The notes under the pieces: generated by a model
Told to the model about the DNA's origin: nothing
What the model saw: the letters and a program-made list of their open reading frames with translations, nothing else
Databases searched by the model: none
DNA from: an uncultured Dehalococcoidales bacterium
GTDB lineage: Bacteria > Chloroflexota > Dehalococcoidia > E44-bin15
Direction: 5' to 3'
Length of the DNA: 44,177 nt
Assembly (NCBI GenBank): GCA_964448395.1
Contig: CAYUWM010000006.1
Span: forward strand, 1-44,177
Program-made: the position numbers and the translations under genes
Part shown: positions 1 through 44,177 of the stretch, piece by piece
How positions within the stretch are numbered: the stretch's first letter is position 1
How the letters are laid out: every line of letters begins with the position of its first letter

Positions 1-96
1 GAGCCGGAATCCCTGTTCCAGCAGTTCAACTGGGTCATGAAGAAGCTGGAGGAAACCGGTAAGACGAGGCCGGGGCCCGGCAAATGGAACGTCTAA
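1..96 (+). CDS. 3' end of an unidentified gene that starts outside the window (...EPESLFQQFNWVMKKLEETGKTRPGPGKWNV*)
   Basis: Frame 1 is open from base 1 to TAA at 94-96. The next gene's GAGGA RBS and ATG follow immediately. Confidence 0.6.
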   Translation, partial: EPESLFQQFNWVMKKLEETGKTRPGPGKWNV

Positions 97-114
97 TCCT
101 CAGAGGAATGGGAA

Positions 115-1584
115 ATGGCTAATCCAAAGTACGACGCCATAATAGTAGGAGCAGGGCCCGGAGGCCTGTGCTGTAATGCCCTGCTGTCCAAGTGGGGTTT
201 TAAGACCCTGCTGGTGGACAAGAACACCATACCCGGCGGCAAGGCTATCACCGTTGAGCGCGAGGGTTTCAAGTACGACCTGGAACCCAAGCTGCAGGTG
301 CCGATGACCGGCGCATCGCTGGCGCAGATACATACGGAACTGGGCATCGAGAGCGAGCTGGGGGCCGTCCCCTGTGAAACGGTAGCGCTGGCATACAGGC
401 ATAAGTCGGCCGATAAATACAAAGCGGTAACCGTGCCGCAGACCAACGTCGATCCCGCCCCCCTGTTCGACCTCTGGGGCCTGGATGACAAGGAGCGCGA
501 TGAGGCCATCCCCATACTGGCCGAGCTCGCCTTCCTCACCCCGGAGCAGCTCAGCGCCATGGATGATATGACCTTCGACGAATGGCTGAAGGAGCGGAAC
601 ACCCCTTGGGGCGTGTACAGCTTCTTCTGTATGCACGCCAACGGTTCCCTGGCCGAACCTATCGATCTGGTTGCCGCATCGGAGCAGGGGGCCATCATGC
701 AGCATATCGCCACCGCAGGCGGCGGCGGATACTACAAGGGCGGCTTCGGGAAGGTGATGGTCAACCTCGCCGAGTACATAAAATCCAAGGGCGGCGAGAT
801 GAAGATGGGCACGCGGGTGGAGAAGATCAAGGTATCCAACGGCCGCGTAACCGGCATCGAGACATCCGCCGGGGCTTTCGACTCCGACATAGTGGTCAGC
901 GACGTCGGACTTCAGCCCACTGTGCTGAAACTGGTTGGCGAGCAGGAGTTCGACAGGAGCTACGTGAACTACATAAGGGATCTGGTCCCGGGATGGGCAT
1001 TCACCGCCATACGATACTTCCTCAATAAGAAAGTAGTACAAGAACAGATGGCCTTGATCTATGCCGACGATTCCTGGCTGAACATGGAGCGATTCGTGAA
1101 AATCCGTGCCGGTCACGTACCTGACGATGTTATCGCATTCTTCACCGTGCCATCCAATTATGATCCCACTATGGCACCACCCGACAAGCAGTGCATCATC
1201 GCCGGCACCATCTGCTCGCCCGACCCCAAGGCCCCCGAAATAAAGATGCAGAATGAAAAGGTGGATAAGCTGCTGGACACAATCTTTCCCGGGTTCATGG
1301 ATGCCTGCTACGAGAGGCAGGCCACCGGACCCGCCGAGATATCGGCAGCCACCAGGGACAGCGTCCTTCCGGGGCAGGGGGGGGAGTGCGTCGGCATGGG
1401 CCAGATAGTGGGCCAGTGCGGCAAGCACAAGCCCTCCCAGAAGACCCCCATAAACGGTCTGTTCATCGTCGGTGCTGACGCCGGAGGCGTCGGCATGGGC
1501 ACCCACCAGTCGGGTCAATCTGGAATGAAAGGGGCGCGTCTGGTAGCCCGTTACCTGACCATGCGTCAGGCAGCGGCTACTTAG
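115..1584 (+). CDS. Phytoene dehydrogenase-like (COG1233) FAD-dependent oxidoreductase
   Basis: N-terminal Rossmann motif IIVGAGPGG...LVDKN..PGG, 'GTRVEKIKV', and the C-terminal 'TPINGLFIVG' typical of the family. Confidence 0.85.
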   Translation: MANPKYDAIIVGAGPGGLCCNALLSKWGFKTLLVDKNTIPGGKAITVEREGFKYDLEPKLQVPMTGASLAQIHTELGIESELGAVPCETVALAYRHKSADKYKAVTVPQTNVDPAPLFDLWGLDDKERDEAIPILAELAFLTPEQLSAMDDMTFDEWLKERNTPWGVYSFFCMHANGSLAEPIDLVAASEQGAIMQHIATAGGGGYYKGGFGKVMVNLAEYIKSKGGEMKMGTRVEKIKVSNGRVTGIETSAGAFDSDIVVSDVGLQPTVLKLVGEQEFDRSYVNYIRDLVPGWAFTAIRYFLNKKVVQEQMALIYADDSWLNMERFVKIRAGHVPDDVIAFFTVPSNYDPTMAPPDKQCIIAGTICSPDPKAPEIKMQNEKVDKLLDTIFPGFMDACYERQATGPAEISAATRDSVLPGQGGECVGMGQIVGQCGKHKPSQKTPINGLFIVGADAGGVGMGTHQSGQSGMKGARLVARYLTMRQAAAT

Positions 1585-1611
1585 AATTCGAGAACCGTGA
1601 GGAGATAGCCT

Positions 1612-2397
1612 ATGGCGATCAATAAGATATTGAGCAGCTTCGATGAAGCGGTAGCCGACATCCCGGATGGAGCCACTATAATGGTGGGAGGCTTCGGCAC
1701 GGTGGCCAGTTGTCCCAGCATGTTGATGATTGCCCTCGACCGCAAAGGGGTGAAGAACCTGACCACCATATCCAACACTACCGGTTTCGGCTCGGACGTG
1801 TGGAAGATCCTGGGGTATAAATTTGCCGAGGACATGGATATCCTGGTCAGGAATGGCCGTGTCAAGAAGGCCATCGCGTCCGCGCCGGTGAGCGCGGTGT
1901 ACGAAAACAATTTCGAGAAGCTGTTGAGGGCGGGCAAGGTCGAGCTGGAGATGGTCACCCAGGGGACGCTTGCCGAGCGGATACGCGCAGCGAAAGCCGG
2001 CCTGGGTGGCGTCTATACCCCTGTCGGGGTCGGCACGGTGGTAGAGGAAGGGAAAGAGATCAAGACTATCAATGGCAAGAAGTACCTGCTTGAGTTGGCT
2101 CTAAAGGCCGACTTCGCCCTGATCAAGGCACACAAGGCCGACAGATGGGGCAACCTGGTCTACCGCGGCAGTTCCCGCACCTTCAACGAGACCATGGCCG
2201 GCGCCGCCAAGGTGACCATCGCCGAGGTGGATGAGGTTGTAGAGCTCGGCGAGCTCGGCCCGGAGGAGATCGTCACCCCCGCAGTATATGTGGATCGAGT
2301 AGTGGCTCGGCCCAAGGAATACGAAGGGGAAGAGGGCGAGATCAGCGAGGAGGCCAAGGCATCACACGAGAAGTTCCTCAAGCGGGGGAGCGCATAG
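1612..2397 (+). CDS. Family I CoA-transferase subunit A (3-oxoacid/acetate CoA-transferase type)
   Basis: Motifs 'IPDGATIMVGGFG', 'QGTLAERIRA', 'KADRWGNL', 'EIVTPAVYVD'. Confidence 0.93.
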   Translation: MAINKILSSFDEAVADIPDGATIMVGGFGTVASCPSMLMIALDRKGVKNLTTISNTTGFGSDVWKILGYKFAEDMDILVRNGRVKKAIASAPVSAVYENNFEKLLRAGKVELEMVTQGTLAERIRAAKAGLGGVYTPVGVGTVVEEGKEIKTINGKKYLLELALKADFALIKAHKADRWGNLVYRGSSRTFNETMAGAAKVTIAEVDEVVELGELGPEEIVTPAVYVDRVVARPKEYEGEEGEISEEAKASHEKFLKRGSA

Positions 2398-2407
2398 GGA
2401 GGGTTAT

Positions 2408-3079
2408 ATGGAAGAGAAATTCAAACTGGAACGTCAGACCATAGCCCTTCGAGCGGCCAAGGAATTCCAGGATGGCGACTCAGTCAACCTGGGGATCGGG
2501 ATACCGGTGCTGTGTGCCAACTACATACCCGAAGGCAGAGAGGTGCTGTTCCAGTCCGAGAACGGCATCCTCGGCTTCGGAGAGGTAACCGCCCCCGGAG
2601 AGGGGGACAATGATTACCTCAATGCCAGCGGCCAGACGGTGCATACCCAGCCGGGCACGAGCTGTTTCGGACACGCGGAGTCTTTCACCATGATTCGAGG
2701 CGGGCACTTGGATATAAGCGTTATGGGAGGGTTCCAGGTTTCGGAGAAGGGCGACCTGGCCAATTACATGGTCCCGGAGAGGAAGATCGGGGTTATCGGC
2801 GGCGCCATGGACCTGGCCTACGGTGCTAAGCGAAAGATCATCGTGATGAACCACATCACCAAGGACGGCCAGCCGCGGATACTGAAGAAGTGCACCTATC
2901 CGATAACCACCCTCGAATGTGTCAATCTGATAATCACCGACATCGCCGTTATCGAGGTAACCGACAAGGGCCTGGTTCTTAAAGAGATAGCCCCCGGCTG
3001 GACGCCGGAGGAGGTGCAGAGCCTGACCGAGCCAACCTTGATTGTCGATCCCGACTGCCACGATATAGAATTGATGTAG
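2408..3079 (+). CDS. Family I CoA-transferase subunit B
   Basis: 'VNLGIGIP', catalytic Glu in 'QSENG', 'GGAMDL', 'IITDIAV'. Adjacent to subunit A. Confidence 0.93.
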   Translation: MEEKFKLERQTIALRAAKEFQDGDSVNLGIGIPVLCANYIPEGREVLFQSENGILGFGEVTAPGEGDNDYLNASGQTVHTQPGTSCFGHAESFTMIRGGHLDISVMGGFQVSEKGDLANYMVPERKIGVIGGAMDLAYGAKRKIIVMNHITKDGQPRILKKCTYPITTLECVNLIITDIAVIEVTDKGLVLKEIAPGWTPEEVQSLTEPTLIVDPDCHDIELM

Positions 3080-3148
3080 CATATCGGTACGGCACGAAAG
3101 CCGACCTTAAAAGTTAAATATCCTTAAGGATTATGACAAGGAGGAAAA

Positions 3149-4783
3149 ATGCAGGACAATTACGACGTGATCATCATTGGTGGCGGCCCCAACGGGTTAA
3201 CCACCGGCTGTTACCTGAGTAAAGCGGGGCTGAAGGTGCTACTGCTGGAGAAGAGGATCGAGCTTGGCGGCGGCCTGGCAACAGAGGAGATAACCCTCCC
3301 CGACTACTACCACAATACCCATGCCGTATACCACTTGATGGTGGACTATGCACCGCCGATTAAAGACCTCGAGCTTGAGCAGAAGTACGGCCTCCAGTTT
3401 GTTCACCCCCAGCTGGAGTGGTCAATGCCCCTCCAGGACGGCAACTGCCTGTGTATCTACCAGGACGTGGAGAAGACCTGCCAGTCTATAGCCAAGTTCT
3501 CTCAGAAAGATGCAGACAGCTACCGCCAGGTGCACCAGCGGTTCTACAACATCGTGAACGACTTCATCGGACCCGCTACTTATTGCAAAGCGATGGCCCC
3601 GCTGGACCAGGTGATCGAGCTGGATAAGACCGAGGTGGGCAAAGACATAAACGAGCTGACCGAGATGACCCCCGAGGAGATCGTCAACGGCCTCTTCGAG
3701 AACGACGTAGTCAGGACCATGATGCTCTACATCGCCTGCCACTGGGGACTGCAGTACGACGCTTCCGGTGTAAGCTACATGGTGCCACTGCTCATCAACC
3801 GCGCCACCAACTACCGCCTGCTCAAGGGCGGCTCTCACCGGCTGTCCAACGCCCTCACCCGCTATATGCTGGAGTGCGGCGCTGAGATACTGACCAGCGC
3901 ACAGATAAAGCGCATCATTACCGACGGCGCCGAGGCCAAGGGCGTGGAGCTGGAGGACGGCACCAAGTACATGGCCAACAAGGCCATAATCAGCACCGTA
4001 GATGTCAACCAGACCTTCCTCCAGATGGTCGGCGAGGATAATCTGGACTCCACCTTCGTAGAGAAGGTCAAGGCATACGAGTGGGAGCACTGGAGCCTGC
4101 TGCACCTGCACCTGGCGATGGAGGAACCGCCGCAATTCGCCGCAGCCGCCGGCAATCCCGACATCAACAACTCCTTCATCTACATACTGGGCTTCGAGAA
4201 CAGCGAGAACCTGAAGAAAGAATGGGACGCCATGATCAATAATACCGGCGAGCTCCCCGAGATAATCGGGTTCAACTGCTGCTTCCCCAGCGTCCATGAC
4301 CCCTATTACGCCCCCCCGGGAAGGTGCTGCGGCCTTATCTCCCAGATGGCCCCTTATGAATTGAAAGGGGGCAAGAACAAGTGGCTCAGCATCAAATTCA
4401 AGGAGGAGATGGCCGAGAAACAGCTGGCAGTCCTGCAGAAGTATGCCCCCAACATGACCCGGGACAAGACGCTGTGGTACAACATGACCACCCCCGCCGA
4501 CATCGAGAACAAGTTCGCCAACATGGTGCGGGGCTCGATAAAACAGGGGGCCTACGACTCGACGCAGATGGGCTACTGGCGGCCCAATGACGACTGCCCC
4601 AATCACCGCACGCCGATCAAGAACCTGTATATGGGCGGAGCCAGCAGCTACCCCGGTGGCCTGGTCACCTTCGGGGCGGGATACGGCACGGCCAACATAG
4701 TAGCCGAAGATACCGGAACCGCGAAATGGTGGAAGGAACCGGAGACCGTTACCGCCGCCCGCGCCAAGGGCATGCCGCTGTAA
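3149..4783 (+). CDS. Phytoene dehydrogenase-like (COG1233, PYROXD2-like) FAD oxidoreductase
   Basis: '[31 protein letters not shown]', '[21 protein letters not shown]'. AGGAGG RBS upstream. Confidence 0.85.
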
Positions 4784-4818
4784 CGGCAGGCATTATAAAC
4801 ACGGCTGGGAGGGTCTGA

Positions 4819-6261
4819 ATGGCAAGCAATAAATACGACGTGATAGTGGTAGGCGGGGGTCCCGGAGGCACCACCTGCGCCGCCCTGCTCCAGAAGCGGG
4901 GGTTGAAAGTCCTGCTGCTGGAGAAAAACGACCGCGTCGGCGGCAAGTGTATGATCGTGAGCAAGATGGGATACACCTACGAGCTCTGGCCTGTACTGGC
5001 CACGCCGATGCTCAATACCAAGTTCCACGAGGTTATGCAGGAGTTGGAAGTCGAAGCGAAGATGTCAGAGATGGTACCAGCGATGGCTGGCGGCGGCTTC
5101 CTTTACCGAACCCCCAAGTCAAAGAAATACGAGACCTTCATCTTGGTACCTCCCGTCATGTACCCTGAGTCCCTGACGGGGGAAGGTAAGGAAAATGCCG
5201 ACAAACTGTTCAACGACATGGTGGCCATGGAACAGGCCGACTTCGATGCCCTAGATGATGTCAACTTCCACGACTTCATCATGCGTTATAACGTGCCCCA
5301 GTCGGTGTACAGCTACATGGCGGTGATGTGCAACATCCTCTTCGTCGAGCCGATCGACATCACCTCCGCCTCCGAGATGGCGAAGACGATGAAGGACTTC
5401 GTCACCAAGCTGGGCTCGGCTTACTTCCTCGGCGGCCAGGGCAATCTCTACCAGACCTTCGCCAAGGCATTCAAGCGAGACGGCGGCGACCTGTGCCTGA
5501 ACACCAGGGTTGAGCGCATCATCGTAGAGGACGGCCAGGCCAAAGGTGTCTATACCAACAAGGGCGCGTTCTACGCCCCCATCGTGGTGAGCAACGCCGG
5601 CATCCAGCCTACGGTGCTTAAGCTGGTAGGCGAGGAGCACTTCGATAAGGGTTATGTTAACCGCATGAAGGACCTTGTACCCTCGCTGGCGCTGATAGGC
5701 AGCCGTTACTTCCTCGACAAGGTGGTGTTCCCCGACTGCGCCTACATCATCTACTCCGACGACAGCTGGTGGAACATGGAGCGCTACATGAAGGCCAAGG
5801 CCGGTGAGATGCCCGATGATATGCTTACCATCATCTTTAACCCGTCGGGCTTCGACCCCAGCCTCGCTCCGGAGGGCAAACAGTGTATCCAGACGGCCAC
5901 CCTGTTCCCCGCCGACCCCAAGATCAAGAACCAGAAAGCGTGGATCGACGAGTTCGATAGGCAGATAACCAAGTTCGAGCCGGAGTTGAAGAAGCACATC
6001 ATCCGCCGCGAGGACTACACCACCACCGACGTGAGCCGGCTTACCCGCGACGGTGTGGTACCGGGACAGGGAGGCGAGTGCATCGGATTGGGCCAGATAG
6101 TGGGCCAGTGCGGACAGTACAAACCATCGCCCAAGTCCCCGATCCAGGGCCTGTTCTACGTTGGTGTAGATGCCGGCGGATACGGCGTGGGGATACACCA
6201 TGCCACCGATTCCGCTACCAAAGTAGCACCCGAGGTGCTGCGTTACTTCCAGACACATTGA
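4819..6261 (+). CDS. Phytoene dehydrogenase-like (COG1233) FAD oxidoreductase, paralog of 115-1584
   Basis: 'VVGGGPGG...LLEKNDRVGG'. Shares DDSWxNMER and PGQGGECxGxGQIVGQCG with 115-1584. Confidence 0.85.
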   Translation: MASNKYDVIVVGGGPGGTTCAALLQKRGLKVLLLEKNDRVGGKCMIVSKMGYTYELWPVLATPMLNTKFHEVMQELEVEAKMSEMVPAMAGGGFLYRTPKSKKYETFILVPPVMYPESLTGEGKENADKLFNDMVAMEQADFDALDDVNFHDFIMRYNVPQSVYSYMAVMCNILFVEPIDITSASEMAKTMKDFVTKLGSAYFLGGQGNLYQTFAKAFKRDGGDLCLNTRVERIIVEDGQAKGVYTNKGAFYAPIVVSNAGIQPTVLKLVGEEHFDKGYVNRMKDLVPSLALIGSRYFLDKVVFPDCAYIIYSDDSWWNMERYMKAKAGEMPDDMLTIIFNPSGFDPSLAPEGKQCIQTATLFPADPKIKNQKAWIDEFDRQITKFEPELKKHIIRREDYTTTDVSRLTRDGVVPGQGGECIGLGQIVGQCGQYKPSPKSPIQGLFYVGVDAGGYGVGIHHATDSATKVAPEVLRYFQTH

Positions 6262-6281
6262 TCGAAAACGAACCACGAGAG

Positions 6282-6317
6282 CGCCCCGCGTGTTGCAATA
6301 GCACCGGGGCGTTTTTT
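6282..6317 (+). terminator. Intrinsic terminator after the oxidoreductase/CoA-transferase operon
   Basis: CGCCCCG-c-GTGTTG-caa-TAGCAC-CGGGGCG stem followed by TTTTTT. Confidence 0.8.
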
Positions 6318-6408
6318 ATACATCGATATGTATGTGGACTTTGGAGCCATCTTCTGCTATATTGATAAGCCACTCAAACGACGAAAATAGTGGTCGCCGA
6401 TATGTAGA

Positions 6409-7761
6409 ATGAGTAAGAAAGCAGAACCCCAGAACAGGGACTTGTTCGACTTTCAGCGGGAACAGGGATTGAGCCAGGAGGCGCCTCTGGCGGCGAGGAT
6501 GCGGCCTCAGAGCTTCGCCGATTTCGTGGGACAGGAGCACCTTATCGGTGAAGGCAGAGTCCTCCGCAACAGCATCGAGACCGACCAGCTGCCATCCATC
6601 ATCCTGTGGGGGCCGCCGGGAAGCGGCAAGACCACCCTGGCCTATATAATCGCCAGCGTTACCAAGTCGCACTTCTGCCCGATATCGGCGGTGAGTGCCG
6701 GGGTGGCCGACCTGCGCCGCGTCGTTGCCGATGCCAGAGAGAGACGCGGGATGCACCAGCAGAGAACGGTACTGTTCATCGACGAGATCCATCGCTTCAA
6801 CAAAGCCCAGCAGGATGCCGTCCTGCCCTTTGTCGAGGACGGGACAGTCACCCTCATCGGCGCCACTACCGAGAACCCCTCTTTCGAGGTCATAGCCCCG
6901 TTACTCTCCCGCTGCCGCGTGTTCACCCTCAAACCGCTCAGCGACGACCAGATACGTCTCATCACCGAACGCGCCCTTGAGGATAGTGATAAGGGGCTCG
7001 GTAAACTCCAGATATCACTGGATCGGGATGCCTTGGGCTTCCTGATCGCTATGGCGAACGGCGATGGCAGGGTGGCTTTGAACGTCCTGGAGTTGGCAGC
7101 CTTCGCCACCCAGCCCGACAAGGAGGGTAAGAGAAAGCTCACTCTGTCCACTATCGAGGATGCGATCCAGCAGCGTTCCCTGCTCTACGACAAAAGTGGC
7201 GAGGAGCACTACAACCTCATATCGGCGCTGCACAAGTCCCTTCGCGGCTCAGACCCAGATGCCGGCCTGTACTGGCTGGGACGGATGCTGGAGGCGGGGG
7301 AGGATCCGATGTACGTCGTCCGCAGGCTGGTGCGGTTCGCCTCCGAGGACATCGGCATGGCGGACCCCCGGGCGCTTATGGTAGCTGTTGCAGCCCAGCA
7401 GGCGGTTCATTTCATCGGCATGCCCGAGGGCAGCCTGGCGCTGGCCGAGGCCGTCGTTTACCTGGCCACGGCGCCCAAGAGCAATTCCCTCTATACTGCC
7501 TATTCCGAGGTTCAGCGGGACGTGCAGCGGACGGGGCACGAAGCGGTGCCGCTTCACCTGCGTAATCCGGTAACCCCCTTCATGCGCGATGAAGGATACG
7601 GCAAGGGATACAAGTACGCTCACAACTTTGAAGGACACTTCGTCGAACAGCAGAACCTTCCCGACGCCCTCAAGAACAAACGATACTACACTCCAAGCGA
7701 ACAGGGCTATGAGAAGACAGTCCGCGAGCGTCTCAAAGAGTGGTGGAAAGGCAGGAAGTAA
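6409..7761 (+). CDS. rarA: Replication-associated recombination protein A (AAA+ ATPase, MgsA/RarA)
   Basis: 'PLAARMRP', Walker A GPPGSGKT, 'FIDEIHRFNKAQQD', 'GATTENPSF', 'SEDIGMADP'. Confidence 0.96.
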   Translation: MSKKAEPQNRDLFDFQREQGLSQEAPLAARMRPQSFADFVGQEHLIGEGRVLRNSIETDQLPSIILWGPPGSGKTTLAYIIASVTKSHFCPISAVSAGVADLRRVVADARERRGMHQQRTVLFIDEIHRFNKAQQDAVLPFVEDGTVTLIGATTENPSFEVIAPLLSRCRVFTLKPLSDDQIRLITERALEDSDKGLGKLQISLDRDALGFLIAMANGDGRVALNVLELAAFATQPDKEGKRKLTLSTIEDAIQQRSLLYDKSGEEHYNLISALHKSLRGSDPDAGLYWLGRMLEAGEDPMYVVRRLVRFASEDIGMADPRALMVAVAAQQAVHFIGMPEGSLALAEAVVYLATAPKSNSLYTAYSEVQRDVQRTGHEAVPLHLRNPVTPFMRDEGYGKGYKYAHNFEGHFVEQQNLPDALKNKRYYTPSEQGYEKTVRERLKEWWKGRK

Positions 7762-7771
7762 GCAATGCAGA

Positions 7772-8251
7772 TTACAGGTGTGTCTCGGCGGCGTTGTACA
7801 CCGCCCGCAGCCTGTCCCCCAGCATGCAGGCAAGACGTTCCATCACCCTGAAGCCCACATCCGGCTCCCTCTCCAGCAACGAGCGCAGGGCATCCCCCTC
7901 GATGGATATGATCTTTGTAGGCTTCTGGCAGACGGCAGAGGCGGTTGAATACCTGGGGCCGTACAGCAAAGCGGTCCACCCCATCGCCCTGCCTTTACCC
8001 AGGATGGCGACCGGCGTCGTAGCCGTCCGCTCCCCCAGATAGAAAGTTCTCTGTAGTACAACCTGACCATCCAGGATTACGTATAGCTTCGTAGTATGCT
8101 CACCTTGGCTAAAAACGGTATCACCCGATTTGAATGCCTCTGTCGTACATCGATCGGCAAGAGAGGCAGCCAAATGACTGACCTCTTTCTCGCTCAGCTT
8201 GGCGAACAGCTCACACCCCTGTAACCCTGCTACTACCTCAGATTTGGCCAT
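7772..8251 (-). CDS. Stand-alone cyclic-nucleotide-binding (Crp effector) domain protein with no HTH
   Basis: 'ELFAKLS', 'VFSQGE...LYVILDGQV', 'STASAVC'. At 159 aa it ends before any DNA-binding domain. Confidence 0.8.
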   Translation of the reverse strand: MAKSEVVAGLQGCELFAKLSEKEVSHLAASLADRCTTEAFKSGDTVFSQGEHTTKLYVILDGQVVLQRTFYLGERTATTPVAILGKGRAMGWTALLYGPRYSTASAVCQKPTKIISIEGDALRSLLEREPDVGFRVMERLACMLGDRLRAVYNAAETHL

Positions 8252-8344
8252 CTTAAATGCCCCCCTACAATCTGCCTTTTTCTACCACTACCCGACAACA
8301 TAGTAAGATATGTCAAAAGTTGCCTGCCGGTCAAGAGATATCTA

Positions 8345-9778
8345 TCATTCGATCCCAGCAATCCTTTTAGCCTTCGTTTTGCACTGTTCTAAATCGCAGC
8401 CCGATGCCGCGATGGACTTAAAGGTCTGCACTGCGCCGCCTCCGCTGATGCACATTGCATGGTACCACCCGGCGAACTCGGAGGCGGTCATATCCTCTAT
8501 CAGTTTAAAAGCGCGAATCCGGTCTTCGGTGGACACATCGTCCTTACCCTTATAGTATTTCTCAAGGTATTTGCCGATCTCAGGATTGAAATAGTCTTTC
8601 TCCGAGGCCATCGTTGCCACCAGCCCGCCGGCGGCATCCTGCATGATGAATCGATCTTCTCCTACCCGCTTTGAGGAGAATACCTTACCGGTTGCCACCG
8701 TCGCCAGTTTGGGGCTGAAAATGCCCGATTCATGTTTCCATCCCTCGACCGCGGCATAGGTTATCAACGAGTCCATTATCTGAACCGCCATCGACATCTC
8801 GCACATATTGTCGACAATGTGAGCCGCACCGGCTACTCCATTATAGTCTGCGATTAGCCCTGTGGCCCCCAGTGAAAGCTCCATGTTATTGCGGCGGCAC
8901 ATGCATTTATGCCAGGCGTGTGACGCCCCCAGAATGACCCCGAATATGATGCCCGGCCCGTACTCGCCACACATGAACACCCGCTCCCAGGGCACGAACA
9001 CGTCATCGAAAACTATCATCGATTCCACGTGGCCGCCGTATTTCGAGCTTATCGGATTCTCCAGCTGCTTCGATTCGGCAGGGGCATGTCCCCGCTTGCA
9101 GATGAACGTTATCCCCTCGGCATCCACCGGTGTAAAGAAACCTACGAAATAATCCTCCGCGAACTCAATCTCCATAATACACAGCATATCGGTATACGGG
9201 GCGGCCGTGCTGTGGGACTTGGCCCCCCTGACCACTATGCCATCCTGCCTCTTTTCGACAACATGCAGGTACATATCGGGGTCAGCCTGCTCCGTTGCCC
9301 CCTTGCTCCTGTCGCCCTTGGGGCTTATGAACCCGCCGCCGATGATCCAGTCCTCCCTCTGCGCCTGCTTGACTATCTCAACCACATTCTGATGGTAACT
9401 GCTTCCGGTTGCCTTATCGATATCATGGCTGGCGGCCCATGCCGCATGCAACACATCAGCGGTTATACACCTGTAGGAACAGGGGCAGGGGCTTTCGCCC
9501 ATGCCCTTCATCAACTTTATCTTGGCAAAGGCATCCTGCTCATCCCGCATCAGGTGCGTCCATCGGCTTATCTCCTCACCGATGATGGGAGACACTACCC
9601 TGGAGAGATCAGAGCACTGCTTGTCGTGGCACATCTGGAAGGTCGTCGCTGCCGACTCAATCCCCGCCCTGAAAGCGGGGTGATCGACGATATTCTCTAT
9701 CTTCTCCCCCTCCATGTATACGTTAGGCTTCTGTTTCCTCAGACTCTCGATATACTCTTCTCGCGTACGTATGCCCAC
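8345..9778 (-). CDS. 4-hydroxybutyryl-CoA dehydratase / 4-hydroxyphenylacetate 3-hydroxylase family protein
   Basis: 'EEYIESLR...VYMEGEKI', 'PKGDRS', 'VVEKRQDGIVVRGAK', 'FDDVFVPWERVFMCGE'. CxxxC (CSYRC) and Hx6C (HAWHKCMC) present. Confidence 0.88.
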   Translation of the reverse strand: MGIRTREEYIESLRKQKPNVYMEGEKIENIVDHPAFRAGIESAATTFQMCHDKQCSDLSRVVSPIIGEEISRWTHLMRDEQDAFAKIKLMKGMGESPCPCSYRCITADVLHAAWAASHDIDKATGSSYHQNVVEIVKQAQREDWIIGGGFISPKGDRSKGATEQADPDMYLHVVEKRQDGIVVRGAKSHSTAAPYTDMLCIMEIEFAEDYFVGFFTPVDAEGITFICKRGHAPAESKQLENPISSKYGGHVESMIVFDDVFVPWERVFMCGEYGPGIIFGVILGASHAWHKCMCRRNNMELSLGATGLIADYNGVAGAAHIVDNMCEMSMAVQIMDSLITYAAVEGWKHESGIFSPKLATVATGKVFSSKRVGEDRFIMQDAAGGLVATMASEKDYFNPEIGKYLEKYYKGKDDVSTEDRIRAFKLIEDMTASEFAGWYHAMCISGGGAVQTFKSIAASGCDLEQCKTKAKRIAGIE

Positions 9779-9790
9779 TAGACGCCCCCT

Positions 9791-10612
9791 TTACTGGCTT
9801 TCCTGGTCCCCTTTTAAGAAACCCAAGACCTCTCTATTGAACCGTCCGCTCATCTCCACGAAAAACGCGTGCGAGCCTCCCTCGAACTTCACCAGCCTAG
9901 CACCGATAATCCTGTCCGCCAAAGTCTCGGAAGAGGTGAACGGTATTATCCTGTCGCCGGTCCCAACTATCACCAGTGTGGGGGCCTTGATATCACGCAA
10001 ACGATCCAACGTGCTATGAGAGTTGGCCGCTCTGAGCTGTCCTTTGATCCCACCGACCCCAATATACCTGAGAAAAACCTTGAAAATGGGAACTATACAG
10101 AGCTGGAACAATCTCCTGTTGAAAGCCAGGGAGGTTACCGCGCCCATTACCTGCTGCAGATCCTTATTTGCCAATGCTTCAAGATCTTCTGCGGAAGCAC
10201 CCGCCTCCAAACCCATCTCCCGCACTACACTGTCATTGATATTCCCCGTATCAGCGGTGGTACATACCAGCACAAGCTTATCGACCCTCTCCGGGTAGTT
10301 GATGGCCAACTCCTGAGCAATCATCCCGCCCAAAGAGGTCCCTACTATATGTGCCTTATCGATTCCCAGGTGATCCATCAGGCCGATTGTATCATCCGCC
10401 ATTGTCCTTACAGTATATGGCTCATTAGGTTTGCTGCTCTTCCCCACACCCCTGTTATCGAAAATGACCACCCTGTAGTGCTTCCTGAAAGCGTTTAGCT
10501 GGAAGAACCACCCTGACCCCGGGCCACCAAGACCCATTATGAAAACCAGTGGCTCCCCCTTGCCGTGTACTTCGTAATATATATTGACTCCGTTTACCTT
10601 TGTTCTAGGCAT
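9791..10612 (-). CDS. Alpha/beta-fold hydrolase (enol-lactonase/esterase-like)
   Basis: GTSLGG nucleophile elbow, 'FDNRGVG', Asp in 'GTGDRI', His in 'GSHAF'. Start moved to the ATG at 10612, which follows an AGGAG RBS. Confidence 0.88.
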   Translation of the reverse strand: MPRTKVNGVNIYYEVHGKGEPLVFIMGLGGPGSGWFFQLNAFRKHYRVVIFDNRGVGKSSKPNEPYTVRTMADDTIGLMDHLGIDKAHIVGTSLGGMIAQELAINYPERVDKLVLVCTTADTGNINDSVVREMGLEAGASAEDLEALANKDLQQVMGAVTSLAFNRRLFQLCIVPIFKVFLRYIGVGGIKGQLRAANSHSTLDRLRDIKAPTLVIVGTGDRIIPFTSSETLADRIIGARLVKFEGGSHAFFVEMSGRFNREVLGFLKGDQESQ

Positions 10613-10731
10613 TACGCCACTCCTTACTGCTAAATTACACAATACTGAGGCTACTTTAACCACGCGACAGCAGTAATGTCAATAGCATAAAGTAATATCG
10701 ATACCTGCCCCATATACGCCGCAGGAGCACC

Positions 10732-10760
10732 TTGACAGCATCTCTAGGATATAGTAAACT
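10732..10760 (+). promoter_or_regulatory. Sigma70-type promoter for the methyltransferase operon leader
   Basis: TTGACA (10732-10737), 17-nt spacer, TAAACT (10755-10760). Confidence 0.65.
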
Positions 10761-10939
10761 CTATAGAGTAGGTATGTAACATGTGATGATTTGCCATTGA
10801 GGTGTCTGGATCCGTATTGAGAATCACCCCCCACGAAGAATTAAACTCCACTCCCCTTCACTTTAAAACCTCAAATAGCCCCCGGCACTGGCCCCCTGTT
10901 TCCCCCAGAATCACCCTCCGTAAACTTACCTCCTAAGCT

Positions 10940-11187
10940 AGCCACATTCCTACTGTGGCTCCGAGAGAGAACGGAATCTCGTGGGTGAAAGCCCCATGAG
11001 ACCGGCGAGAACGGCGTCTTAGAGGGCGTTGAAGGATGACGGCGGATTCGGGTTGCCTGAGGCAAATGGTGCAGCGACTCATCTGGTGAACGCTGAACCT
11101 TCTTTGACCGACGGCGAGAACAAGAAAACAAGCAATGCTAAATGAATACCGTGCCCCGGAACGAAGGTGCCTCGACAGGTCCTTTTT
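10940..11187 (+). ncRNA. Putative structured RNA resembling group IIC intron domain I, without domain V or an RT ORF
   Basis: Hairpins AGCCACA/TGTGGCT, CTCGTGGGT-GAAA-GCCCCATGAG and TTGCC-TGA-GGCAA. Ordered motifs GGGTGAAAGCCCC, CCGGCGAG, TTAG, GAAGGA, GGCGG, CCTGAGG, AAAACAA, AATAC, CGGAACG and CGACAGG match my recollection of IIC intron domain I. Confidence 0.5.
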
Positions 11188-11233
11188 CAGGCTATGGTAT
11201 GCATTGCGGGCTGGTCAGGCAGGGGGATAGATC

Positions 11234-11917
11234 ATGGTTGATTCTATGAAGGATTTCAAAATAGAGCTCGATGAGAAGAGCGTATACCGCATCCTCGGCT
11301 ATTCCAATGGACACAAGCCAAAATCTTCTATCCGCTCGCTGGTGGACACGGAGATGGCACAGGCCTACGATCTCATCCACCCGTCATGTTCCTACCAGAT
11401 AATGGATATCAAGCGAATACGCCGACCCAGAGTCAACCTGGTTAACGGAACAAATATAACCCTCACCAGCGAGGTTCTGAGCTGGGGGCTACATCACTGC
11501 GAGCAGGCGGTCATATTCGTAGCCAGCATCGGACAGGCACTGGAGGCAAGGGTAACGCAACTGATGGCTGATGGTCAGAGCGGGAAGGCAGTCATACTCG
11601 ATGCCATAGGCTCCGAAGCCACAGAGAAAACGGTATGCTATCTCCAAGACCAGATCCGAGAGGTCGCCAAATTTGATGACGGAGAATCCACGCTGCGTTA
11701 CAGCCCCGGCTATTGCGATTGGGACATCACCCAGCAGAAGGTACTGTTTAAAGCAATGGACTCTATCCCCACGCAGGTGAGCCTCAGCGACGAGTGTGTC
11801 ATGACGCCCCGTAAGTCCGTCTCCGGCATCATCGGACTGGGGTGGAGCGAGAAGCCCCGCCTCAGGCTTTCACCGTGCCGATTCTGCACCCGACAGGATT
11901 GTAAAAACAGGAGGTAG
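11234..11917 (+). CDS. MetH reactivation-domain-like protein of corrinoid methyltransferase operons, with a C-terminal Cys cluster
   Basis: 'ILDAIGSEA.E', 'RYSPGYCDW', 'CVMTPRKSVSGIIG', C-terminal 'PCRFCTRQDCKNRR'. Confidence 0.8.
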   Translation: MVDSMKDFKIELDEKSVYRILGYSNGHKPKSSIRSLVDTEMAQAYDLIHPSCSYQIMDIKRIRRPRVNLVNGTNITLTSEVLSWGLHHCEQAVIFVASIGQALEARVTQLMADGQSGKAVILDAIGSEATEKTVCYLQDQIREVAKFDDGESTLRYSPGYCDWDITQQKVLFKAMDSIPTQVSLSDECVMTPRKSVSGIIGLGWSEKPRLRLSPCRFCTRQDCKNRR

Positions 11918-11918
11918 T

Positions 11919-13352
11919 TTGGTCAGAAAAGGTCTGGAAGGCGGTAGATATAAACCGCTATCAGAAGAAGATATCAGCCGTATCCACGAAACTGCGATGA
12001 GGGTTTTCGAGGAGGTGGGGGTCCAGGTCAACTCCGAGAAGGCCTTAAACTATTTCCGGGATGCCGGAGCCAAGATCGATGACCACGTCGTAAAGCTGCC
12101 TCGGGAGACGGTGATGGGTCTCATCAGCAGGGCGCCGTCCGAGATCACCCTTTACGGTCGCGATCCAAAGCATAATCTGCATCTTGGTGATGCCAGGGTC
12201 TACGCCGGCACGGGCGGCACCGCCCTCAACATCATCGACGGCGTCTCCGGCGAGAGGCGTCGCGCCACACTCCAAGACCTGAAAAACATCGCCAAACTGG
12301 TCGACAGCCTGGGAAACATCCACTTCTTCCTTTTGCCGACTTACCCCGATGACGTCCCGACAGATATAGTGGATGTCAACCGTTTCTTTGCCGGCCTGGA
12401 CAACACCTCCAAGCACATTATGGGCGGGGTCTACACCCGTGAGGGGCTCCAGGATGTGCTCCGCATGGCACAGATTGTCGCCGGCTCGGCAGATGAACTG
12501 CAGCGGCACCCCGTAATTTCACTTATATTATGTGCCATCAGCCCGCTGATGATAGATAGCGCCTATGGCGACATGATAATCGCCGTGGCCCAGGCCGGCA
12601 TCCCCGTAGCCCTTCCCGCAGAACCCCTGTGCGGCTCTACCTCCCCGGTAACCCTCGCCGGTAACACTGTCATCCAAACCGTAGATTCGCTGGCAGAGGT
12701 ATGCCTCACCCAACTGGTTAACCCCGGCACACCGGCGATATTTGGCTCCGTAGCTTCCAGCAACGACTTCCGCGATCTAAAATACATCACCGGATGCATC
12801 GAGATGGGGCTGCTCAACACCGCCAGCGCCCAGATGGCCCAGCTCTACAAGCTGCCATTCTATGCCACCGCCGGCATGTCCGACTCCAAGGTGGTCGATG
12901 CCCAGTGCGGCTACGAATCTGCCCTATCCCTTCTGCTGTGCGCCCTGGGTGGGGCAAACTACATCCATGATGCTGCCGGGTTGATGGACTTCGCCCTCAG
13001 CGTGAGCCTGGAGAAGTACGTGACCGACAATGAGATCATCGGCATGGTGATGCGGGCGGTGGAGGGGATAAAGGTAAACGATGATACTCTGGCCTTCGAC
13101 CTGATTAAAGATGCCGGCCCCGCGGGGCACTTCATCTACGCCAGGCATACCCGCAAGCACATCCGCAGCGAGCACTACCAGCCCGCCCTCAGCGACAGGG
13201 ACCATTTCAGCGACTGGCAGGCTAAGGGCAAGCCAGACACCGCCGCCAGGGCAAAGGCCAGGGCTGAAAAGATACTTTCCGAACCCGGATATCGGCTGCC
13301 GGAGGATACACGCCGGCAAATAATCGCCGAGATACCGGGGATAATAGATTGA
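11919..13352 (+). CDS. Non-pyrrolysine trimethylamine methyltransferase family (MttB/COG5598) protein 1
   Basis: 'IHETAMRVFEEVGV', 'GSTSPVTLAG', 'AGMSDSKVVDAQCGYE', 'IHDAAG', 'GPAGHF'. No in-frame TAG. TTG start. Confidence 0.9.
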   Translation: MVRKGLEGGRYKPLSEEDISRIHETAMRVFEEVGVQVNSEKALNYFRDAGAKIDDHVVKLPRETVMGLISRAPSEITLYGRDPKHNLHLGDARVYAGTGGTALNIIDGVSGERRRATLQDLKNIAKLVDSLGNIHFFLLPTYPDDVPTDIVDVNRFFAGLDNTSKHIMGGVYTREGLQDVLRMAQIVAGSADELQRHPVISLILCAISPLMIDSAYGDMIIAVAQAGIPVALPAEPLCGSTSPVTLAGNTVIQTVDSLAEVCLTQLVNPGTPAIFGSVASSNDFRDLKYITGCIEMGLLNTASAQMAQLYKLPFYATAGMSDSKVVDAQCGYESALSLLLCALGGANYIHDAAGLMDFALSVSLEKYVTDNEIIGMVMRAVEGIKVNDDTLAFDLIKDAGPAGHFIYARHTRKHIRSEHYQPALSDRDHFSDWQAKGKPDTAARAKARAEKILSEPGYRLPEDTRRQIIAEIPGIID

Positions 13353-13359
13353 GGTTATC

Positions 13360-14166
13360 ATGCTGATCATCGGGGAGAAGATAAACGCCACCAGCAAACG
13401 TGTGGCTGAGGCTATAATTAACAAGGATGCCTCCTTCCTTCAGGGGCTGGCCCAGCGACAGGTGGAGGCCGGTGCCGACTACATCGACGTGAATACGGGC
13501 ACCGGGCAGGGTAGGGATCAGGAGATAACCGACCTCAAGTGGGCGATAGATGTGGTGCGACAAGCCGTCGACGCACCGCTATGCCTCGACAGCTCCGATC
13601 CCCAGGCATTAGCAGCGGCAACGGCACATTATACGGGGTCCGAGCTGATAATCAACTCGGTGAACGCGGAGAAGGACAGACTGGATCCCATCGGCCGGGC
13701 GGCGGCCGAGCGCGGGGCGGGAGTGATAGCCCTGGTCATGGGGGAAGGGGGCATACCCCGCACGGTCGATGAGCGGGTTGCCGCCGCCGACCTTATTATG
13801 AATCACTTGAAACAGCTCGGCGTGAAAGAGGAGCAGGTCTATTTCGATCCCCTGGTGCTTCCCATCTCCGTAGACACCGAGCAGGGGCTGGTAACGCTCC
13901 AGACCATTGAGCAGATCAAGTCGCGGTACCCGTCGGCCAAGACTGTGGTCGGGCTGAGCAACATCTCTTACGGGCTGCCCCAGAGGGGCATAATCAACCG
14001 CGCCTTCCTGCTGATGGCGGCCGCGGTAGGGCTGGACGCCGCGATAATGGACCCCACCGATATGCGGATGATGAGCATGGTCCGGGTCTCCGATATGCTC
14101 ATCGGGAAAGACCCGGCATGCAAAGGCTTTATCAAGGCACATCGTAAGGGTATGCTACCTGAGTAA
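13360..14166 (+). CDS. Methyltetrahydrofolate:corrinoid methyltransferase (AcsE / MetH pterin-binding domain)
   Basis: 'IIGEKIN', 'GADYIDVN', 'PLCLDS', 'INSVNAE', 'YFDPLVLP', 'GLSNISYGLP'. Confidence 0.92.
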   Translation: MLIIGEKINATSKRVAEAIINKDASFLQGLAQRQVEAGADYIDVNTGTGQGRDQEITDLKWAIDVVRQAVDAPLCLDSSDPQALAAATAHYTGSELIINSVNAEKDRLDPIGRAAAERGAGVIALVMGEGGIPRTVDERVAAADLIMNHLKQLGVKEEQVYFDPLVLPISVDTEQGLVTLQTIEQIKSRYPSAKTVVGLSNISYGLPQRGIINRAFLLMAAAVGLDAAIMDPTDMRMMSMVRVSDMLIGKDPACKGFIKAHRKGMLPE

Positions 14167-14190
14167 GAGCTAACGATAGCGAGGTATGAA

Positions 14191-15723
14191 TTGGCTAGAG
14201 AAGGTATATTAATACAGAATCCCCTTACCCGGTTGAACCGGGAACAGGTAGAGAGAATCCACCGGGCTTCAATGGACATATTACTCGACCCCGGACTGCT
14301 AAGCTTCAACAAAGAGGCTGCCGAGATATTCGGCAGCAACGGCGCAGATGTCACGCCGATCACCCCCAGCGATCACCCCTGCTGGCGGGTGAAGATGCCG
14401 CAGAAGCTGGTGATGGACGCCATCGACAGCGCGCCCAAGACTGTGAAGCTGGGGGCGAGGAACCCGGACAACACGCTGATCTTGAAAGGCGACGAGCCGA
14501 GGGTGCATTTCATAACCGGGTCGGAGACCAATATCTGGCTCGACGTCGACTTCCCAACCTACGTGAAGAAAGACGATCACAATATCGAGATCCAGTTGCC
14601 GCAGTTCAAACCCAGACGAGGAACGCTTGCCGACCTGTGCGACTCGGCGCACGTTTGTGAGCACCTCCAGACGGTGGACGGGTATATCCGCACCGTGAAT
14701 ATACAGGACAAGGACATCACCGAGGAAAACAAGGACGTCAATAAATTCTTCGCCTCACTGAACCACAATACCAAGCACTTCATGTCGGGACTGACCAGCC
14801 TGAGCCAGCTGGACAACGTGGTTAAGATGGCCCGGATAATCGCTGGGGGCGAGGAAAAGTTGAAGGAGAACCCGATCATCTCTTTCATAACCTGCCTGGT
14901 CAAGAGCCCCCTCCAGTTCGTCGAGGATACCACCGACACCTTCATGGAGGTATGCAAACGGGGGCTTCCCATTGTGGTCTCATCCTCGCCCCAGGCGGGG
15001 AGCACCGCCCCCATCAAGGAAGCCGGCATCATGGCCCAGATAAATGCCGAAGTGCTGGCCGGCATCACCCTCGGCCAGCTGGTGAACCGGGGAGCCCCGG
15101 TGATATACGGCAGCGTTCCGGTCAGGGCGCGCATGGACACCCTCGGCGATTCATACGGTGCCGTCGAGACCAGCCAGTACAATGTGGACTGCGCGCAGAT
15201 GGCCCGGTTCTATAGCATGCCCAACTATTCCACATCGGGTGTTTGCGATACCAAGGTACCGGGGCAGCAGGCCTCGATCGAGAGGTTGTTCTCAGACATA
15301 CTGGTCACCTTGAGCGGGCCCCAGTACCTGCACTGCGCGTTCGGCCTCCTCGACTGCAACTCCGTCTTCTGCCTGCTCCAGGCCGTCATCGACGACGCCC
15401 ACTTCCAGATGATCAAATTCTTCCTCAGGCAGCCGCGGATCGACGAAACCGAGATTTCCACCACCCTGAAGCAGATAAGAGAGGTGGTGCAGACACCGCA
15501 AAAGCTGTATATCAGCTACATCCGCAAGGTTATGCGCAGCGGGGAGCTCTCCCCGTCCTATCCTTTCGAGGGGGGAAGCGAGGGCGACGACGTGTTCCGG
15601 CTGGCATACGAAAAAATGAACGAGCTGCTCGCCAAGCCGGTGGAGCATATAGATAAGAATACCATCGCCAGGATATTCAGTGAAATACCCGGCATACTGC
15701 CGAGGCTGAACGTTTACGGATAA
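14191..15723 (+). CDS. Non-pyrrolysine MttB-family methyltransferase 2 (divergent)
   Basis: 'IHRASMDIL', 'AGSTAPI', 'AEVLAGITLGQLVNRGAPVIYG', 'SGVCDTK'. No amber codon. TTG start. Confidence 0.85.
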   Translation: MAREGILIQNPLTRLNREQVERIHRASMDILLDPGLLSFNKEAAEIFGSNGADVTPITPSDHPCWRVKMPQKLVMDAIDSAPKTVKLGARNPDNTLILKGDEPRVHFITGSETNIWLDVDFPTYVKKDDHNIEIQLPQFKPRRGTLADLCDSAHVCEHLQTVDGYIRTVNIQDKDITEENKDVNKFFASLNHNTKHFMSGLTSLSQLDNVVKMARIIAGGEEKLKENPIISFITCLVKSPLQFVEDTTDTFMEVCKRGLPIVVSSSPQAGSTAPIKEAGIMAQINAEVLAGITLGQLVNRGAPVIYGSVPVRARMDTLGDSYGAVETSQYNVDCAQMARFYSMPNYSTSGVCDTKVPGQQASIERLFSDILVTLSGPQYLHCAFGLLDCNSVFCLLQAVIDDAHFQMIKFFLRQPRIDETEISTTLKQIREVVQTPQKLYISYIRKVMRSGELSPSYPFEGGSEGDDVFRLAYEKMNELLAKPVEHIDKNTIARIFSEIPGILPRLNVYG

Positions 15724-15731
15724 GGGAGGGC

Positions 15732-16421
15732 ATGATGAGTGAAGATATTATCGCCGCACTCAAAGAGAACGTCATACAGGGGCGAAAGACCGCGGAAGAC
15801 GAAGGGATAGACGAGGACCTGACCGGTCCCGGTGTATTGGAGCTCACGCAGCAGGCGATAGACAGCAAGATACCGCCGGACAGGATAATCAAAGAGGGGT
15901 TGACCGCCGGTATGCAGGTGGTGGGGGAGAAGTTCTCGACCAAGGAGTATTTCATCCCCGACATGCTGGCCTCCGCCGATGCGGTAGGCGCAGCCATGGA
16001 TATCCTCAAGCCGCTACTCGAGTCGGCAAACGTCGAGACCAAGGGGAAATTCGCCATAGCCACGGTGCAAGGGGATATCCACGATATCGGCAAAAACATC
16101 GTCGCTATTCTTCTCAAAGGCGCCGGATACGAAGTGAGCGACCTGGGCATAGACGTGCCCGCTGAGAAAATAGTGGAGTACGTGAAGAACGAGAACCCCG
16201 ATTACCTGGGGCTCTCCGCCCTGCTGACCACCACCATGGTGGCGATGGGGCAGGTCATCGAAGCCCTGAAGGCCGCCGGCCTGAGGGACAAGGTCAAGGT
16301 GCTCATCGGCGGTGCGGCGGTATCCGAAGATTTTGCCCGCGAGATCGGGGTGGACGCATACTGCCTGGACGGTTTCGAGGCGGTCAAGGTGCTGGATGCG
16401 TTCCGAGAAGGTAAAATTTAG
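15732..16421 (+). CDS. Cognate corrinoid (B12-binding) protein, MttC/MtgC-like
   Basis: DxHxxG in 'QGDIHDIGKNIV', 'LGLSALLTTTM', 'LIGGAAV'. Confidence 0.95.
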   Translation: MMSEDIIAALKENVIQGRKTAEDEGIDEDLTGPGVLELTQQAIDSKIPPDRIIKEGLTAGMQVVGEKFSTKEYFIPDMLASADAVGAAMDILKPLLESANVETKGKFAIATVQGDIHDIGKNIVAILLKGAGYEVSDLGIDVPAEKIVEYVKNENPDYLGLSALLTTTMVAMGQVIEALKAAGLRDKVKVLIGGAAVSEDFAREIGVDAYCLDGFEAVKVLDAFREGKI

Positions 16422-16455
16422 GATATGACAACATTCGATTAAGGAGGTCTTGAGC

Positions 16456-17937
16456 ATGGCTGGAATTGCTGGAATTCTGGGTGCAGACAACGGACAGTTA
16501 GACCAGATGCTGGAGAGGACCAAGCACCGCGGTCCTCACGGTACATGGACCAACCGTGATGGACAAGTATCCATAGGATGCAACGAGCTGAACGTAGGTG
16601 CCGACTGCAAGGACGATTCGCATCACGCTTCCGACGGCAAGATAGCGGTGGTCATCGACGGACGCGTATACAACGACGATAAGGGTGAAAAAACCGATGC
16701 CGAGGCTCTACTGGACCTGTACAAAAAATACGGCACCAATTTTGCCAAGAAGCTGGATGGTGATTTCGCCTGCGCCGTATCCGACAATGGAAAGGTGACA
16801 CTGGCGCGCGACTGGGCCGGTGTAAAACCGATCTACTACGGCCACAACAACGGGAGTCTGTACTTTGCATCGGAGGCAAAGGCACTGGTGGGCATTGCGG
16901 AGGATGTAAAGGAGTTCCCACCGGGCTATGTTTATTCACGCGAACTGGGCTTCCAGCGGTTCTCCCTCGACGAGAATGAGACACCCGAATTCGAGAGCTT
17001 CGAACAGGCTAAGAAGGTGGTGAAACAACTGCTCATCGAGGCCACCGAGAAGCGGATGAAGGACAACTCGGTTAAGGGCGTGCTGCTCAGCGGCGGCCTG
17101 GACTCCAGCCTGATAACCTACATGGCAGCCCAGATAAAGCCGGATATAGAATGTTACACCGTAAGCATGGAGCAAGGCCAGGATCTGCCTCTGGCAAAGG
17201 ACGTTACTGAATACCTTGGGCTAAAGCACCATATCCTGATGTTCAGCGAGAAGGAGATAAACGAGATACTGCCACTGGCCATCCACCACCAGGAGATGTA
17301 CGAGGAAAGCTGCGTGCACGGCGCCATCGCCAATTTCATAGCGGGTCGATTCGTCAGCCCCATGGCCAAGTGCGTGTTCACCGGTGAAGGTGCGGATGAG
17401 TTATTCGATGGTTACGACGGACAATATAAAAAAGGCAACAATCCCGAAGAGGTAGCCGGTATCTGCGACAACCTGATAAACGTGGCCCACAATACAGCCT
17501 TGCAGCGGCTCGACAGGTTAAACGCCGCCAATGCCTATGAAAGCCGCACCCCGTTCCTCGACAACAGGGTGATGGGATTCAGCCTCAAGATACCGCTGGA
17601 GCACAAGATCCACGGCGAGGAGCAGACCGGCAAGTGGGTGGTGCGCAAGGCCTTCGAGGGCTGCCTGCCCGAACACATAATATTCCAGACCAAGCGTTTC
17701 TTCGCCCAGGGCTCGGGGGTGGCCTACATCATGCGGCAGCAGGCTGAGAAGCATATTACAGAGGCCGAGCTGGCAGAGTTCAACCGAACCGAGGGCAACC
17801 CCCATCTCGAATCGGTGGAGGAGCTGTACTACTACCGGATATTCAAAGAGACGCTTCCCGGCCCTCAATACGATCGGCTGGTGGGCAGATGGGACCCCCT
17901 GAGGCCGGATTTCTTCCTGAGGCAGGCGGGGGTATAG
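16456..17937 (+). CDS. Asparagine synthetase B-like ATP-dependent amide ligase lacking glutaminase catalytic residues
   Basis: PP-loop 'LLSGGLDSSL', 'GEGADELF.GY' and 'RTPFLD' intact. N-terminus is MAGIAG instead of MCGI, and 'DGRVYN' replaces NGEIYN. ATG at 16456 lies 8 nt after AAGGAGG. Confidence 0.88.
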   Translation: MAGIAGILGADNGQLDQMLERTKHRGPHGTWTNRDGQVSIGCNELNVGADCKDDSHHASDGKIAVVIDGRVYNDDKGEKTDAEALLDLYKKYGTNFAKKLDGDFACAVSDNGKVTLARDWAGVKPIYYGHNNGSLYFASEAKALVGIAEDVKEFPPGYVYSRELGFQRFSLDENETPEFESFEQAKKVVKQLLIEATEKRMKDNSVKGVLLSGGLDSSLITYMAAQIKPDIECYTVSMEQGQDLPLAKDVTEYLGLKHHILMFSEKEINEILPLAIHHQEMYEESCVHGAIANFIAGRFVSPMAKCVFTGEGADELFDGYDGQYKKGNNPEEVAGICDNLINVAHNTALQRLDRLNAANAYESRTPFLDNRVMGFSLKIPLEHKIHGEEQTGKWVVRKAFEGCLPEHIIFQTKRFFAQGSGVAYIMRQQAEKHITEAELAEFNRTEGNPHLESVEELYYYRIFKETLPGPQYDRLVGRWDPLRPDFFLRQAGV

Positions 17938-17940
17938 CCC

Positions 17941-18075
17941 GTAAAATCAGCCAAAAAGATTCTGTTCGTCCACCTCGAGGATTACTGGAACCGCAGCTAC
18001 GACGACTACTGCTCGTTAGAAAAAGATAACCCCAACATCCGCTTCGCCCATGACGGCATGCGTCTGACAGTGTAA
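17941..18075 (+). pseudogene. Orphan C-terminal fragment, probably of an MBL-fold (PhnP-like) hydrolase
   Basis: Translates VKSAKKILFVHLEDYWNRSYDDYCSLEKDNPNIRFAHDGMRLTV*. No start codon or RBS. The ending resembles MBL-fold 'F(A)xDG' termini. Confidence 0.5.
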
Positions 18076-18120
18076 AGAGCCAACCAACCCTAAAAACAGC
18101 TAGCGATTAGTTCATTCCGC

Positions 18121-18149
18121 TTGACAGTCGAGTATAATCAAGATATAAG
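18121..18149 (+). promoter_or_regulatory. Sigma70-type promoter for the PAS/GGDEF/HD-GYP gene
   Basis: TTGACA (18121-18126), 17-nt spacer, TATAAG (18144-18149). Confidence 0.6.
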
Positions 18150-18182
18150 ATGAAACAGTGACGCATCAGCTAAGGATCTTTT

Positions 18183-21100
18183 ATGGCAAATAAGGGCCAA
18201 AAAACAAAACAATCAAGTCCGCAAAGCGGCGAGGATAGGTTCAGGGAGCTGCTTGAATCACTGCCCCAGATGGTGTGTGAGACGGATCTGGAGGGGAACC
18301 TGACGTTCGCCAATAAGGTGGCCTTCGACACCTTCGGTTACAGCCAGCGGGATTTCGAACTTGGTATCAATATCTTCGATATGGTTTCCCCTGAGGACAG
18401 AGACGTGGCCATGGATAACCTGCTGAGGATAATCGCCGGTGAAAAGCTGGGCGCCGACGAATGCATGGCCCAGCGGAAAGATGGCACCAAGTTCCCGATC
18501 ATAGTTCAGGGAAGCCGTATTGTCAATGCTAAAGGTAAAGCCTCCGGATTCAGGTCATTTGTCATAGATATAAGTGAGCGAAAAAAAACAGAAGAGGCTC
18601 TCCGCGACTCGGAAGAGAAACTGCGCACCGTTTTTGAATCCATGGCAGACGCTATCGTCATCACCGATATGGAACTTAAAGTTATCGATGTAAATGAGGC
18701 TGCACTACGCATGGGGGGCTATAGTTCAAAGGAAGAACTCATAGGCATAAATGGACTTGACTTCATCTCTCCCAAAAACAGAATAAACGCGATCGAATCA
18801 TTCGGCAAGGCACTGGAATCGAGTCGCCCTGAAGAACGGCTGGAATACGCACTACTTCATAAGTCCGGCAGGGAACTGAACGTCGAATTAAGCATAGCGA
18901 TGCTGCACGACAGTTCCGGGAACCCAGCCGGATTCATCGCCATCGCCCGGGACGTTTTTGAGCGCAAGCGAACGGAGTCAGCGCTGAGGGAAAGCGAGGC
19001 CATGTTCAGAGAACTGTTTGAGAACATGAGCAGCGGCGTAGCCGTATATGAGCCTATAGATTCAGGTAAGCACTTCGTTTTCAAAGACCTCAACAGCGCA
19101 GGCGAGATGATCTCTAACGTAAAGAAGGATGAGCTTATCGGCAAAACCATTCACGAGGCCTTCCCTAACCTGAAACAATCGGGGCTGATTGACTCAGTAC
19201 GAAGGGTCTGGGAAACGGGAGAGCCGGAGCATGTACCGCCGATATATAACAAAGACGAACGCCGCTCCGGATGGAGAGAGAATAACATATATAAACTTCC
19301 TTCCGGCGATGTCGTTGCCGTCTATGACGATGTCACCGAGCGCATGGAGGCAGAGGAAGCGCTGCGGGAGTCGGAGGAAAAGTTCCGCCTGGTATTCGAA
19401 TCTATAGAAGATCTGCTCCTCGTCATGGATCTTGAGGGTATAATCGTAGAAGTTAACGAGGCAACACTTCATATATTCGGATACAGAAGTAAGGATGAAC
19501 TCATAGGCAGAAACAGCGCCGAATTGGTGGCAACGAAGGACCGTGGTAGAGTCATAAAAAATGCACTAAAAATTATAGAACAGGGCTCAGCCAGAGGGAT
19601 ATCAGAGTACCACGTCGTAACGCTTATAGCCGCAGATGGCCATGAATTCGAAGTTGAGTTCAGCATCGCTCTAGAGCGTGATGCCTCAGGTCAGGTTGTG
19701 GGCATCATCGGCATTGCTCACGACATCACCGAGCGCAAGCGCATGGAGGAAGCGCTGCGTGAGAGCGAAGAGAAACTCAGTGTCATGTTCTCATCCATCG
19801 AAGATGGAATCGTGGTCGTCGATCTGGCAGGTAATATCGTCGATGTGAACCGGGCAACGCTTCGCTTGCACGGTTATAGCAGCAGAGATGAGCTTATCAG
19901 TCGAAACAGCCTGGACCTCATCGCCGAGGATTCCCGAGCGGGGGCAATTGAGACTATGATGAAAGCGCTGGGGGAGAAACGGGGTGCCACACTGGAGTAC
20001 ACGCTGCTGAAAAAGGACGGGGGCAAGGCGGATGGCGAGGGTAGCGTCAATCTTTTTAGTGACAGCTCCGGGAATCCGCTCGGCATCGTTGTAGTGACCA
20101 GGGAGATCACTGCGCGCAAGCGAATAGAGCGAGCGCTGCGCGAATCTGAAGAGCGTTATCGCTCGGTGATAGAGAATGCAAACGATGCTATAGTTGTAGC
20201 CCAAGACGGTTTCCTCAGATTCTTTAACCCCAAGGCGATGGAGATCATGGGCTACTCACGGGATGAGCTTTCGTCCACACCCTTCCTCGATGTTATACAC
20301 CCCGACGACCGGCAGATGGTAGCCGACCGTCATCTGCGCCGACTCGCGGGTGAAGAGCTGCCCTCGGTATACGCCTTCCGCATCATTGACAAACGAGGCA
20401 ATATAAAATGGCTGGAGATCAACTCGGTGGTGATACAGTGGGAAGAGAAACCTGCTACCCTAAACTTCCTGAGCGATATCACCGAACGCAAGTCAGCGGA
20501 ACGGGTCCTCCAGAAACGCAATCGGGAACTCACCGCTATAAACGCTATAGCGCAGTCGCTGACTCAATATACCAGATTGAACAAGGTTCTTCAGACTGCG
20601 CTTTACAGCACCCTTGAGGTCACCGGCTTGCTCACTGGAGGCATATGGCTCCTCGATGAAGGCAAGGGTAAACTGGTACTTGCCATTCACAGGGGATTTG
20701 GCAGGAGATTCGAACGGGCTATGGTCAGAATGCCCATGGAAATAGGCGTCGCCGGTAAGGTGATGGCCATATCCGATATCCACGCAAACAAAGAGCTGCA
20801 TCCTAAGTACAAAGAGACAGCCCGCCTGGATGGCTTGCAATCCGCCATCAGCATTCCCCTTAAGTCAAAAGGTAAGACACTGGGAGTAATAAATTTATTC
20901 AGTCACAACCGCCGAGATTTCCCCGCTGAGGATATCCAATTGCTGGAGACAATAGGTGGCGAGATAGGTGTTGCCATCGAAAATGCTAAACTGCTCGAAA
21001 AGCTGAGTGAGCAATCCGAAACTGATGAACTGACCGGGCTGTATAACCGCCGCCATTTCTACGATACCCTCGATAACGAGACCTACAGTACATGGCGCTC

Positions 21101-22115
21101 CGGACGCTCTTTCTCCTTGGCCATACTCGACCTTGACGGTTTCAAGAGATACAATGACCGATTTGGCCACATCAGCGGCGATGCAGTGCTGAAGCACTTT
21201 GCCAACGCAATCAAGCTGGCTATACGCAAGAGTGATATCGCTTTCCGCTATGGCGGCGACGAGTTTGCTGTGATACTGCCATCAACCAGCGCCGATAGGG
21301 CTAAAAAGATTATCGAACGAATTAGAGATAAGTGGCCTAAAATTGCACAGGAACAGTATCCCGTTTTAGAAAACCCTATAAGGTTCAGCGCCGGAATAGC
21401 CCAGTTTCCCGACGATTCGGAAACGTCAGATGGCCTGGTTTTCCTGGCAGATACCTCCCTGTTTACCGCCAAAAGAGGCAAAGGCTACAAAACCACAATG
21501 GCATCCGAGCTCGGTGAACTCCCTATAGATGCCCGGGGCCCGGCAACGCTCGATCAGGTTTACGCCCTGGCATCCACCGTTGATGCCAGATCCCCCTACA
21601 CGTCCGGCCATTCTAACAGGGTCGCCACCGTAGCATCGGTGATAGGCAGGGCTATCGGGCTGTCTCCGGAGGAAATGGAACAGCTAACGACAGCCTCTTT
21701 GCTACATGACATCGGGAAGCTAGGCGTTCCCGACTTAATACTCAGGAAGCCTGAAACACTCACCAGAGACGAGCGTCGCGTAATAGAGAAACACGCTGCA
21801 GAAGGGGCTAAAATCCTCAGTCACGTGAGCGAGCTGACAGCACTGGCCCCCATAGTGCGGCATCACCATGAATGGTATAACGGAGAGGGCTATCCGGAAA
21901 GGCTGAAGGGTGAGGACATACCGCTGCTTTCCCGGATCATCACCGTGGCCGACTCGTACGACACCATGGTCACCCCACTGCCGCACCGGCAGGCTATGAC
22001 CCACGAAGATGCGCTGGACGAATTGAGGCGGTACGCGGGTGTACAGTTCGATCCCGATCTGGTAGAGTCATTCGCCGAAAGCGCCAGCGACGGCATTCCT
22101 CAGGCAGAAACCTGA
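18183..22115 (+). CDS. Multi-PAS + GAF + GGDEF diguanylate cyclase + HD-GYP phosphodiesterase
   Basis: Repeated PAS/PAC units ending in 'DI(T/S)ERKxxExALRxSE', a GAF domain, RKSD I-site with GGDEF, 'LLHDIGK' and 'GEGYP'. Confidence 0.93.
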   Translation: MANKGQKTKQSSPQSGEDRFRELLESLPQMVCETDLEGNLTFANKVAFDTFGYSQRDFELGINIFDMVSPEDRDVAMDNLLRIIAGEKLGADECMAQRKDGTKFPIIVQGSRIVNAKGKASGFRSFVIDISERKKTEEALRDSEEKLRTVFESMADAIVITDMELKVIDVNEAALRMGGYSSKEELIGINGLDFISPKNRINAIESFGKALESSRPEERLEYALLHKSGRELNVELSIAMLHDSSGNPAGFIAIARDVFERKRTESALRESEAMFRELFENMSSGVAVYEPIDSGKHFVFKDLNSAGEMISNVKKDELIGKTIHEAFPNLKQSGLIDSVRRVWETGEPEHVPPIYNKDERRSGWRENNIYKLPSGDVVAVYDDVTERMEAEEALRESEEKFRLVFESIEDLLLVMDLEGIIVEVNEATLHIFGYRSKDELIGRNSAELVATKDRGRVIKNALKIIEQGSARGISEYHVVTLIAADGHEFEVEFSIALERDASGQVVGIIGIAHDITERKRMEEALRESEEKLSVMFSSIEDGIVVVDLAGNIVDVNRATLRLHGYSSRDELISRNSLDLIAEDSRAGAIETMMKALGEKRGATLEYTLLKKDGGKADGEGSVNLFSDSSGNPLGIVVVTREITARKRIERALRESEERYRSVIENANDAIVVAQDGFLRFFNPKAMEIMGYSRDELSSTPFLDVIHPDDRQMVADRHLRRLAGEELPSVYAFRIIDKRGNIKWLEINSVVIQWEEKPATLNFLSDITERKSAERVLQKRNRELTAINAIAQSLTQYTRLNKVLQTALYSTLEVTGLLTGGIWLLDEGKGKLVLAIHRGFGRRFERAMVRMPMEIGVAGKVMAISDIHANKELHPKYKETARLDGLQSAISIPLKSKGKTLGVINLFSHNRRDFPAEDIQLLETIGGEIGVAIENAKLLEKLSEQSETDELTGLYNRRHFYDTLDNETYSTWRSGRSFSLAILDLDGFKRYNDRFGHISGDAVLKHFANAIKLAIRKSDIAFRYGGDEFAVILPSTSADRAKKIIERIRDKWPKIAQEQYPVLENPIRFSAGIAQFPDDSETSDGLVFLADTSLFTAKRGKGYKTTMASELGELPIDARGPATLDQVYALASTVDARSPYTSGHSNRVATVASVIGRAIGLSPEEMEQLTTASLLHDIGKLGVPDLILRKPETLTRDERRVIEKHAAEGAKILSHVSELTALAPIVRHHHEWYNGEGYPERLKGEDIPLLSRIITVADSYDTMVTPLPHRQAMTHEDALDELRRYAGVQFDPDLVESFAESASDGIPQAET

Positions 22116-22127
22116 TACACCGGATGC

Positions 22128-23432
22128 CTAAACCGGCGTGATACGAAGCTTGATATCCTCCACCACCAGCTCGGCGCTCTTGGCGCAAGCCGGCAGGCCG
22201 AGCCAGCCCGGCGGCTTCACCCCGTCCCCCACGTTGTACAGGTTCTCTATGGGGGTCTTCTGCGGCATATCATACCCCGGCCAGCTGAAATACCCGGGGC
22301 AATCCCCCCGGAAATAGCTCACCGTCAATATCTCGGCTCTGCTGTCGAAATCCGGTATATTATCCCTCAATTCTTGAATGATCTGCGCCTTATCTGCCTT
22401 TACATCGTAAGGCGGCAGCGAGGAAAGCGGCGTCCCCCCCGCCATCAGCATGTGCTTCCCCTCCGGTGCAAGCGCCGGACAAACCAGCGTCGGCGTGTTC
22501 AGACAGCTCAACCTCTGCCCCAGTATGAACACCAGAGAGTCACAATCAACCAGCGGCTCATCGCTGGCGACATGCACCGCAATGAAAGGCGCCGGCCTCA
22601 GCTTTTCTTCCATCAGGTCGAGGTACCAGCGTTCGAAGTTGTCGTCCCCCGCCAATTCGACCGTCTTTCTGGGGCCGGTGTTGCTGACCACCGCCTTGGC
22701 CTTAATCGCCATCGACCCTGCTCCATTACGGACCACCACCCCACAGGCCTTCCCTCCCTCTACCACGATACGTTCTGCCGGACAACGGGTCATCACCCGA
22801 CTACCCTTGGCCTCTATCGCCTTTACCAGCGATTCCATCAACACCAGGTTACCGTGTGGGGCGATCCCGACCCCGGTGCCCTTTTGCGCTTTCAGATAAT
22901 CGAAGAATTTACCCGCCGGCAGCTCGTCATCGTTGATGAAATGCGTGGGGCTGACCATGGACCAGAATACCCGCATAATCCTCTCGTTATCCGTAAACTG
23001 ACTAACCCACTCGCGCAGCGAGATATTATCTCCGGGCTGCTGCCAAACGAATGCCTTCTTCAACCCCTCCATCACCCGCGCCGTCTCCGATTCGTCACGG
23101 GCAACCTTGGAGATGAACGACCGCATCCCCCCCTTGGCCGGCATATCGTAGTCCTTGCCGTCCACCCGATATCGAAATGGCGAAGCGAGAGTAACGTCCA
23201 TCCTGGCCCCCACCGAATCGAACACCCGCTCCACCACTCCCCCAGTCTCTATCTCTATAGCGCCGGTGGTGATCTTGTATCCCCTGTGCTCGATGGTGGA
23301 GTTCCTCCCCCCTATACGGTTCATTTTCTCCGTCACCAGCACCTTATATCCGCTTGCGGTCAGCAGTGCCGCCGCCGAGAGCCCCCCCATCCCGGAACCG
23401 ATAACTACCACATCATAACTGTCTTGCTCCAT
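22128..23432 (-). CDS. Fourth phytoene dehydrogenase-like (COG1233) FAD oxidoreductase
   Basis: 'VIGSGMGGLSAAALL...EKMNRIGG', 'KTPIENLYNVGD'. GGAGG RBS. Confidence 0.85.
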   Translation of the reverse strand: MEQDSYDVVVIGSGMGGLSAAALLTASGYKVLVTEKMNRIGGRNSTIEHRGYKITTGAIEIETGGVVERVFDSVGARMDVTLASPFRYRVDGKDYDMPAKGGMRSFISKVARDESETARVMEGLKKAFVWQQPGDNISLREWVSQFTDNERIMRVFWSMVSPTHFINDDELPAGKFFDYLKAQKGTGVGIAPHGNLVLMESLVKAIEAKGSRVMTRCPAERIVVEGGKACGVVVRNGAGSMAIKAKAVVSNTGPRKTVELAGDDNFERWYLDLMEEKLRPAPFIAVHVASDEPLVDCDSLVFILGQRLSCLNTPTLVCPALAPEGKHMLMAGGTPLSSLPPYDVKADKAQIIQELRDNIPDFDSRAEILTVSYFRGDCPGYFSWPGYDMPQKTPIENLYNVGDGVKPPGWLGLPACAKSAELVVEDIKLRITPV

Positions 23433-23522
23433 TTGAACCTCCGACTAAACCATTATCCGGGGAAAGTCGCAGCCAGTCAATCCCGCACAACACCGAATAC
23501 ATCAGAGCCGATTTGGGTATCG

Positions 23523-23551
23523 ACAATTATCGTAATATACCACGATATTGT
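23523..23551. promoter_or_regulatory. Imperfect inverted repeat in the divergent promoter region (candidate operator)
   Basis: ACAAT(T)ATCGT-N8-ACGATATTGT, 24 nt upstream of the core-MetE ATG. Confidence 0.4.
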
Positions 23552-23575
23552 TTATACTATGAATAAAGGGGCAAC

Positions 23576-24664
23576 ATGACAATCGATGCCAGCTGTAAAA
23601 CCACCGCCATGGGGATCATGCCCCACACCGATATCGATCGGGCGCTGGAACTGGCCTTGGGGCTGGATATCCCGTTCTTCCCCCAGCTCCCCAAGGTAGA
23701 CTTCCACGAGGACATGTACGCACAGGCATCGCAGAACTTCCCCGGCATCGAGGTTGACGTATCACACGAAAGGGTGGACTTCAATACCGAAAGATTTCAC
23801 CAGGAGATGAGCGACTACACGGACAGGATGGCCGATGCGAAAACCTTTAACCTGACCAGCGAATACTCAGTGGTCTACCACCGTTTCTTGGAGAAGGACT
23901 TAGGCAGCTACGAGGCGATACGGGGACAGCTCACCGGGCCGGTCAGCTTCGGGTTCAAGGTGGTGGACGAGAACAAGAAGCCCATCATTTACGACGACGA
24001 GATAAGGACTATACTGTTCGATTTCCTGCAGCGCAAAACCAACGTCCAGTACCAGCAGCTCAAACAGAAGAACCGCAACGCTTTCGTCTGGCTCGACGAG
24101 CCTGGCCTGGGGTGGGTCTTCAGCGGCCTGTCCGGCTACCTTGACCAACAGGCAAAGGAGGAGTACCGCGGCTTCCTCGACGGGCTCGAGGGGCCCAGGG
24201 CGCTGCACCTATGCGCCAACGTAAACCTGCCCTACCTGCTATCGCTGGGCCTGGACATCCTGTCATTCGATGCGTACCAGATCGAGACAATGCCCAGGGG
24301 GTATGCCTCATCGGTGGCCGATTTCACCGAGGCCGGCGGCATCGTGTGCTGGGGCATTGTGCCCACCGATTCGACAAACCTCAGCGCGGAGACGCCCGAC
24401 TCACTGGCACAGCGGCTTATCGATTATTGGGACGTGGTGGCCCAAAACTCCACTACTACGACAGAGCGCATTGCCCGGCAGGCCCTGATAGCACCAGCGC
24501 GGTGCTGTCTCAAGAACATCGGGCAGGTCGGCGCCACCGGTGAAAACGGCTCCCCGTCGGGAGCCTCATGCGGGCTCTCCAGTATCGAGGAGGAACTGGT
24601 AGAGAAGGCATTTGGGGTCATCAAAGAGGTATCGTCTATCTTACGTGATAAATACGGTATTTGA
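23576..24664 (+). CDS. Short 'core' methionine synthase (MetE catalytic-domain-only family)
   Basis: 'MGIMPH...PFFPQLP', 'GQLTGPVSF', 'WLDEP', Zn ligands in 'HLC', 'WGIVPT', late Cys in 'PARCCL'. Lacks the folate-binding N-terminal half. Confidence 0.75.
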   Translation: MTIDASCKTTAMGIMPHTDIDRALELALGLDIPFFPQLPKVDFHEDMYAQASQNFPGIEVDVSHERVDFNTERFHQEMSDYTDRMADAKTFNLTSEYSVVYHRFLEKDLGSYEAIRGQLTGPVSFGFKVVDENKKPIIYDDEIRTILFDFLQRKTNVQYQQLKQKNRNAFVWLDEPGLGWVFSGLSGYLDQQAKEEYRGFLDGLEGPRALHLCANVNLPYLLSLGLDILSFDAYQIETMPRGYASSVADFTEAGGIVCWGIVPTDSTNLSAETPDSLAQRLIDYWDVVAQNSTTTTERIARQALIAPARCCLKNIGQVGATGENGSPSGASCGLSSIEEELVEKAFGVIKEVSSILRDKYGI

Positions 24665-24690
24665 TTCCCAGAACCGCTCGGCGAAATCCC

Positions 24691-24719
24691 TTGACAACCG
24701 GCCTGCCCTGCGCTAGTAT
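24691..24719 (+). promoter_or_regulatory. Sigma70-type promoter upstream of the stress island
   Basis: TTGACA (24691-24696), 17-nt spacer, TAGTAT (24714-24719). Confidence 0.6.
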
Positions 24720-24779
24720 GCGTCTACCTATGGATTTCTATACCGAGCGGTTCGAACCTTTACCTGAGTCAACCCCGAT

Positions 24780-24822
24780 TGAGACTAAAGTCGCATACAT
24801 CACGATTGAACACCGTTAGAAT
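24780..24822 (+). promoter_or_regulatory. Crp/Fnr box 1 with a class II promoter
   Basis: TGAGA-CTAAAG-TCGCA (24780-24795) and -10 TAGAAT (24817-24822). Box centre at about -41.5. Confidence 0.75.
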
Positions 24823-24848
24823 CAACAAAGTACCGGAGGGACATATAA

Positions 24849-25415
24849 TTGAAAGTCCTGGGGATTATGGGCAGCCCGCGGATAAAGGGGAACACCGACC
24901 TGCTCCTCGACGAAGCCCTCAAAGGGGCACAGGAGCAGGGTGCAGAGGTCGAAAAGATACTCGTTGATAAGCTCGATATCGCTCCCTGCCGCGAGTACTA
25001 CGGCTGCGAGAAAGACGGCAACTGCGTTATAAGGGACGATATGGATGATATATATCCCAAGCTCCTCGATGCCGGTGCCGTAATCGTAGCCTCTCCGATG
25101 TTCTTCTACGGGCTTTCCAGCCAGGTCAAGGCGCTGATAGACCGTTCCCAGGCGCTGTGGGCGAGACGATATACCCTCAAACAGGAGCCGCCCGACGGGG
25201 GAAGGAAGGGAGCGTTCATCGCCGTCGGCGCCACCAAGGGCAGGGAACTGTTCACTGGATCGATACTGACAGTTAAATATTTCTTCGAGGCGATCGGAGT
25301 CGAGTATGCCGGCGAGCTGCTCGTCCGGGGTGTCGACAAGAGGGGAGAGATAAAGCAGCATCCATCCGCCCTCTCCGACGCATTCGAATCAGGCAAACGA
25401 TTGGTGCAAAAATAA
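24849..25415 (+). CDS. Flavodoxin / iron-sulfur flavoprotein-like NADPH-dependent FMN reductase
   Basis: 'GSPRIKGNT', 'ASPMFFYG', 'KALIDR'. TTG start after GGAGG. Confidence 0.88.
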   Translation: MKVLGIMGSPRIKGNTDLLLDEALKGAQEQGAEVEKILVDKLDIAPCREYYGCEKDGNCVIRDDMDDIYPKLLDAGAVIVASPMFFYGLSSQVKALIDRSQALWARRYTLKQEPPDGGRKGAFIAVGATKGRELFTGSILTVKYFFEAIGVEYAGELLVRGVDKRGEIKQHPSALSDAFESGKRLVQK

Positions 25416-25439
25416 TGTTCATCATCGGAGGATAGCGAC

Positions 25440-25628
25440 ATGGCGTGTAAAAAACCAGTTACATCGATCGAGGATGAGATAAAGGCGTCCCTGGTTGACG
25501 GCAAGCTGCCCTGCGCGGTGGCGTTCGGCATCGCCAAGAAGCTCAAGGTCAGCCCCCGGCAGGTGGGCGATACGGCCAACGATTTGCAGATAAAGATAGC
25601 TACCTGCCAGTTGGGCTGCTTCCCGTAG
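25440..25628 (+). CDS. Small hypothetical protein with 'LPC' and C-terminal 'CQLGCF' motifs
   Basis: 62 aa, GGAGG RBS, lies within the operon. Motif pattern is one I recognise from small proteins of anaerobes. Confidence 0.8.
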   Translation: MACKKPVTSIEDEIKASLVDGKLPCAVAFGIAKKLKVSPRQVGDTANDLQIKIATCQLGCFP

Positions 25629-25667
25629 GATTGCGGAACGATAGGCGCAGGTATAGAATTTAGAGGT

Positions 25668-26096
25668 ATGCAGATGGCAAACGGTAACGGCGATCGAGAG
25701 ATAACCTTTGATGCCGGAACGATAAAGCACGACCAATTGGAGGCGGTGCTGAACACCCTGCCGGTCGATATCACCTTCGTGGACAAGGACGATACGGTGA
25801 GATACTTTAACCAGCCAGGCAAGCGCATCTTCGCCCGGGGGAAAGCGGTCATCGGCCGCAAGGTGCAGCAATGCCATCCCCAGAAGAGCTTGGATAAGGT
25901 AAGCAGCATCGTAGGTGAGTTCAAGAGCGGCAAGCGCGATGTCGCCGATTTCTGGATCCAGATGAAGGGCAGGGTGGTCTCCATACGCTTCTTCCCCGTC
26001 CGCGATAAAGAGGGTAATTACCTCGGCTGCCTGGAGGTGGTACAGGACATCACCGAGCTGCAGAAGCTGAAGGGTGAGAAGAGGCTGCTGGATTAA
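25668..26096 (+). CDS. Stand-alone PAS domain protein (DUF438-associated PAS type)
   Basis: 'LNTLPVDITFVDKDDTVRYFN', 'IGRKVQQCHP', 'YLGCLEVVQDIT'. Confidence 0.85.
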   Translation: MQMANGNGDREITFDAGTIKHDQLEAVLNTLPVDITFVDKDDTVRYFNQPGKRIFARGKAVIGRKVQQCHPQKSLDKVSSIVGEFKSGKRDVADFWIQMKGRVVSIRFFPVRDKEGNYLGCLEVVQDITELQKLKGEKRLLD

Positions 26097-26127
26097 GCCT
26101 GAGTCAGCAATAAAAGAAAGGAGCCGA

Positions 26128-26349
26128 ATGACAAAGATTGAAGACTGGGCAATGGCCAGGGAATCGCTGAGGGAGGAGCTGGATGCCATCAACAAGTATG
26201 AAGGTAGGATAGAGAAGACCGGCGACAACTCTTTGAAAAAGGTGCTCCAGCACAACTCGGACGAGGAGAAGGAACACGTGGCTATGCTGGTCGAGTGGCT
26301 GCGGGAGAACGACCCGACGCAGGACAAGATGTTCGAGGAGCACGACTAA
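26128..26349 (+). CDS. Short ferritin-like protein of the encapsulated-ferritin (EncFtn) type
   Basis: 'SLREELDAINKY', 'HNSDEEKEHVAMLVEWLR..DP'. ATG at 26128 follows AAGGAG. Confidence 0.85.
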   Translation: MTKIEDWAMARESLREELDAINKYEGRIEKTGDNSLKKVLQHNSDEEKEHVAMLVEWLRENDPTQDKMFEEHD

Positions 26350-26384
26350 GTAGTCAATCGCACGAACCAACGAAGGAGGATAAA

Positions 26385-27011
26385 ATGCCTTACACCGCCA
26401 AAGACTACGGCAAACTTTTGGGTATGAAGGGTTTCAGCGATACGCTGCTCAGCAATCACTTCACCCTCTATCAGGGTTATGTAAACAACACAAACAAACT
26501 GTGGGATACGCTCAGCGCCATGCTGAAGGATGGCAAAACGGCCACCCCGGAGTATGCCGAACTTAAACGCCGATTCGGATTCGAGTTTAATGGTATGCGC
26601 CTCCACGAGTATTATTTCGAGAACCTGGGCGGCAAAGGGGCGCCCGGCAAATCAGGCAAGCTGGCCAAGCTGCTACCCGGAGGCTTCGGCAGTTACGAGG
26701 AATGGAAAAAGGACTTCAGGGCGGTGGCCGCCATGCGGGGCATCGGCTGGACCATCCTGTATCAGGACAACACCAACGGCTGGCTGTTCAACCAGTGGAT
26801 CAACGAGCATGAGACCGGCCATGCGGCAGGCTGCACCCCCATCCTGGTGCTGGATGTGTTCGAGCACGCCTTTATGCTGGACTACGGCCTGAAACGGGCC
26901 GACTACATCGACGCATTCTTCAAGAACATCAACTGGGATGCGGTGGAGGCCAGATTAGGGCAATACAACTGTGCAGAACCCGAGGATGTTGATCCTGCGG
27001 CTGAATTCTAA
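26385..27011 (+). CDS. Fe/Mn superoxide dismutase family protein
   Basis: Ligands in 'SNHFTLYQGY', 'MRLHEYYF' and 'LDVFEHAF'. ATG at 26385 follows AAGGAGGA. Confidence 0.9.
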   Translation: MPYTAKDYGKLLGMKGFSDTLLSNHFTLYQGYVNNTNKLWDTLSAMLKDGKTATPEYAELKRRFGFEFNGMRLHEYYFENLGGKGAPGKSGKLAKLLPGGFGSYEEWKKDFRAVAAMRGIGWTILYQDNTNGWLFNQWINEHETGHAAGCTPILVLDVFEHAFMLDYGLKRADYIDAFFKNINWDAVEARLGQYNCAEPEDVDPAAEF

Positions 27012-27055
27012 AATGTTAATAACACTGGACGACAACATTCAAAGATAGGGGGACT

Positions 27056-27562
27056 ATGGACACCAAAGCTTTACACCTCATAAGTTACGGCCTGTATATA
27101 GTAGGCTCGAAAAAGGGTGATAAGATCAACGGCCAGACGGCCAACACCGTGATACAGGTTTCCTCTGAGCCGCCTTTAATCTCGGTATGCATCAACAAGC
27201 AGAACCTGACGCACGAGTTCATCGAGGACAGCGGCGTCTTCACTGCTTCCATCATAGCTCAGGATTCCCCGTTGAGCTTAGTCGGGGGCTTCGGCTTCAA
27301 ATCCGGACGTGACGTGGATAAATTCAAAAGTATCAACCACAAGCTGGGGGAGACCGGCGCGCCCGTAGTGCTGGATGACATCATAGCTTATCTGGAAGCT
27401 AAGGTGATCAACAAGGTCGATGTCGGCACGCATACCATCTTCATCGGAGACCTGGTGGGCGCCGAGGTTCTAAAGGAAGGTGAGCCGATGACTTACGCTT
27501 ATTACCACTTGGTGAAGCGCGGTACTACCCCCAAGACGGCCCCATCCTTCCATGAGGACTAA
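27056..27562 (+). CDS. Flavin reductase-like protein (N-terminal domain type of high-molecular-weight rubredoxin)
   Basis: 'ISYGLYIV', 'INKQNLTH', 'VGTHTIFIG', 'MTYAYYH..KRG.TPK.AP'. Confidence 0.88.
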   Translation: MDTKALHLISYGLYIVGSKKGDKINGQTANTVIQVSSEPPLISVCINKQNLTHEFIEDSGVFTASIIAQDSPLSLVGGFGFKSGRDVDKFKSINHKLGETGAPVVLDDIIAYLEAKVINKVDVGTHTIFIGDLVGAEVLKEGEPMTYAYYHLVKRGTTPKTAPSFHED

Positions 27563-27580
27563 ACGAGAGAGGAGACTGGC

Positions 27581-27742
27581 GTGAAGTATAAATGTAGTGT
27601 ATGTGGATACGTCTACGACCCGGAGCAGGGCGATCCCGACGGTGACATATCACCCGGCACCGCCTTCGAGAACCTGCCCGATGACTGGCAATGCCCGGTC
27701 TGCGGCGCGAGCAAGGACGAGTTCGAGAAGATAGACGAGTAG
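27581..27742 (+). CDS. Rubredoxin (not in the ORF track)
   Basis: GTG start after GAGGAG. Translates [53 protein letters not shown]. Confidence 0.96.
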
Positions 27743-27771
27743 AATCGCTCTTTCCCAGGAGGTGAACTGAG

Positions 27772-27960
27772 ATGACAGAACAGATATGCCCAACGTGCGG
27801 CTGCCTTATATCCGGCGAAGGCTACGAGACCGGAGGCGTTGTTTTCTGCTGCGAACCCTGCGCCAAGGACGAGTCCTGTGGCTGCGGTTGCTGCGCTGAT
27901 GCACCGGAATCGAGTCCTATTGAAGATGAGGTGAAGCACTGGTACATACGCAGGTCCTGA
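27772..27960 (+). CDS. Bacterial metallothionein-like Cys-rich peptide
   Basis: 10 Cys in 62 aa: CPTCGC...FCCEPCA...CGCGCC. AGGAGGTG RBS. Confidence 0.75.
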   Translation: MTEQICPTCGCLISGEGYETGGVVFCCEPCAKDESCGCGCCADAPESSPIEDEVKHWYIRRS

Positions 27961-28133
27961 CGGTAGCTTCACCTGCCCCGGCGGGGCACACGAATCCAAA
28001 GTTACCGATTAAAAGGAGTGGGTAGGGAACAAGGGACAAGCCCTGCTCATGCTATGCAAGGAGCTGGCGGCATGGGTGTTCACCCCGCCAGCGACGTCTA
28101 AAGAGGACTAGTTGATTATTCGAGGGTACAGAC

Positions 28134-29324
28134 TTGAAGAAAATAGAACTGGCTGAAGGTGTCTACTGGGTAGGCGCCATCGACTGGAATATCAGGAACT
28201 TCCACGGCTACTCCACGCACGTGGGCACGACCTATAACGCCTACCTAATCGTCGACCAGAAGGTGGCCCTCATCGACACAGTCAAGGCCCCCTTCTATGG
28301 CGAACTGGCAGCTAGAGTAAACGAGATCGTTTCCTTCGCCGACATCGACTACGTGGTATCGAACCACGTCGAGATGGACCACTCCGGCTCGTTGCCGATG
28401 GTGATGGACGCGGCTAAAAAGGCCAAGCTGATCACGCTGGAGAAGTTCGGCGAGAACGGACTGAGCAAAACGTTTCATGCCCAATGGCCGACCATAGCGG
28501 TAAAGGAGGGCAGCGAGCTTAAGCTGGGCAAGCGCAATCTGACCTTCATACCCACCCCCATGCTCCACTGGCCCGACTCCATGTGCACCTACCTGATCGA
28601 GGACAAGATCCTGTTCTCCATGGACGCCTTCGGGCAGCACCTGGCTAGCTCACAGCGGTTCGATGATGAAGTGGGGCTGGGGATAATCATGCCGCAGGCA
28701 ACGAAATACTACGCCAATATCCTGATGCCCTTCGGCGACCTGATAGTGAAGGCCGCGGAGAAGCTAGGCGGCATCGACATAGACATGATCGCCCCCAGCC
28801 ACGGCATTATATGGCGCTCTCACCTGAGCGATATCCTAAGCGCTTATACTTCATGGGGCAAGGGTGAAACCGTCAACAAGGCGCTGGTGATATATGATAC
28901 AATGTGGGGCAGCACCGAGAAGATGGCGCTCGCGCTGGCGGAGGGCATCGCCGGGGAAGGCATCAAGGTTAAGGTTTATAACCTGAGCAAGTCAGACCAC
29001 AGCGACATCATCAAAGAGGTGCTCGATGCCAGGGCAATCCTGGTCGGCTCACCGACGCTCAATAACGGGATGTTCCCTACCGTATCGCAATTCCTGTGCT
29101 ACCTGAAGGGACTGAAGCCCAAGGGCAAGATCGGTGCCGCCTTCGGTTCGCACGGATGGGCCGGCGGTGCCGTCAAGGCGGTGCAGCAGGAGCTGGAGGC
29201 CGCCGGAATCGACCTGATGGAATCAGGTCTCGCATTTAAGTTTGTGCCCGATGCGGAAGAATTACAGAAGTGCGCAGATTTCGGCAAAACGGTGGCGCAA
29301 TGTATGAAACAAGGAGGTGTCTAA
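28134..29324 (+). CDS. fprA: Flavodiiron protein (O2/NO reductase, FprA)
   Basis: 'GTTYNAYLI', 'NHVEMDHSG', 'HWPDSM', 'APSHG', flavodoxin motif 'YDTMWGSTEKMA'. Confidence 0.95.
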   Translation: MKKIELAEGVYWVGAIDWNIRNFHGYSTHVGTTYNAYLIVDQKVALIDTVKAPFYGELAARVNEIVSFADIDYVVSNHVEMDHSGSLPMVMDAAKKAKLITLEKFGENGLSKTFHAQWPTIAVKEGSELKLGKRNLTFIPTPMLHWPDSMCTYLIEDKILFSMDAFGQHLASSQRFDDEVGLGIIMPQATKYYANILMPFGDLIVKAAEKLGGIDIDMIAPSHGIIWRSHLSDILSAYTSWGKGETVNKALVIYDTMWGSTEKMALALAEGIAGEGIKVKVYNLSKSDHSDIIKEVLDARAILVGSPTLNNGMFPTVSQFLCYLKGLKPKGKIGAAFGSHGWAGGAVKAVQQELEAAGIDLMESGLAFKFVPDAEELQKCADFGKTVAQCMKQGGV

Positions 29325-29845
29325 TGGTAAGTGAGATCGATGCCCTGAGACTGGCCATCGAGAAGGAAAGGGGGGCACACCAGTACTACAGCGAGGCAGC
29401 CGGGCGCGTCACCAACGAGGCCAGTAAAAAGATGTTCACCTGGCTGGCTAACGAAGAGAAGGGCCACCTCCATCTGCTAGAGAGCCAGTGCGCAGCCGTC
29501 GAGCAAAGCAGCGAGTGGCTTGCCGAGGATAAAACCCCTGCCGGCTGTAAACTATCAACACCCATCGCCCGCTCGGAGTTCCCTTCTCTATCCGAGGCCA
29601 AGGACGATCCCAGAACCGAAGTGCCGGAGATGGATATACTGAGCAAGGCCATCGCCGACGAGCGGGAGGCCGCTCAATCGTACGCTGAGATGGCGGAGGC
29701 CGTCTCCGACCCCAAGGGCAAGGAGATGTTGCGCAAGCTCTCCCAGATCGAGAACGGGCACCTGGCGCTGCTCGAAGAGGAGTATGAGTTCATACGCCGC
29801 TCCAAGCCCATGTTCCCCCTGCACCGCTTCACGCTGTCCGCCTAA
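29324..29845 (+). CDS. Rubrerythrin-like di-iron ferritin-fold protein
   Basis: Two 'AIxxE...Y...EExxH' type halves. ATG overlaps the fprA stop codon, with an AGGAGG RBS. Confidence 0.85.
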   Translation: MVSEIDALRLAIEKERGAHQYYSEAAGRVTNEASKKMFTWLANEEKGHLHLLESQCAAVEQSSEWLAEDKTPAGCKLSTPIARSEFPSLSEAKDDPRTEVPEMDILSKAIADEREAAQSYAEMAEAVSDPKGKEMLRKLSQIENGHLALLEEEYEFIRRSKPMFPLHRFTLSA

Positions 29846-30027
29846 GGTTAATCTTGAATAATGGCGTCCCAACGTGGTCATCTCAGGACAGCTTGCTGTT
29901 TCGGCACGTGTCGATCCATCAGCCGATACCGCGAAGTGGTAAAGCCCCTCCATGCACACGGAACAAAATAATGTAGACCCGGAGAGATTCCAGCCAACAC
30001 ACCTAGAAATTATAGAGGTTATCAAAG

Positions 30028-31773
30028 ATGAAGATTCGACAATCACCGCCGCACTATGAGGACGCCAACCTGCAGGACTACGAGTCAGCATATGCAGACT
30101 TCCAGTGGTCGGATGTGGAGCAGGAATTCGACTGGTACCGGACCGGCAAGCTGAACATGGCCCACGAGGCTATCGACCGCCACTGCCAGACGAAGCGCAG
30201 GGATAAGATAGCACTATACTACCTGTCCGACGAGCGCGACGAGCAATACACCTTCGAGCAACTGCGCATCCTGTCCAACAAGTTCGCCAATGTCCTCCGC
30301 GGACTAGGCATCGGCAAGGGAGATCGAGTGTTCATCTTCATGCCGCGCGCCCCCGAGGTCCACATCGGTTTCATCGGCATCGCCAAGGTGGGAGCCATAG
30401 TGGGGCCCCTGTTCGAGGCGTTCATGGAAGAGGCCCTCAAGGATAGACTTCAGGACAGCGAGGCGGTGGCGATAATCACCACCCCGGAATTGAAACCCCG
30501 CATCCCCAGGCAGGAACTGCCGTCCCTCAAACATGTCATCCTGGTCGGTGATACCGGAGAACTCGGCCCGGGCGAGGTGAGCTACGAACAGCTCATGTCG
30601 CAGGCACCTGAAGAGGCTGATATCGAGTGGGTGGACCGCGAAGACCCGCTGATCCTGCACTATACCTCTGGCTCCACCGGTAAGCCCAAGGGCGTGCTCC
30701 ATGTTCACAACGCAATGATCGGCCACTATCAAACGTCGAAATGGGTGCTCGACCTCAAGGATGACGATGTCTACTGGTGCACCGCCGACCCCGGCTGGAT
30801 CACCGGCACCTCCTACGGCATCTACGGACCCTGGCTGCTGGGGACAAGCATCGTCCTCCGCGGCGGCAGATTCGACCCGGAGAAGTCCTTTGCCACTATA
30901 GACCGGTATAAGGTGACGGTATGGTTCAGCGCCCCTACCGCCTTCCGGCGGATGATGGCAACCAGCGACGAATTGCGACACAGATACAGCCTGGGAAGCC
31001 TGCGCCACATCCTTAGCGCCGGCGAGCCGCTCAACCCGGCAGTCATTACCTGGGCGCAGCACACGCTCGGCATGCCGATCTACGACAACTGGTGGATGAC
31101 CGAATCGGGCATGCAGCTGATCGCCAACTACCGCTGCCTGCCAATCAAGCCCGGCTCCATGGGCAAGCCCGTGCCCGGCGTTATCGCTACAATACTGGAT
31201 GACGACGGTAATGAGTTACCCCCCAACCATATAGGCAACCTCGCCATCAAAGCGGGGTGGCCCGCCATGATGCGGCAGATATGGAGAAACGACAGCAAGT
31301 ACCGGGAATATTTCCCCTTCAACTCATGGTTCATCTCCGGTGACTCCGCCCATCGGGACGACGATGGCTACTTCTGGTTCCAGGGGCGTATCGATGATAT
31401 CATCAAGACATCCGGGGAGAGGGTCGGCCCTTTCGAGGTGGAGAGCGTTTTGCTGGAGCATCCAGCGATAGTGGAGGCCGGGGTCATCGGCAAACCCGAC
31501 CCGCTCAGGGGACAGATCATCAAGGCATTCGTTTGCCTCCGCGACGGCTACGAAGAGAGCGAAGAATTAAAAAAAGAGATCATGGATTTCGTGCGCAAGC
31601 ATCTGGCGGCACATGCCGTACCCCGCGAGATCGAGTTTGAATGTGCATTGCCCAAGACCAGGAGCGGCAAGATAATGCGCCGGGTGCTGAAGGCCTGGGA
31701 TCTGGGACTTCCTGCCGGGGACCTCTCAACAATGGACGACGCAAGCCATTTCCATGACCAGAATGGTCACTAG
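30028..31773 (+). CDS. acsA: Acetate--CoA ligase (AMP-forming acetyl-CoA synthetase)
   Basis: 'YTSGSTGKPKG', 'WCTADPGW', 'AGEPLNP', 'DNWWMTE', 'PKTRSGKIMRR'. Confidence 0.92.
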   Translation: MKIRQSPPHYEDANLQDYESAYADFQWSDVEQEFDWYRTGKLNMAHEAIDRHCQTKRRDKIALYYLSDERDEQYTFEQLRILSNKFANVLRGLGIGKGDRVFIFMPRAPEVHIGFIGIAKVGAIVGPLFEAFMEEALKDRLQDSEAVAIITTPELKPRIPRQELPSLKHVILVGDTGELGPGEVSYEQLMSQAPEEADIEWVDREDPLILHYTSGSTGKPKGVLHVHNAMIGHYQTSKWVLDLKDDDVYWCTADPGWITGTSYGIYGPWLLGTSIVLRGGRFDPEKSFATIDRYKVTVWFSAPTAFRRMMATSDELRHRYSLGSLRHILSAGEPLNPAVITWAQHTLGMPIYDNWWMTESGMQLIANYRCLPIKPGSMGKPVPGVIATILDDDGNELPPNHIGNLAIKAGWPAMMRQIWRNDSKYREYFPFNSWFISGDSAHRDDDGYFWFQGRIDDIIKTSGERVGPFEVESVLLEHPAIVEAGVIGKPDPLRGQIIKAFVCLRDGYEESEELKKEIMDFVRKHLAAHAVPREIEFECALPKTRSGKIMRRVLKAWDLGLPAGDLSTMDDASHFHDQNGH

Positions 31774-31843
31774 TTTTAACCTGCGACTGCGGATGTTATA
31801 ATGGTTCACCAGGGGCCCCATCGCTGCGAAATACGGAATATAG

Positions 31844-32515
31844 ATGACGGTTCAGATAGAGACGCTGCAGTCCATCCCCTACTTCCACGGAATCAGCTTA
31901 GAAGACCTTAACACGATCAAGGATTCATTCTTCGAGAAGACAGCGGAAAGGGGAGAGCTGATACTGGCAGAGGAAGAGCCCTCCAATGTGCTGTACTTCA
32001 TTACCTCCGGCGCAGTGAAACTATTCAAGACATCGGCTGACGGGAAAGAGCAGATACTCGATATCGCCCGACCGGGCCAGTCGATAAACGATGTCCCCGT
32101 TTTCGACGGCAACCCGAACCTTACCAGCGCTCAGGCGATGGGGCCGGTAATACTGTACGGGGTCGACAAGGCAGCTTTAGATAGAATCCTGCAGCTATAC
32201 CCCAGGGTGGCCCAAAACGCCAACAAAGTTCTAGCCGGACAGGTGCGCCGCCTTACCTCGCTGGTCGAGGACCTTTCCTTCAAGCCGGTTATCGGCAGGG
32301 TGGCCAAGATACTATTAGAGAACAGTGAAGAGAACCCCGACTCCCACCCTAAGCTCACCCAGCAGGATATGGCGGCCATGGCCGGCACCGCCCGCGAGGT
32401 GGTCGGCAGGTCGCTCAAGGCCCTTGAAGAAGAAGGATTGATCAGGCTGGAGCGACACCGCCTGGTGATCAGCGACAAGGAAGCGCTTAAAGATATGGTG
32501 GCGGCATTTTCTTAA
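31844..32515 (+). CDS. Crp/Fnr family transcriptional regulator containing no Cys
   Basis: cNMP-type domain plus HTH 'LTQQDMAAMAGTAREVVGRSL'. Extended -10 TGtTATAAT near 31794-31802. Confidence 0.93.
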   Translation: MTVQIETLQSIPYFHGISLEDLNTIKDSFFEKTAERGELILAEEEPSNVLYFITSGAVKLFKTSADGKEQILDIARPGQSINDVPVFDGNPNLTSAQAMGPVILYGVDKAALDRILQLYPRVAQNANKVLAGQVRRLTSLVEDLSFKPVIGRVAKILLENSEENPDSHPKLTQQDMAAMAGTAREVVGRSLKALEEEGLIRLERHRLVISDKEALKDMVAAFS

Positions 32516-32521
32516 GCTTGT

Positions 32522-32565
32522 TGAGACAAACGTCACACACATCGATTGAAAGCCAATTATATGAT
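32522..32565 (+). promoter_or_regulatory. Crp/Fnr box 2 with a class II promoter
   Basis: TGAGA-CAAACG-TCACA (32522-32537) and -10 TATGAT (32560-32565). Confidence 0.75.
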
Positions 32566-32588
32566 TAAAATAGAGGGAGGCGAGAGGA

Positions 32589-32801
32589 GTGGCTGAGATG
32601 CCGGTAATAGATTACGGCAAGTGTGATGGTTGCGGGCTGTGTGTCAGCGTCTGCAGATGTAAAATCCTAGTCATTATTGATGGGATACTAACCATCGTTC
32701 ACGAAGAGAAATGCGGCATCTGCAGCCGCTGGTGCACCGAATGCGAAGACGTGTGCCCCACCGGAGCCATAAGCTGCCCCTTCGATATAGTTGTAGAGTG
32801 A
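32589..32801 (+). CDS. Dicluster 4Fe-4S ferredoxin
   Basis: CDGCGLCVSVC and CGICSRWCTECEDVCP. GTG start after GGGAGG. Confidence 0.9.
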   Translation: MAEMPVIDYGKCDGCGLCVSVCRCKILVIIDGILTIVHEEKCGICSRWCTECEDVCPTGAISCPFDIVVE

Positions 32802-32828
32802 TGCTTCCTGCCTTCACCCGATCTCTAT

Positions 32829-32871
32829 TGAGACAAAAGTCGCATACAATGACCCACTATCACCCTAGAAT
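32829..32871 (+). promoter_or_regulatory. Crp/Fnr box 3 with a class II promoter
   Basis: TGAGA-CAAAAG-TCGCA (32829-32844) and -10 TAGAAT (32866-32871). Confidence 0.78.
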
Positions 32872-32900
32872 GAACCTAGCGGCAATCTAAAGACAAGATT

Positions 32901-33617
32901 ATGAAAATCACCATCAGTATAGAGAAACCAAGAATCAACAGACGCATCTTCCACTGGATAATCGCAGCGGCTTTTATAGCCCTGTTCGCCACTGGCCTAA
33001 TCATTTATACACCCCAGTTCTCCACACTGGCCTCCGGGGGTGCAACCAGGATTATTCATAAAATAGCGGCGGTGACACTTATAGCCGGACCAATCATCTA
33101 CGCTCTGTTCAAACCTGATATAGCACGGCAATGGATCAGGGAAGCGGCTATCTGGAGGAAGCTGCCTGCCGATTCGCCGCAGTTCATCAGCCCCTGGAGG
33201 AGGAAGCATAAGTTGCTGATATCCATCGGTATCATCCTCTTTGCACTGACGGGTTCCCTCCAGTGGTTTTTCAAAGACATCCTGCCGGATGGGGTCTTCG
33301 ACGTTTCCCTTTTTATCCATAGCATTTTATTCTTCTCCGCCATCGTCGTCCTACTGTACCATATCTACTTCGAATTATACTGGTGGCTGTGGAGGAGAAG
33401 GTACTGCCGCCGCTGCGCTTTCCCCTATTGCGCCGACGCATGCCCCGTTGGAGCCGTAGCCGTTGACAACGGTACCATAGTGCGCGACAGCATAAAATGC
33501 AATAACTGCCGGCTGTGCATGCAGGACTGCCAGCGGAAGGCTCACTACAATAAGATTATCGTGCTGGAGAAGAACTTGCGAGCAGTCAAAACGGATCCAG
33601 CAGAGCACCGTATCTAA
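32901..33617 (+). CDS. Di-heme cytochrome b (FdnI/HyaC-like) fused to a C-terminal 4Fe-4S dicluster domain
   Basis: Four hydrophobic helices with His (FHW, IHK, IHS, YHI), then CRRCAFPYCADACP and CNNCRLCMQDC. Confidence 0.8.
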   Translation: MKITISIEKPRINRRIFHWIIAAAFIALFATGLIIYTPQFSTLASGGATRIIHKIAAVTLIAGPIIYALFKPDIARQWIREAAIWRKLPADSPQFISPWRRKHKLLISIGIILFALTGSLQWFFKDILPDGVFDVSLFIHSILFFSAIVVLLYHIYFELYWWLWRRRYCRRCAFPYCADACPVGAVAVDNGTIVRDSIKCNNCRLCMQDCQRKAHYNKIIVLEKNLRAVKTDPAEHRI

Positions 33618-33710
33618 CCAGGTTAAACTTACACGCCTGGACTCGCCCAACTCACGACACCTAACCCCCAAACGTCTGTTTATCTTATTCAATCCATAGC
33701 TATCTACGCA

Positions 33711-33753
33711 TGGGATAAAAGTCACATACAATTTCGCTTCCTTAGCATACAAT
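33711..33753 (+). promoter_or_regulatory. Crp/Fnr box 4 with a class II promoter
   Basis: TGGGA-TAAAAG-TCACA (33711-33726) and -10 TACAAT (33748-33753). Confidence 0.72.
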
Positions 33754-33780
33754 ATCAGTAGTTTAAGTGGGAGTGGACAG

Positions 33781-34035
33781 ATGGGAAGTAAAATGCAAAA
33801 CCATGTAACGAGAAATGGCTCGGCGGCAGTCCTCGACAAACCCAGAAATACGCAGGAGTCATGCCACCACTACTGGGTAATAGAAATGCCGAAAGGGCCG
33901 ACAAGCAGGGGCCGATGCAAGTTCTGCGGAACGGAGAGGGAGTTCGATAACCTGGGACCGGATTCGTGGAGGTACGGCGATATTTCGGAACTCCTGACCA
34001 CTAACCTTCGGGATATCATGAGCGAAGGAGCATAG
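33781..34035 (+). CDS. Small putative Zn-finger protein (CxHxW...CxxC)
   Basis: 'CHHYWVIE...SRGRCKFCG..REFDN'. GGGAG RBS. Promoter with Crp box directly upstream. Confidence 0.7.
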   Translation: MGSKMQNHVTRNGSAAVLDKPRNTQESCHHYWVIEMPKGPTSRGRCKFCGTEREFDNLGPDSWRYGDISELLTTNLRDIMSEGA

Positions 34036-34106
34036 TTAAGCACGCCAGCAATTGAACGCAGTGAGCAACTGGAGATCGATTTTAAAAAAACAATAATAAT
34101 TAATAG

Positions 34107-34233
34107 ACGTCAAAAGTATTTGGAATAGACCTGGGGACCACCAACTCGTGTATGGCCGTAATGGAAGCCGGCGAGCCGACGGTGGTAGTGACACAGCGGC
34201 GAAACGGTAGAGGGCGAGTTCCGCGAGGTATAA
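34107..34233 (+). pseudogene. dnaK: dnaK deletion scar: N-terminal and C-terminal codons joined out of frame
   Basis: ACG (dead start), then [26 protein letters not shown] (Hsp70 signature IDLGTTNS). In a shifted frame, [13 protein letters not shown], a DnaK-like tail. Confidence 0.85.
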
Positions 34234-34323
34234 CGTGGTACAATTAGCTGTCGGCAAGGGCAGTGCATGTGCCCTGACCCTACCAATGTATAGCAGTCAA
34301 GTAAAACCAAGGAGATTTACAGG

Positions 34324-34845
34324 ATGGACATCACGGTTTACACAACACCTACGTGCGGCTACTGCCGACACCTGAAGAACTACCTGCAGCAGCGCGGGGT
34401 AGAATACACCGAACGTGACGTCTCGATCGACCGTGCTGCCGCAGAGGAGATGGTCCAGCGGTCGGGCCAGATGGGGGTGCCGGTCACCGTCATCGGCAAC
34501 CAGGTGGTGATCGGATTCGACCGTACCCGCCTCGACAGTTTGCTTGGAAACTTGAGCGATGCTCGTCGCCCCAGTTTCGGCCTCAAGATAGCCGATGCCA
34601 GCAGGATCGGCCCCAAGCTGGGTATCGCGCCGGTATTCGGCGCCCTGGTGGGCGACGTGTCACCATCATCGCCTGGCGAGAGGGCGGGTATCCAGACGGG
34701 AGACATCATCACCGAGTTCAACATGCGTCCCATATACAGCGCAGACGACCTGGAGCAATCCCTCACCACGCTCACCCCCGGGCAGCGGGCCGTTATTGTT
34801 CTGCTGCGGGGACAGCAGACGCTGAAATCCGAGATTATCCTATAA
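34324..34845 (+). CDS. Glutaredoxin (NrdH-like, CGYC) fused to a PDZ domain
   Basis: 'VYTTPTCGYC', 'GQMGVPV', then 'SPGERAGIQTGDIITEFN'. Confidence 0.88.
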   Translation: MDITVYTTPTCGYCRHLKNYLQQRGVEYTERDVSIDRAAAEEMVQRSGQMGVPVTVIGNQVVIGFDRTRLDSLLGNLSDARRPSFGLKIADASRIGPKLGIAPVFGALVGDVSPSSPGERAGIQTGDIITEFNMRPIYSADDLEQSLTTLTPGQRAVIVLLRGQQTLKSEIIL

Positions 34846-35007
34846 AATCGCATAGATGATTAATGCTTAAATATGTATAGCGCATTATAGCCTAATGTCA
34901 GTTTTATGTATAATAATAGTGAAATATGGACGTGATGTAGACTTTCGGTTAAAATGGGTTTATAATAGTATAGTTGTACAAATGATGTAGGAGGGTGAGA
35001 GGATAAA

Positions 35008-35481
35008 ATGACAGAAATAATTTTAGAGGACCGAGATTTTCTGCTGTGGGTGATGCTGTACCAGGCCAGAGACGCCATACTCAAAGCCAGGAATAAGGAG
35101 CTCTATAAATATGACCTGTCGTTCATGAAGGCCGGCCTGCTGTTGGCCGTACAGGCCAGCGGGGGCAAGCCATCGGGAACCGATATATCTAAGTGGATGT
35201 TCCGCGAGCCCCACACCATCTCCGGCCTGGTTGGCAGGCTAATAAGGAATGGTTTGGTTACCAGAGCCAAGGTCCCGGGGAAGAAGAACATGATGGAAAT
35301 TTCCCTCACCGAAAAGGGCAAGGAAGCATACGAACAATCTTTGAAGATGGAGTCCATCCATGAGATACTATCGTGCCTTACGGAAGATGAGCGCAAGCAG
35401 CTGTACGCGACCCTGCAGAAACTCAGGGATAAAGCTCTCATGAGTCTGACCGCAGAAAGGCAGACCCTTCCGTTCCCTTAA
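35008..35481 (+). CDS. MarR family transcriptional regulator
   Basis: 'DISKWMFREPHTISGLVGRLIRNGLV', 'ISLTEKG', 'LTEDERKQL'. Confidence 0.85.
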   Translation: MTEIILEDRDFLLWVMLYQARDAILKARNKELYKYDLSFMKAGLLLAVQASGGKPSGTDISKWMFREPHTISGLVGRLIRNGLVTRAKVPGKKNMMEISLTEKGKEAYEQSLKMESIHEILSCLTEDERKQLYATLQKLRDKALMSLTAERQTLPFP

Positions 35482-35523
35482 CCTTTAACATGGCACTTCA
35501 GCAGTAGTGTTTTACTTCTGCCT

Positions 35524-37260
35524 CTACCCCTTGAAGCGATTGGTGATCGGCAGTCTGCGATCCTTACCGAAAGCCCGAGGGGTAATTTTTATCCCCGGCG
35601 GCGCCTGCCGGCGCTTGTACTCGCTGATGTCCACCAGCCGCGCAGCCCGCTGCACCACCCCTTCATCGAAACCCAGGGCGATGATCTGCTCCACGCTCTT
35701 GTCCTCCTCGACATACGCCATCACTATCGGGTCGAGCAAATCATAGGGAGGAAGGGAATCGGTGTCCTTCTGATCGGGCCTGAGCTCCGCCGACGGGGGC
35801 TTCTCGATGATAGCGGCCGGTATAATCTCGCTTTGCGACACCGAGTTACGATAACGGGATAGTTCATATACCAGCGTCTTCGGCACGTCCTTGATAACGG
35901 CGAAGCCGCCCGCCATATCCCCATAGAGTGTAGAATAGCCGGTGGCCAGCTCACTCTTGTTGCCGGTGGTCAGCACCAGCCAGCCGAACTTATTGGACAG
36001 TGCCATCAGTATGTTGCTCCTGATACGAGCCTGTAGGTTTTCCTCAGCCACGTTGGGCTCGGTCACTTCAAACAAAGGGGCGAGGTACTCCAGGTAGTCC
36101 TTAAAAATCCTCTCGATAGGGAGCTGGATAAATCGTATCCCCAGATTCTGAGCCAGCAGTTCGGAGTCGGTCACGCTGCCCTCTGATGAATACCTCGATG
36201 GCATGGTTACACCTACAACATTCTGTGTGCCCAAGGCATCAACCGCCACCGCAGCCACCAGGCTGGAGTCAAGGCCTCCGGATAGCCCTATCAGCACCTT
36301 CTCGAAACCGTTCTTCCTTACATAGTCCCGCGTGCCGAGCACCAGCGCATCGTACACCTCCGCCGGCAGGTCACGCACCTTTACCGCCCGTTCGGGCAGT
36401 GGTGGCTTGGCAGCCTTCGATGGCTCACTGGAAACGGTGACCACCTTGGTCCACCAACCCTTAGCTTCATCCGTCAACGGTCCCCGGTTCCACCGCTTGT
36501 TCCGGCTGCGCAGCTCTGCTACCGCGTCTACATCCACGTCAGCCAGTACCATGTCCTCAGCGAACTGCTCACCGCGGGCTATCAACCCACCTTCAGGGCC
36601 GACGATCACGCCGCCGCCGTCAAACACCAGCTCGTCCTGCCCACCGACCATATTGTTGTAGGCCACGAAGGCGGCATTGTCCCTCGCGCGCTTGCTGACC
36701 ATCAGCTCACGCCAGCCGCGCTTGCCCTTGTGGTACGGTGACGCGCTTATATCTATCAGTACCTCAGCGCCGGAGCGCGCCTGCACGGTGAACGGCCCGG
36801 TATCGAACCACATGTCCTCGCAGATATTGACGCCGACATTGACGCCGCCGATAACGAACACCGGGCATTCGACGCCTGCTCTGAAGTACCGCTTCTCATC
36901 GAAGACACCGTAGTTGGGCAGGTATATCTTGTGGTAGACGCCGGCAAGCTTACCGTCATGGATCACCGCCGCCGCATTATAGATGTCATTCTGTTTGTGA
37001 TCGACGAACCCGAGAATGACGGTTAGCCCCGGTGAAGCTTTCACCATCCGCTCCATACACCTCAGGTTCTCCTTGATGAACCGCGGCTTGAACAGCAGGT
37101 CTTCCGGGGGGTATCCACAAGTAGCCAGTTCAGGGAAGGTGAGAAGGTCAACCCCCATCAATCTGGCCTGTGAGACTGCCTCCCGCATCTTCTCGGCGTT
37201 GCCCTCGAAGTCGCCTACGGTGGTGTTGATCTGGGCCATGCCGATCCGCAGCCTGCGCAT
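35524..37260 (-). CDS. nadE: Glutamine-dependent NAD+ synthetase
   Basis: Nitrilase domain (FPEL, KIYLPNY, ICED) plus 'GLSGGLDS', 'NLQARIR', 'TGNKSE', 'PPSAELRP'. Confidence 0.96.
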   Translation of the reverse strand: MRRLRIGMAQINTTVGDFEGNAEKMREAVSQARLMGVDLLTFPELATCGYPPEDLLFKPRFIKENLRCMERMVKASPGLTVILGFVDHKQNDIYNAAAVIHDGKLAGVYHKIYLPNYGVFDEKRYFRAGVECPVFVIGGVNVGVNICEDMWFDTGPFTVQARSGAEVLIDISASPYHKGKRGWRELMVSKRARDNAAFVAYNNMVGGQDELVFDGGGVIVGPEGGLIARGEQFAEDMVLADVDVDAVAELRSRNKRWNRGPLTDEAKGWWTKVVTVSSEPSKAAKPPLPERAVKVRDLPAEVYDALVLGTRDYVRKNGFEKVLIGLSGGLDSSLVAAVAVDALGTQNVVGVTMPSRYSSEGSVTDSELLAQNLGIRFIQLPIERIFKDYLEYLAPLFEVTEPNVAEENLQARIRSNILMALSNKFGWLVLTTGNKSELATGYSTLYGDMAGGFAVIKDVPKTLVYELSRYRNSVSQSEIIPAAIIEKPPSAELRPDQKDTDSLPPYDLLDPIVMAYVEEDKSVEQIIALGFDEGVVQRAARLVDISEYKRRQAPPGIKITPRAFGKDRRLPITNRFKG

Positions 37261-37299
37261 GCTAACTCCTCAATCCGGCTAGCGTATATAATAATCGCT

Positions 37300-38640
37300 T
37301 CAAAGGATCGGCAAGTACCGCTTGAGCTCATAGTCGGTAACCTGGGTGCGGTACAGATCCCATTCGATCTTCTTGTTCTCTATAAAGGTGTGAAAGACGT
37401 GGTCACCCAGCGCTTTCCGCAACAGCTCGCTGCGCTCGGCGTGATGTATCGCTTCAGAGAGGTTCCCCGGCAGGGTCTCTATCCCCCTGCGATTCCGCTC
37501 CTCCTCGGTCATTTTGAAGGCATTCTCCTCAAGCGGAGGGGGCAGCTCGTATTTCTTATCGATGCCCTCGAGCCCGGCGGCCAGCATCACCGCGAACGCA
37601 AGATACGGGTTGCATGCCGGATCGGGAGAGCGATACTCCACGCGGGTAGCGTACTCCTTACCCGGCTTGTATTCCGGAATGCGGATTAGGTCGGAGCGGT
37701 TCCTGCATGCCCAGGATACGTATACCGGGGCTTCGTATCCCGGGATAAGCCTCTTATAGGAGTTGACCCACTGGCTGGTGACAGCAGTGATCTCCACCGC
37801 ATGTTTGAGCAACCCCGCGATATAGTGCTTCGCTTCCTTGGACAAATTGTTCTCATCTCCCTTATCGAAGAACGCGTTGCGCTTGCCCCTGAACAACGAC
37901 TGATGCACGTGCATCCCGTTTCCATTTACCGCCGCTATCGGCTTGGGCATGAAAGTAGCGTAGTATCCGAATTTCTGGGCGATCTGCTTGACCGCCAAAC
38001 GATAGGTCATCACATTATCAGCCATAATAAGGGCCTCGTTATACTTCAGGTCGATCTCGTGCTGGCTGGGCGCGACCTCGTGGTGCGCCACCTCCACCTT
38101 AACGCCCATCTTCTCCAGAGCGAGGATCGCCTCACGACGCATATCGGTGGCTACCTCTACCGGTGTTATATCGAAATAGCCCACCTGGTCCAGCGCCTGA
38201 GGATCATCCGAACTTTTGAAATAGAAGAACTCCAGTTCGGGCCCCACATACATGGTGTATCCCATATCGGCAGCGCGTTTCAGATTCCTTTTAAGCACAT
38301 AGCGGGGATCTCCCTCAAACGGCTCTCCCCCCGGCCTCATCACATCGCAGAACATCCTGGCTACAGCCTGCTCCTGCGGCCGCCATGGGATGATGCAGAA
38401 GGTGTCGGGGTCTGGCATGGCCAGCATATCACTCTCGTCAATACGGGCAAAACCCTCTATCGAGGAGCCGTCGAAACCTATACCTTCCTCAAGGGCCATT
38501 TCCAGTTCCTCTACCGTGATGGCCACACTCTTCAGGAAACCCAGTATATCGGTGAACCACAGGCGTACGAACTTCACCCCCTGCTCTTTGGACATCCTCA
38601 GGACGTGTTCTTTGGCTTCTCTCCTTTGTTTATCTGCCAT
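37300..38640 (-). CDS. glnA: Glutamine synthetase type I
   Basis: 'FDGSSIEGF', 'GPELEF', 'HHEVAPSQHEI', 'FMPKP', 'GNGMHVHQS', 'RVEYRSPDP'. Confidence 0.97.
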   Translation of the reverse strand: MADKQRREAKEHVLRMSKEQGVKFVRLWFTDILGFLKSVAITVEELEMALEEGIGFDGSSIEGFARIDESDMLAMPDPDTFCIIPWRPQEQAVARMFCDVMRPGGEPFEGDPRYVLKRNLKRAADMGYTMYVGPELEFFYFKSSDDPQALDQVGYFDITPVEVATDMRREAILALEKMGVKVEVAHHEVAPSQHEIDLKYNEALIMADNVMTYRLAVKQIAQKFGYYATFMPKPIAAVNGNGMHVHQSLFRGKRNAFFDKGDENNLSKEAKHYIAGLLKHAVEITAVTSQWVNSYKRLIPGYEAPVYVSWACRNRSDLIRIPEYKPGKEYATRVEYRSPDPACNPYLAFAVMLAAGLEGIDKKYELPPPLEENAFKMTEEERNRRGIETLPGNLSEAIHHAERSELLRKALGDHVFHTFIENKKIEWDLYRTQVTDYELKRYLPIL

Positions 38641-38771
38641 CTAGGCCTCCTTTTACAGTATCGAGGATGGTATAACGGTAAGTAACCGACAAAATACTGG
38701 AACTGCCCCCTAGAGCACCAATTATACTGGAATTCAGCGCAAAAGCAAATATACAAAGGCCGTGATATAAG

Positions 38772-38807
38772 AACGAACGAGCTCCGATTATCAGGAGCCC
38801 GTTCGTT
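38772..38807 (-). terminator. Hairpin between the glutamate synthase gene and glnA (terminator or stabiliser)
   Basis: AACGAACG(A)GCTCC-N8-GGAGC(C)CGTTCGTT, 13 of 14 bp paired. The U-tract is weak. Confidence 0.5.
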
Positions 38808-38830
38808 TACCCGAATTGCCTTTATGCGGT

Positions 38831-40423
38831 TTAGCTGTCCAGTATAGCCAGTGCCTCTTCCCGGTATGCCTCCATAAGGTAGGGTATGCCGGTCACCTTG
38901 GCGCACTCTTCGGTAAGGGACATCAGCTCCCGCCGCGTTATCGCGGGTACGCTGAAGCACCTGGAACCAGCCATCAGCTGCTGTAACCCTATCTTGATCT
39001 TATCGCTGTAGCTGTAGATACCAATAGCGCCTAGCGGGATGTTCTTAATTTCATCTGCACCCACCAGATCCTTGACCGCCTCATAGCACACGAATATCTC
39101 CTCCGGCGTGGATCCGAACTGGCCTACGCTATTGGGCAGCTTTCCGTCGCTGAGCCACTGAGCGATGTTTTTCCCTACCATCCCCGGGATCATCAATGCC
39201 CGCCCCATGCACACCGCCTTAGAATAAGGCGCACCTAGAGCCAGTGCCTTGAACACGCCGTCCTCGCTGCTGAACGCGCCGGCGAATGCCATGTCCGGCG
39301 GGCGCTCCCCCTTATCTGCCAGTATCTTGGCAAACTCGTATGCGGCCGAATGCAGATAAAGGGTGGGCATGCCCCATTCCTCCATCATCCGCCACGGGCT
39401 CATGCCGGTGCCGCCGGGGGCACCATCGATGGTCAACAGGTCGATCTTGGCCTTCGATCCCCACTTGATGGCCATCGCCAGCTCCCGCAGGGGATAAGCG
39501 CCCGTCTTCAATGTAATGCGCTTGTACCCCAGGTCCCTCAACCGCTTCACCTCGGCGTGGAAGCCCTCCTCGTCGACGAAACCGAGACGGCTATGGCGCT
39601 CGAACTCCTTTATTGCGCCGTCGTTGAAGGCTGTATGGTTGACCGGATCGGAAGGATTGGGGGTGACGAGGTAGCCGCGCTTCTGCAGCTCCAGCGCCCG
39701 CTCAAGCGTGTTCACCTTGATCTCCCCGCCGATGCACTTGGCCCCCTGTCCCCACTTCAGCTCTATTGTATCGAGGTTGTGCTTCTTGCGCAGGTACTCG
39801 GCCACACCCAGGCGGGTATCCTCAACATTCATCTGCACCAGTATTTCACCGTAACCTTGATGGTAGCGCTTGTATACCTCGATCCGCCGGTCCATATCCG
39901 GTGCCGAGACCACCTTGCCGTTTTTATCGCGCTCGAGCTGCGGATCGATGCCGCAAACGTTCTCGCCGCATACCAGGGTTACCCCGCTGATGGCAGCGCC
40001 TACGGCGAAATGCTCCCAGTTCTTGCGCGCTATCTCGGTCGAACCCAAGGCACCGGTGAATATGGGCACCTTCATCTTGGCCTTGATATCCCAGCCGTAC
40101 TCGGTCTCGGTACTGACCGCGGGGAATATAGCGGTGTCTGGATTGCCGTCTACACCCGCCGGCAGTCCCGATGCCCCCAGGGCATAACCCTGTATATTGA
40201 GATGTGAATAATCGATGGGGTAGTCCTTGTCGCCACCAGCGGTTATCTCGCCGAAGGGACCGGGATAGATCAGTTCTCGGCCGCGGAATGTGGCCTTGAA
40301 CACCTCACAATTGCCAGTACAGCCGTCGATACAGCGGCTGCACAGACCGCTCATCGGCACCACGCTCTTCGAGCGGTTGGCGGTCCGGGTAGCATCGCTT
40401 GAGTTCGGTCTCTGTAGATTCAT
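38831..40423 (-). CDS. FMN-binding glutamate synthase domain protein (stand-alone GltB2-type)
   Basis: 'IELKWGQGAK.IGGE', 'LKTGAY', 'TIDGAPGGTGMSP', N-terminal 'CSRCIDGCTGNC'. ATG at 40423 follows GGGAG. Confidence 0.88.
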   Translation of the reverse strand: MNLQRPNSSDATRTANRSKSVVPMSGLCSRCIDGCTGNCEVFKATFRGRELIYPGPFGEITAGGDKDYPIDYSHLNIQGYALGASGLPAGVDGNPDTAIFPAVSTETEYGWDIKAKMKVPIFTGALGSTEIARKNWEHFAVGAAISGVTLVCGENVCGIDPQLERDKNGKVVSAPDMDRRIEVYKRYHQGYGEILVQMNVEDTRLGVAEYLRKKHNLDTIELKWGQGAKCIGGEIKVNTLERALELQKRGYLVTPNPSDPVNHTAFNDGAIKEFERHSRLGFVDEEGFHAEVKRLRDLGYKRITLKTGAYPLRELAMAIKWGSKAKIDLLTIDGAPGGTGMSPWRMMEEWGMPTLYLHSAAYEFAKILADKGERPPDMAFAGAFSSEDGVFKALALGAPYSKAVCMGRALMIPGMVGKNIAQWLSDGKLPNSVGQFGSTPEEIFVCYEAVKDLVGADEIKNIPLGAIGIYSYSDKIKIGLQQLMAGSRCFSVPAITRRELMSLTEECAKVTGIPYLMEAYREEALAILDS

Positions 40424-40456
40424 ATTCAACTCCCTTCACATTATTTGAATCTTAAA

Positions 40457-41458
40457 CTATACTGTGCCGAATCTGATCAGCTTTTCGTACTCGATCACGC
40501 CGCTCATCGCCGAATTATCGATTGCGATGCCGGCTTCAACAGCGGCGGCCACCGGATTGAGGCCACCCAGCAGTATGACACCTATCTTGTTCAGCTCCAC
40601 CGGGATCTCACATACCGGCTGGCTAGTATCCCCCGTCACCAGCAACCCGCCAATCCCGGCCTCCTTCAAACCGGAGAATACCCCCTCGGCAACTGGCCGG
40701 CATATGGCCGGTATCTCACGGAAATTGGCCAGCACCTTGCCATCCCCCCTGGCAACCGCCTTGGCCACGCTGGTCATCCTGCTGCTGATGAATATCGTTG
40801 AGGGGTCGAGAGAGGAGCCGCTGTATTGTATCAACTCTACGAACCTATAAGGTTGATGATCCCTTATCTGCAGCAGCCCACCGAATCTGGAATCCATGGG
40901 GATGCCCGCCTTTAGCAGCGCCCCGTTGATCACCAGGCTGCACACGGAGGCGAAACCGACCTTCCCCTCTGGCACGTACGAGCCGGCCAACCGCTCGCCC
41001 TCATCGGCCACCGTCACCAGGTCGCTGACACACAACCCTGCATCAAAGGCACCCCTCATCTCCTCCCATGCCCGCTTGAACTGCAGCCTGGGGATAAACG
41101 AGACGTTCACCGGGACCTGACCGCGGCGCTGCTCCCAGTCGAAGGTGGTCTGTACCGCCAGCAGCTCGATCTTGCTGATGACGAAGCCCACCTTGTCGCC
41201 GACCAGCGCGCTATCCAGCTCCTCGACCCCCCGCCCGGTGATCACCCTGCCGTCCCTGCCGATCAACCGGGTGAGTCCCCTCTCGTCCATCAGCTTCAAA
41301 TGGTAGCGCACCGCGCGCTCACCGAGCAGGATGCCGTAATCCTCCAAGCGCTGGGCGATAACCCTGGCGCCAAGCGGGTCCATGGACTCGCTCACGATCC
41401 GCAGTATGATAACCTGTTTCCGCTCTATATCGTGTCGGTCCGATCCTAGCACCTTCAT
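40457..41458 (-). CDS. nrpR: Nitrogen regulatory repressor NrpR (HTH + DUF128/NRD)
   Basis: 'PLGARVIA..L...G..LGERAVRYHL..MDERG', 'VCSLVINGALLKAGIP', 'GGLNPVAA'. Confidence 0.9.
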   Translation of the reverse strand: MKVLGSDRHDIERKQVIILRIVSESMDPLGARVIAQRLEDYGILLGERAVRYHLKLMDERGLTRLIGRDGRVITGRGVEELDSALVGDKVGFVISKIELLAVQTTFDWEQRRGQVPVNVSFIPRLQFKRAWEEMRGAFDAGLCVSDLVTVADEGERLAGSYVPEGKVGFASVCSLVINGALLKAGIPMDSRFGGLLQIRDHQPYRFVELIQYSGSSLDPSTIFISSRMTSVAKAVARGDGKVLANFREIPAICRPVAEGVFSGLKEAGIGGLLVTGDTSQPVCEIPVELNKIGVILLGGLNPVAAAVEAGIAIDNSAMSGVIEYEKLIRFGTV

Positions 41459-41476
41459 CCTCCCTCGATACCCGGT

Positions 41477-42247
41477 TTACAGCCTGACCGCTATCCCTTT
41501 ATCCTTGAGATACCTCTTGGCCTCGGGTATCGATATCTCCCCGAAATGGAACACCGAGGCGCAGAGCACGGCGGAGGCCTTCCCCTTTACCACCGCCTCA
41601 TACAGGTGCTCCAGCGTGCCGGCGCCGCCCGAAGCGGTTACCGGTATGCTTACCGCTTCCGCCACCGCGGCGGTCATCTCCAAATCATATCCCTCCTTGG
41701 TGCCGTCGGCGTCCTTGCTGGTGAGCAGTATCTCCCCCGCGCCCAGCTTTTCGACCTGCTTCGCCCACTCCACGATATCCAGCCCCGTCCCCTCATTGCC
41801 GCTCTTTACCACCACCTCCAGGCGGGGCAGGCTGCCGCCGGGAGGATTCTTCCTGCCATCGATGGCCACGACGAGCTTCCCTTTTCCGAATTCAGCGACG
41901 GCATCCTTTATAAGCTGGGGCGTCTTAACGGCGGCGGTATTTATCGAGACCTTGTCCACCCCCATATCGAACAGCTCTCGCATGTCATCGAGACTGCCGA
42001 TGCCGCCGCCCACGGCGAAAGGTACGGTTACTACATCACAGACCCTCTTGACCCATTCCAGCCGTGTCTTCCTGTTCTCCACGGTGGCGAAGATATCGAG
42101 GAACACCAGTTCGTCCGCACCCTCCCTGCAGTACGCCTGCGCCGCCTCCACCGGGTCACGCGCATCCCTCAAATCCACGAACTTGACCCCTTTGACCACA
42201 CGACCTTCCCTGATATCGAGGCAGGGGATGACCTTGACTTCATTCAT
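41477..42247 (-). CDS. hisF: Imidazole glycerol phosphate synthase cyclase subunit
   Basis: 'IPCLDI..GRVVKG', 'GADELVFLDI', 'VGGGI', 'LTSKDADGTKEGYD', 'ASGGAG'. Confidence 0.93.
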   Translation of the reverse strand: MNEVKVIPCLDIREGRVVKGVKFVDLRDARDPVEAAQAYCREGADELVFLDIFATVENRKTRLEWVKRVCDVVTVPFAVGGGIGSLDDMRELFDMGVDKVSINTAAVKTPQLIKDAVAEFGKGKLVVAIDGRKNPPGGSLPRLEVVVKSGNEGTGLDIVEWAKQVEKLGAGEILLTSKDADGTKEGYDLEMTAAVAEAVSIPVTASGGAGTLEHLYEAVVKGKASAVLCASVFHFGEISIPEAKRYLKDKGIAVRL

Positions 42248-42278
42248 AAATAAACCTCCAAAAGGATTTATTCAGACT

Positions 42279-42298
42279 AACGGCAATAGGTTACCGTT
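42279..42298. promoter_or_regulatory. NrpR-like operator palindrome just downstream of the hisF promoter
   Basis: AACGGCAA-TAGG-TTACCGTT. The core GGCA-N6-TACC resembles the archaeal NrpR site GGAA-N6-TTCC. Confidence 0.6.
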
Positions 42299-42302
42299 TG
42301 CT

Positions 42303-42330
42303 ATTATAGCATGGATTTGGGGGTTGTCAA
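42303..42330 (-). promoter_or_regulatory. Consensus sigma70 promoter for hisF-nrpR-glutamate synthase
   Basis: Minus strand: TTGACA, 16-nt spacer, TATAAT, with an extended TG. Confidence 0.8.
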
Positions 42331-42375
42331 GGGGTTTTGGGAAGCAATTTTAGAAATTAACGTGAGGAGCCACGG

Positions 42376-44177
42376 CTACGGCGTGACAGTTATCAAATCG
42401 TTGGTCCATGTAGCGTTGATGAGGCCGCCCCACATGTCCCGCAGCCAGCACTGCGATATGTTGAACCCGATGGAGCTGTTCTCCCCCGCCGAGCCGTTGA
42501 TGTGGAAGTGTATCTGAGACAGGTAGCCCGCACCGTCGACCCCCGGGTTGCCGTCAACGCTGCAGTTCACCCGCAACGTGCCCGGGCCACCCGGCAGGTT
42601 CCAGTCGGTTACATTCACCGGGTAGAAGTCAGCCGATATACCTGGGTCTATCTCCAGCAGCCTTCCATTGGTAATACCTTCCAAATCGAGCACGCTTTCG
42701 TTATAGATGACCTCGTAGCTGGCGGAGCTGAAGTTCTCCACGTAGGTGATGAAAACAGTGGCTTCGAAATGGGTGCAATAAGGCAAGCTGTCGGGGGCCT
42801 CTATATGCACGTGGTGCCACGGCCATATCTCCAGTATCATGTACTCTATCGTGCCGAGGTCGCTGGTATTCACCGTGCCGTCCTGATTGGCATCAGAGCA
42901 TGGCGTTTGAGCATCCCACGTCAGTATAATCCTCTCCGTCTTGGTGATATCGGCTGCATTTATCTCCCCGTCACCGTTGGCATCTCCCGGGATGCATGAA
43001 GGCGTTGCGCTCGGCGTGGGCGTCGAGCCGATAGTACTGGTTGCCGTTGCCGATGCGGTCGCTGTAGCGGTGGCAGTAAGCGTTGCCATCGATGAAGGCG
43101 TTGGCGTGGGAGAAGGCGACGCGCTGGCGGTTGCCGTAGGCGTGGCTGTAGCCGTAGATGTGCCGGTAGCAGTCGGCGACGACGTAGCCGTTGACGTGCT
43201 TGTAGACGTGACAGTAGCGGTACTGGTGGAGGTGGAAGTGGAAGTAGCGGTGGAAGTAGCGCTGGCGGTGGCGGTACTTGTCGACGTAGTAGTAGCGGTA
43301 GGCGATGATGTAGCCGTTGATGTGCTCGTAGATGTGGAAGTGCTCGTAGCGGTGGCTGTAGCCGTGGATGTCGCCGTCGCCGTCGCCGATCCTGTCGGTG
43401 TTGGCCCAACGCTCGAAGAGCATGTGGCAGTCGGTGTAACCGTAGCCGTGGTGGTAGCCGTAACCGTTGCTGTTGCTGTTGGCGTCGCCGACGCCATAGG
43501 GGTGGGACTTCAGGTTGGACAGGGGATATGTACAGAGTCATCCAGCCAGGTTGCGTTTATCTCCACCGAATCATTGTCATAGAGCACACGCTCCCCGGTG
43601 AAACTCAAGCTGGCATTGCCGCAATTGTAGCAGTCCACGTCAAAGTCTATAACAGCCAGCGTGCCCGCGCCGGAGGCGCCACCCACACCGCCAACATTAT
43701 TGATAACCCTGATGGTTCCCTGCTCACCCGCCGGTATGAACCCCCAATCAGAAACGGGAATGATGGTTGCACCGATGGAGCCGTTATGAACGGCGGTGAC
43801 GTTGAGCAGCGCGGGGTCATAGGTAATATCGTAGTTAGCCGAGTCGAATCCGGTCACCTGGCTGATGTTCACTGTGGCAGAGAAGTTGGAGCAGCGGCCG
43901 GCGTTGAGAGGCGCCTCGATCCAGACCTGCGCTGTCTGCGTCGGCGTTGGCGTTGGGACTGTCGTCAGAGAGGCCGTAGCTGTAGCAGTGGAAGTGGCGG
44001 TGGTTGTGGGCGTCAGCGTAGGCGTTTGCGACGGCGTGGAGGTAGGCGCTCCGCCTCCACCCACCAGCACCGACGTGTTGTACCAGCTAACCTCCCTATC
44101 GTCATACAGGTACTCCCCATCGGCGTACCCCACTATCATCATCGTCGGCCGGAACAGGATGTCCGTGATGCCGGTGT
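42376..44177 (-). CDS. 3' part of a large surface protein (linker-cohesin-[UGA]-Thr/Ala/Ser linker-dockerin-cohesin), with an in-frame TGA at 43510-43512
   Basis: ORFs 43510-44142 and 42376-43497 are in the same frame, separated only by TGA plus 4 codons (SPTP). The frame is open to the window end. Cohesin-like beta domains and a dockerin with twin 'GDANGDG'/'DANQDG' Ca-loops. Confidence 0.8.
42990..43500 (-). repeat. Low-complexity Thr/Ala/Ser/Pro linker repeats
   Basis: About 170 codons of TAT/TST/TPT repeats, with synonymously diverged copies (e.g. near 43176 and 43301). Confidence 0.85.

Follow-up and report, generated by a model that had tools for sequence, protein, structure and literature searches.

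Operons with B12-related functions are usually regulated in cis by the cobalamin riboswitch. Orphan riboswitch candidates of the Weinberg/Breaker type come from comparative genomics of intergenic regions. In two further leaders, the Mg2+ leader of Salmonella mgtA and the FMN riboswitch of E. coli ribB, transcription is reportedly ended by Rho-dependent termination. The leader described here can be set beside each of these. Like the cobalamin riboswitch (RF00174; AdoCbl variant RF01689) it is a multi-helix leader, both being of 130-200 nt; its layout of P1, P2, P3 and a conserved single strand, however, does not correspond. With the orphan candidates it shares a conserved intergenic element, covarying hairpins and conserved unpaired nucleotides, and it likewise accompanies a single class of gene within a single lineage. 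Unlike them, it is narrow in distribution (Dehalococcoidia/Chloroflexota MAGs), with few independent lineages so far. With the mgtA and ribB leaders it has in common a constitutive-looking promoter followed by a long untranslated leader, and a putative structured sensor beside an unstructured C-rich, G-poor tract, again without an intrinsic terminator. It has no sequence or structural similarity to either and no Rfam match, and its C-rich tract lies upstream of the core, whereas that of mgtA and ribB lies downstream of the aptamer or overlaps it. The likeness to these two leaders is one of sequence layout.

The window, a 44,177-nucleotide stretch of DNA from an uncultured Dehalococcoidales bacterium, contains this leader within an intergenic region (10732-11233). 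On the upstream side, an alpha/beta-hydrolase gene runs divergently (9791-10663, - strand). Downstream lies a + strand operon of six genes (11234-17937), identified by Pfam matches, whose order is common to related loci (Table 1). The first gene has 177 homologues at E<=1e-20, the relatives coming from Dehalococcoidia/Chloroflexota MAGs. We consider it probable that the region is the ~467-nt 5' UTR of this corrinoid-dependent MttB-family operon, and that ~10767-11100 is mostly a conserved cis-regulatory RNA without an Rfam family. This leader probably controls the operon. Judged from sequence, conservation, synteny, covariation and strand asymmetry all speak for a structured regulatory leader.

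Table 1. Coordinates of leader and operon features in the window
Feature	Position	Strand	Sequence, basis or remark
Sigma-70-type promoter	10732-10760	+	-35 TTGACA 10732-10737, 17-nt spacer, -10 TAAACT 10755-10760
Conserved 5' leader block	10790-10823	+	Contains GGUGUCUGGAUCCGUAUUGAG at 10801-10821; aligns across clades (whole-leader alignment)
C-rich, G-poor tract; candidate Rho loading (rut-like) region	10824-10935	+	Base composition
Hairpin P1	10940-10945 with 10955-10960	+	AGCCAC with GUGGCU; 9-nt loop
Hairpin P2	10977-10985 with 10993-11001	+	UCUCGUGGG with CCCAUGAGA; 7-nt loop
Hairpin P3, register A	11012-11019 with 11024-11031	+	CGGCGUCU, loop UAGA, GGGCGUUG
Hairpin P3, register B (some lineages)	5' strand of register A with 11031-11041	+	GGGACGUC-type segment as 3' strand
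Most conserved core segment	11041-11065	+	GGCGGAUUCGG(GU)UGCCUGAGGCAA
Variable hairpin	11072-11076 with 11091-11095	+	CAGCG with CGCUG; window fold
Decayed asnB-like gene start	11103-11150	+	UUUGACCGACGGCGAGAAC...; former ATG now ACG at 11111-11113
Lineage-specific spacer	11151-11220	+	Aligns only with L025 and L029; includes T-run 11183-11187
Shine-Dalgarno and start codon of the operon's first gene	11221-11236	+	AGGGGGA 11221-11227, ATG 11234; sequence
B12-dependent methionine-synthase activation domain (Met_synt_B12) protein, 227 aa	11234-11917	+	Pfam
MttB-family methyltransferase	11919-13352	+	Pfam
Pterin-binding methyltransferase	13360-14166	+	Pfam
Second MttB-family protein	14191-15723	+	Pfam
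Corrinoid-binding protein	15732-16421	+	Pfam
asnB-like (Asn-synthase-like) protein	ORF 16450-17937; actual start ATG 16456	+	Pfam

The promoter at the head of the leader, TTGACA-17-TAAACT, scored 10/12 in a promoter scan. In the whole-leader alignment, the -35 element CTTGACA was invariant in 15/15 loci, its spacing was conserved, and the -10 element read TAnnnT throughout. TTGACA was located 130-200 nt upstream of hairpin P1 in each of 13 loci checked (13/13). The promoter named in the original prediction is therefore upheld by its sequence, by the scan and by conservation in the 15 aligned loci. From its position, transcription is predicted to start near 10767, and because conservation confirms the promoter, a leader of ~467 nt from that point is a fair description. 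The conserved block that follows (10790-10823) had no supported secondary structure. A pairing of its CUGGAUCCG with CGGAUUCGG in the 11042-11050 segment was rejected: it forms 9 bp in the window with no covariation, and the alignment, read by eye, showed mismatches rather than compensation in four loci (L002, L003, L004 and L020). A repeat search and a search with the covariance model, filters off, found no second copy of the leader in the window.

When the leader was compared by sensitive blastn with 17 loci that encode a first-gene homologue, a shared block of ~130 nt emerged. A DNA-pattern scan of metagenome contigs, blind to gene context, yielded 7 further copies, and the same first gene followed in all six copies that had downstream sequence (6/6). 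With homologous proteins and their contigs added, the loci numbered 55 in all. Searches with nhmmer and with R1, a covariance model of 127 positions, detected the element in ~40 of these 55; in every case it lay on the + strand, 60-420 nt before the first gene of the operon. Clades outside the model set were recovered at 56 bits (L050-L054) and 50 bits (L055). The leader was found only in contigs of Dehalococcoidia/Chloroflexota. With filters off, the element was absent from L009-L017, where the first-gene homologue is 36-44% identical; L005 and L037 gave only marginal matches, at the syntenic position.

Identity between the core of the window and that of most clades was 0.54-0.63, falling to 0.46-0.49 for the most divergent loci (L001, L007). 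Fourfold-degenerate sites of the adjacent gene were 0.25-0.46 identical. Since these sites are near saturation and the core is nevertheless better conserved, the non-coding core must be under purifying selection; in all, ~330 nt of the leader is shown to be so. Two lineages have done without part of it. L006 and L041/L042 have lost the segment that extends from P2 to the end of the variable hairpin and have kept the operon, so the core is dispensable there. No link between this loss and operon content was found, the pterin-binding gene being absent from L041 and present in L006.

The core comprises ~130 nt (10936-11069). Hairpin P1 was paired in 96.8% of cells across 21 sequences, with double-sided changes at 2 pairs (AGCCUA/UAGGCU in L007). 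Hairpin P2 was paired in 87.3% of cells in the same number of sequences, with double-sided changes in 5 of its 9 pairs. Unguided RNAalifold recovered both hairpins, and averaged pair probabilities supported P1 and P2 only. Two loci outside the model-building set, L050 and L055, retained P1 with different bases, and in P2 they retained 8 of the 9 pairs, formed by largely changed bases. The P2 loop is UGAAAGC in the window and a 7-nt loop of the AAGGCAG type in most relatives.

Hairpin P3 can be drawn in two mutually exclusive registers, neither of which holds in all clades. Register A was 89% paired in 21 sequences and holds in L050 and L055; it had 0 double-sided changes, its changes being one-sided G·U/G-C exchanges only. 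In register B, 78% of cells were paired and double-sided changes numbered 6 (e.g. UGUC/GACA in L004 and CUUC/GAAG in L008); this register fails, on reading the alignment, in the window clade, L050 and L055. Immediately 3' of P3 lies the near-invariant GGCGGAUUCGG...UGAGGCAA. This segment (11041-11065) was nearly unchanged in L050 and L055 despite their entirely different P2 sequences. None of the candidate long-range helices gave it a convincing pairing partner. The upstream UCYGCY, the UCYG after P1 and the downstream UGCY each reached 79-91% pairing as partners, and are mutually exclusive. The full set of long-range helices considered was UCYGCY/GGCRGA, UCYG/CRGA, UUUCCUC/GAGGAAA, UCCCAC/GUGGGA and GGCG/UGCY. 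Four of the five were in the range of 79-91%, UUUCCUC/GAGGAAA reached only 56%, and UCYG/CRGA additionally overlaps the closing pair of P1. None was accepted, because the strands are shared and the G/C-rich composition inflates pairing. The arms of the variable hairpin further 3' are conserved in L025 and L029, and its register could not be aligned across clades; in other lineages a short hairpin of different sequence was seen by eye near 11072-11095.

P1 and P2 together had 7 pairs with double-sided changes. The covariation score of the whole structure exceeded that of all 500 shuffles, which ignore phylogeny, and helix cells were 85-90% paired compared with 35-50% when the 3' partners were slid. 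As the 21-sequence alignment has an effective number of only 3.25, these statistics are suggestive and fall short of the R-scape standard. Among the helices, only P1 and P2 are secure. The strand of the folded molecule is indicated by its wobble pairs. Read as + strand RNA, 430 of 475 helix cells were canonical (90.5%), against 336 of 475 as - strand (70.7%). G·U occupied 105 cells and A·C only 11, which identifies the + strand RNA as the molecule that folds. Folding of the entire 476-nt leader did not surpass that of shuffled sequences (z = -1.37); the structural signal is confined to parts of it.

A C-rich tract of 80-110 nt always precedes the core. Its GC skew in the window falls to -0.62, and the best 80 nt contain 37 C and 8 G; every locus examined was alike (C 32-42, G 5-12; 13/13 loci). 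All 13 of 13 loci therefore carry what is looked for in a rut-like site, namely at least 70 nt of untranslated RNA with C in large excess over G, upstream of the regulated gene. Conservation of the tract across clades is mainly one of composition, rich in C, poor in G and necessarily unstructured. A role as an anti-Shine-Dalgarno sequence was rejected as a family-wide feature (mean z = 0.03, 13 loci); in the window alone, the duplex energy of C-tract and Shine-Dalgarno stood at z -2.1 relative to composition-matched shuffles. A terminator scan of 10400-11500 detected no intrinsic terminator on the + strand. No conserved GC-rich hairpin with a U-run was found, and the leader thus does not qualify as an attenuator of the intrinsic-terminator kind. 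The T-run at 11183-11187 to which the original prediction drew attention is present in the window but is not conserved, being lost in the 87%-identical L025, where it reads TTGCC.

A strong, invariant promoter ahead of ~330 nt of untranslated RNA that is under selection and partly structured argues for control after initiation. We propose that the core senses a small molecule or a protein, and that its state would set whether transcription enters the operon. Because the composition of the C-rich tract is the signature of Rho loading, our preferred output is Rho-dependent premature termination with this tract as the putative loading site, an assignment made from base composition. The folded or bound core might then modulate RNA polymerase pausing or the access of Rho. 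Alternatively, control could be exerted at translation initiation. Our literature search for Rho factor in Dehalococcoides returned nothing.

A more specific version of this proposal can be held only tentatively, and we think it rather doubtful. Here the core (10936-11069 and its relatives) would be the aptamer of a new, Dehalococcoidia-specific riboswitch class, which would sense a substrate or product of the MttB pathway or a one-carbon/folate intermediate and control entry into the operon by making the adjacent C-rich candidate Rho tract accessible or inaccessible. The compound sensed might be a quaternary or methylated amine (e.g. glycine betaine), or a one-carbon/folate intermediate. As is generally expected of riboswitches, covarying helices and an invariant GGCGGAUUCGG...UGAGG occur in the 5' UTRs of the same operon. 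The leader motif is not in Rfam 15, and full-text searches of the literature turned up no account of it. It could represent a class of ligand sensor that is genuinely new.

Conserved inverted repeats behind a strong promoter can also be operators, acting as DNA. On this account P1 (AGCCAC-N9-GTGGCT) and GGATCC palindromic sites would bind a regulator downstream of the promoter and the RNA would have no functional structure. The P1 repeat is of typical operator size, some loci have Crp-family, TetR and cNMP-binding genes nearby, and a roadblock repressor behind a strong promoter is a known mechanism. The excess of G·U over A·C, and the fall in pairing on the opposite strand, are nevertheless what is expected of RNA and not of duplex DNA. 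The ~330 nt conserved go far beyond the needs of an operator, compensatory changes preserve pairing and not half-site sequence, and no regulator gene was consistently linked across loci. We regard operators as an improbable explanation of the leader.

A diverged member of a known riboswitch class (cobalamin, THF, SAM or glycine), too distant for the Rfam models, is less probable again. Such a class would suit an operon that is B12-, folate- and SAM-dependent, and GGGUGAAAGCCCC in the window loosely resembles what we take to be the GGUGAAA element of cobalamin riboswitches. This GGUGAAA-like string occurs only in the window clade, however, and relatives have AAGGCAG in its place. The window-specific GGUGAAAGCC is superficially similar to the cobalamin riboswitch and is not conserved in the leader family. 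RF00174 and RF01689 matched neither the leader (E<=10) nor nine homologous loci (E<=1). More generally, cmscan gave no match to a known class in the 701 nt around the leader at E<=10 or in the 9 homologous leaders at E<=1.

The 3' part of the leader has a different history. In L004, L008, L034, L006 and L041, the operon opens with an Asn-synthase-like gene of 483-485 aa, and in these asnB-first loci the leader element stays ahead of that gene. Their TTTGACCAATGGCAGGAATTGCAGGAATA comprises the ribosome-binding region and first codons (MAGIAGI...) of the asnB-like gene. This block aligns to window positions 11103-11121, CTTTGACCGACGGCGAGAAC, and similarity is gone by ~11150. Longer traces are found elsewhere: in L018 the first ~21 codons of the gene are joined cleanly and in frame to its last ~39, and L030 and L001 contain longer decayed N-terminal remnants. 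In the window and in L023 an intact asnB-like gene stands at the end of the operon. The decayed starts in the remnant-carrying loci indicate that the asnB-first arrangement predates these loci. On more than one occasion the asnB-like gene has been deleted or moved elsewhere; the leader remained 5', holding its place at that end of the operon despite the rearrangement of gene order. The last ~130 nt of the leader (11103-11233) are thus outside the sensor, consisting of the asnB-like remnant and a spacer.

Could most of the leader be non-functional debris of this relocation? The start-codon remnant at 11103-~11150, the longer remnants in L018, L030 and L001 and the unconserved 11151-11220 all fit such an origin. 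The core and C-tract, however, also precede the asnB-like start where asnB is still first, and for that reason belong to the leader and not to gene debris. The core, moreover, covaries and is far better conserved than synonymous sites. Debris is accordingly refuted as an account of 10767-11100 and holds for 11103-11220; for most of the leader we give it very little credence.

It is similarly hard to credit that the intergenic region contains, on either strand, a gene for a small protein or an independent small RNA that annotation has missed. The + strand has an open frame of 44 aa (10802-10936) and the - strand has frames of 86-93 aa, and the L037 clade has a possible ORF of 23-25 aa after an AGGAGA motif. 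The 44-aa frame, with a GTG start, is the sole + strand ORF in the leader, but it stops after 13 codons in L025 and L029, the two closest relatives of the window. On both strands the longest open frame varies in frame and length by locus, and indels of 1 and 2 nt between relatives occur throughout the core. Long - strand frames are what the complement of C-rich DNA, being rich in G, would be expected to yield. Between the element and the operon there is no terminator. A coding role on either strand was rejected on the unconserved frames and the interrupted ORF, which bears out the earlier observation that no gene precedes ATG 11234.

Descent from a group IIC intron, decayed or domesticated, is effectively refuted, since the sole support for a domain I is the order in which short motifs occur, these are accompanied by no match to an Rfam group II model and by no GUGYG, domain V/VI or reverse transcriptase, and the homologues occupy one syntenic site with none inside an intron. 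The original prediction had read the region as a stand-alone domain I of this kind. Its strings are all where it placed them: GGGTGAAAGCCCC at 10983, CCGGCGAG at 11002, GAAGGA at 11031, GGCGG at 11041, CCTGAGG at 11056, AAAACAA at 11125, AATAC at 11145, CGGAACG at 11157 and CGACAGG at 11173. These short strings, in the order that the original prediction ascribes to such a domain, are all that the leader shares with group IIC domain I (group-II-D1D4; Intron_gpII, RF00029, for domains V/VI). The four from 11125 to 11173 fall within the asnB-like pseudogene remnant or the unconserved lineage-specific spacer, and the GAAA tetraloop, present in the window, recurs only in its closest relative L025.

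Database comparison pointed the same way. At gathering thresholds, cmscan of the 44-kb window with 4227 Rfam families returned only PYLIS_3, inside mttB. With permissive filters and E<=10, 10600-11300 (701 nt) gave three chance-level matches and no group II intron, cobalamin or other riboswitch. Nine divergent homologous loci, scanned at E<=1, contained no group II D1-D4, domain V/VI or riboswitch family. Apart from PYLIS_3, the Rfam scans overall returned only sR44, a weak match at chance level (21 bits, E = 0.68). Domain V/VI (Intron_gpII) was absent from the 44-kb window at gathering thresholds and from the leader at E<=10, GTGYG (GTG[CT]G) was absent from 10732-11233, and Pfam detected no reverse-transcriptase domain in 30 large ORFs of the window. 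On these three absences, then, the original prediction was right. Its broader suggestion of a domesticated structured leader for a B12 operon survives in outline as a structured regulatory leader: homologues precede orthologous operons, with covariation and without any riboswitch match. 'Domesticated' is unfounded, because nothing points to intron descent. Unlike a group IIC intron, the leader is fixed at one syntenic site within an mRNA leader.

Operons of this type are widespread in uncultured Dehalococcoidia/Chloroflexota assemblies, and most MttB-family methyltransferases of the non-pyrrolysine kind are not known to have an assigned substrate. A conserved cis-regulatory leader would offer an experimental handle on them, because the molecule it binds is likely to be a substrate, product or cofactor of the pathway. 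It would also be among the few regulatory RNAs described for Chloroflexota. The locus further records the survival of a leader through operon rearrangement, in which the first gene changed place or was lost on several occasions and left datable remnants behind.

Three of the related loci compared with the window (L006, L041 and L042) carry leaders that, on sequence comparison, are natural deletion variants. Their C-rich tract, AGCGACC linker and a P1-like hairpin are still in place; the interval that begins at P2 and ends with the variable hairpin is gone. The clade that has diverged furthest (L037, L005 and L046) shows strong conservation over the first ~130 nt 3' of the promoter. Within this stretch are the motif AGGAGA, an almost perfect hairpin (CAUAUUCAA/UUGAAUAUG) and what may be an ORF of 23-25 aa starting MGVGF or MGVEF. 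Window block 10801-10821 looks homologous to this stretch and contains no counterpart of the ORF.

Many related loci also have another conserved non-coding block, ~200 nt long, 5' of the shared promoter. It reads GGCAAAGAGGCGTGA...AAGCGCTGGTGTCCGCTGAGC...TTGACATAGACCTCGG... and contains an additional TTGACA. Besides the loci tabulated, L008, L043, L007 and L001 carry it. The block is missing from the window clade because the divergent hydrolase gene there abuts the promoter.

Table. Coordinates of features in the window and in related loci (L-numbers).
Feature	Location	Strand	Details
Leader deletion variants	L006 500-650; L041 1880-2020; L042		
Conserved post-promoter stretch	L037 3100-3240; L005 560-700; L046 3100-3240		Most divergent clade
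Upstream block	L002 ~2340-2575; L030 ~2270-2500; L004 ~770-1000		
Asn-synthase-like protein	window 16456-17937; L004 1433-2890; others		In operon
asnB-like fusion ORF	L018 1160-1345		Between leader and B12-activation-domain gene
PYLIS_3 match (Rfam)	window 12876-12975		Inside mttB (11919-13352); 42.5 bits, above gathering score
PAS x5-GAF-GGDEF-HD(-GYP) signalling protein	window 18183-22115		1310 aa; 3' of methyltransferase operon
PAS-protein homologue	L048/L049 4633-7753		
Nitrogen-assimilation cluster	window 35524-41458	-	
Glutamine synthetase	window 37300-38640	-	In nitrogen-assimilation cluster
NrpR-type repressor homologue	window 40457-41458	-	In nitrogen-assimilation cluster
Dockerin-domain ORF	window 42376-43497	-	
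Long imperfect repeat, 6-nt period	window 43039-43503 and 43969-44025		23 overlapping copies
Crp/Fnr-family regulator gene	window 31844-32515		
22-nt repeat (n = 4)	window 24778-24799, 32520-32541, 32827-32848, 33709-33730		ATTGAGACAAAAGTCGCATACA

Depending on lineage, the asnB-like gene is either first or last in the operon. Its product begins MAGIAGI. Class II glutamine amidotransferases have an N-terminal Cys nucleophile, which this protein lacks; a glutamine-dependent Asn synthase is therefore an unlikely identity for it. In L018, a clean in-frame internal deletion has left a 60-aa fusion ORF that joins the first ~21 codons of the asnB-like gene to its last ~39.

The Rfam model PYLIS_3 describes the element for pyrrolysine insertion in mttB. 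The homologues from L001, L002, L004, L007, L037, L043, L050 and L055 also match it above its gathering score, at 39-51 bits. The window mttB ORF contains no in-frame TAG; where the model has its UAG, the ORF reads ATG in frame (codon 320). Homology of the coding sequence, in a non-pyrrolysine MttB, is the probable cause of the match, not a working PYLIS.

The PAS protein that follows the operon has a homologue in L048 and L049, directly 3' of a homologue (250 aa) of the operon's first gene. Neither mttB genes nor the leader element were present at these loci.

Elsewhere in the window, a nitrogen-assimilation cluster includes a homologue of NrpR, a repressor best known from methanogenic archaea. 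Its neighbours are a glutamate-synthase-domain protein, glutamine synthetase and glutamine-dependent NAD synthase. The 6-nt-period repeat lies within or adjoins the dockerin-domain ORF and would code for a low-complexity repeat protein. Three of the four 22-nt repeats, which contain the near-palindrome TGAGAC-N4-GTCGCA, fall within ~1.2 kb downstream of the Crp/Fnr-family regulator gene; the remaining copy is ~7 kb upstream. These repeats are plausibly operators of that regulator.

Follow-up and report, generated by a model that had tools for sequence, protein, structure and literature searches.

Why should a gene for an asparagine synthetase-like (AsnB-fold) enzyme end an operon of methyltransferases in an uncultured Dehalococcoidales bacterium? 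The earlier note on this DNA proposed that the enzyme captures a free methylamine as an amide, which the methyltransferases then demethylate without pyrrolysine (Pyl). We followed up that proposal in the window (the whole stretch of DNA analysed, 44,177 nucleotides) and in related loci.

A corrinoid-dependent methyl-transfer operon

Six ORFs on the + strand at 11234-17937, with gaps of 1-34 nt, form the tight operon that had been described, and their families match: in order, a MetH-activation-like protein, MttB1, a CH3-THF:corrinoid methyltransferase, a divergent MttB2, a His-on corrinoid protein and an AsnB-fold protein.

10664..11233, +, intergenic region upstream of the operon, likely (candidate) promoter region, common to a divergently transcribed alpha/beta-hydrolase gene
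11234..11917, +, ActD, MetH-activation-domain-like protein, 227 aa; PF02965, 29.2 bits (cut-off 25)
11919..13352, +, MttB1, non-Pyl MttB-superfamily methyltransferase, 477 aa; PF06253 MTTB, 386 bits
12876..12878, +, Pyl-position codon of MttB1; ATG (Met), not TAG
13360..14166, +, MtxA, methyl-corrinoid:tetrahydrofolate methyltransferase, 268 aa; Pterin_bind, 87.5 bits; NF005719, 296 bits (above the cut-off of 259)
14191..15723, +, MttB2, divergent non-Pyl MttB, 510 aa; PF06253, 200 bits; PDB matches MttB and MtgB, both at about E 1e-37
15732..16421, +, corrinoid protein (CoP), base-off/His-on type, 229 aa; B12-binding and B12-binding_2
16456..17937, +, AsnBL, AsnB-fold Cys1-less ATP-dependent ligase, 493 aa; Asn_synthase and GATase_7
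17944..18075, +, 3' remnant of F5, about 44 codons; translation (...KKILFVHLEDYWNRSYDDY...IRFAHDGMRLTV, then stop) matches the F5 C-terminus

This gene set shows a corrinoid-dependent methyl-transfer system, in which the MttBs are substrate:corrinoid methyltransferases, the His-on corrinoid protein carries the DxHxxG motif (DIHDIG, 16074-16091), MtxA is the CH3-corrinoid:THF methyltransferase and ActD, a reactivation protein of MetH type, presumably restores the corrinoid protein by reductive methylation. A consensus scan of the upstream region gave a single sigma-70-like match (10732-10760, 10/12 positions), and an Rfam search of 10664..11233 found no riboswitch or other Rfam family. As had been stated, no transporter gene lies within the operon or beside it. 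Glutamine synthetase and a GltS-like gene occur elsewhere in the window.

The claim that both MttBs are Pyl-free was borne out: the Pyl-equivalent codon of MttB2 (15241-15243) is GTT (Val), that of MttB1 is ATG, and neither gene has an internal stop codon. An Rfam PYLIS_3 match (12876-12975, 42.5 bits) starts exactly at the Pyl-position codon of MttB1; we take it as coding-sequence homology and not a recoding signal. MttB1, which is 27-29% identical to MttB2, scores 431.6 bits against TIGR02369, under the cut-off of 525, and among PDB entries it matches MtgB of D. hafniense best (E 5e-94). The glycine-betaine residues of MtgB, Y97/R312/H348/F356, are G/Y/D/A in MttB1 and S/Y/C/N in MttB2, and neither protein has the Arg/His with which betaine methyltransferases bind a carboxylate. 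At these positions they resemble the trimethylamine (TMA) enzyme, but without Pyl (PMC13080624). MttB2 has, in addition, Cys/His residues of its own that are invariant within MttB2.

The AsnB-fold ligase

AsnBL likely starts at ATG 16456 (MAGIAG), 8 nt downstream of an RBS (AAGGAGG, 16441-16447), which corrects the ORF start at 16450. The reported exchange of Cys1 for Ala and of the oxyanion Asn for Asp, with ATP/PP-loop motifs kept, is conserved. Ala occurs in 39/40 orthologues and Ser in 1/40, which rules out a sequencing error, and Asp (DGRVYN) holds the Asn74 position in 40/40. Two further invariant substitutions, absent from the earlier note, are R49 to E and E76 to R, with D98 retained. 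In the enzyme's own numbering A2, E44, D68 and R70 are substituted and D81 is retained; the former glutamine pocket is now acidic (E44, D68, D81). The PP-loop (SGGLDS, S212-S217) and E348, D351, E352, Y357, K429 and K449 are invariant (E311/D314/E315/K413 are retained in own numbering), and the PP-loop, E348/D351/E352, Y357 and K449 are so across 142 sequences. In human ASNS, E348/D351/E352 bind the alpha-amino group of Asp (PMC6748925). The E. coli TTIR motif is SCVH in AsnBL, with C286/H288 in place of T322/R324. According to the Boehlein/Schuster mutagenesis of AsnB, this arginine is reportedly needed to form beta-aspartyl-AMP. As judged from these residues, C1A, N74D, R49E and E76R show a dead glutaminase site, which is predicted to neither hydrolyse nor use glutamine, and the PP-loop and Asp/AMP-binding residues support an intact adenylation site.

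The fold is nearer AsnB than the beta-lactam synthetases (BLS) named earlier: the AF2 model (pLDDT 90) has a TM of 0.85 to 1CT9, versus 0.74-0.76 to BLS and 0.70-0.76 over BLS and CarA, and the sequence matches AsnB at E 1e-44 versus 1e-14 for BLS/CarA. AsnBL scores 319.7 bits against NF006949, under the cut-off of 499, and matches NF033535 (lasso cyclase) weakly. The family forms one 50%-identity cluster, and its nearest relatives outside it reach 42% at most. Its dN/dS of 0.06 is the lowest among the six operon genes, indicating the strongest purifying selection, and its N-terminal domain remains under constraint, with a mean identity of 67%.

An invariant MttB2-corrinoid-AsnB trio

Co-occurrence of Cys1-less AsnB with MttBs, a check set beforehand, was strongly upheld. 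MttB2 and the corrinoid protein lie directly upstream in 47/47 ligase-seeded genome loci, and an AsnB-family gene lies directly downstream in 43/43 MttB2-seeded metagenome loci; the adjacency is retained in 90/90 evaluable loci (median gap, 45 nt) despite unrelated flanks. The loci come from Dehalococcoidia and Syntrophales/Desulfobacterales, two phyla, across which the trio of MttB2, CoP and ligase is 65-91% identical, versus 33-64% for ActD, MttB1 and MtxA. The hosts are sediment anaerobes. The invariant core is thus this trio of MttB2, corrinoid protein and AsnB-family enzyme. MttB2 (65-89% identical among 80 metagenome loci) is the ligase's constant partner, and CoP (68-89%) always lies between the two. 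MttB1 is the variable member (52-64% in most related loci, 74-80% in a second subtype). ActD is the first gene in most related loci, at only 33-42% identity; a second corrinoid protein replaces or accompanies MtxA in many, and the Syntrophales versions include an MTHFR gene.

In the window the AsnB slot is filled by the Cys1-less form, as it is in about 86% of related loci. Several loci carry both forms, and 6/43 MttB2-seeded loci hold only a canonical Cys1 AsnB (NF006949, 599 bits against 499). Glutaminase death is therefore not obligatory. Three more deeply diverged Cys-less clades (36-41% identical) also sit within MttB clusters. The clades replace one another beside unchanged MttB2 and CoP (78% and 81% at locus L070, with the ligase at 36%), and at L096 two stand side by side. 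Clade-specific invariant positions fall in the synthetase domain in 24 of 25 cases (around R324, S346, Y357+1, A399 and the K449 loop), not in the remodelled dead glutaminase pocket, a pattern that would fit if the ligases differ in small-molecule specificity. It is exactly the MttB-linked clades that have lost R324 and T322; other Cys-less relatives retain both. Clade-15 ligases pair also with other, shorter MttB paralogues; one homologue stands alone (L073) and one adjoins an OpuA transporter with no MttB in view (L158).

Quaternary-amine transporters of the OpuA/OpuAC type in related clusters (L071, L158, L161) argue for an imported osmolyte-like substrate, not free methylamine. Hydrolases recur beside the ligase: the MBL-fold F5 (Lactamase_B_2), which follows it in relatives and is intact in 35/84 evaluable loci, an HDAC-like gene (L071), and a CN_hydrolase (L159, which also carries a DAO gene). 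About 770 bp have been deleted in the window, where the alignment to sister contig L005 skips from 11480 to 12254, and the F5 remnant is what is left. Two AsnB-type enzymes (P0236, P0172) are fused to a Methyltransf_25-like domain, a free homologue of which occurs in clade-20 clusters.

Possible roles of the ligase

We favor, tentatively and with somewhat less than even confidence in the whole, a conserved MttB2-corrinoid-amide-ligase unit that ligates, demethylates and hydrolyses. MttB1, which varies between loci, would probably be the first to demethylate the quaternary amine once imported, and MttB2 and the ligase would take the later step, one that needs pyrrolysine in known biology. The ligase would adenylate a carboxylate neighbouring a cationic nitrogen, most likely the beta-carboxylate of aspartate, as the full set of Asp/AMP-binding residues of AsnB is invariant, and couple it to a free nitrogen nucleophile of the MttB2 reaction (either an amine that still bears some of its methyl groups, or the ammonia or amine that demethylation leaves behind), creating a covalent amide handle. 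The MttBs would methylate Co(I), from which the methyl groups would go to THF. That the substrate of the ligase is a small-molecule intermediate of the MttB pathway is somewhat more likely than not; for aspartate as its acyl partner the balance is even. With R324 replaced, aspartate may not be the acyl substrate.

In favor of this reading are the absolute synteny, trio identity, lowest dN/dS, the dead glutaminase site beside invariant PP-loop and Asp-binding residues, swapped Cys-less clades, their specific residues in the synthetase domain, recurrent hydrolases and MTHFR, together with MttBs that lack the betaine-binding Arg/His and Pyl and are TMA-enzyme-like at those positions. Against it count the lost F5 hydrolase and missing transporter of the window, the six loci with Cys1 AsnB only, the loci with both forms, and the clade-15 homologues at L073 and L158. 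The order proposed earlier, in which free methylamine and Asp give N-methyl-Asn that is then demethylated, appears unlikely: an N-methyl amide should give up its methyl group to Co(I) less readily than an ammonium does, we know of no precedent for one, and conversion of ATP to AMP+PPi for each amine turned over would be costly for catabolism in an energy-limited anaerobe. These points weigh on the favored reading as well. The earlier interpretation is partly supported: the Pyl-free MttBs, dead glutaminase, linkage and adenylation site stand, but the loci with Cys1 AsnB only, the OpuA-type transporters and the clade-specific synthetase-site residues point elsewhere.

The ligase could instead be an ammonia-dependent asparagine synthetase, co-transcribed for nitrogen assimilation or Asn biosynthesis, that fixes NH3 released as the cluster and other enzymes strip imported methylated amines. 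A bona fide Cys1 AsnB can fill the slot or sit beside the ligase, the ligase fold is nearest AsnB with all Asp/AMP-binding residues retained, the acidic former glutamine pocket would suit NH4+, the ATP spent would be a normal expense of biosynthesis, and the DAO and CN_hydrolase genes of L159 can release ammonia. We nevertheless consider this unlikely, as diverged clades with differing synthetase-site residues, two of them side by side, would be unnecessary if all made Asn; R324/T322 replacement is confined to MttB-linked clades; the tie to MttB2-CoP is specific and absolute; and the window has glutamine synthetase and the GltS-like gene. Moreover, the six genes release no ammonia unless MttB2 demethylates monomethylamine, for which, without Pyl, we know of no precedent. 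The acyl substrate might also be the carboxylate of a betaine-type substrate or its demethylated product, amidated to give the MttBs a carboxamide substrate, or closed onto its own amine (as a lactam or acyl-ammonium in which the N-methyls that remain are activated anew); a neighbouring hydrolase would later reopen the amide. Known Cys-less AsnB homologues are intramolecular ligases, with beta-lactam and carbapenam synthetases closing a carboxylate onto the substrate's own amine. OpuA/OpuAC genes adjoin the ligase clusters, MBL-fold, CN_hydrolase or HDAC-like hydrolases are nearby, and the MttBs have Tyr/Asp/Cys/Asn in place of MtgB's carboxylate-binding Arg/His; a cationic substrate could offset the loss of R324, and E348/D351/E352 might bind trimethylammonium as well as an alpha-amino group. 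This is quite unlikely, however, given that the ligase is nearer AsnB than BLS/CarA, a true AsnB can take the slot, the N-terminal domain is constrained, unlike a pure vestige, and we know of no betaine amide or acyl-ammonium that serves as an intermediate in nature.

Less probable still are two further readings. It is highly unlikely that the asnB-type gene merely hitch-hikes downstream of methyltransferase genes, or that the pathway makes an N-methylated amide osmolyte from CH3-THF. A canonical asnB sometimes adjoins, OpuA genes are frequently found with osmolyte genes, and the Methyltransf_25-like fusions and free homologue hint that amide formation and methylation may be connected; but adjacency survives unrelated flanks and paralogue replacement in all evaluable loci, the MTHFR, MarR and reactivation genes fit catabolism, and methyl transfer from CH3-THF to form a quaternary amine is thermodynamically uphill, by what is known of betaine-dependent methylation. 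About as hard to credit is a maturation enzyme that amidates or cross-links a side chain of MttB2 or CoP, or re-amidates salvaged corrinoid, to yield an active methyltransferase. The MttB2-CoP tie is absolute irrespective of MttB1 type, MttB2 is TMA-enzyme-like without Pyl, lasso-peptide cyclases (compare the weak NF033535 match) are AsnB-fold enzymes acting on peptides, and Dehalococcoidia are corrinoid salvagers. Yet a ligase of another clade (36% identity) can take its place beside the same MttB2 and CoP, clade-15 ligases pair with shorter MttB paralogues, the acidic alpha-amino-binding cluster typical for a small amino-acid substrate is retained, and neither a leader peptide nor an obvious acceptor motif turned up.

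The MttB2-corrinoid-amide-ligase unit is undescribed so far, and our literature search found no paper linking these families. The constant linkage of the ligase points to an undescribed ATP-dependent step in methylated-amine breakdown. In the reading that we favor, the logic of this capture step would be that of the gamma-glutamylation pathways for amines.

The operon and its methyltransferases

The operon moves methyl groups to tetrahydrofolate (THF), and within it lies a conserved module of MttB2, corrinoid protein, and AsnB-family protein, the last of which is mostly glutamine independent. The earlier note described a tight set of six genes, two of them for MttB methyltransferases free of pyrrolysine (Pyl), and both parts of that description hold. 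All open reading frames are on the + strand, 1 to 34 nt apart, and the Pyl position is occupied by Met in MttB1 (ATG, 12876-12878) and by Val in MttB2 (GTT, 15241-15243).

Genes of the operon
11234-11917, + strand: ActD, a MetH activation-domain-like protein (PF02965, barely over the cutoff in the profile search)
11919-13352, + strand: MttB1 (PF06253, 386 bits in the profile search)
13360-14166, + strand: MtxA, a methyl-THF:corrinoid methyltransferase (NF005719, 296 bits, above the cutoff of 259)
14191-15723, + strand: MttB2, a divergent MttB (PF06253, 200 bits)
15732-16421, + strand: CoP, a base-off/His-on corrinoid protein (DxHxxG motif present as DIHDIG)
likely from ATG 16456, + strand: the AsnB-like ligase, reading MAGIAG (an AAGGAGG ends 8 nt before the ATG, and given this spacing a start at TTG 16450 is less likely)

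The window comes from a Dehalococcoidales-type genome: positions 9124-24000 match contig L005, from a Dehalococcoidales metagenome-assembled genome (MAG), at 81 to 84% nucleotide identity. Relative to this sister contig, dN/dS is lower for the ligase (0.06) than for the other five genes (0.09 to 0.12). No riboswitch or other RNA element upstream of the operon passed the Rfam gathering thresholds, and scans for promoters and terminators gave matches no better than those in shuffled sequence.

Three other gene groups were observed in the window. An oxidative stress cluster at 26295-29845 encodes a superoxide dismutase-like protein, a flavin reductase, a flavodiiron-type protein (ODP beta-lactamase fold plus flavodoxin), and rubrerythrin. 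On the - strand, a nitrogen assimilation block (35524-41458) comprises a glutamine-dependent NAD synthetase, glutamine synthetase, a GltS-like protein, and an NrpR-type nitrogen repressor, a protein familiar mainly from archaea that here occurs in a Dehalococcoidia-like genome. Neighboring genes with dockerin and cohesin domains, unusual in Dehalococcoidia, lie at 42376-44142, also on the - strand.

The two methyltransferases, MttB1 and MttB2 (METHYLTRANSFERASES), are 27 to 29% identical to each other, contain no internal stop or TAG codon, and score below the TIGR02369 cutoff of 525 bits (431.6 and 271.9 bits, respectively). A match to Rfam PYLIS_3 at 12876-12975 (42.5 bits; gathering score, 38) begins exactly at the Met codon of MttB1 and looks like coding-sequence homology or a relic of a Pyl-encoding ancestor. 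Pyl read-through is ruled out, as there is no internal TAG and the PYLIS_3 match opens on a Met codon.

The closest solved structure to MttB1 is that of the glycine betaine enzyme MtgB (E value, 5e-94), whose betaine-binding residues are Y97, R312, H348, and F356 (2026; PMC13080624). Among 25 orthologues of each protein, the equivalent residues are G/Y/D/A(C) in MttB1 and S/Y/C/N in MttB2. With none of the four betaine-binding residues present, MttB1 is ruled out as a glycine betaine MtgB. Because these site residues are replaced, both proteins lack the Arg/His pair that holds the substrate carboxylate; at the first two positions (G/S and Y), both resemble the Pyl-dependent trimethylamine (TMA) enzyme. 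Some Cys and His residues of MttB2 are shared by all 25 of its orthologues and are missing from MttB1, MtgB, and Methanosarcina barkeri MttB. Among them are a C-x3-H-x-C-x-H stretch (DLCDSAHVCEH) and a His-Cys at the position of MtgB H348, and these residues may serve as a metal or redox site. MttB2 might be a Zn/thiol-type (homocysteine-like) methyl acceptor; it has these invariant residues but no recognizable Zn motif.

The AsnB-like ligase and its relatives

The ligase was aligned with E. coli AsnB, whose numbering we use for AsnB sites, and 39 orthologues. The earlier note had read Ala in place of the nucleophile Cys1, Asp in place of the oxyanion Asn, and an intact ATP/PP-loop site from the one protein, and the family bears out all three. 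Position 2 is Ala in 39 of 40 orthologues and Ser in the other, and Asn74 is replaced by an invariant Asp (D68). SGGxDS, E348, D351, E352, Y357, and K449 are invariant in the 40 orthologues and across a wider set of 142 relatives, as are R387 and K429 in the 40-sequence alignment. Two further glutaminase-site changes, Arg49 to Glu (E44) and Glu76 to Arg (R70), are also invariant; Asp98 is kept as D81, and N79 is followed by a deletion of about 17 residues. The TTIR motif (E. coli T321/T322/R324), which we take to be implicated in beta-aspartyl-AMP formation, is SCVH throughout the family, so that R324 is lost and a Cys is gained; the canonical AsnB encoded next to some of these ligases keeps SLVR at this site.

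The ligase falls under both curated AsnB cutoffs (NF006949, 319.7 versus 499; TIGR01536, 244.5 versus 267.1), and its AlphaFold2 model (pLDDT, 90; pTM, 0.90) aligns best with E. coli AsnB (1CT9; TM score, 0.85), followed by human ASNS (0.83), beta-lactam synthetase (0.74 to 0.76), TsnB9 (0.70), and carbapenam synthetase (0.70). Alignment and model together predict an AsnB-fold protein whose adenylation site is intact but which would not hydrolyze glutamine. It is not AsnB proper, as four defining features fail (Cys1, the glutamine/oxyanion residues, TTxR, and the family score), and sequence and fold distance rule it out of the beta-lactam/carbapenam synthetase (BLS/CarA) group. Public annotations name it merely "asparagine synthase-related protein."

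The family has sharp limits: the more than 120 clusters that share 75 to 91% identity with the window ligase all collapse into one representative at 50% identity, and the next relatives outside it are at most 42% identical. The nearest of these (33 to 42% identity; about 485 to 495 amino acids [aa]) are mostly Cys1-less, with Ala or Ser, and all of the Cys1-less ones have Asp at the Asn74 position. A Cys at T322 and the loss of R324 are common to four clades, namely, the window family and clades 15, 20, and 19, with the motifs EESCVHG in the window family, FDEDCISG in the very large clade 15, and EDCVYG in clade 20.

We defined clade-specific positions as those at least 90% conserved inside each of three clades, with a different residue in every clade. 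There are 25 of them, 24 in the synthetase domain and 1 in the N-terminal domain. Their E. coli equivalents (R324, S346, L358/Y359, A363, A379, M392, V397, A399, Y439, Q448, E450, Q451, and D454) lie around the adenylation site and the loop of K449; in 1CT9, A399 is reported to sit at the ammonia tunnel exit. This pattern fits ligases that would differ in small-molecule specificity. The mean pairwise identity of the ligases is 67% in the N-terminal domain, versus 81% in the C-terminal domain. The idea that the dead glutamine pocket was remodeled into an amine-selecting site is unsupported, given the single clade-specific position in the N-terminal domain.

Association of the ligase with MttB2 and the corrinoid protein

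The earlier note had proposed checking the co-occurrence of Cys1-less AsnB with MttB, and the association proved to be strict from both directions. A ligase-seeded scan of one genome per species returned 64 loci from Dehalococcoidia, Syntrophales, Desulfobacterales, and other Thermodesulfobacteriota, and MttB2 and CoP lie directly upstream of the ligase in all 47 whose upstream DNA extends for 2.4 kb or more. An MttB2-seeded metagenome scan returned 80 loci; in all 43 with enough downstream DNA, an AsnB-family gene comes right after CoP (median distance, 45 nt). The slot is occupied by the window family in 30 of these, by a second Cys-less clade in 7, and by a canonical Cys1 AsnB alone in 6. 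MttB2 thus adjoins an AsnB-fold gene in 90 of 90 evaluable related loci, MAG and metagenome sequences that are phylogenetically nonindependent and that come from two phyla of abundant sediment anaerobes. Occurrence in both phyla, mostly unrelated flanking genes, and replacement of the ligase by paralogues all speak against a sampling artifact. The sole ligase-seeded locus without MttB2 and CoP upstream (L058, 10001-11200) carries a 5'-truncated copy (residues 89-487) among unrelated neighbors, probably a rearranged fragment.

Conservation is concentrated in the MttB2-CoP-ligase trio, which is 65 to 91% identical across loci, versus 33 to 64% for ActD, MttB1, and MtxA. MttB1 occurs as at least three subtypes, and the genes 5' of the trio are arranged as ActD-MttB1-MtxA, ActD-MttB1-CoP', ActD-MttB1-MtxA-CoP', or MttB1 alone; in Syntrophales, the module also includes genes for a MarR regulator and MTHFR. 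In several loci a Cys1 AsnB (MCGIAGCFG..., 529 to 548 aa) directly follows the Cys-less ligase, as at L001, 11552-13141, where it scores 599 bits against NF006949 (cutoff, 499). As ligase neighbor or slot occupant, Cys1 AsnB was noted in L001, L075, L079, L084, L085, L092, L097, L109, L126, and L155. The Cys1-only loci do not appear to be recent ligase deletions, as the gaps between CoP and AsnB hold no ligase remnant.

Of 84 evaluable loci, 35 have a metallo-beta-lactamase (MBL)-fold gene (F5; Lactamase_B_2) after the ligase, among them the sister contigs L005 and L074 (91% identical). The window retains no more than the final ~44 codons of F5 (17944-18075), after a clean deletion of ~770 bp that begins just past the ligase stop codon. 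Directly downstream of the operon, at 18183-22115, is a gene for a 1,310-aa signaling protein with five PAS domains, GAF, GGDEF, and HD-GYP, which is also present in L005, 3' of F5.

The wider Cys-less clades occur in related settings. L070 has the operon layout of the window, with MttB2 78% and CoP 81% identical, but its ligase belongs to clade 15 and is just 36% identical, a nonorthologous replacement. In L071, L072, and L154, an MttB2-like gene (59%) is followed by CoP, a 406- to 408-aa Methyltransf_25-like protein, and a clade 20 ligase. In L071 and L072, but not in L154, a gene for an HDAC-like amidohydrolase immediately precedes the ligase (with apparent translational coupling between the two in L071), and an OpuA-type ABC transporter is also encoded. 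A clade 15 ligase lies between two short MttB paralogues (~404 to 421 and ~392 aa) in L155-157, L159, and L161, accompanied by a Cys1 AsnB in L155-157, by a DAO-type flavoenzyme, an F5 MBL hydrolase, and a CN_hydrolase in L159, and by OpuA in L161. In the planctomycete locus L158 an OpuA transporter adjoins the ligase, with no MttB in view; L073 has the ligase alone, and L096 has two ligase clades side by side. Genes of the OpuA/OpuAC type, a glycine betaine/choline transporter family, therefore lie beside Cys-less ligases in three unrelated contexts (L071, 6926-7987 and 10104-13874; L158, 4501-7166; L161, 1-1070). Two canonical AsnB-type enzymes, P0236 and P0172, carry a C-terminal Methyltransf_25-like domain of ~400 aa, and a free-standing homologue of it, 36% identical, is encoded between CoP and the clade 20 ligase (L071, 4845-6065; L154, 7737-8963). 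PDB and NCBIfam searches with the 406-aa Methyltransf_25-like protein and F5 gave generic matches only.

Role of the ligase and comparison with known systems

Methylated amines (betaines, choline, TMA, and relatives) are major precursors of carbon, nitrogen, and methane in sediments and guts. Their anaerobic corrinoid-dependent demethylation is known in two kinds, one that requires Pyl (TMA, dimethylamine, and monomethylamine) and one that takes only one methyl group from a quaternary amine (MtgB and relatives). Genomes also hold, to our knowledge, very many non-Pyl MttB homologues, most of them without known function. We infer that the ligase acts on a small molecule that is either a substrate or an intermediate in the MttB2 step, and we lean, with somewhat less than even confidence, toward a role in capture or as a handle. 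The ligase would adenylate an Asp-type carboxylate and couple it to the pathway amine, the MttBs would strip methyl groups from the ligated amine, and a neighboring hydrolase would free the product. The scheme of the earlier note, in which free methylamine is converted to N-methyl-Asn and then demethylated, is one version of this handle role. We consider that version rather unlikely, because the ligase slot can be filled by a true AsnB, the OpuA-type transporters suggest that quaternary amines are imported, the reaction is expensive in ATP, and an N-methyl amide donates its methyl group poorly without strong activation. A doubtful further possibility is that the ligase is a chemical stand-in for Pyl. 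It would acylate a partly methylated amine (e.g., as a beta-aspartyl amide) or turn an amino-carboxylate into an activated amide or acyl-ammonium, so that non-Pyl MttBs could pass the remaining N-methyl groups to Co(I). If so, sediment Dehalococcoidia and Syntrophales without Pyl could demethylate amines past the quaternary stage.

Other explanations place the ligase outside such a handle role. It is unlikely to be a plain ammonia-dependent Asn synthetase, as the clade-specific pattern in the synthetase site is not what equivalent enzymes would be expected to have; even a dedicated enzyme of that kind would define a large unannotated protein family. That the ligase activates the carboxylate of the betaine itself, by amidating it or closing it to a lactam, seems quite improbable to us. 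We give very little weight to a hitchhiking gene or a biosynthetic direction, and about as little to maturation of MttB2, CoP, or the cofactor. The association raises a testable question: which reaction is the additional ATP-dependent step, and does it allow demethylation to go further without Pyl, the 22nd amino acid?

All of the components come from known families, and it is their combination that is undescribed. The systems built on MtgB/MtgC/MtgA (Desulfitobacterium hafniense) and on MtpB, MtcB, MtyB, and the choline enzymes (Eubacterium limosum) likewise encode together a non-Pyl MttB TIM barrel, a His-on corrinoid protein, and a pterin-binding methyl-corrinoid:THF methyltransferase. In contrast to MtgB-type systems, the operon has two dissimilar MttBs, neither of which has Y97/R312/H348/F356, a MetH activation-domain protein for reactivation rather than RamA/RACE, and an AsnB-family ATP-dependent ligase as an invariant part of the module. 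We know of no described MttB system with such a ligase as an invariant member. The Pyl-dependent MttB of M. barkeri is similar to the window MttBs at the betaine-carboxylate positions but has Pyl where they have Met or Val. The split MetH-like MtgBCD of the marine bacterium Ruegeria pomeroyi is likewise an operon of activation, pterin-binding, and B12 modules (PMC12478193). The operon differs from both in its extra ligase and has no homocysteine-binding module. Full-text literature searches on MttB or corrinoid proteins together with asparagine synthetase, or with the bacterial lineages concerned, turned up nothing relevant.

On the ligase side, AsnB (E. coli and human ASNS) shares the two-domain fold (TM score, 0.83 to 0.85), an end-to-end alignment, and the PP-loop and synthetase residues, whereas the ligase is encoded in a corrinoid methyltransferase operon and has its glutaminase residues and R324 replaced. 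Beta-lactam and carbapenam synthetases share the fold, the lack of an N-terminal nucleophile, and AMP-forming amide bond formation without glutamine. They are nevertheless more distant (E values of 1e-14 for BLS and 1e-13 for CarA, versus 1e-44 for AsnB; TM scores of 0.70 to 0.76, versus 0.85), and the ligase has no antibiotic biosynthetic cluster around it and a still well conserved N-terminal domain. The hydroxyamidotransferase TsnB9 (PDB 7YLZ), an AsnB-family enzyme, puts a substituted ammonia, hydroxylamine, on an adenylated carboxylate, and thus the family can use N-nucleophiles besides NH3; unlike the ligase, TsnB9 has Cys1 and draws its nucleophile from a glutamine analogue, and the match is weak (E value, 4.5e-10; TM score, 0.70). 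Gamma-glutamylation pathways (GMAS/N-methylglutamate [NMG] for methylamine, PuuA/PuuD for putrescine, and Ipu for isopropylamine) share only the proposed logic of ligating an amino acid handle to a small amine, processing the alkyl group, and releasing the product with a hydrolase. Their ligases have the glutamine synthetase (GS) fold and are ADP forming, with oxidative later steps, whereas the window ligase has the AsnB fold, would be AMP forming, and has corrinoid partners; the operon encodes no GS-fold ligase, NMG synthase, or NMG dehydrogenase, and the GS of the nitrogen assimilation block (37300-38640), next to NrpR and the GltS-like gene, is ~20 kb off. The operon thus belongs among corrinoid-dependent MttB systems, as one with an obligate ATP-dependent ligase partner, and not with AsnB proper, BLS/CarA, MtgB, or Pyl-dependent MttB.

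Follow-up and report, generated by a model that had tools for sequence, protein, structure and literature searches.

Class II promoters of Escherichia coli CRP, such as galP1, carry a TGTGA-N6-TCACA site centred at -41.5, and Crp/Fnr proteins centred at this position are classically activators. Within this family, FNR, DNR, HcpR and CooA sense O2, NO and CO; they govern redox-related regulons by activation from about -41.5, and some HcpR regulons include a ferredoxin-like gene. In other anaerobes, rubrerythrin, flavodiiron, superoxide dismutase (SOD) and Msr genes are controlled by systems of the PerR, OxyR and Rex types. In Thermus thermophilus, the CRP/FNR protein SdrP (TTHA1359), a class II activator, binds beside the -35 box or across it, responds above all to oxidative stress and recognizes the consensus TTGTG-N9-CNC or AWTGTRA-N6-TYACAWT, with a half-site preference that is partly one-sided (PMC8465061).

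The window, meaning the whole 44,177-nucleotide stretch of DNA analysed here, from an uncultured Dehalococcoidales bacterium, contains exactly four occurrences of TGRGA-N6-TCRCA, against 0.32 expected by chance, and none of 100 dinucleotide shuffles of the window contained at least four. On the plus strand these boxes read TGAGACTAAAGTCGCA (24780), TGAGACAAACGTCACA (32522), TGAGACAAAAGTCGCA (32829) and TGGGATAAAAGTCACA (33711). All are intergenic, lying 69, 67, 72 and 70 nt before start codons at 24849, 32589, 32901 and 33781, respectively. Scanning the window with a 20-nt position weight matrix (PWM) gave a bimodal result, with the four boxes at 25-35 bits and no other site above 1.8 bits. 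The sequence-only reading had placed four Crp/Fnr boxes at these positions and -10 hexamers 29.5, 30.5, 29.5 and 29.5 nt from their centres, and both observations were confirmed. The sites and the adjacent regulator gene are as follows.

Box 1, 24780-24799, plus strand: TGAGACTAAAGTCGCATACA, 29.9 bits (PWM)
-10 hexamer TAGAAT of box 1, 24817-24822, plus strand: 29.5 nt from the box centre
Crp/Fnr-family regulator, 31844-32515, plus strand: 223 aa, PF00027 and PF13545
Box 2, the predicted ferredoxin promoter, 32522-32541, plus strand: TGAGACAAACGTCACACACA, 25.1 bits (PWM)
-10 hexamer TATGAT of box 2, 32560-32565, plus strand: 30.5 nt from the box centre
Box 3, 32829-32848, plus strand: TGAGACAAAAGTCGCATACA, 34.8 bits (PWM)
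-10 hexamer TAGAAT of box 3, 32866-32871, plus strand: 29.5 nt from the box centre
Box 4, 33711-33730, plus strand: TGGGATAAAAGTCACATACA, 30.1 bits (PWM)
-10 hexamer TACAAT of box 4, 33748-33753, plus strand: 29.5 nt from the box centre

About 200 loci of uncultured Dehalococcoidia share the box, its spacing and its gene set, and no paper describing the box was found in the literature. In 80 Dehalococcoidia loci selected solely for a homologue of the regulator, a box lies at the regulator stop codon in nearly all, as box 2 does here (it starts 7 nt past the stop), and a second box follows a few hundred bases downstream. With a cut-off of 16 bits, 164 sites were found in these loci compared with 0.33 in shuffles, and the dyad was carried by 74 of the 81 sequences in the regulator-homology set. 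In a set of 339 sites, 130 start at the regulator stop codon or immediately past it, and 113 lie a further 40-700 nt on. The proposed assignment of the boxes to the adjacent Crp/Fnr regulator agrees with this linkage; the predicted regulon is lineage-wide in Dehalococcoidia loci and not, as first described, local. Because four near-identical boxes lie at a fixed distance ahead of promoters beside the regulator gene and recur in about 200 loci, the regulon looks real.

The conserved unit is the 20-mer TGAGACAAAaGTCRCAKACA. The shared flanks that had been noted are real, except for a leading T that is present in three window boxes and is not kept family-wide. The box is asymmetric, with a left half TGAGA and a right half read as TGYGA (TG[T/C]GA); its A-rich spacer is conserved, its KACA flank is fixed, and its 5+6+5 dyad departs from symmetry at the central base. 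The Crp/Fnr box type previously assigned holds as far as the 5+6+5 dyad goes and fails as a plain CRP palindrome, since all 20 bases of the asymmetric site, spacer included, are conserved and the site carries a -35 remnant. Neither the asymmetry nor the spacer conservation would follow from binding by a symmetric homodimer alone.

Within the window, box 3 is an exact match to the non-ferredoxin consensus and is nonetheless the least conserved of the four: its arrangement with the cytochrome b gene is common only to the window and L018, and L001, the closest genome, has the ferredoxin gene directly adjoining the cytochrome b gene, without a box. Box 3 sits within an extra 100-nt spacer missing from the closest genome, as a mobile repeat might. 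The idea that the boxes are dispersed repeat copies or chance similarities without a regulatory role is nevertheless effectively refuted, because conservation is limited to the 20 nt and the -10 hexamer and excludes the flanks, orientation and distance to the start codon are fixed, sites persist among regulators just 57-77% identical, and only 0.3 sites are expected by chance. Box 1 orthologues precede FMN-reductase orthologues in L001 (2377) and L018 (4630), and box 4 orthologues lie upstream of orf84 homologues at 56 sites.

Family-wide, the -10 signal spans offsets 37-42 from the box start and is of the ordinary TAnAAT type. In 317 of the 339 sites (94%), TAnnnT begins at offset 37 or 38, which places it 29.5 or 30.5 nt beyond the box centre; between box and -10 the information content is about zero, and start codons follow the box start at a median of 70 nt. 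Ferredoxin promoters have a conserved box subtype of their own, and the one-base-longer spacing (30.5 nt) is typical of them (85 of 130); each promoter class holds its own spacing. If transcription starts about 7 nt past the -10 hexamer, the box centre would lie at -41.5 or -42.5, and the description of the boxes as promoter-associated Crp-type dyads at class II geometry (about -41.5) is upheld on this reading of the sequence. The sequence CAKACA (CAGACA or CATACA) is a -35 remnant 17 bp from the -10 hexamer; it overlaps the dyad by two bases, which are fixed as CA rather than TT.

Lying over the -35 element, such a site could suit a repressor equally well, and the regulator might occupy -49 to -34, block polymerase and be released on oxidation by a PerR-like logic. 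The box does overlap the -35 remnant, and CAGACA or CATACA with a 17-bp spacer and TAnAAT could suffice as a promoter, so that remnant and good -10 might work unaided; boxless promoters in the window have good elements, so a strong -35 is not generally avoided. Rubrerythrin, flavodiiron protein and SOD, which are typical PerR-type derepressed genes in anaerobes, are also among the predicted targets here. For a repressor, however, mere overlap would do, yet 94% of the 339 sites keep two adjacent spacings, each kept separately by its promoter class. CA instead of TT within the box weakens the -35 element as in activator-dependent promoters, and the -41.5 centre is the classical activator position. 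We therefore regard repression as rather unlikely. Such rigid phasing of box to -10 is what contact between a bound protein and polymerase requires, which supports the activator reading.

The regulator combines an N-terminal cNMP-binding-type beta-roll (PF00027, E 8e-19, residues 32-117) with a C-terminal Crp-type helix-turn-helix (PF13545, E 2e-16; PF00325, E 1.6e-5; residues 151-217), and it aligns full-length to solved CRP-type proteins, the best of which are about 30% identical to it. An AlphaFold model had a pLDDT of 54, too low for structural reading. The CRP-like recognition helix reported earlier was confirmed (GTAREVVGR): its R-E-x-x-x-R residues (R184, E185 and R189), which we take to correspond to R180, E181 and R185 of CRP, are invariant in 25 homologues. 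The regulator has no Cys, and neither do 24 of the 25 homologues; lacking the four Cys ligands it is therefore not an FNR-type Fe-S sensor, as had been concluded before. Likewise, the motif is TGAGA-N6-TCRCA, not the FNR box TTGAT-N4-ATCAA. Nor does the regulator qualify as CRP proper, the cAMP receptor: the Arg of the Arg/Ser pair (R82/S83 in E. coli) is missing, and no NCBIfam equivalog cut-off was reached (CRP equivalog, 71.7 bits against a cut-off of 266). The 'GPRTSSA' of the Mycobacterium tuberculosis CRP aligns with 'GNPNLTSA' of the regulator, which has N/L at the position of the cAMP phosphate-binding Arg ('NPNLTSA'); the family consensus is 'GPNPASA'.

The sequence-only reading had also suggested a DNR/HcpR-like haem protein. 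A gas or haem sensor of the DNR, HcpR or CooA kind, responding to NO, CO or O2, would make this mainly a nitrosative-stress and NO-detoxification regulon centred on the flavodiiron protein, whose best model is indeed the NO-reductase flavorubredoxin (436 bits, below the cut-off of 635). DNR is among the PDB matches (3dkw, E 5e-14), and such regulators share the position at about -41.5. CRP-type proteins match far better than DNR, however, the box differs from the TTGAT-N4-ATCAA of DNR and FNR, and no hcp, nor or nir gene was found among the 339 genes downstream of boxes. In the closest relatives the only His, H205, belongs to the DNA-binding domain, and comparison of the homologues revealed no conserved His in the sensor domain. 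Because there is no Cys and the sole His lies elsewhere, the sensor domain lacks the usual haem ligands. Residue 2 is T, A or D, not the N-terminal Pro that, like His or Cys, can be an axial haem ligand in such sensors. His-ligated haem sensing thus appears unlikely and ligation by Met may occur; the earlier suggestion is weakened, and we consider a gas or haem sensor very unlikely.

Behind the boxes of the window lie a co-directional row of stress genes (24849-31773, plus strand; Pfam and NCBIfam) and three further genes, all on the plus strand.

FMN reductase, 24849-25415, plus strand, stress row
62-aa open reading frame, 25440-25628, plus strand, stress row
PAS_10 protein, 25668-26096, plus strand, stress row
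EncFtn-like protein, 26074-26349, plus strand, stress row
Fe/Mn SOD, about 26385-27011, plus strand, stress row
Flavin reductase, 27056-27562, plus strand, stress row
Cys-rich 62-aa open reading frame, 27772-27960, plus strand, stress row
Flavodiiron protein, 28134-29324, plus strand, stress row
Rubrerythrin-like protein, 29270-29845, plus strand, stress row
AMP-binding enzyme, 30028-31773, plus strand, stress row
Ferredoxin, 32589-32801, plus strand: 70 aa, 2x[4Fe-4S] type with extra Cys
Membrane cytochrome b561-type domain fused to a 4Fe-4S dicluster domain, 32901-33617, plus strand: 238 aa (Pfam/NCBIfam)
orf84, 33781-34035, plus strand: 84-aa protein with a Cys4 core, second commonest first gene behind boxes

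We infer that the stress row is a single operon. The PWM scan found no further box inside it, and control of the SOD, flavodiiron and rubrerythrin-like genes would depend on read-through across gaps of 170-210 nt, which one RNA contig (27597-27747) weakly supports. The stress genes are transcribed in sediments, as metatranscriptome contigs matched the window at 100% identity at 24864-25303, 25499-25839, 26687-27030, 27201-27542 and 27597-27954; another, at 33022-33251, covers part of the cytochrome b fusion gene. These contigs are sparse, end short of the promoters and resolve no start site. Three features that do not depend on a box were also read.

P1, 24691-24719, plus strand: sigma-70-type promoter of the stress operon, TTGACA-17-TAGTAT, 10 of 12 matches
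Terminator-like hairpin upstream of the regulator promoter, 31755-31769
The regulator's own promoter, 31794-31802, plus strand: extended -10 TGTTATAAT, read from sequence

P1 corresponds to the separate consensus promoter previously located at 24691; both its hexamers are invariant in L001 and L018 despite diverged flanks. The window scan found no PWM site at the regulator's own promoter.

Across the 339 boxes, the first gene downstream encodes the ferredoxin in 130 cases, orf84 in 56, a sigma-70 protein in 31, a zinc ribbon in 26, NifU in 18, rubrerythrin in 6, a glycyl-radical enzyme in 5, FMN reductase, glutaredoxin and MsrB in 3 each and Oxidored_molyb in 2; one-off cases include SOD, Hsp20 and SufC-like genes. 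The orf84 proteins share the core C-HYW[IV]IE...GP.S.G.C.xCG and have no relatives in Pfam, NCBIfam or PDB. Since alternative sigma genes are often autoregulated, the 31 sigma-70 genes could point to another factor, such as a box-bearing sigma-70-family protein, reading the 20-mer as an extended promoter element, and its asymmetry, conserved spacer and fixed orientation do look promoter-like. Yet 20 conserved bases with a 5+6+5 dyad far exceed a sigma region-4 contact, the -10 is ordinary, the window and many loci have boxes without such a sigma gene nearby, and nearly every regulator-selected locus pairs the box with the regulator gene, all of which makes another factor highly improbable.

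Taken together, these data partly support the earlier interpretation. We consider it fairly probable that a Cys-less Crp/Fnr regulator without the cAMP-binding Arg responds to oxidative or redox stress by activating the boxed promoters from the class II position. The four boxes would be operators of the protein encoded at 31844-32515, whose dimer would bind the 16-bp dyad TGAGA-N6-TCRCA through R184, E185 and R189, with the dyad centre about 41.5 bp upstream of the start site (about 42.5 bp at the ferredoxin promoter). The bound regulator most likely recruits RNA polymerase by class II activation, with the weak -35 remnant and the good -10. Activation would switch on oxidant-defence and Fe-S/protein-repair genes: the FMN-reductase/SOD/flavodiiron/rubrerythrin row, the ferredoxin, the cytochrome b-ferredoxin fusion and the 84-aa Cys4 protein in the window, to which relatives would add sigma-70, NifU, rubrerythrin, MsrB, an MsrP-like enzyme, glutaredoxin, Hsp20 and SufC. 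P1 would provide additional, box-independent basal expression of the stress operon, and an ordinary extended -10 promoter would drive the regulator gene.

Gene content points to oxidative or redox stress as the probable input signal; the glycyl-radical enzyme among the targets would fit anaerobiosis equally well. Judging by the residues present, the signal is sensed neither by an Fe-S cluster nor by the classical cAMP route. An atypical 2x[4Fe-4S] ferredoxin gene lies directly downstream of the regulator in nearly every genome, and it is conceivable, if quite improbable, that the regulator itself lacks a sensor and that this ferredoxin acts in trans as a sensor of redox or Fe-S status or as a co-regulator. 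In a variant of this idea, the invariant residues M99 and M179 would form a Met-oxidation switch that the regulon's own MsrB and MsrP-like enzymes would reset. If the ferredoxin were the sensor, the FNR principle would be divided between two proteins, with a feedback loop closed on the Fe-S repair genes (NifU, SufC).

Among solved structures, the best matches of the regulator are M. tuberculosis CRP (Rv3676) and Corynebacterium GlxR (full-length, E about 4e-25); unlike the regulator, these are global metabolic regulators and bind cAMP through an RTSSA cassette that it lacks. With E. coli CRP it shares the PF00027 and PF13545 fold family, an R-E-x-x-x-R helix of the kind that reads TGTGA-type half-sites (here TGAGA and TG[T/C]GA), the 5+6+5 geometry and, by inference, the position overlapping the -35 element. 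It differs in lacking the cAMP phosphate-binding Arg, in falling short of the CRP equivalog, in an asymmetric box (TGAGA/TCRCA) with a conserved A-rich spacer and fixed KACA, and in serving stress defence here rather than catabolism. FNR, DNR, HcpR and CooA resemble it in family and redox-related regulon, down to the ferredoxin-like target of some HcpR regulons, but the regulator has no Cys cluster or conserved sensor-domain His, its box is not TTGAT-N4-ATCAA, and no hcp, nir or nor target was found behind the boxes. PerR, OxyR and Rex control the same kinds of target genes, and the regulator therefore probably does the same physiological job, although the protein families and operators are unrelated and theirs is mostly repression, not class II activation. 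SdrP, of a type whose active conformation needs no effector, was not among the 60 PDB matches listed for the regulator and shows no specific sequence relationship to it, and consensus, phylum and gene set differ; by analogy, SdrP would still be its closest functional counterpart. Overall, the locus looks like part of a previously undescribed oxidative-stress and Fe-S-repair regulon of a familiar mechanistic type.

The 44,177-bp window contains the dyad TGRGA-N6-TCRCA at four places, 24780, 32522, 32829, and 33711, in every case on the + strand and between genes. The number expected by chance is 0.32, and none of 100 dinucleotide-preserving shuffles reached four; we give almost no credence to the idea that the boxes represent chance matches or a dispersed repeat. 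A sequence-only reading of this DNA had reported Crp/Fnr-type boxes at these four positions, each followed at a set distance by a -10 hexamer, and its description of the boxes, checked by pattern count and by reading the sequence, was accurate in every checkable particular.

The -10-like hexamers behind the four boxes, with the distance from the dyad center to the start of the hexamer
Box 1: TAGAAT at 24817, + strand, 29.5 nt
Box 2: TATGAT at 32560, + strand, 30.5 nt
Box 3: TAGAAT at 32866, + strand, 29.5 nt
Box 4: TACAAT at 33748, + strand, 29.5 nt

The start codons at 24849, 32589, 32901, and 33781 each lie about 70 nt from the start of their box, and similarity among the four aligned regions is limited to the box, the tetranucleotide YACA, and the -10 hexamer. 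Allowing one mismatch in the dyad gave 7 matches in the window versus 7.5 expected and no new site, and no weak boxes were found in the window ahead of the flavin reductase, flavodiiron, glutaredoxin (Grx)-PDZ, or MarR genes. A reading of the dyad as an RNA hairpin was rejected because the conserved asymmetry places a mismatch in the would-be stem and no T-run follows; an Rfam search of the box region gave no match. The sequence CGATTGAA lies a few bases 3' of boxes 1 and 2 (24800-24809 and 32543-32551) and is absent after the boxes of other loci, except for a one-base variant in the closest genome, L001; its presence behind both boxes is probably a coincidence.

Box 1 heads a row of genes that runs up to the gene for the regulator.

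Genes and other features from box 1 to the regulator
24849-25415, + strand: NADPH-dependent FMN reductase, first gene behind box 1
25440-25628, + strand: 62-aa ORF
25668-26096, + strand: PAS_10 protein
26074-26349, + strand: EncFtn-like ferritin
about 26385-27011, + strand: Fe/Mn superoxide dismutase (SOD)
27056-27562, + strand: flavin reductase
27772-27960, + strand: Cys-rich 62-aa ORF with CxxC, CC, and CGCGCC motifs and no Pfam match
28134-29324, + strand: flavodiiron protein
29270-29845, + strand: rubrerythrin-like protein
30028-31773, + strand: AMP-binding enzyme, end of the row
31755-31769: hairpin ahead of the regulator promoter
31794-31802, + strand: extended -10 (TGTTATAAT) ahead of the regulator gene
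31844-32515, + strand: Crp/Fnr regulator (PF00027 and PF13545)

Box 2 begins 7 nt beyond the regulator stop codon and precedes the gene for a 70-aa 2x[4Fe-4S]-type ferredoxin. Box 3 heads a cytochrome b561-type membrane domain fused to a 4Fe-4S dicluster domain, and box 4 heads orf84, an 84-aa protein with no relative in Pfam, NCBIfam, or PDB searches, after which come the Grx-PDZ protein and the MarR regulator. The row behind box 1 contains no internal box in this window, and we infer that it is co-transcribed; SOD and rubrerythrin carry boxes of their own in other loci, which supports the whole row as part of the predicted regulon.

The separate promoter P1 (TTGACA-17-TAGTAT, 24691-24719) is present as the sequence-only reading had noted. 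It lies about 90 nt upstream of box 1 and is invariant in three genomes (the window, L001, and a further relative, L018) despite diverged flanks, and a transcript from this predicted promoter would run through box 1. A short ATGG-containing stretch just 3' of P1 is likewise kept in all three. A 29-codon reading frame extending from P1 across box 1 was discarded because it is broken in L018.

Upstream of the stress operon, a 362-aa protein without Pfam or NCBIfam match is encoded at 23576-24664 (+); its L001 orthologue is headed by a weak box-like site (L001 1054, TCAGAGGAAAGTCACAGACA, 16.5 bits) that is absent from the window. A 1310-aa signaling protein with five PAS domains plus GAF, GGDEF, and HD-GYP domains is encoded at 18183-22115 (+), 2.7 kb upstream of the operon; c-di-GMP is a ligand of some Crp-family proteins. 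Further upstream, Rfam PYLIS_3, the pyrrolysine insertion element of mttB, matches 12876-12975 (+, 42.5 bits) inside an uninterrupted MttB-family methyltransferase gene (11919-13352), with a second MttB-family gene at 14191-15723 and a B12-domain protein at 11234-11917.

Metagenomes of salt-marsh and marine sediment contain the source organism. Metatranscriptome contigs identical to the window are few and of low depth; they map to the FMN reductase, PAS, SOD, flavin reductase, and Cys-rich ORFs, to the gap at 27597-27747, and to the cytochrome b gene and the end of orf84. These genes are transcribed in situ, and none of the contigs reaches a promoter; for the related locus L039, a search for RNA runs gave none. 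Contigs at 27597-27954 span the 210 nt that follow the flavin reductase gene and take in the Cys-rich 62-aa ORF, which is therefore probably expressed. Contigs from two runs, within 33904-34208, extend over the end of orf84 and through most of the 288 nt (34036-34323) that separate it from the Grx-PDZ gene, which points to a long 3' UTR, to read-through, or to a small RNA; Rfam gave no match there.

The regulator has thousands of homologues, those named coming from Dehalococcoidia or Chloroflexota metagenome-assembled genomes. Aligning 25 homologues (62-87% identity) shows a nearly invariant helix-turn-helix, AAMAGTxREVVGR, and R184, E185, and R189, which match the R180/E181/R185 triad of E. 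coli CRP, are invariant, in agreement with the CRP-like recognition helix described from the sequence. We then considered 80 loci, from one-genome-per-species contigs chosen solely by the regulator protein (1.09 Mb in total). These contain TGAGA-N6-TCACA 70 times and TGAGA-N6-TCGCA 51 times, and the symmetric TGTGA-N6-TCACA has a count of 4, equivalent to about two sites because both strands were counted. The dyad is present in 74 of 81 sequences, nearly always on the regulator's strand; that it is read by some other factor, such as a co-regulated sigma factor, seems highly improbable to us. A 20-nt weight matrix found 164 sites of at least 16 bits versus 0.33 in shuffles, scores that are generous because the matrix was trained on the same loci; the raw pattern counts are independent of it.

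Two box positions are fixed, one at the regulator stop codon and one a few hundred bases further downstream. In most relatives the TGA stop itself supplies the first three bases of the box (L001 10670-10672; about 10670 in most of the other 79 loci, L002-L080), so that the putative operator begins inside the regulator gene; the window differs in having a TAA stop with the box set apart from it (32513-32527). In both L001 and L018, box 1 and P1 are kept ahead of the FMN-reductase orthologue. Conservation is lowest for box 3, which is common only to L018 among the matches listed, and in L001 the ferredoxin and cytochrome b genes lie 3 nt apart and have the ferredoxin promoter in common.

Across 133 sites, information is high at positions 0-19 (TGAGACAAAaGTCRCAKACA), close to zero over the next 17 bases, and climbs again at offsets 37-42 (T-A-a-A-A-T). 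Among at least 339 sites listed, from at least 200 loci, 225 have TAnnnT beginning at offset 37 and 92 have it at offset 38. In the promoter-distal half the middle base is a purine, mostly A, and in the proximal half it is, on the top strand, again a purine; the halves are therefore not reverse complements of each other. Conservation extends to the spacer, CAAARG. Two box subtypes persist across genomes. The ferredoxin promoters have TGAGACAAAgGTCACAgACA, and in 85 of the 130 listed their -10 lies one base more distant; the other promoter classes all have TGAGACAAAAGTCGCATACA and keep the shorter spacing in more than 90% of sites listed. The 30.5-nt spacing at box 2 is thus real, a conserved property of ferredoxin promoters and not noise. 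The asymmetry, the conserved spacer, and the two subtypes set the box apart from a simple CRP site.

The last two bases of the dyad together with KACA form CAGACA or CATACA, 17 bp from the -10, a hexamer that reads as a putative weak -35. If transcription starts about 7 nt after the -10, the dyad center would lie at -41.5 or -42.5; -41.5 is the class II position of CRP and FNR. For the four window boxes, the starts so predicted would be near 24829, 32572, 32878, and 33760. The most likely reading, which we hold with moderate confidence, is that the adjacent Crp/Fnr protein acts as a class II activator when oxidative or redox stress occurs: the regulator would bind the box over the -35 region and, once bound, would activate the boxed promoters under such stress. 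Repression by the regulator from the same site is an unlikely alternative, since the phasing of box to -10 is rigid and class-specific, the box fixes the first two -35 positions as CA, and the family precedent at -41.5 is activation.

A second set of at least 120 loci, metagenome contigs searched with the 20-mer itself, was pooled with the 80 genome loci; being motif-selected, these loci serve only for a census and are unfit for enrichment statistics. The first ORF behind each of the at least 339 pooled sites was clustered, and domains were assigned.

First ORFs behind the box, with the number of sites
Ferredoxin: at least 130
orf84 Cys4 family: at least 56
Full-length sigma-70 factor (regions 1.2, 2, 3, and 4): at least 31
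65-aa zinc ribbon: at least 26
NifU domain protein: at least 18
Rubrerythrin: at least 6
PFL-like glycyl-radical enzyme: at least 5
SHOCT membrane protein: at least 4
FMN reductase: at least 3
Glutaredoxin: at least 3
MsrB-like protein: at least 3
51-aa Cys-rich peptide: at least 3
Cytochrome b-ferredoxin fusion: at least 2
Molybdopterin oxidoreductase (MsrP/YedY type): at least 2

Single cases among the matches listed were SOD, Hsp20 (two), a rubrerythrin-like protein, a SufC-like ATPase, a DUF255 thioredoxin-domain protein, another ferredoxin, and, once, the regulator itself. At least 67 sites lie on contigs without a regulator homologue, so the motif also marks distant regulon members. The predicted content is coherent, comprising oxidant detoxification, Fe-S cluster and protein repair, and electron carriers.

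In many genomes the gene that immediately follows the ferredoxin gene encodes a sigma-70 family protein of about 472 aa and has the second box ahead of it (L131 3132, L047 11037, L059 11038, and at least 28 others), and the regulator may therefore sit above a sigma factor. Three Cys-rich small families recur as box targets: the orf84 family (C-HYWIIE...GP.S.G.C.xCG; window 33781-34035), the 65-aa zinc ribbon (WRLKSCPRCGGDLF...WYEQCLQCSYR; L014 11025, L019 1350, and others), and the 51-aa peptide (CGGDSCCP; L186 1062); none has an informative Pfam or PDB match. The 820-aa PFL-like glycyl-radical enzyme has a perfect box ahead of it on at least five metagenome contigs (L134 7267, L081 10064, L085 2293, L127 1627, and L170 346) and is an oxygen-sensitive target within an otherwise oxidant-defense regulon.

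The regulator is, on its sequence, a clear member of the Crp/Fnr superfamily. Its best solved relatives are Mycobacterium tuberculosis CRP, GlxR, and Thermus CRP (E about 1e-25 to 1e-22 in a PDB sequence search), and it approaches none of the NCBIfam equivalog cutoffs. The phosphate-binding cassette Arg of the solved relatives (GPRTSSA) aligns with N/L in the regulator (GNPNLTSA; family consensus GPNPASA), and this replacement makes classical cAMP binding unlikely. Cys is absent from the regulator and from 24 of 25 relatives, which excludes an FNR-type Fe-S cluster, as had been argued from the sequence. The same reading had raised the possibility of a heme or gas sensor of the DNR/HcpR type, which now appears very unlikely: with no Cys, and with the single His of the closest relatives lying within the DNA-binding domain, His- or Cys-ligated heme is unlikely. 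An AlphaFold2 model built from the 25-sequence alignment was poor (pLDDT 54, pTM 0.39).

In anoxic sediments and aquifers, few bacteria are as abundant as the Dehalococcoidia, almost all of them uncultured; to our knowledge, essentially nothing is known of their gene regulation. We found no published account of this regulon, its motif, or any Dehalococcoidia Crp/Fnr stress regulon in literature of incomplete coverage. The motif can be scanned in any Dehalococcoidia genome to list oxidant-defense and Fe-S repair genes, making it a practical marker of the predicted stress regulon across a large uncultured lineage, and it provides candidate functions, by association, for three small Cys-rich families. 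One 223-aa protein and one 20-mer form a compact experimental target, and the site, with its strict asymmetry and conserved spacer, lends itself to testing how the -35 region is shared between a class II activator and polymerase. Because this subfamily lacks known sensing features, its signal, once found, would add a new input to a well-studied family.

As predicted from sequence, the mechanism would be that of an ordinary Crp/Fnr class II system, serving a putative regulon with an unusual site architecture. The system differs from CRP proper, whose cAMP cassette the regulator lacks, from FNR, whose Cys cluster and FNR box are absent here, and from heme sensors, whose usual ligands are missing. 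One possibility is that the regulator may be controlled by its abundance, as is said of SdrP of Thermus. No specific sequence relationship between SdrP and the regulator was seen. SdrP, a CRP/FNR class II activator of an oxidative-stress response (PMC8465061), is its nearest functional analogue.

Follow-up and report, generated by a model that had tools for sequence, protein, structure and literature searches.

In bacterial selenoprotein genes, such as E. coli fdhF, an in-frame UGA within the coding region is followed immediately by a small G+C hairpin, the SECIS element (Zhang and Gladyshev model, PMC13188914). The bacterial consensus (bSECIS) specifies a loop of 3-9 nt with a G at position 1 or 2 (G[G/U]N), an upper stem of 4-16 bp, a UGA-to-loop distance of 16-37 nt, and a free energy no higher than -7.5 kcal/mol (PMC13188914). 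In BSepDB, one printed canonical SECIS likewise carries a GGC triloop, in its case at nt 21-23 (PMC13326102). The cassette described here has the same arrangement, with a G first in the loop, 20-23 nt between UGA and loop, and an energy below -7.5 kcal/mol. In addition, its hairpin is lost together with the UGA when a sense codon takes its place, as is reported for SelD when selenocysteine (Sec) is replaced by Cys (PMC13582414). Unlike bacterial SECIS genes, however, this site has Ser or Pro homologs and no Cys ones, lies in a low-complexity linker of a non-enzymatic secreted scaffold, occurs as at least 2 UGAs per gene in one genome and at junctions that differ between genomes, and has no conserved lower stem or internal loop in its hairpins. 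A second point of comparison is vertebrate selenoprotein P (SELENOP), which is also secreted and also contains several in-frame UGAs; termination at these UGAs gives shorter isoforms (PMC5727441). SELENOP differs in being a eukaryotic protein of selenium transport, with its SECIS in the 3' UTR and with an unrelated sequence and fold.

As a protein, the product of this gene resembles the cohesin-dockerin scaffoldins (C. thermocellum CipA; A. fulgidus 2xdh) in its cohesin fold (TM 0.75-0.80), its type I dockerin motif, and the Thr/Pro-rich linkers between its modules. Unlike them, it contains beta-propeller-like repeats and a domain here called X, and no carbohydrate-active domains were detected in it. 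We know of no scaffoldin with a conserved in-frame stop, and a literature search found none interrupted in this way. Short and extended products of a single UGA are familiar from the coat/A1 gene of phage Qbeta, whose leaky UGA yields mostly a short product and, in minor amounts, one that is extended at the C-terminus and has an added function. A similar pair is proposed here; Qbeta differs in that a phage gene is involved, decoding is by tRNA-Trp, and a conserved GGC-triloop hairpin at the spacing of a SECIS is absent.

The window, meaning the whole stretch of DNA analysed (44,177 nt), ends inside the gene, which lies on the minus strand; its features are given in the order of translation. 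The first is the C-terminal part of the X domain (44059..44177), a domain of about 200 residues. The window is a whole contig; the gene continues past its end, and contig L001 carries the same frame 1535 nt beyond the end of the window. The X domain has no Pfam match and is also present in P0005-P0008 and, in 2 copies, in L068. It is followed by an inter-domain linker rich in Thr, Pro, Ala, and Ser (43930..44058) and by a cohesin domain (43525..43929; Pfam PF00963, E 5.7e-10) whose last β-strand ends in ...SVHI. An AlphaFold2 model of this cohesin (pLDDT 95.7) places the final strand at residues 131-135, and its best Foldseek matches are cohesins, e.g. 2xdh (TM 0.75). The first four residues of the next linker, Pro-Cys-Pro-Thr (43513..43524), directly precede the in-frame TGA (43510..43512) that is the candidate recoding site. 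In frame past this UGA are a 174-codon Thr/Ala/Ser/Pro linker (42988..43509), a dockerin (42823..42987; Pfam PF00404, Dockerin_1, E 5e-7) with the Ca-binding repeats DANGDGEINAAD and DANQDGTVNTSD, and a second, divergent cohesin-like domain (42385..42813), whose homologs P0134-P0144 have precomputed PF00963 matches. A TAG at 42376..42378 is the true end of the gene. The cohesin β-sandwich and the duplicated Ca-binding motif that define cohesin-dockerin proteins are both present by Pfam, AlphaFold2, and Foldseek.

Related contigs extend this picture. Frame 2 of L001 is open for more than 840 codons except for two TGAs, both in the same cassette context. L068 contains a complete syntenic gene, in which 510 codons beginning with an N-terminal hydrophobic signal anchor are followed by the TGA and then by 1264 open in-frame codons; this downstream stretch has no further stop, signal peptide, or conserved start. 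Genome matches for this cohesin family are Dehalococcoidales MAGs. When contigs are extended upstream by way of HisF or P0001, the assemblies break within the repetitive linkers.

At the site itself, the minus strand reads CAT ATC CCC TGT CCA ACC TGA AGT CCC ACC CCT ATG GCG TCG GCG ACG CCA, which translates as HIPCPT, stop, SPTPMASATP, so that the peptide around the UGA position (X) is HIPCPT-X-SPTPMASATPTATATV. The SECIS-like hairpin, UGGCGUC-GGC-GACGCCA (43480..43496), is a perfect 7-bp stem of -9.9 kcal/mol made of a 5' arm TGGCGTC (43490-43496), a GGC triloop (43487-43489), and a 3' arm GACGCCA (43480-43486). Counting the U of UGA as 1, the triloop is nt 24-26. The UGA and hairpin belong to a conserved cassette of 58 nt (43461..43518), made up of CC-N4-UGA, a 13-nt spacer, the hairpin, and then CAACAGCAAC. 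These findings bear out the preliminary description, which had placed a TGA with linker-like sequence on both sides in a cohesin/dockerin protein, with the stem starting at the 14th nt past the UGA and the loop G at the 21st. It had also advised a check of the reads: the TGA is identical in five assemblies (the window, L001, L006, L065, which is NCBI MAG GCA_034431175.1, and L066) and in contigs from four read sets (runs X1, X2, X4, and X9) with 0 variants. An error of sequencing or assembly is thereby rejected.

A restart of translation downstream of the UGA finds little footing in the sequence. The ATG at 43497, already described as having no ribosome binding site or signal peptide, is preceded by CTGTCCAACCTGAAGTCCCACCCCT, which contains no Shine-Dalgarno-like run. 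Its product would begin MASATPTATATV and has no hydrophobic segment (Kyte-Doolittle maximum 0.62; the genes of L068 and L002 reach 2.3-2.7 at their true N-termini). Among the five known instances of the cassette (A, B, C, C', and D), this ATG is present only in B. Termination-reinitiation at UGAUG was rejected, as this AUG is out of frame in C, C', and D and absent from A and B.

Across loci gathered with a cohesin profile that is blind to stops, five stops are followed by linker-like sequence, and all five are TGA (0 TAA, 0 TAG). Each belongs to the same cassette of about 50 nt, composed of the UGA, a 13-17 nt spacer, a G+C stem of 6-7 bp, a GGC triloop, and then CAACAGCAAC. The five sites represent 4 contexts in at least 4 genomes or populations: the window site, a second in-frame site in the same gene (instance A), and sites in three related genomes. 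The preliminary description had cautioned that Ala, Ser, and Thr codons readily form hairpins by chance. In 70 related loci, however, a perfect stem of at least 6 bp lies 10-20 nt downstream of only 42 of 6016 unique linker codon positions (0.7%), versus 5 of 5 in-frame TGAs, and thus the hairpin is more than a chance product of linker codons. With model R1, the window cassette scores 81.3 bits and the five cassettes 74-82, versus 36.5 for the next best match. Elsewhere in about 350 kb, the 11-mer core is found in only two distinct places, neither of which is a full hairpin after a stop, and a REP-like or mobile palindrome was therefore rejected. A motif scan of viral contigs gave 0 matches, and a second profile search, for cohesins ending right after Cys, recovered only the three already known. 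One further TGA after a cohesin, in L031, stems from a frameshift or small tandem duplication and is no cassette.

The cassette is conserved at the nucleotide level. When L002 is compared with L068, identity is 96% over the 51 nt that begin with the TGA and 57% in the flanks, with a single synonymous change over 15 codons (P=3.5e-4). The consensus 6-bp stem contains one compensatory pair, G-C in two sequences and C-G in two; since there are no more than two or three sequence types among the cassettes (identical stems in A and B, and again in C, C', and D), this covariation amounts to one pair in two states. The coding sequence downstream is also under selection. Between the window and L068, the dockerin plus cohesin-like module after the TGA has a dN/dS of 0.118 at dS 0.50; the neighboring housekeeping genes HisF and NrpR give 0.061 and 0.204. 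At junction 2 of L068, which is paralogous to the window site, TCA (Ser) replaces TGA, and ACT/GCT replace TCG/CCA, abolishing the hairpin. In general, homologs with a sense codon at the site have Ser (TCA) or Pro (CCN), never Cys, and lack the hairpin. The preliminary description had held that its proposal would be refuted by Ser or Thr homologs without a conserved hairpin, or by a genome without Sec machinery. The first half of this test goes against the proposal, as the sense homologs have Ser or Pro and no hairpin. Together, the recurrence of the cassette, purifying selection downstream, conservation at the nucleotide level with one compensatory pair, and the loss of the hairpin with TCA indicate that the UGA is probably a programmed recoding site of some kind. 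They strongly uphold the earlier suggestion that it is decoded, be it as selenocysteine or by near-cognate readthrough.

As far as its sequence can tell, the hairpin is within every published bSECIS criterion that a sequence can test, the consensus itself being permissive. The UGA lies within a continuing ORF under selection; the loop is 3 nt, with GGC as its sequence, and the stem a perfect 6-7 bp in 5 of 5 instances; the UGA-to-loop distance is 23 nt in D and 20 nt in each of the other four; and the energy is -8.3 to -10.7 kcal/mol for the hairpin alone and -11.5 to -15.8 kcal/mol with context. A search of L001, L002, and L009 for Rfam SECIS families found no match even at E values up to 10, a result of little weight because bacterial SECIS elements are too diverse (PMC13188914). 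The criteria for a selenoprotein family (PMC1088965) give a divided answer. The TGA is conserved in at least two different sequences, as such a family demands; no Cys homologs align to it, and Cys only adjoins the site. Nearly all known selenoproteins do have Cys homologs (PMC13188914), and here the UGA occupies a low-complexity, non-catalytic linker. The "CxxU" context that had been proposed is not general: a Cys lies 3-5 residues 5' of the UGA in 4 of 5 instances, and instance A, which reads TPT-U-SST, has no Cys within about 45 residues.

The organism itself reads TGA as an ordinary stop, as at the ends of GlnA, MttB, and a GGDEF protein, and therefore a local signal is needed for decoding. 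An alternative code with UGA as sense was rejected, as about 10 of the 33 long ORFs, GlnA included, stop at a TGA and have normal lengths. An archaeal origin, with a SECIS in the 3' UTR, was considered on account of NrpR and a PYLIS match. This too was rejected, since a PAS-GGDEF-HD-GYP protein is encoded in the window and the MttB in which the PYLIS match falls is intact and non-Pyl. Sec decoding is known within the class Dehalococcoidia: Dehalogenimonas has selC, selA/D, and selB (PMC4918011), and Dehalococcoidia MAGs carry 46-49 selenoproteins (PMC13326102). A noisy scan for a nearby selenoprotein gene that could serve as a SECIS reference for the clade gave nothing recognizable; a 61-aa in-frame ORF in L068 is just a fragment ahead of a normal GDH gene.

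The most likely mechanism would be bacterial selenocysteine insertion, although we put the chance that the residue is specifically Sec at about even. The cassette lies between domains, in the linkers of one very long surface protein with cohesins and a dockerin, which uncultured bacteria of anoxic sediment secrete. While the UGA occupies the A site, the hairpin, acting as a SECIS element, would sit just outside the ribosome, where SelB carrying Sec-tRNASec could bind it. Once Sec was inserted, translation would run on into the dockerin-bearing part of the protein, and ribosomes that terminated instead would release a short, signal-anchored form with cohesin only.

The same comparative evidence for decoding would apply if an ordinary tRNA (Trp, Cys, or Arg) occasionally decoded the UGA, with the hairpin raising the frequency and fixing the ratio of short to long products. 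Such near-cognate readthrough seems somewhat unlikely, and a good deal fits it. UGA is the leakiest bacterial stop, in keeping with the TGA-only pattern; a linker would tolerate any residue, which agrees with the Ser and Pro homologs and with instance A, where no Cys is near; and several instances have Pro or Pro-Pro directly before the stop. It would also need no Sec machinery, and a search of the 44-kb window plus flanking loci, about 1-2% of a genome, turned up no selA, selB, selC, selD, tRNA-Sec, or other recognizable gene for a selenoprotein. The surroundings of the UGA may suit this account less well. The following base varies (A in 2 instances, U in 3; the next codon is AGY or UGU), and UGA-U terminates translation strongly in E. 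coli. Known readthrough stimulators typically lie about 8 nt from the stop; the hairpin, 13-17 nt past it, is further away and at a SECIS-like spacing. Moreover, the invariant GGC loop with its leading G is predicted by SelB-type recognition and is unneeded for a simple roadblock. To our knowledge, hairpin-dependent programmed readthrough has no precedent in bacterial chromosomal genes, and a literature search found no such case.

Should the UGA be a true stop without recoding, the gene would have been split or turned into a pseudogene when a TCA became TGA, a change then carried from linker to linker by recombination or gene conversion; alternatively, the downstream part would be a separate gene with internal initiation. 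Gene conversion is plausible because repeats abound in this gene's linkers and its modules have been reshuffled from genome to genome, and the paralogous junction does have TCA, one base from TGA. Instances A and B are nearly identical, as are C and C', and could be recent copies. Ordinary nonsense variants exist in the gene (in L070, TAT to TAG); in other lineages the dockerin plus cohesin module stands alone and carries a signal peptide of its own, as in P0137; cohesin-terminal proteins ending 0-2 residues past the last strand are common; and gene callers split the gene at this TGA. Nevertheless, the relaxed selection and decay expected of a nonsense pseudogene are not seen: the modules after the TGA have an omega of 0.12-0.29 at dS 0.5-0.6, and L068 stays open for all its 1264 codons past the TGA. 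A separate gene is at odds with the missing start codon, RBS, and signal peptide, none of which is conserved downstream, and with the position of instance A in mid-linker, which makes no sense as a gene boundary. The cassette is also retained across cohesins about 30% divergent in protein sequence, and a spreading null allele does not account for a hairpin that is always present with TGA and lost with TCA. A true stop is thus quite unlikely, and the simple nonsense mutation, the plainest alternative in the preliminary description, is disfavored, the TGA being fixed and recurring with its hairpin.

A very unlikely reading is that the inverted repeat is a protein-binding or recombination site driving module shuffling, or an element of RNA processing or stability, with the TGA incidental; its nucleotide-level conservation, and the variation from genome to genome in module order and in the junction that carries it, would fit, but the repeat keeps a fixed register on the coding strand, 13-17 nt past an in-frame TGA, does not occur elsewhere in the window or at about 25 other junctions between cohesin and linker, lacks the U-tract that a terminator would need, and leaves the translation of 1264 selected codons unexplained.

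If selenocysteine insertion is correct, this would be a selenoprotein family without Cys counterparts. The discovery of bacterial selenoproteins relies almost wholly on Sec/Cys pairs in redox enzymes, and Sec in the linker of a secreted structural protein would be invisible to such pipelines, which would suggest that part of the selenoproteome is overlooked, especially in Sec-rich sediment lineages. A more specific and fairly unlikely proposal is that UGA and SECIS form a portable module that sets Sec beside Cys (CPxU, UC) in the flexible linkers of an extracellular, non-enzymatic scaffold, where its role would be structural or regulatory rather than catalytic. Selenylsulfide or diselenide cross-links formed there would be stable in reducing sediment, unlike disulfides, and selenium supply and SelB efficiency would set the ratio of a short, anchored cohesin form to a long, self-assembling form with the dockerin. 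If the residue is not Sec, a bacterial chromosomal gene would here show programmed UGA readthrough associated with a hairpin, which is rare. By either decoding route, one gene would give an anchored cohesin alone or the same cohesin joined to a dockerin and additional cohesins; these two architectures could be a simple means of tuning a self-assembling network at the cell surface.

The TAG variant in L070 is strain-specific and unlike the cassette sites. Finally, current gene callers break these genes up and also predict spurious ORFs, out of frame, within the linkers.

Read on the minus strand, the window contains CAT ATC CCC TGT CCA ACC TGA AGT CCC ACC CCT ATG GCG TCG GCG ACG CCA (HIPCPT*SPTPMASATP) within the gene for a cohesin/dockerin surface protein, with the in-frame TGA at 43510-43512. 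The hairpin UGGCGUC-GGC-GACGCCA (43480-43496, minus strand; -9.9 kcal/mol) lies where the preliminary description had placed it, its stem starting at the 14th nucleotide past the UGA and its loop G being the 21st. Two further points made there were borne out: Pfam identifies a cohesin upstream of the TGA and a type I dockerin downstream, and the ATG at 43497 lacks a preceding Shine-Dalgarno-like sequence and begins a product without a hydrophobic signal segment. In an AlphaFold2 model (pLDDT 95.7), which matches known cohesins with TM 0.75-0.80 (Foldseek), the last β-strand of the cohesin ends at ...SVHI, placing PCPT already in the linker.

The 44,177-nt contig, which is the whole window, ends within this gene. 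An independent JGI assembly, L001, has 1 mismatch in a 997-nt overlap with the window and adds 1.5 kb of the gene upstream; its frame 2 is open for >840 codons but for two TGAs, that of the window (instance B) and another at L001 881-883 (instance A). Instance A lies in mid-linker (TPT*SSTPAASATP), in a context nearly identical to the window's: ACC TGA AGC TCT ACA CCT GCG GCG TCG GCG ACG CCA ACA GCA ACG. A complete homolog is found on L068, an 88-kb contig of a related genome whose HisF is 95% identical to that of the window. The two loci are syntenic; in L068, PlsX and ACP lie upstream of the gene, and HisF, NrpR, GlnA, and NadE downstream. The 510 codons before its TGA (instance C') encode an N-terminal hydrophobic anchor, beta-propeller-like repeats, a linker, and a cohesin ending HIPCPP. 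After the TGA, 1264 in-frame codons without a further stop until TAG encode a linker, X domain, cohesin, X domain, dockerin, and second cohesin-like domain. The gene begins alike in a more distant relative (L002/L003; instance C), where the order is ACP gene, signal anchor and cohesin ending SCPL, TGA, and in-frame linker.

The X domain, a module of ~200 residues (…VDIFFVNSSYNISDDGCVQFWTWINISAPLELFFAGQFQLEWDCNLLELR…) with no match in Pfam, occurs at L001 1052-1650, in two copies in L068 ORF2, and in the proteins P0005-P0008, in all of which it alternates with cohesins. Module order in the window genome (window plus L001) is X, X, cohesin, dockerin, cohesin-like, and in L068 (5291-10618) propeller, cohesin, X, cohesin, X, dockerin, cohesin-like. 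Because both this order and the junction carrying the cassette differ between the two genomes, whose housekeeping genes are ~90-95% identical, the modules are evidently being shuffled, presumably via the repetitive linkers. Near-perfect linker tandem repeats of ~110 nt (…TATCSSSVGPTPTGSATATATSTATPTVTSTVTPTATP…, four copies) are present at L001 540-870 and window 42988-43509, and all assemblies, including the window contig at its end, break in such repeats. Gene callers and ORF lists also report spurious linker ORFs in other frames and on the opposite strand, with His/Arg/Tyr/Gly-rich products (L001 544-1113; L068 6823-7224 and 7843-9978; window 42971-43423 and 42941-43582), one of which begins at a UGAUG overlap. 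Thus, public annotations of these loci are fragmented and partly wrong.

To survey linker stops, 61 loci were collected by cohesin profile with stops disregarded, syntenic loci were added through the downstream module, and all six frames were scanned for stops of any type with 30 codons behind them that were at least 80% Thr/Ala/Ser/Pro. Every such stop is TGA. With L068 included, there are five TGA sites in four contexts, A, B, C, C' (L068/L070), and D (L009), and no TAA or TAG of this linker-internal kind. Instance D reads CPLPP*CTPTP, with a dockerin in frame downstream. All five share the core CGTCGGCGACG, which folds into a stem of 6-7 bp capped by a GGC triloop; the loop occupies nucleotides 24-26 counting from the U of UGA (27-29 in D). 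Perfect hairpins of at least 6 bp starting 10-20 nt downstream occur at 42 of 6016 unique linker codon positions (0.7%); several of these are the TGA sites themselves, and the remaining hairpins are unrelated in sequence to the cassette. Set against five of five TGA sites, this background speaks against a chance product of Ala/Ser/Thr codons, an explanation offered in the preliminary description. With a covariance model of the cassette, its five instances reach 74-82 bits, against 36.5 for the runner-up and <30 for ordinary linkers. At ~25 other cohesin-linker junctions in close relatives, the sequence reads straight through as SCPTPTPT. A TGA immediately after the cohesin in L031 (700-760) was rejected; with an imperfect tandem duplication (AATGACTCAGTGCATGTGGTTG / AATGATTCGTGCATGTTTTGG) on either side, it appears to stem from a duplication or frameshift, as artefact or mutation, and has no relation to the cassette.

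The cassette is conserved at the nucleotide level. L002 and L068 are 96% identical over 51 nt from the TGA and 57% identical in the 60 nt before and 110 nt after; within the cassette, 1 of 15 same-residue codons differs synonymously, with ~8 expected (pS 0.51 in the adjacent cohesin; P = 3.5e-4). The stems of A and B (GGCGUC/GACGCC) and of C, C', and D (GCCGUC/GACGGC) differ by one compensatory G-C to C-G exchange that also swaps Ala and Pro codons, a covariation resting on one pair. By sequence, the five cassettes amount to two or three types; A and B, and likewise C and C', may have been copied recently by gene conversion. The second cohesin junction of L068 (J2), CCA TCA TCT AGC CCG ACG CCC ATG GCG ACT GCG ACG GCT, corresponds to the window site but carries a sense codon, and aligns with the window codons from ACC TGA to GCG ACG CCA. 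J2 has TCA (Ser) in place of TGA, and two substitutions destroy the hairpin; thus, TGA and hairpin are either both present or both missing. An ordinary junction (L014) is only one A-to-T change from the hairpin, so the cassette may originate easily.

Recoding of some kind at these UGAs is likely, and selenocysteine has about an even chance of being the residue inserted. With UGA in the A site, a stem 13-17 nt downstream should lie clear of the mRNA channel in folded form, as recognition by SelB demands. All five cassettes agree with the published bacterial SECIS model: a loop of 3-9 nt on a stem of 4-16 bp; G within the first two positions of the loop, mostly in the pattern G[G|U]N; a UGA-to-loop distance of 16-37 nt; and MFE <= -7.5 kcal/mol (PMC13188914). 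They resemble the canonical SECIS of Acetomicrobium selD given as an example in BSepDB, which likewise has a G+C stem and a GGC triloop, at nucleotides 21-23 (PMC13326102). Hairpin loss at J2 parallels the case of the [NiFe] hydrogenases, in which the loop G is 100% conserved in Sec-type enzymes, some from Chloroflexota, versus ~26% in Cys-type relatives, and the SECIS structure is reported lost upon conversion to Cys (PMC13582414). Sec decoding is present in the class: Dehalogenimonas alkenigignens has selC, selA/D, and selB, with UGA in selD and fdh genes (PMC4918011), and two Dehalococcoidia MAGs, each encoding 46-49 selenoproteins, belong to the bacteria richest in them (PMC13326102). Rfam gave no SECIS match, and no sel genes, tRNA-Sec, or other selenoprotein genes were seen in the window or flanking loci, a fraction of a genome too small to be informative.

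The recurrence of UGA with the hairpin favors recoding. Two features count against Sec: sense homologs have Ser or Pro at the site, never Cys, whereas Cys homologs exist for nearly all selenoproteins (PMC13188914), and the linker position is non-catalytic. The CxxU context noticed at the outset is not general. Cys lies 3-5 residues before UGA in four of the five instances and immediately after it in three, but instance A has none nearby. Near-cognate readthrough of UGA, which would tolerate any residue at the site and need no Sec machinery, fits these latter features but is rather unlikely: the base after UGA is not conserved, and the spacing and invariant G-first loop resemble SECIS. We know of no hairpin-dependent readthrough in bacterial chromosomal genes, and a literature search found none.

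A true stop in a split or dead gene is less probable still. The window TGA is not an error, being the same in L001, L006, L065 (NCBI MAG GCA_034431175.1), and L066 and in contigs from four public runs, with no alternative base. The dockerin and cohesin-like module, 3' of an in-frame TGA in both the window and L068, has a dN/dS of 0.118 (dS 0.50), compared with 0.061 for HisF (dS 0.47) and 0.204 for NrpR (dS 0.32); for the X domain it is 0.29. Such low values indicate that the sequence past the TGA has been kept as protein since these genomes diverged. With the TGA fixed and the modules behind it under selection, the simple TCA-to-TGA nonsense mutation considered earlier is disfavored. The long open frame of L068, the lack of a conserved start, RBS, or signal peptide after the TGA, and the mid-linker position of instance A also contradict a true stop. 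A control is provided by L070, which differs from L068 at 2 nt in 5.5 kb, one being TAT to TAG (L070 5564-5566) in the beta-propeller region; this different stop, strain-specific (one sample) and without a cassette, is an ordinary nonsense polymorphism or dying allele. A palindrome with a DNA-level or RNA-stability role is very improbable, since neither its fixed register behind an in-frame TGA nor translation of the downstream codons would be explained.

In the favored scenario, a single mRNA encodes a signal-anchored protein. At each cassette, most ribosomes would either terminate, giving a short cohesin-bearing form, or insert Sec and continue if SelB and its Sec-tRNASec occupy the hairpin. 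Continuation would add further X, cohesin, and dockerin modules, able to dock onto the cohesins of neighboring molecules. The comparisons establish how the cassette is built, that it recurs and is conserved, and that the sequence behind it is under selection; the residue inserted, the part played by SelB, and the two isoforms with their ratio are inferences. The mechanism would be of a known kind, UGA recoding through a downstream hairpin. The setting, a linker site in a secreted structural protein without Cys counterparts, would be new, as would several UGAs per gene and a cassette at differing junctions between genomes; a literature search found no paper connecting selenoproteins or readthrough with cohesin-dockerin proteins.

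The gene content of the window is bacterial, and TGA is a normal stop in it: ~10 of 33 long ORFs end this way, those of GlnA, one MttB homolog, and a PAS-GGDEF-HD-GYP protein among them. HisF, NrpR, a GltB-like protein, GlnA, NadE, and a corrinoid methyltransferase cluster are encoded near the cohesin/dockerin gene. The cluster (11234-16421, plus strand) comprises a Met_synt_B12-like activation protein, MttB homolog 1, a pterin-binding methyltransferase, MttB homolog 2, and a B12-binding corrinoid protein, pointing to a pathway that demethylates a quaternary amine or similar substrate, with tetrahydrofolate as the methyl acceptor. A match to Rfam PYLIS_3, the mttB pyrrolysine insertion sequence (12876-12975, plus strand; 42.5 bits, above the gathering threshold), lies within an intact MttB-family ORF (11919-13352) and has AUG (Met) where the model has UAG; it was rejected as a Pyl signal, the ORF being a non-Pyl MttB homolog and the match being due to conserved coding sequence. 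The large PAS-GGDEF-HD-GYP protein is encoded at 18183-22115. A c-di-GMP-I riboswitch (80 bits; L042 5696-5786) precedes a related cohesin-protein gene by ~200 nt, suggesting c-di-GMP control of this surface-protein family in some lineages. The only two genome matches to the window cohesin family are uncultured Dehalococcoidales MAGs, and the metagenomes that yielded related contigs are of salt-marsh, hypersaline, marine, and freshwater sediments. A second strain, whose cohesin domain shows 18 differences over 198 nt (window 43789-43986), co-occurs in the same salt-marsh samples (runs X1, X2, and X4).
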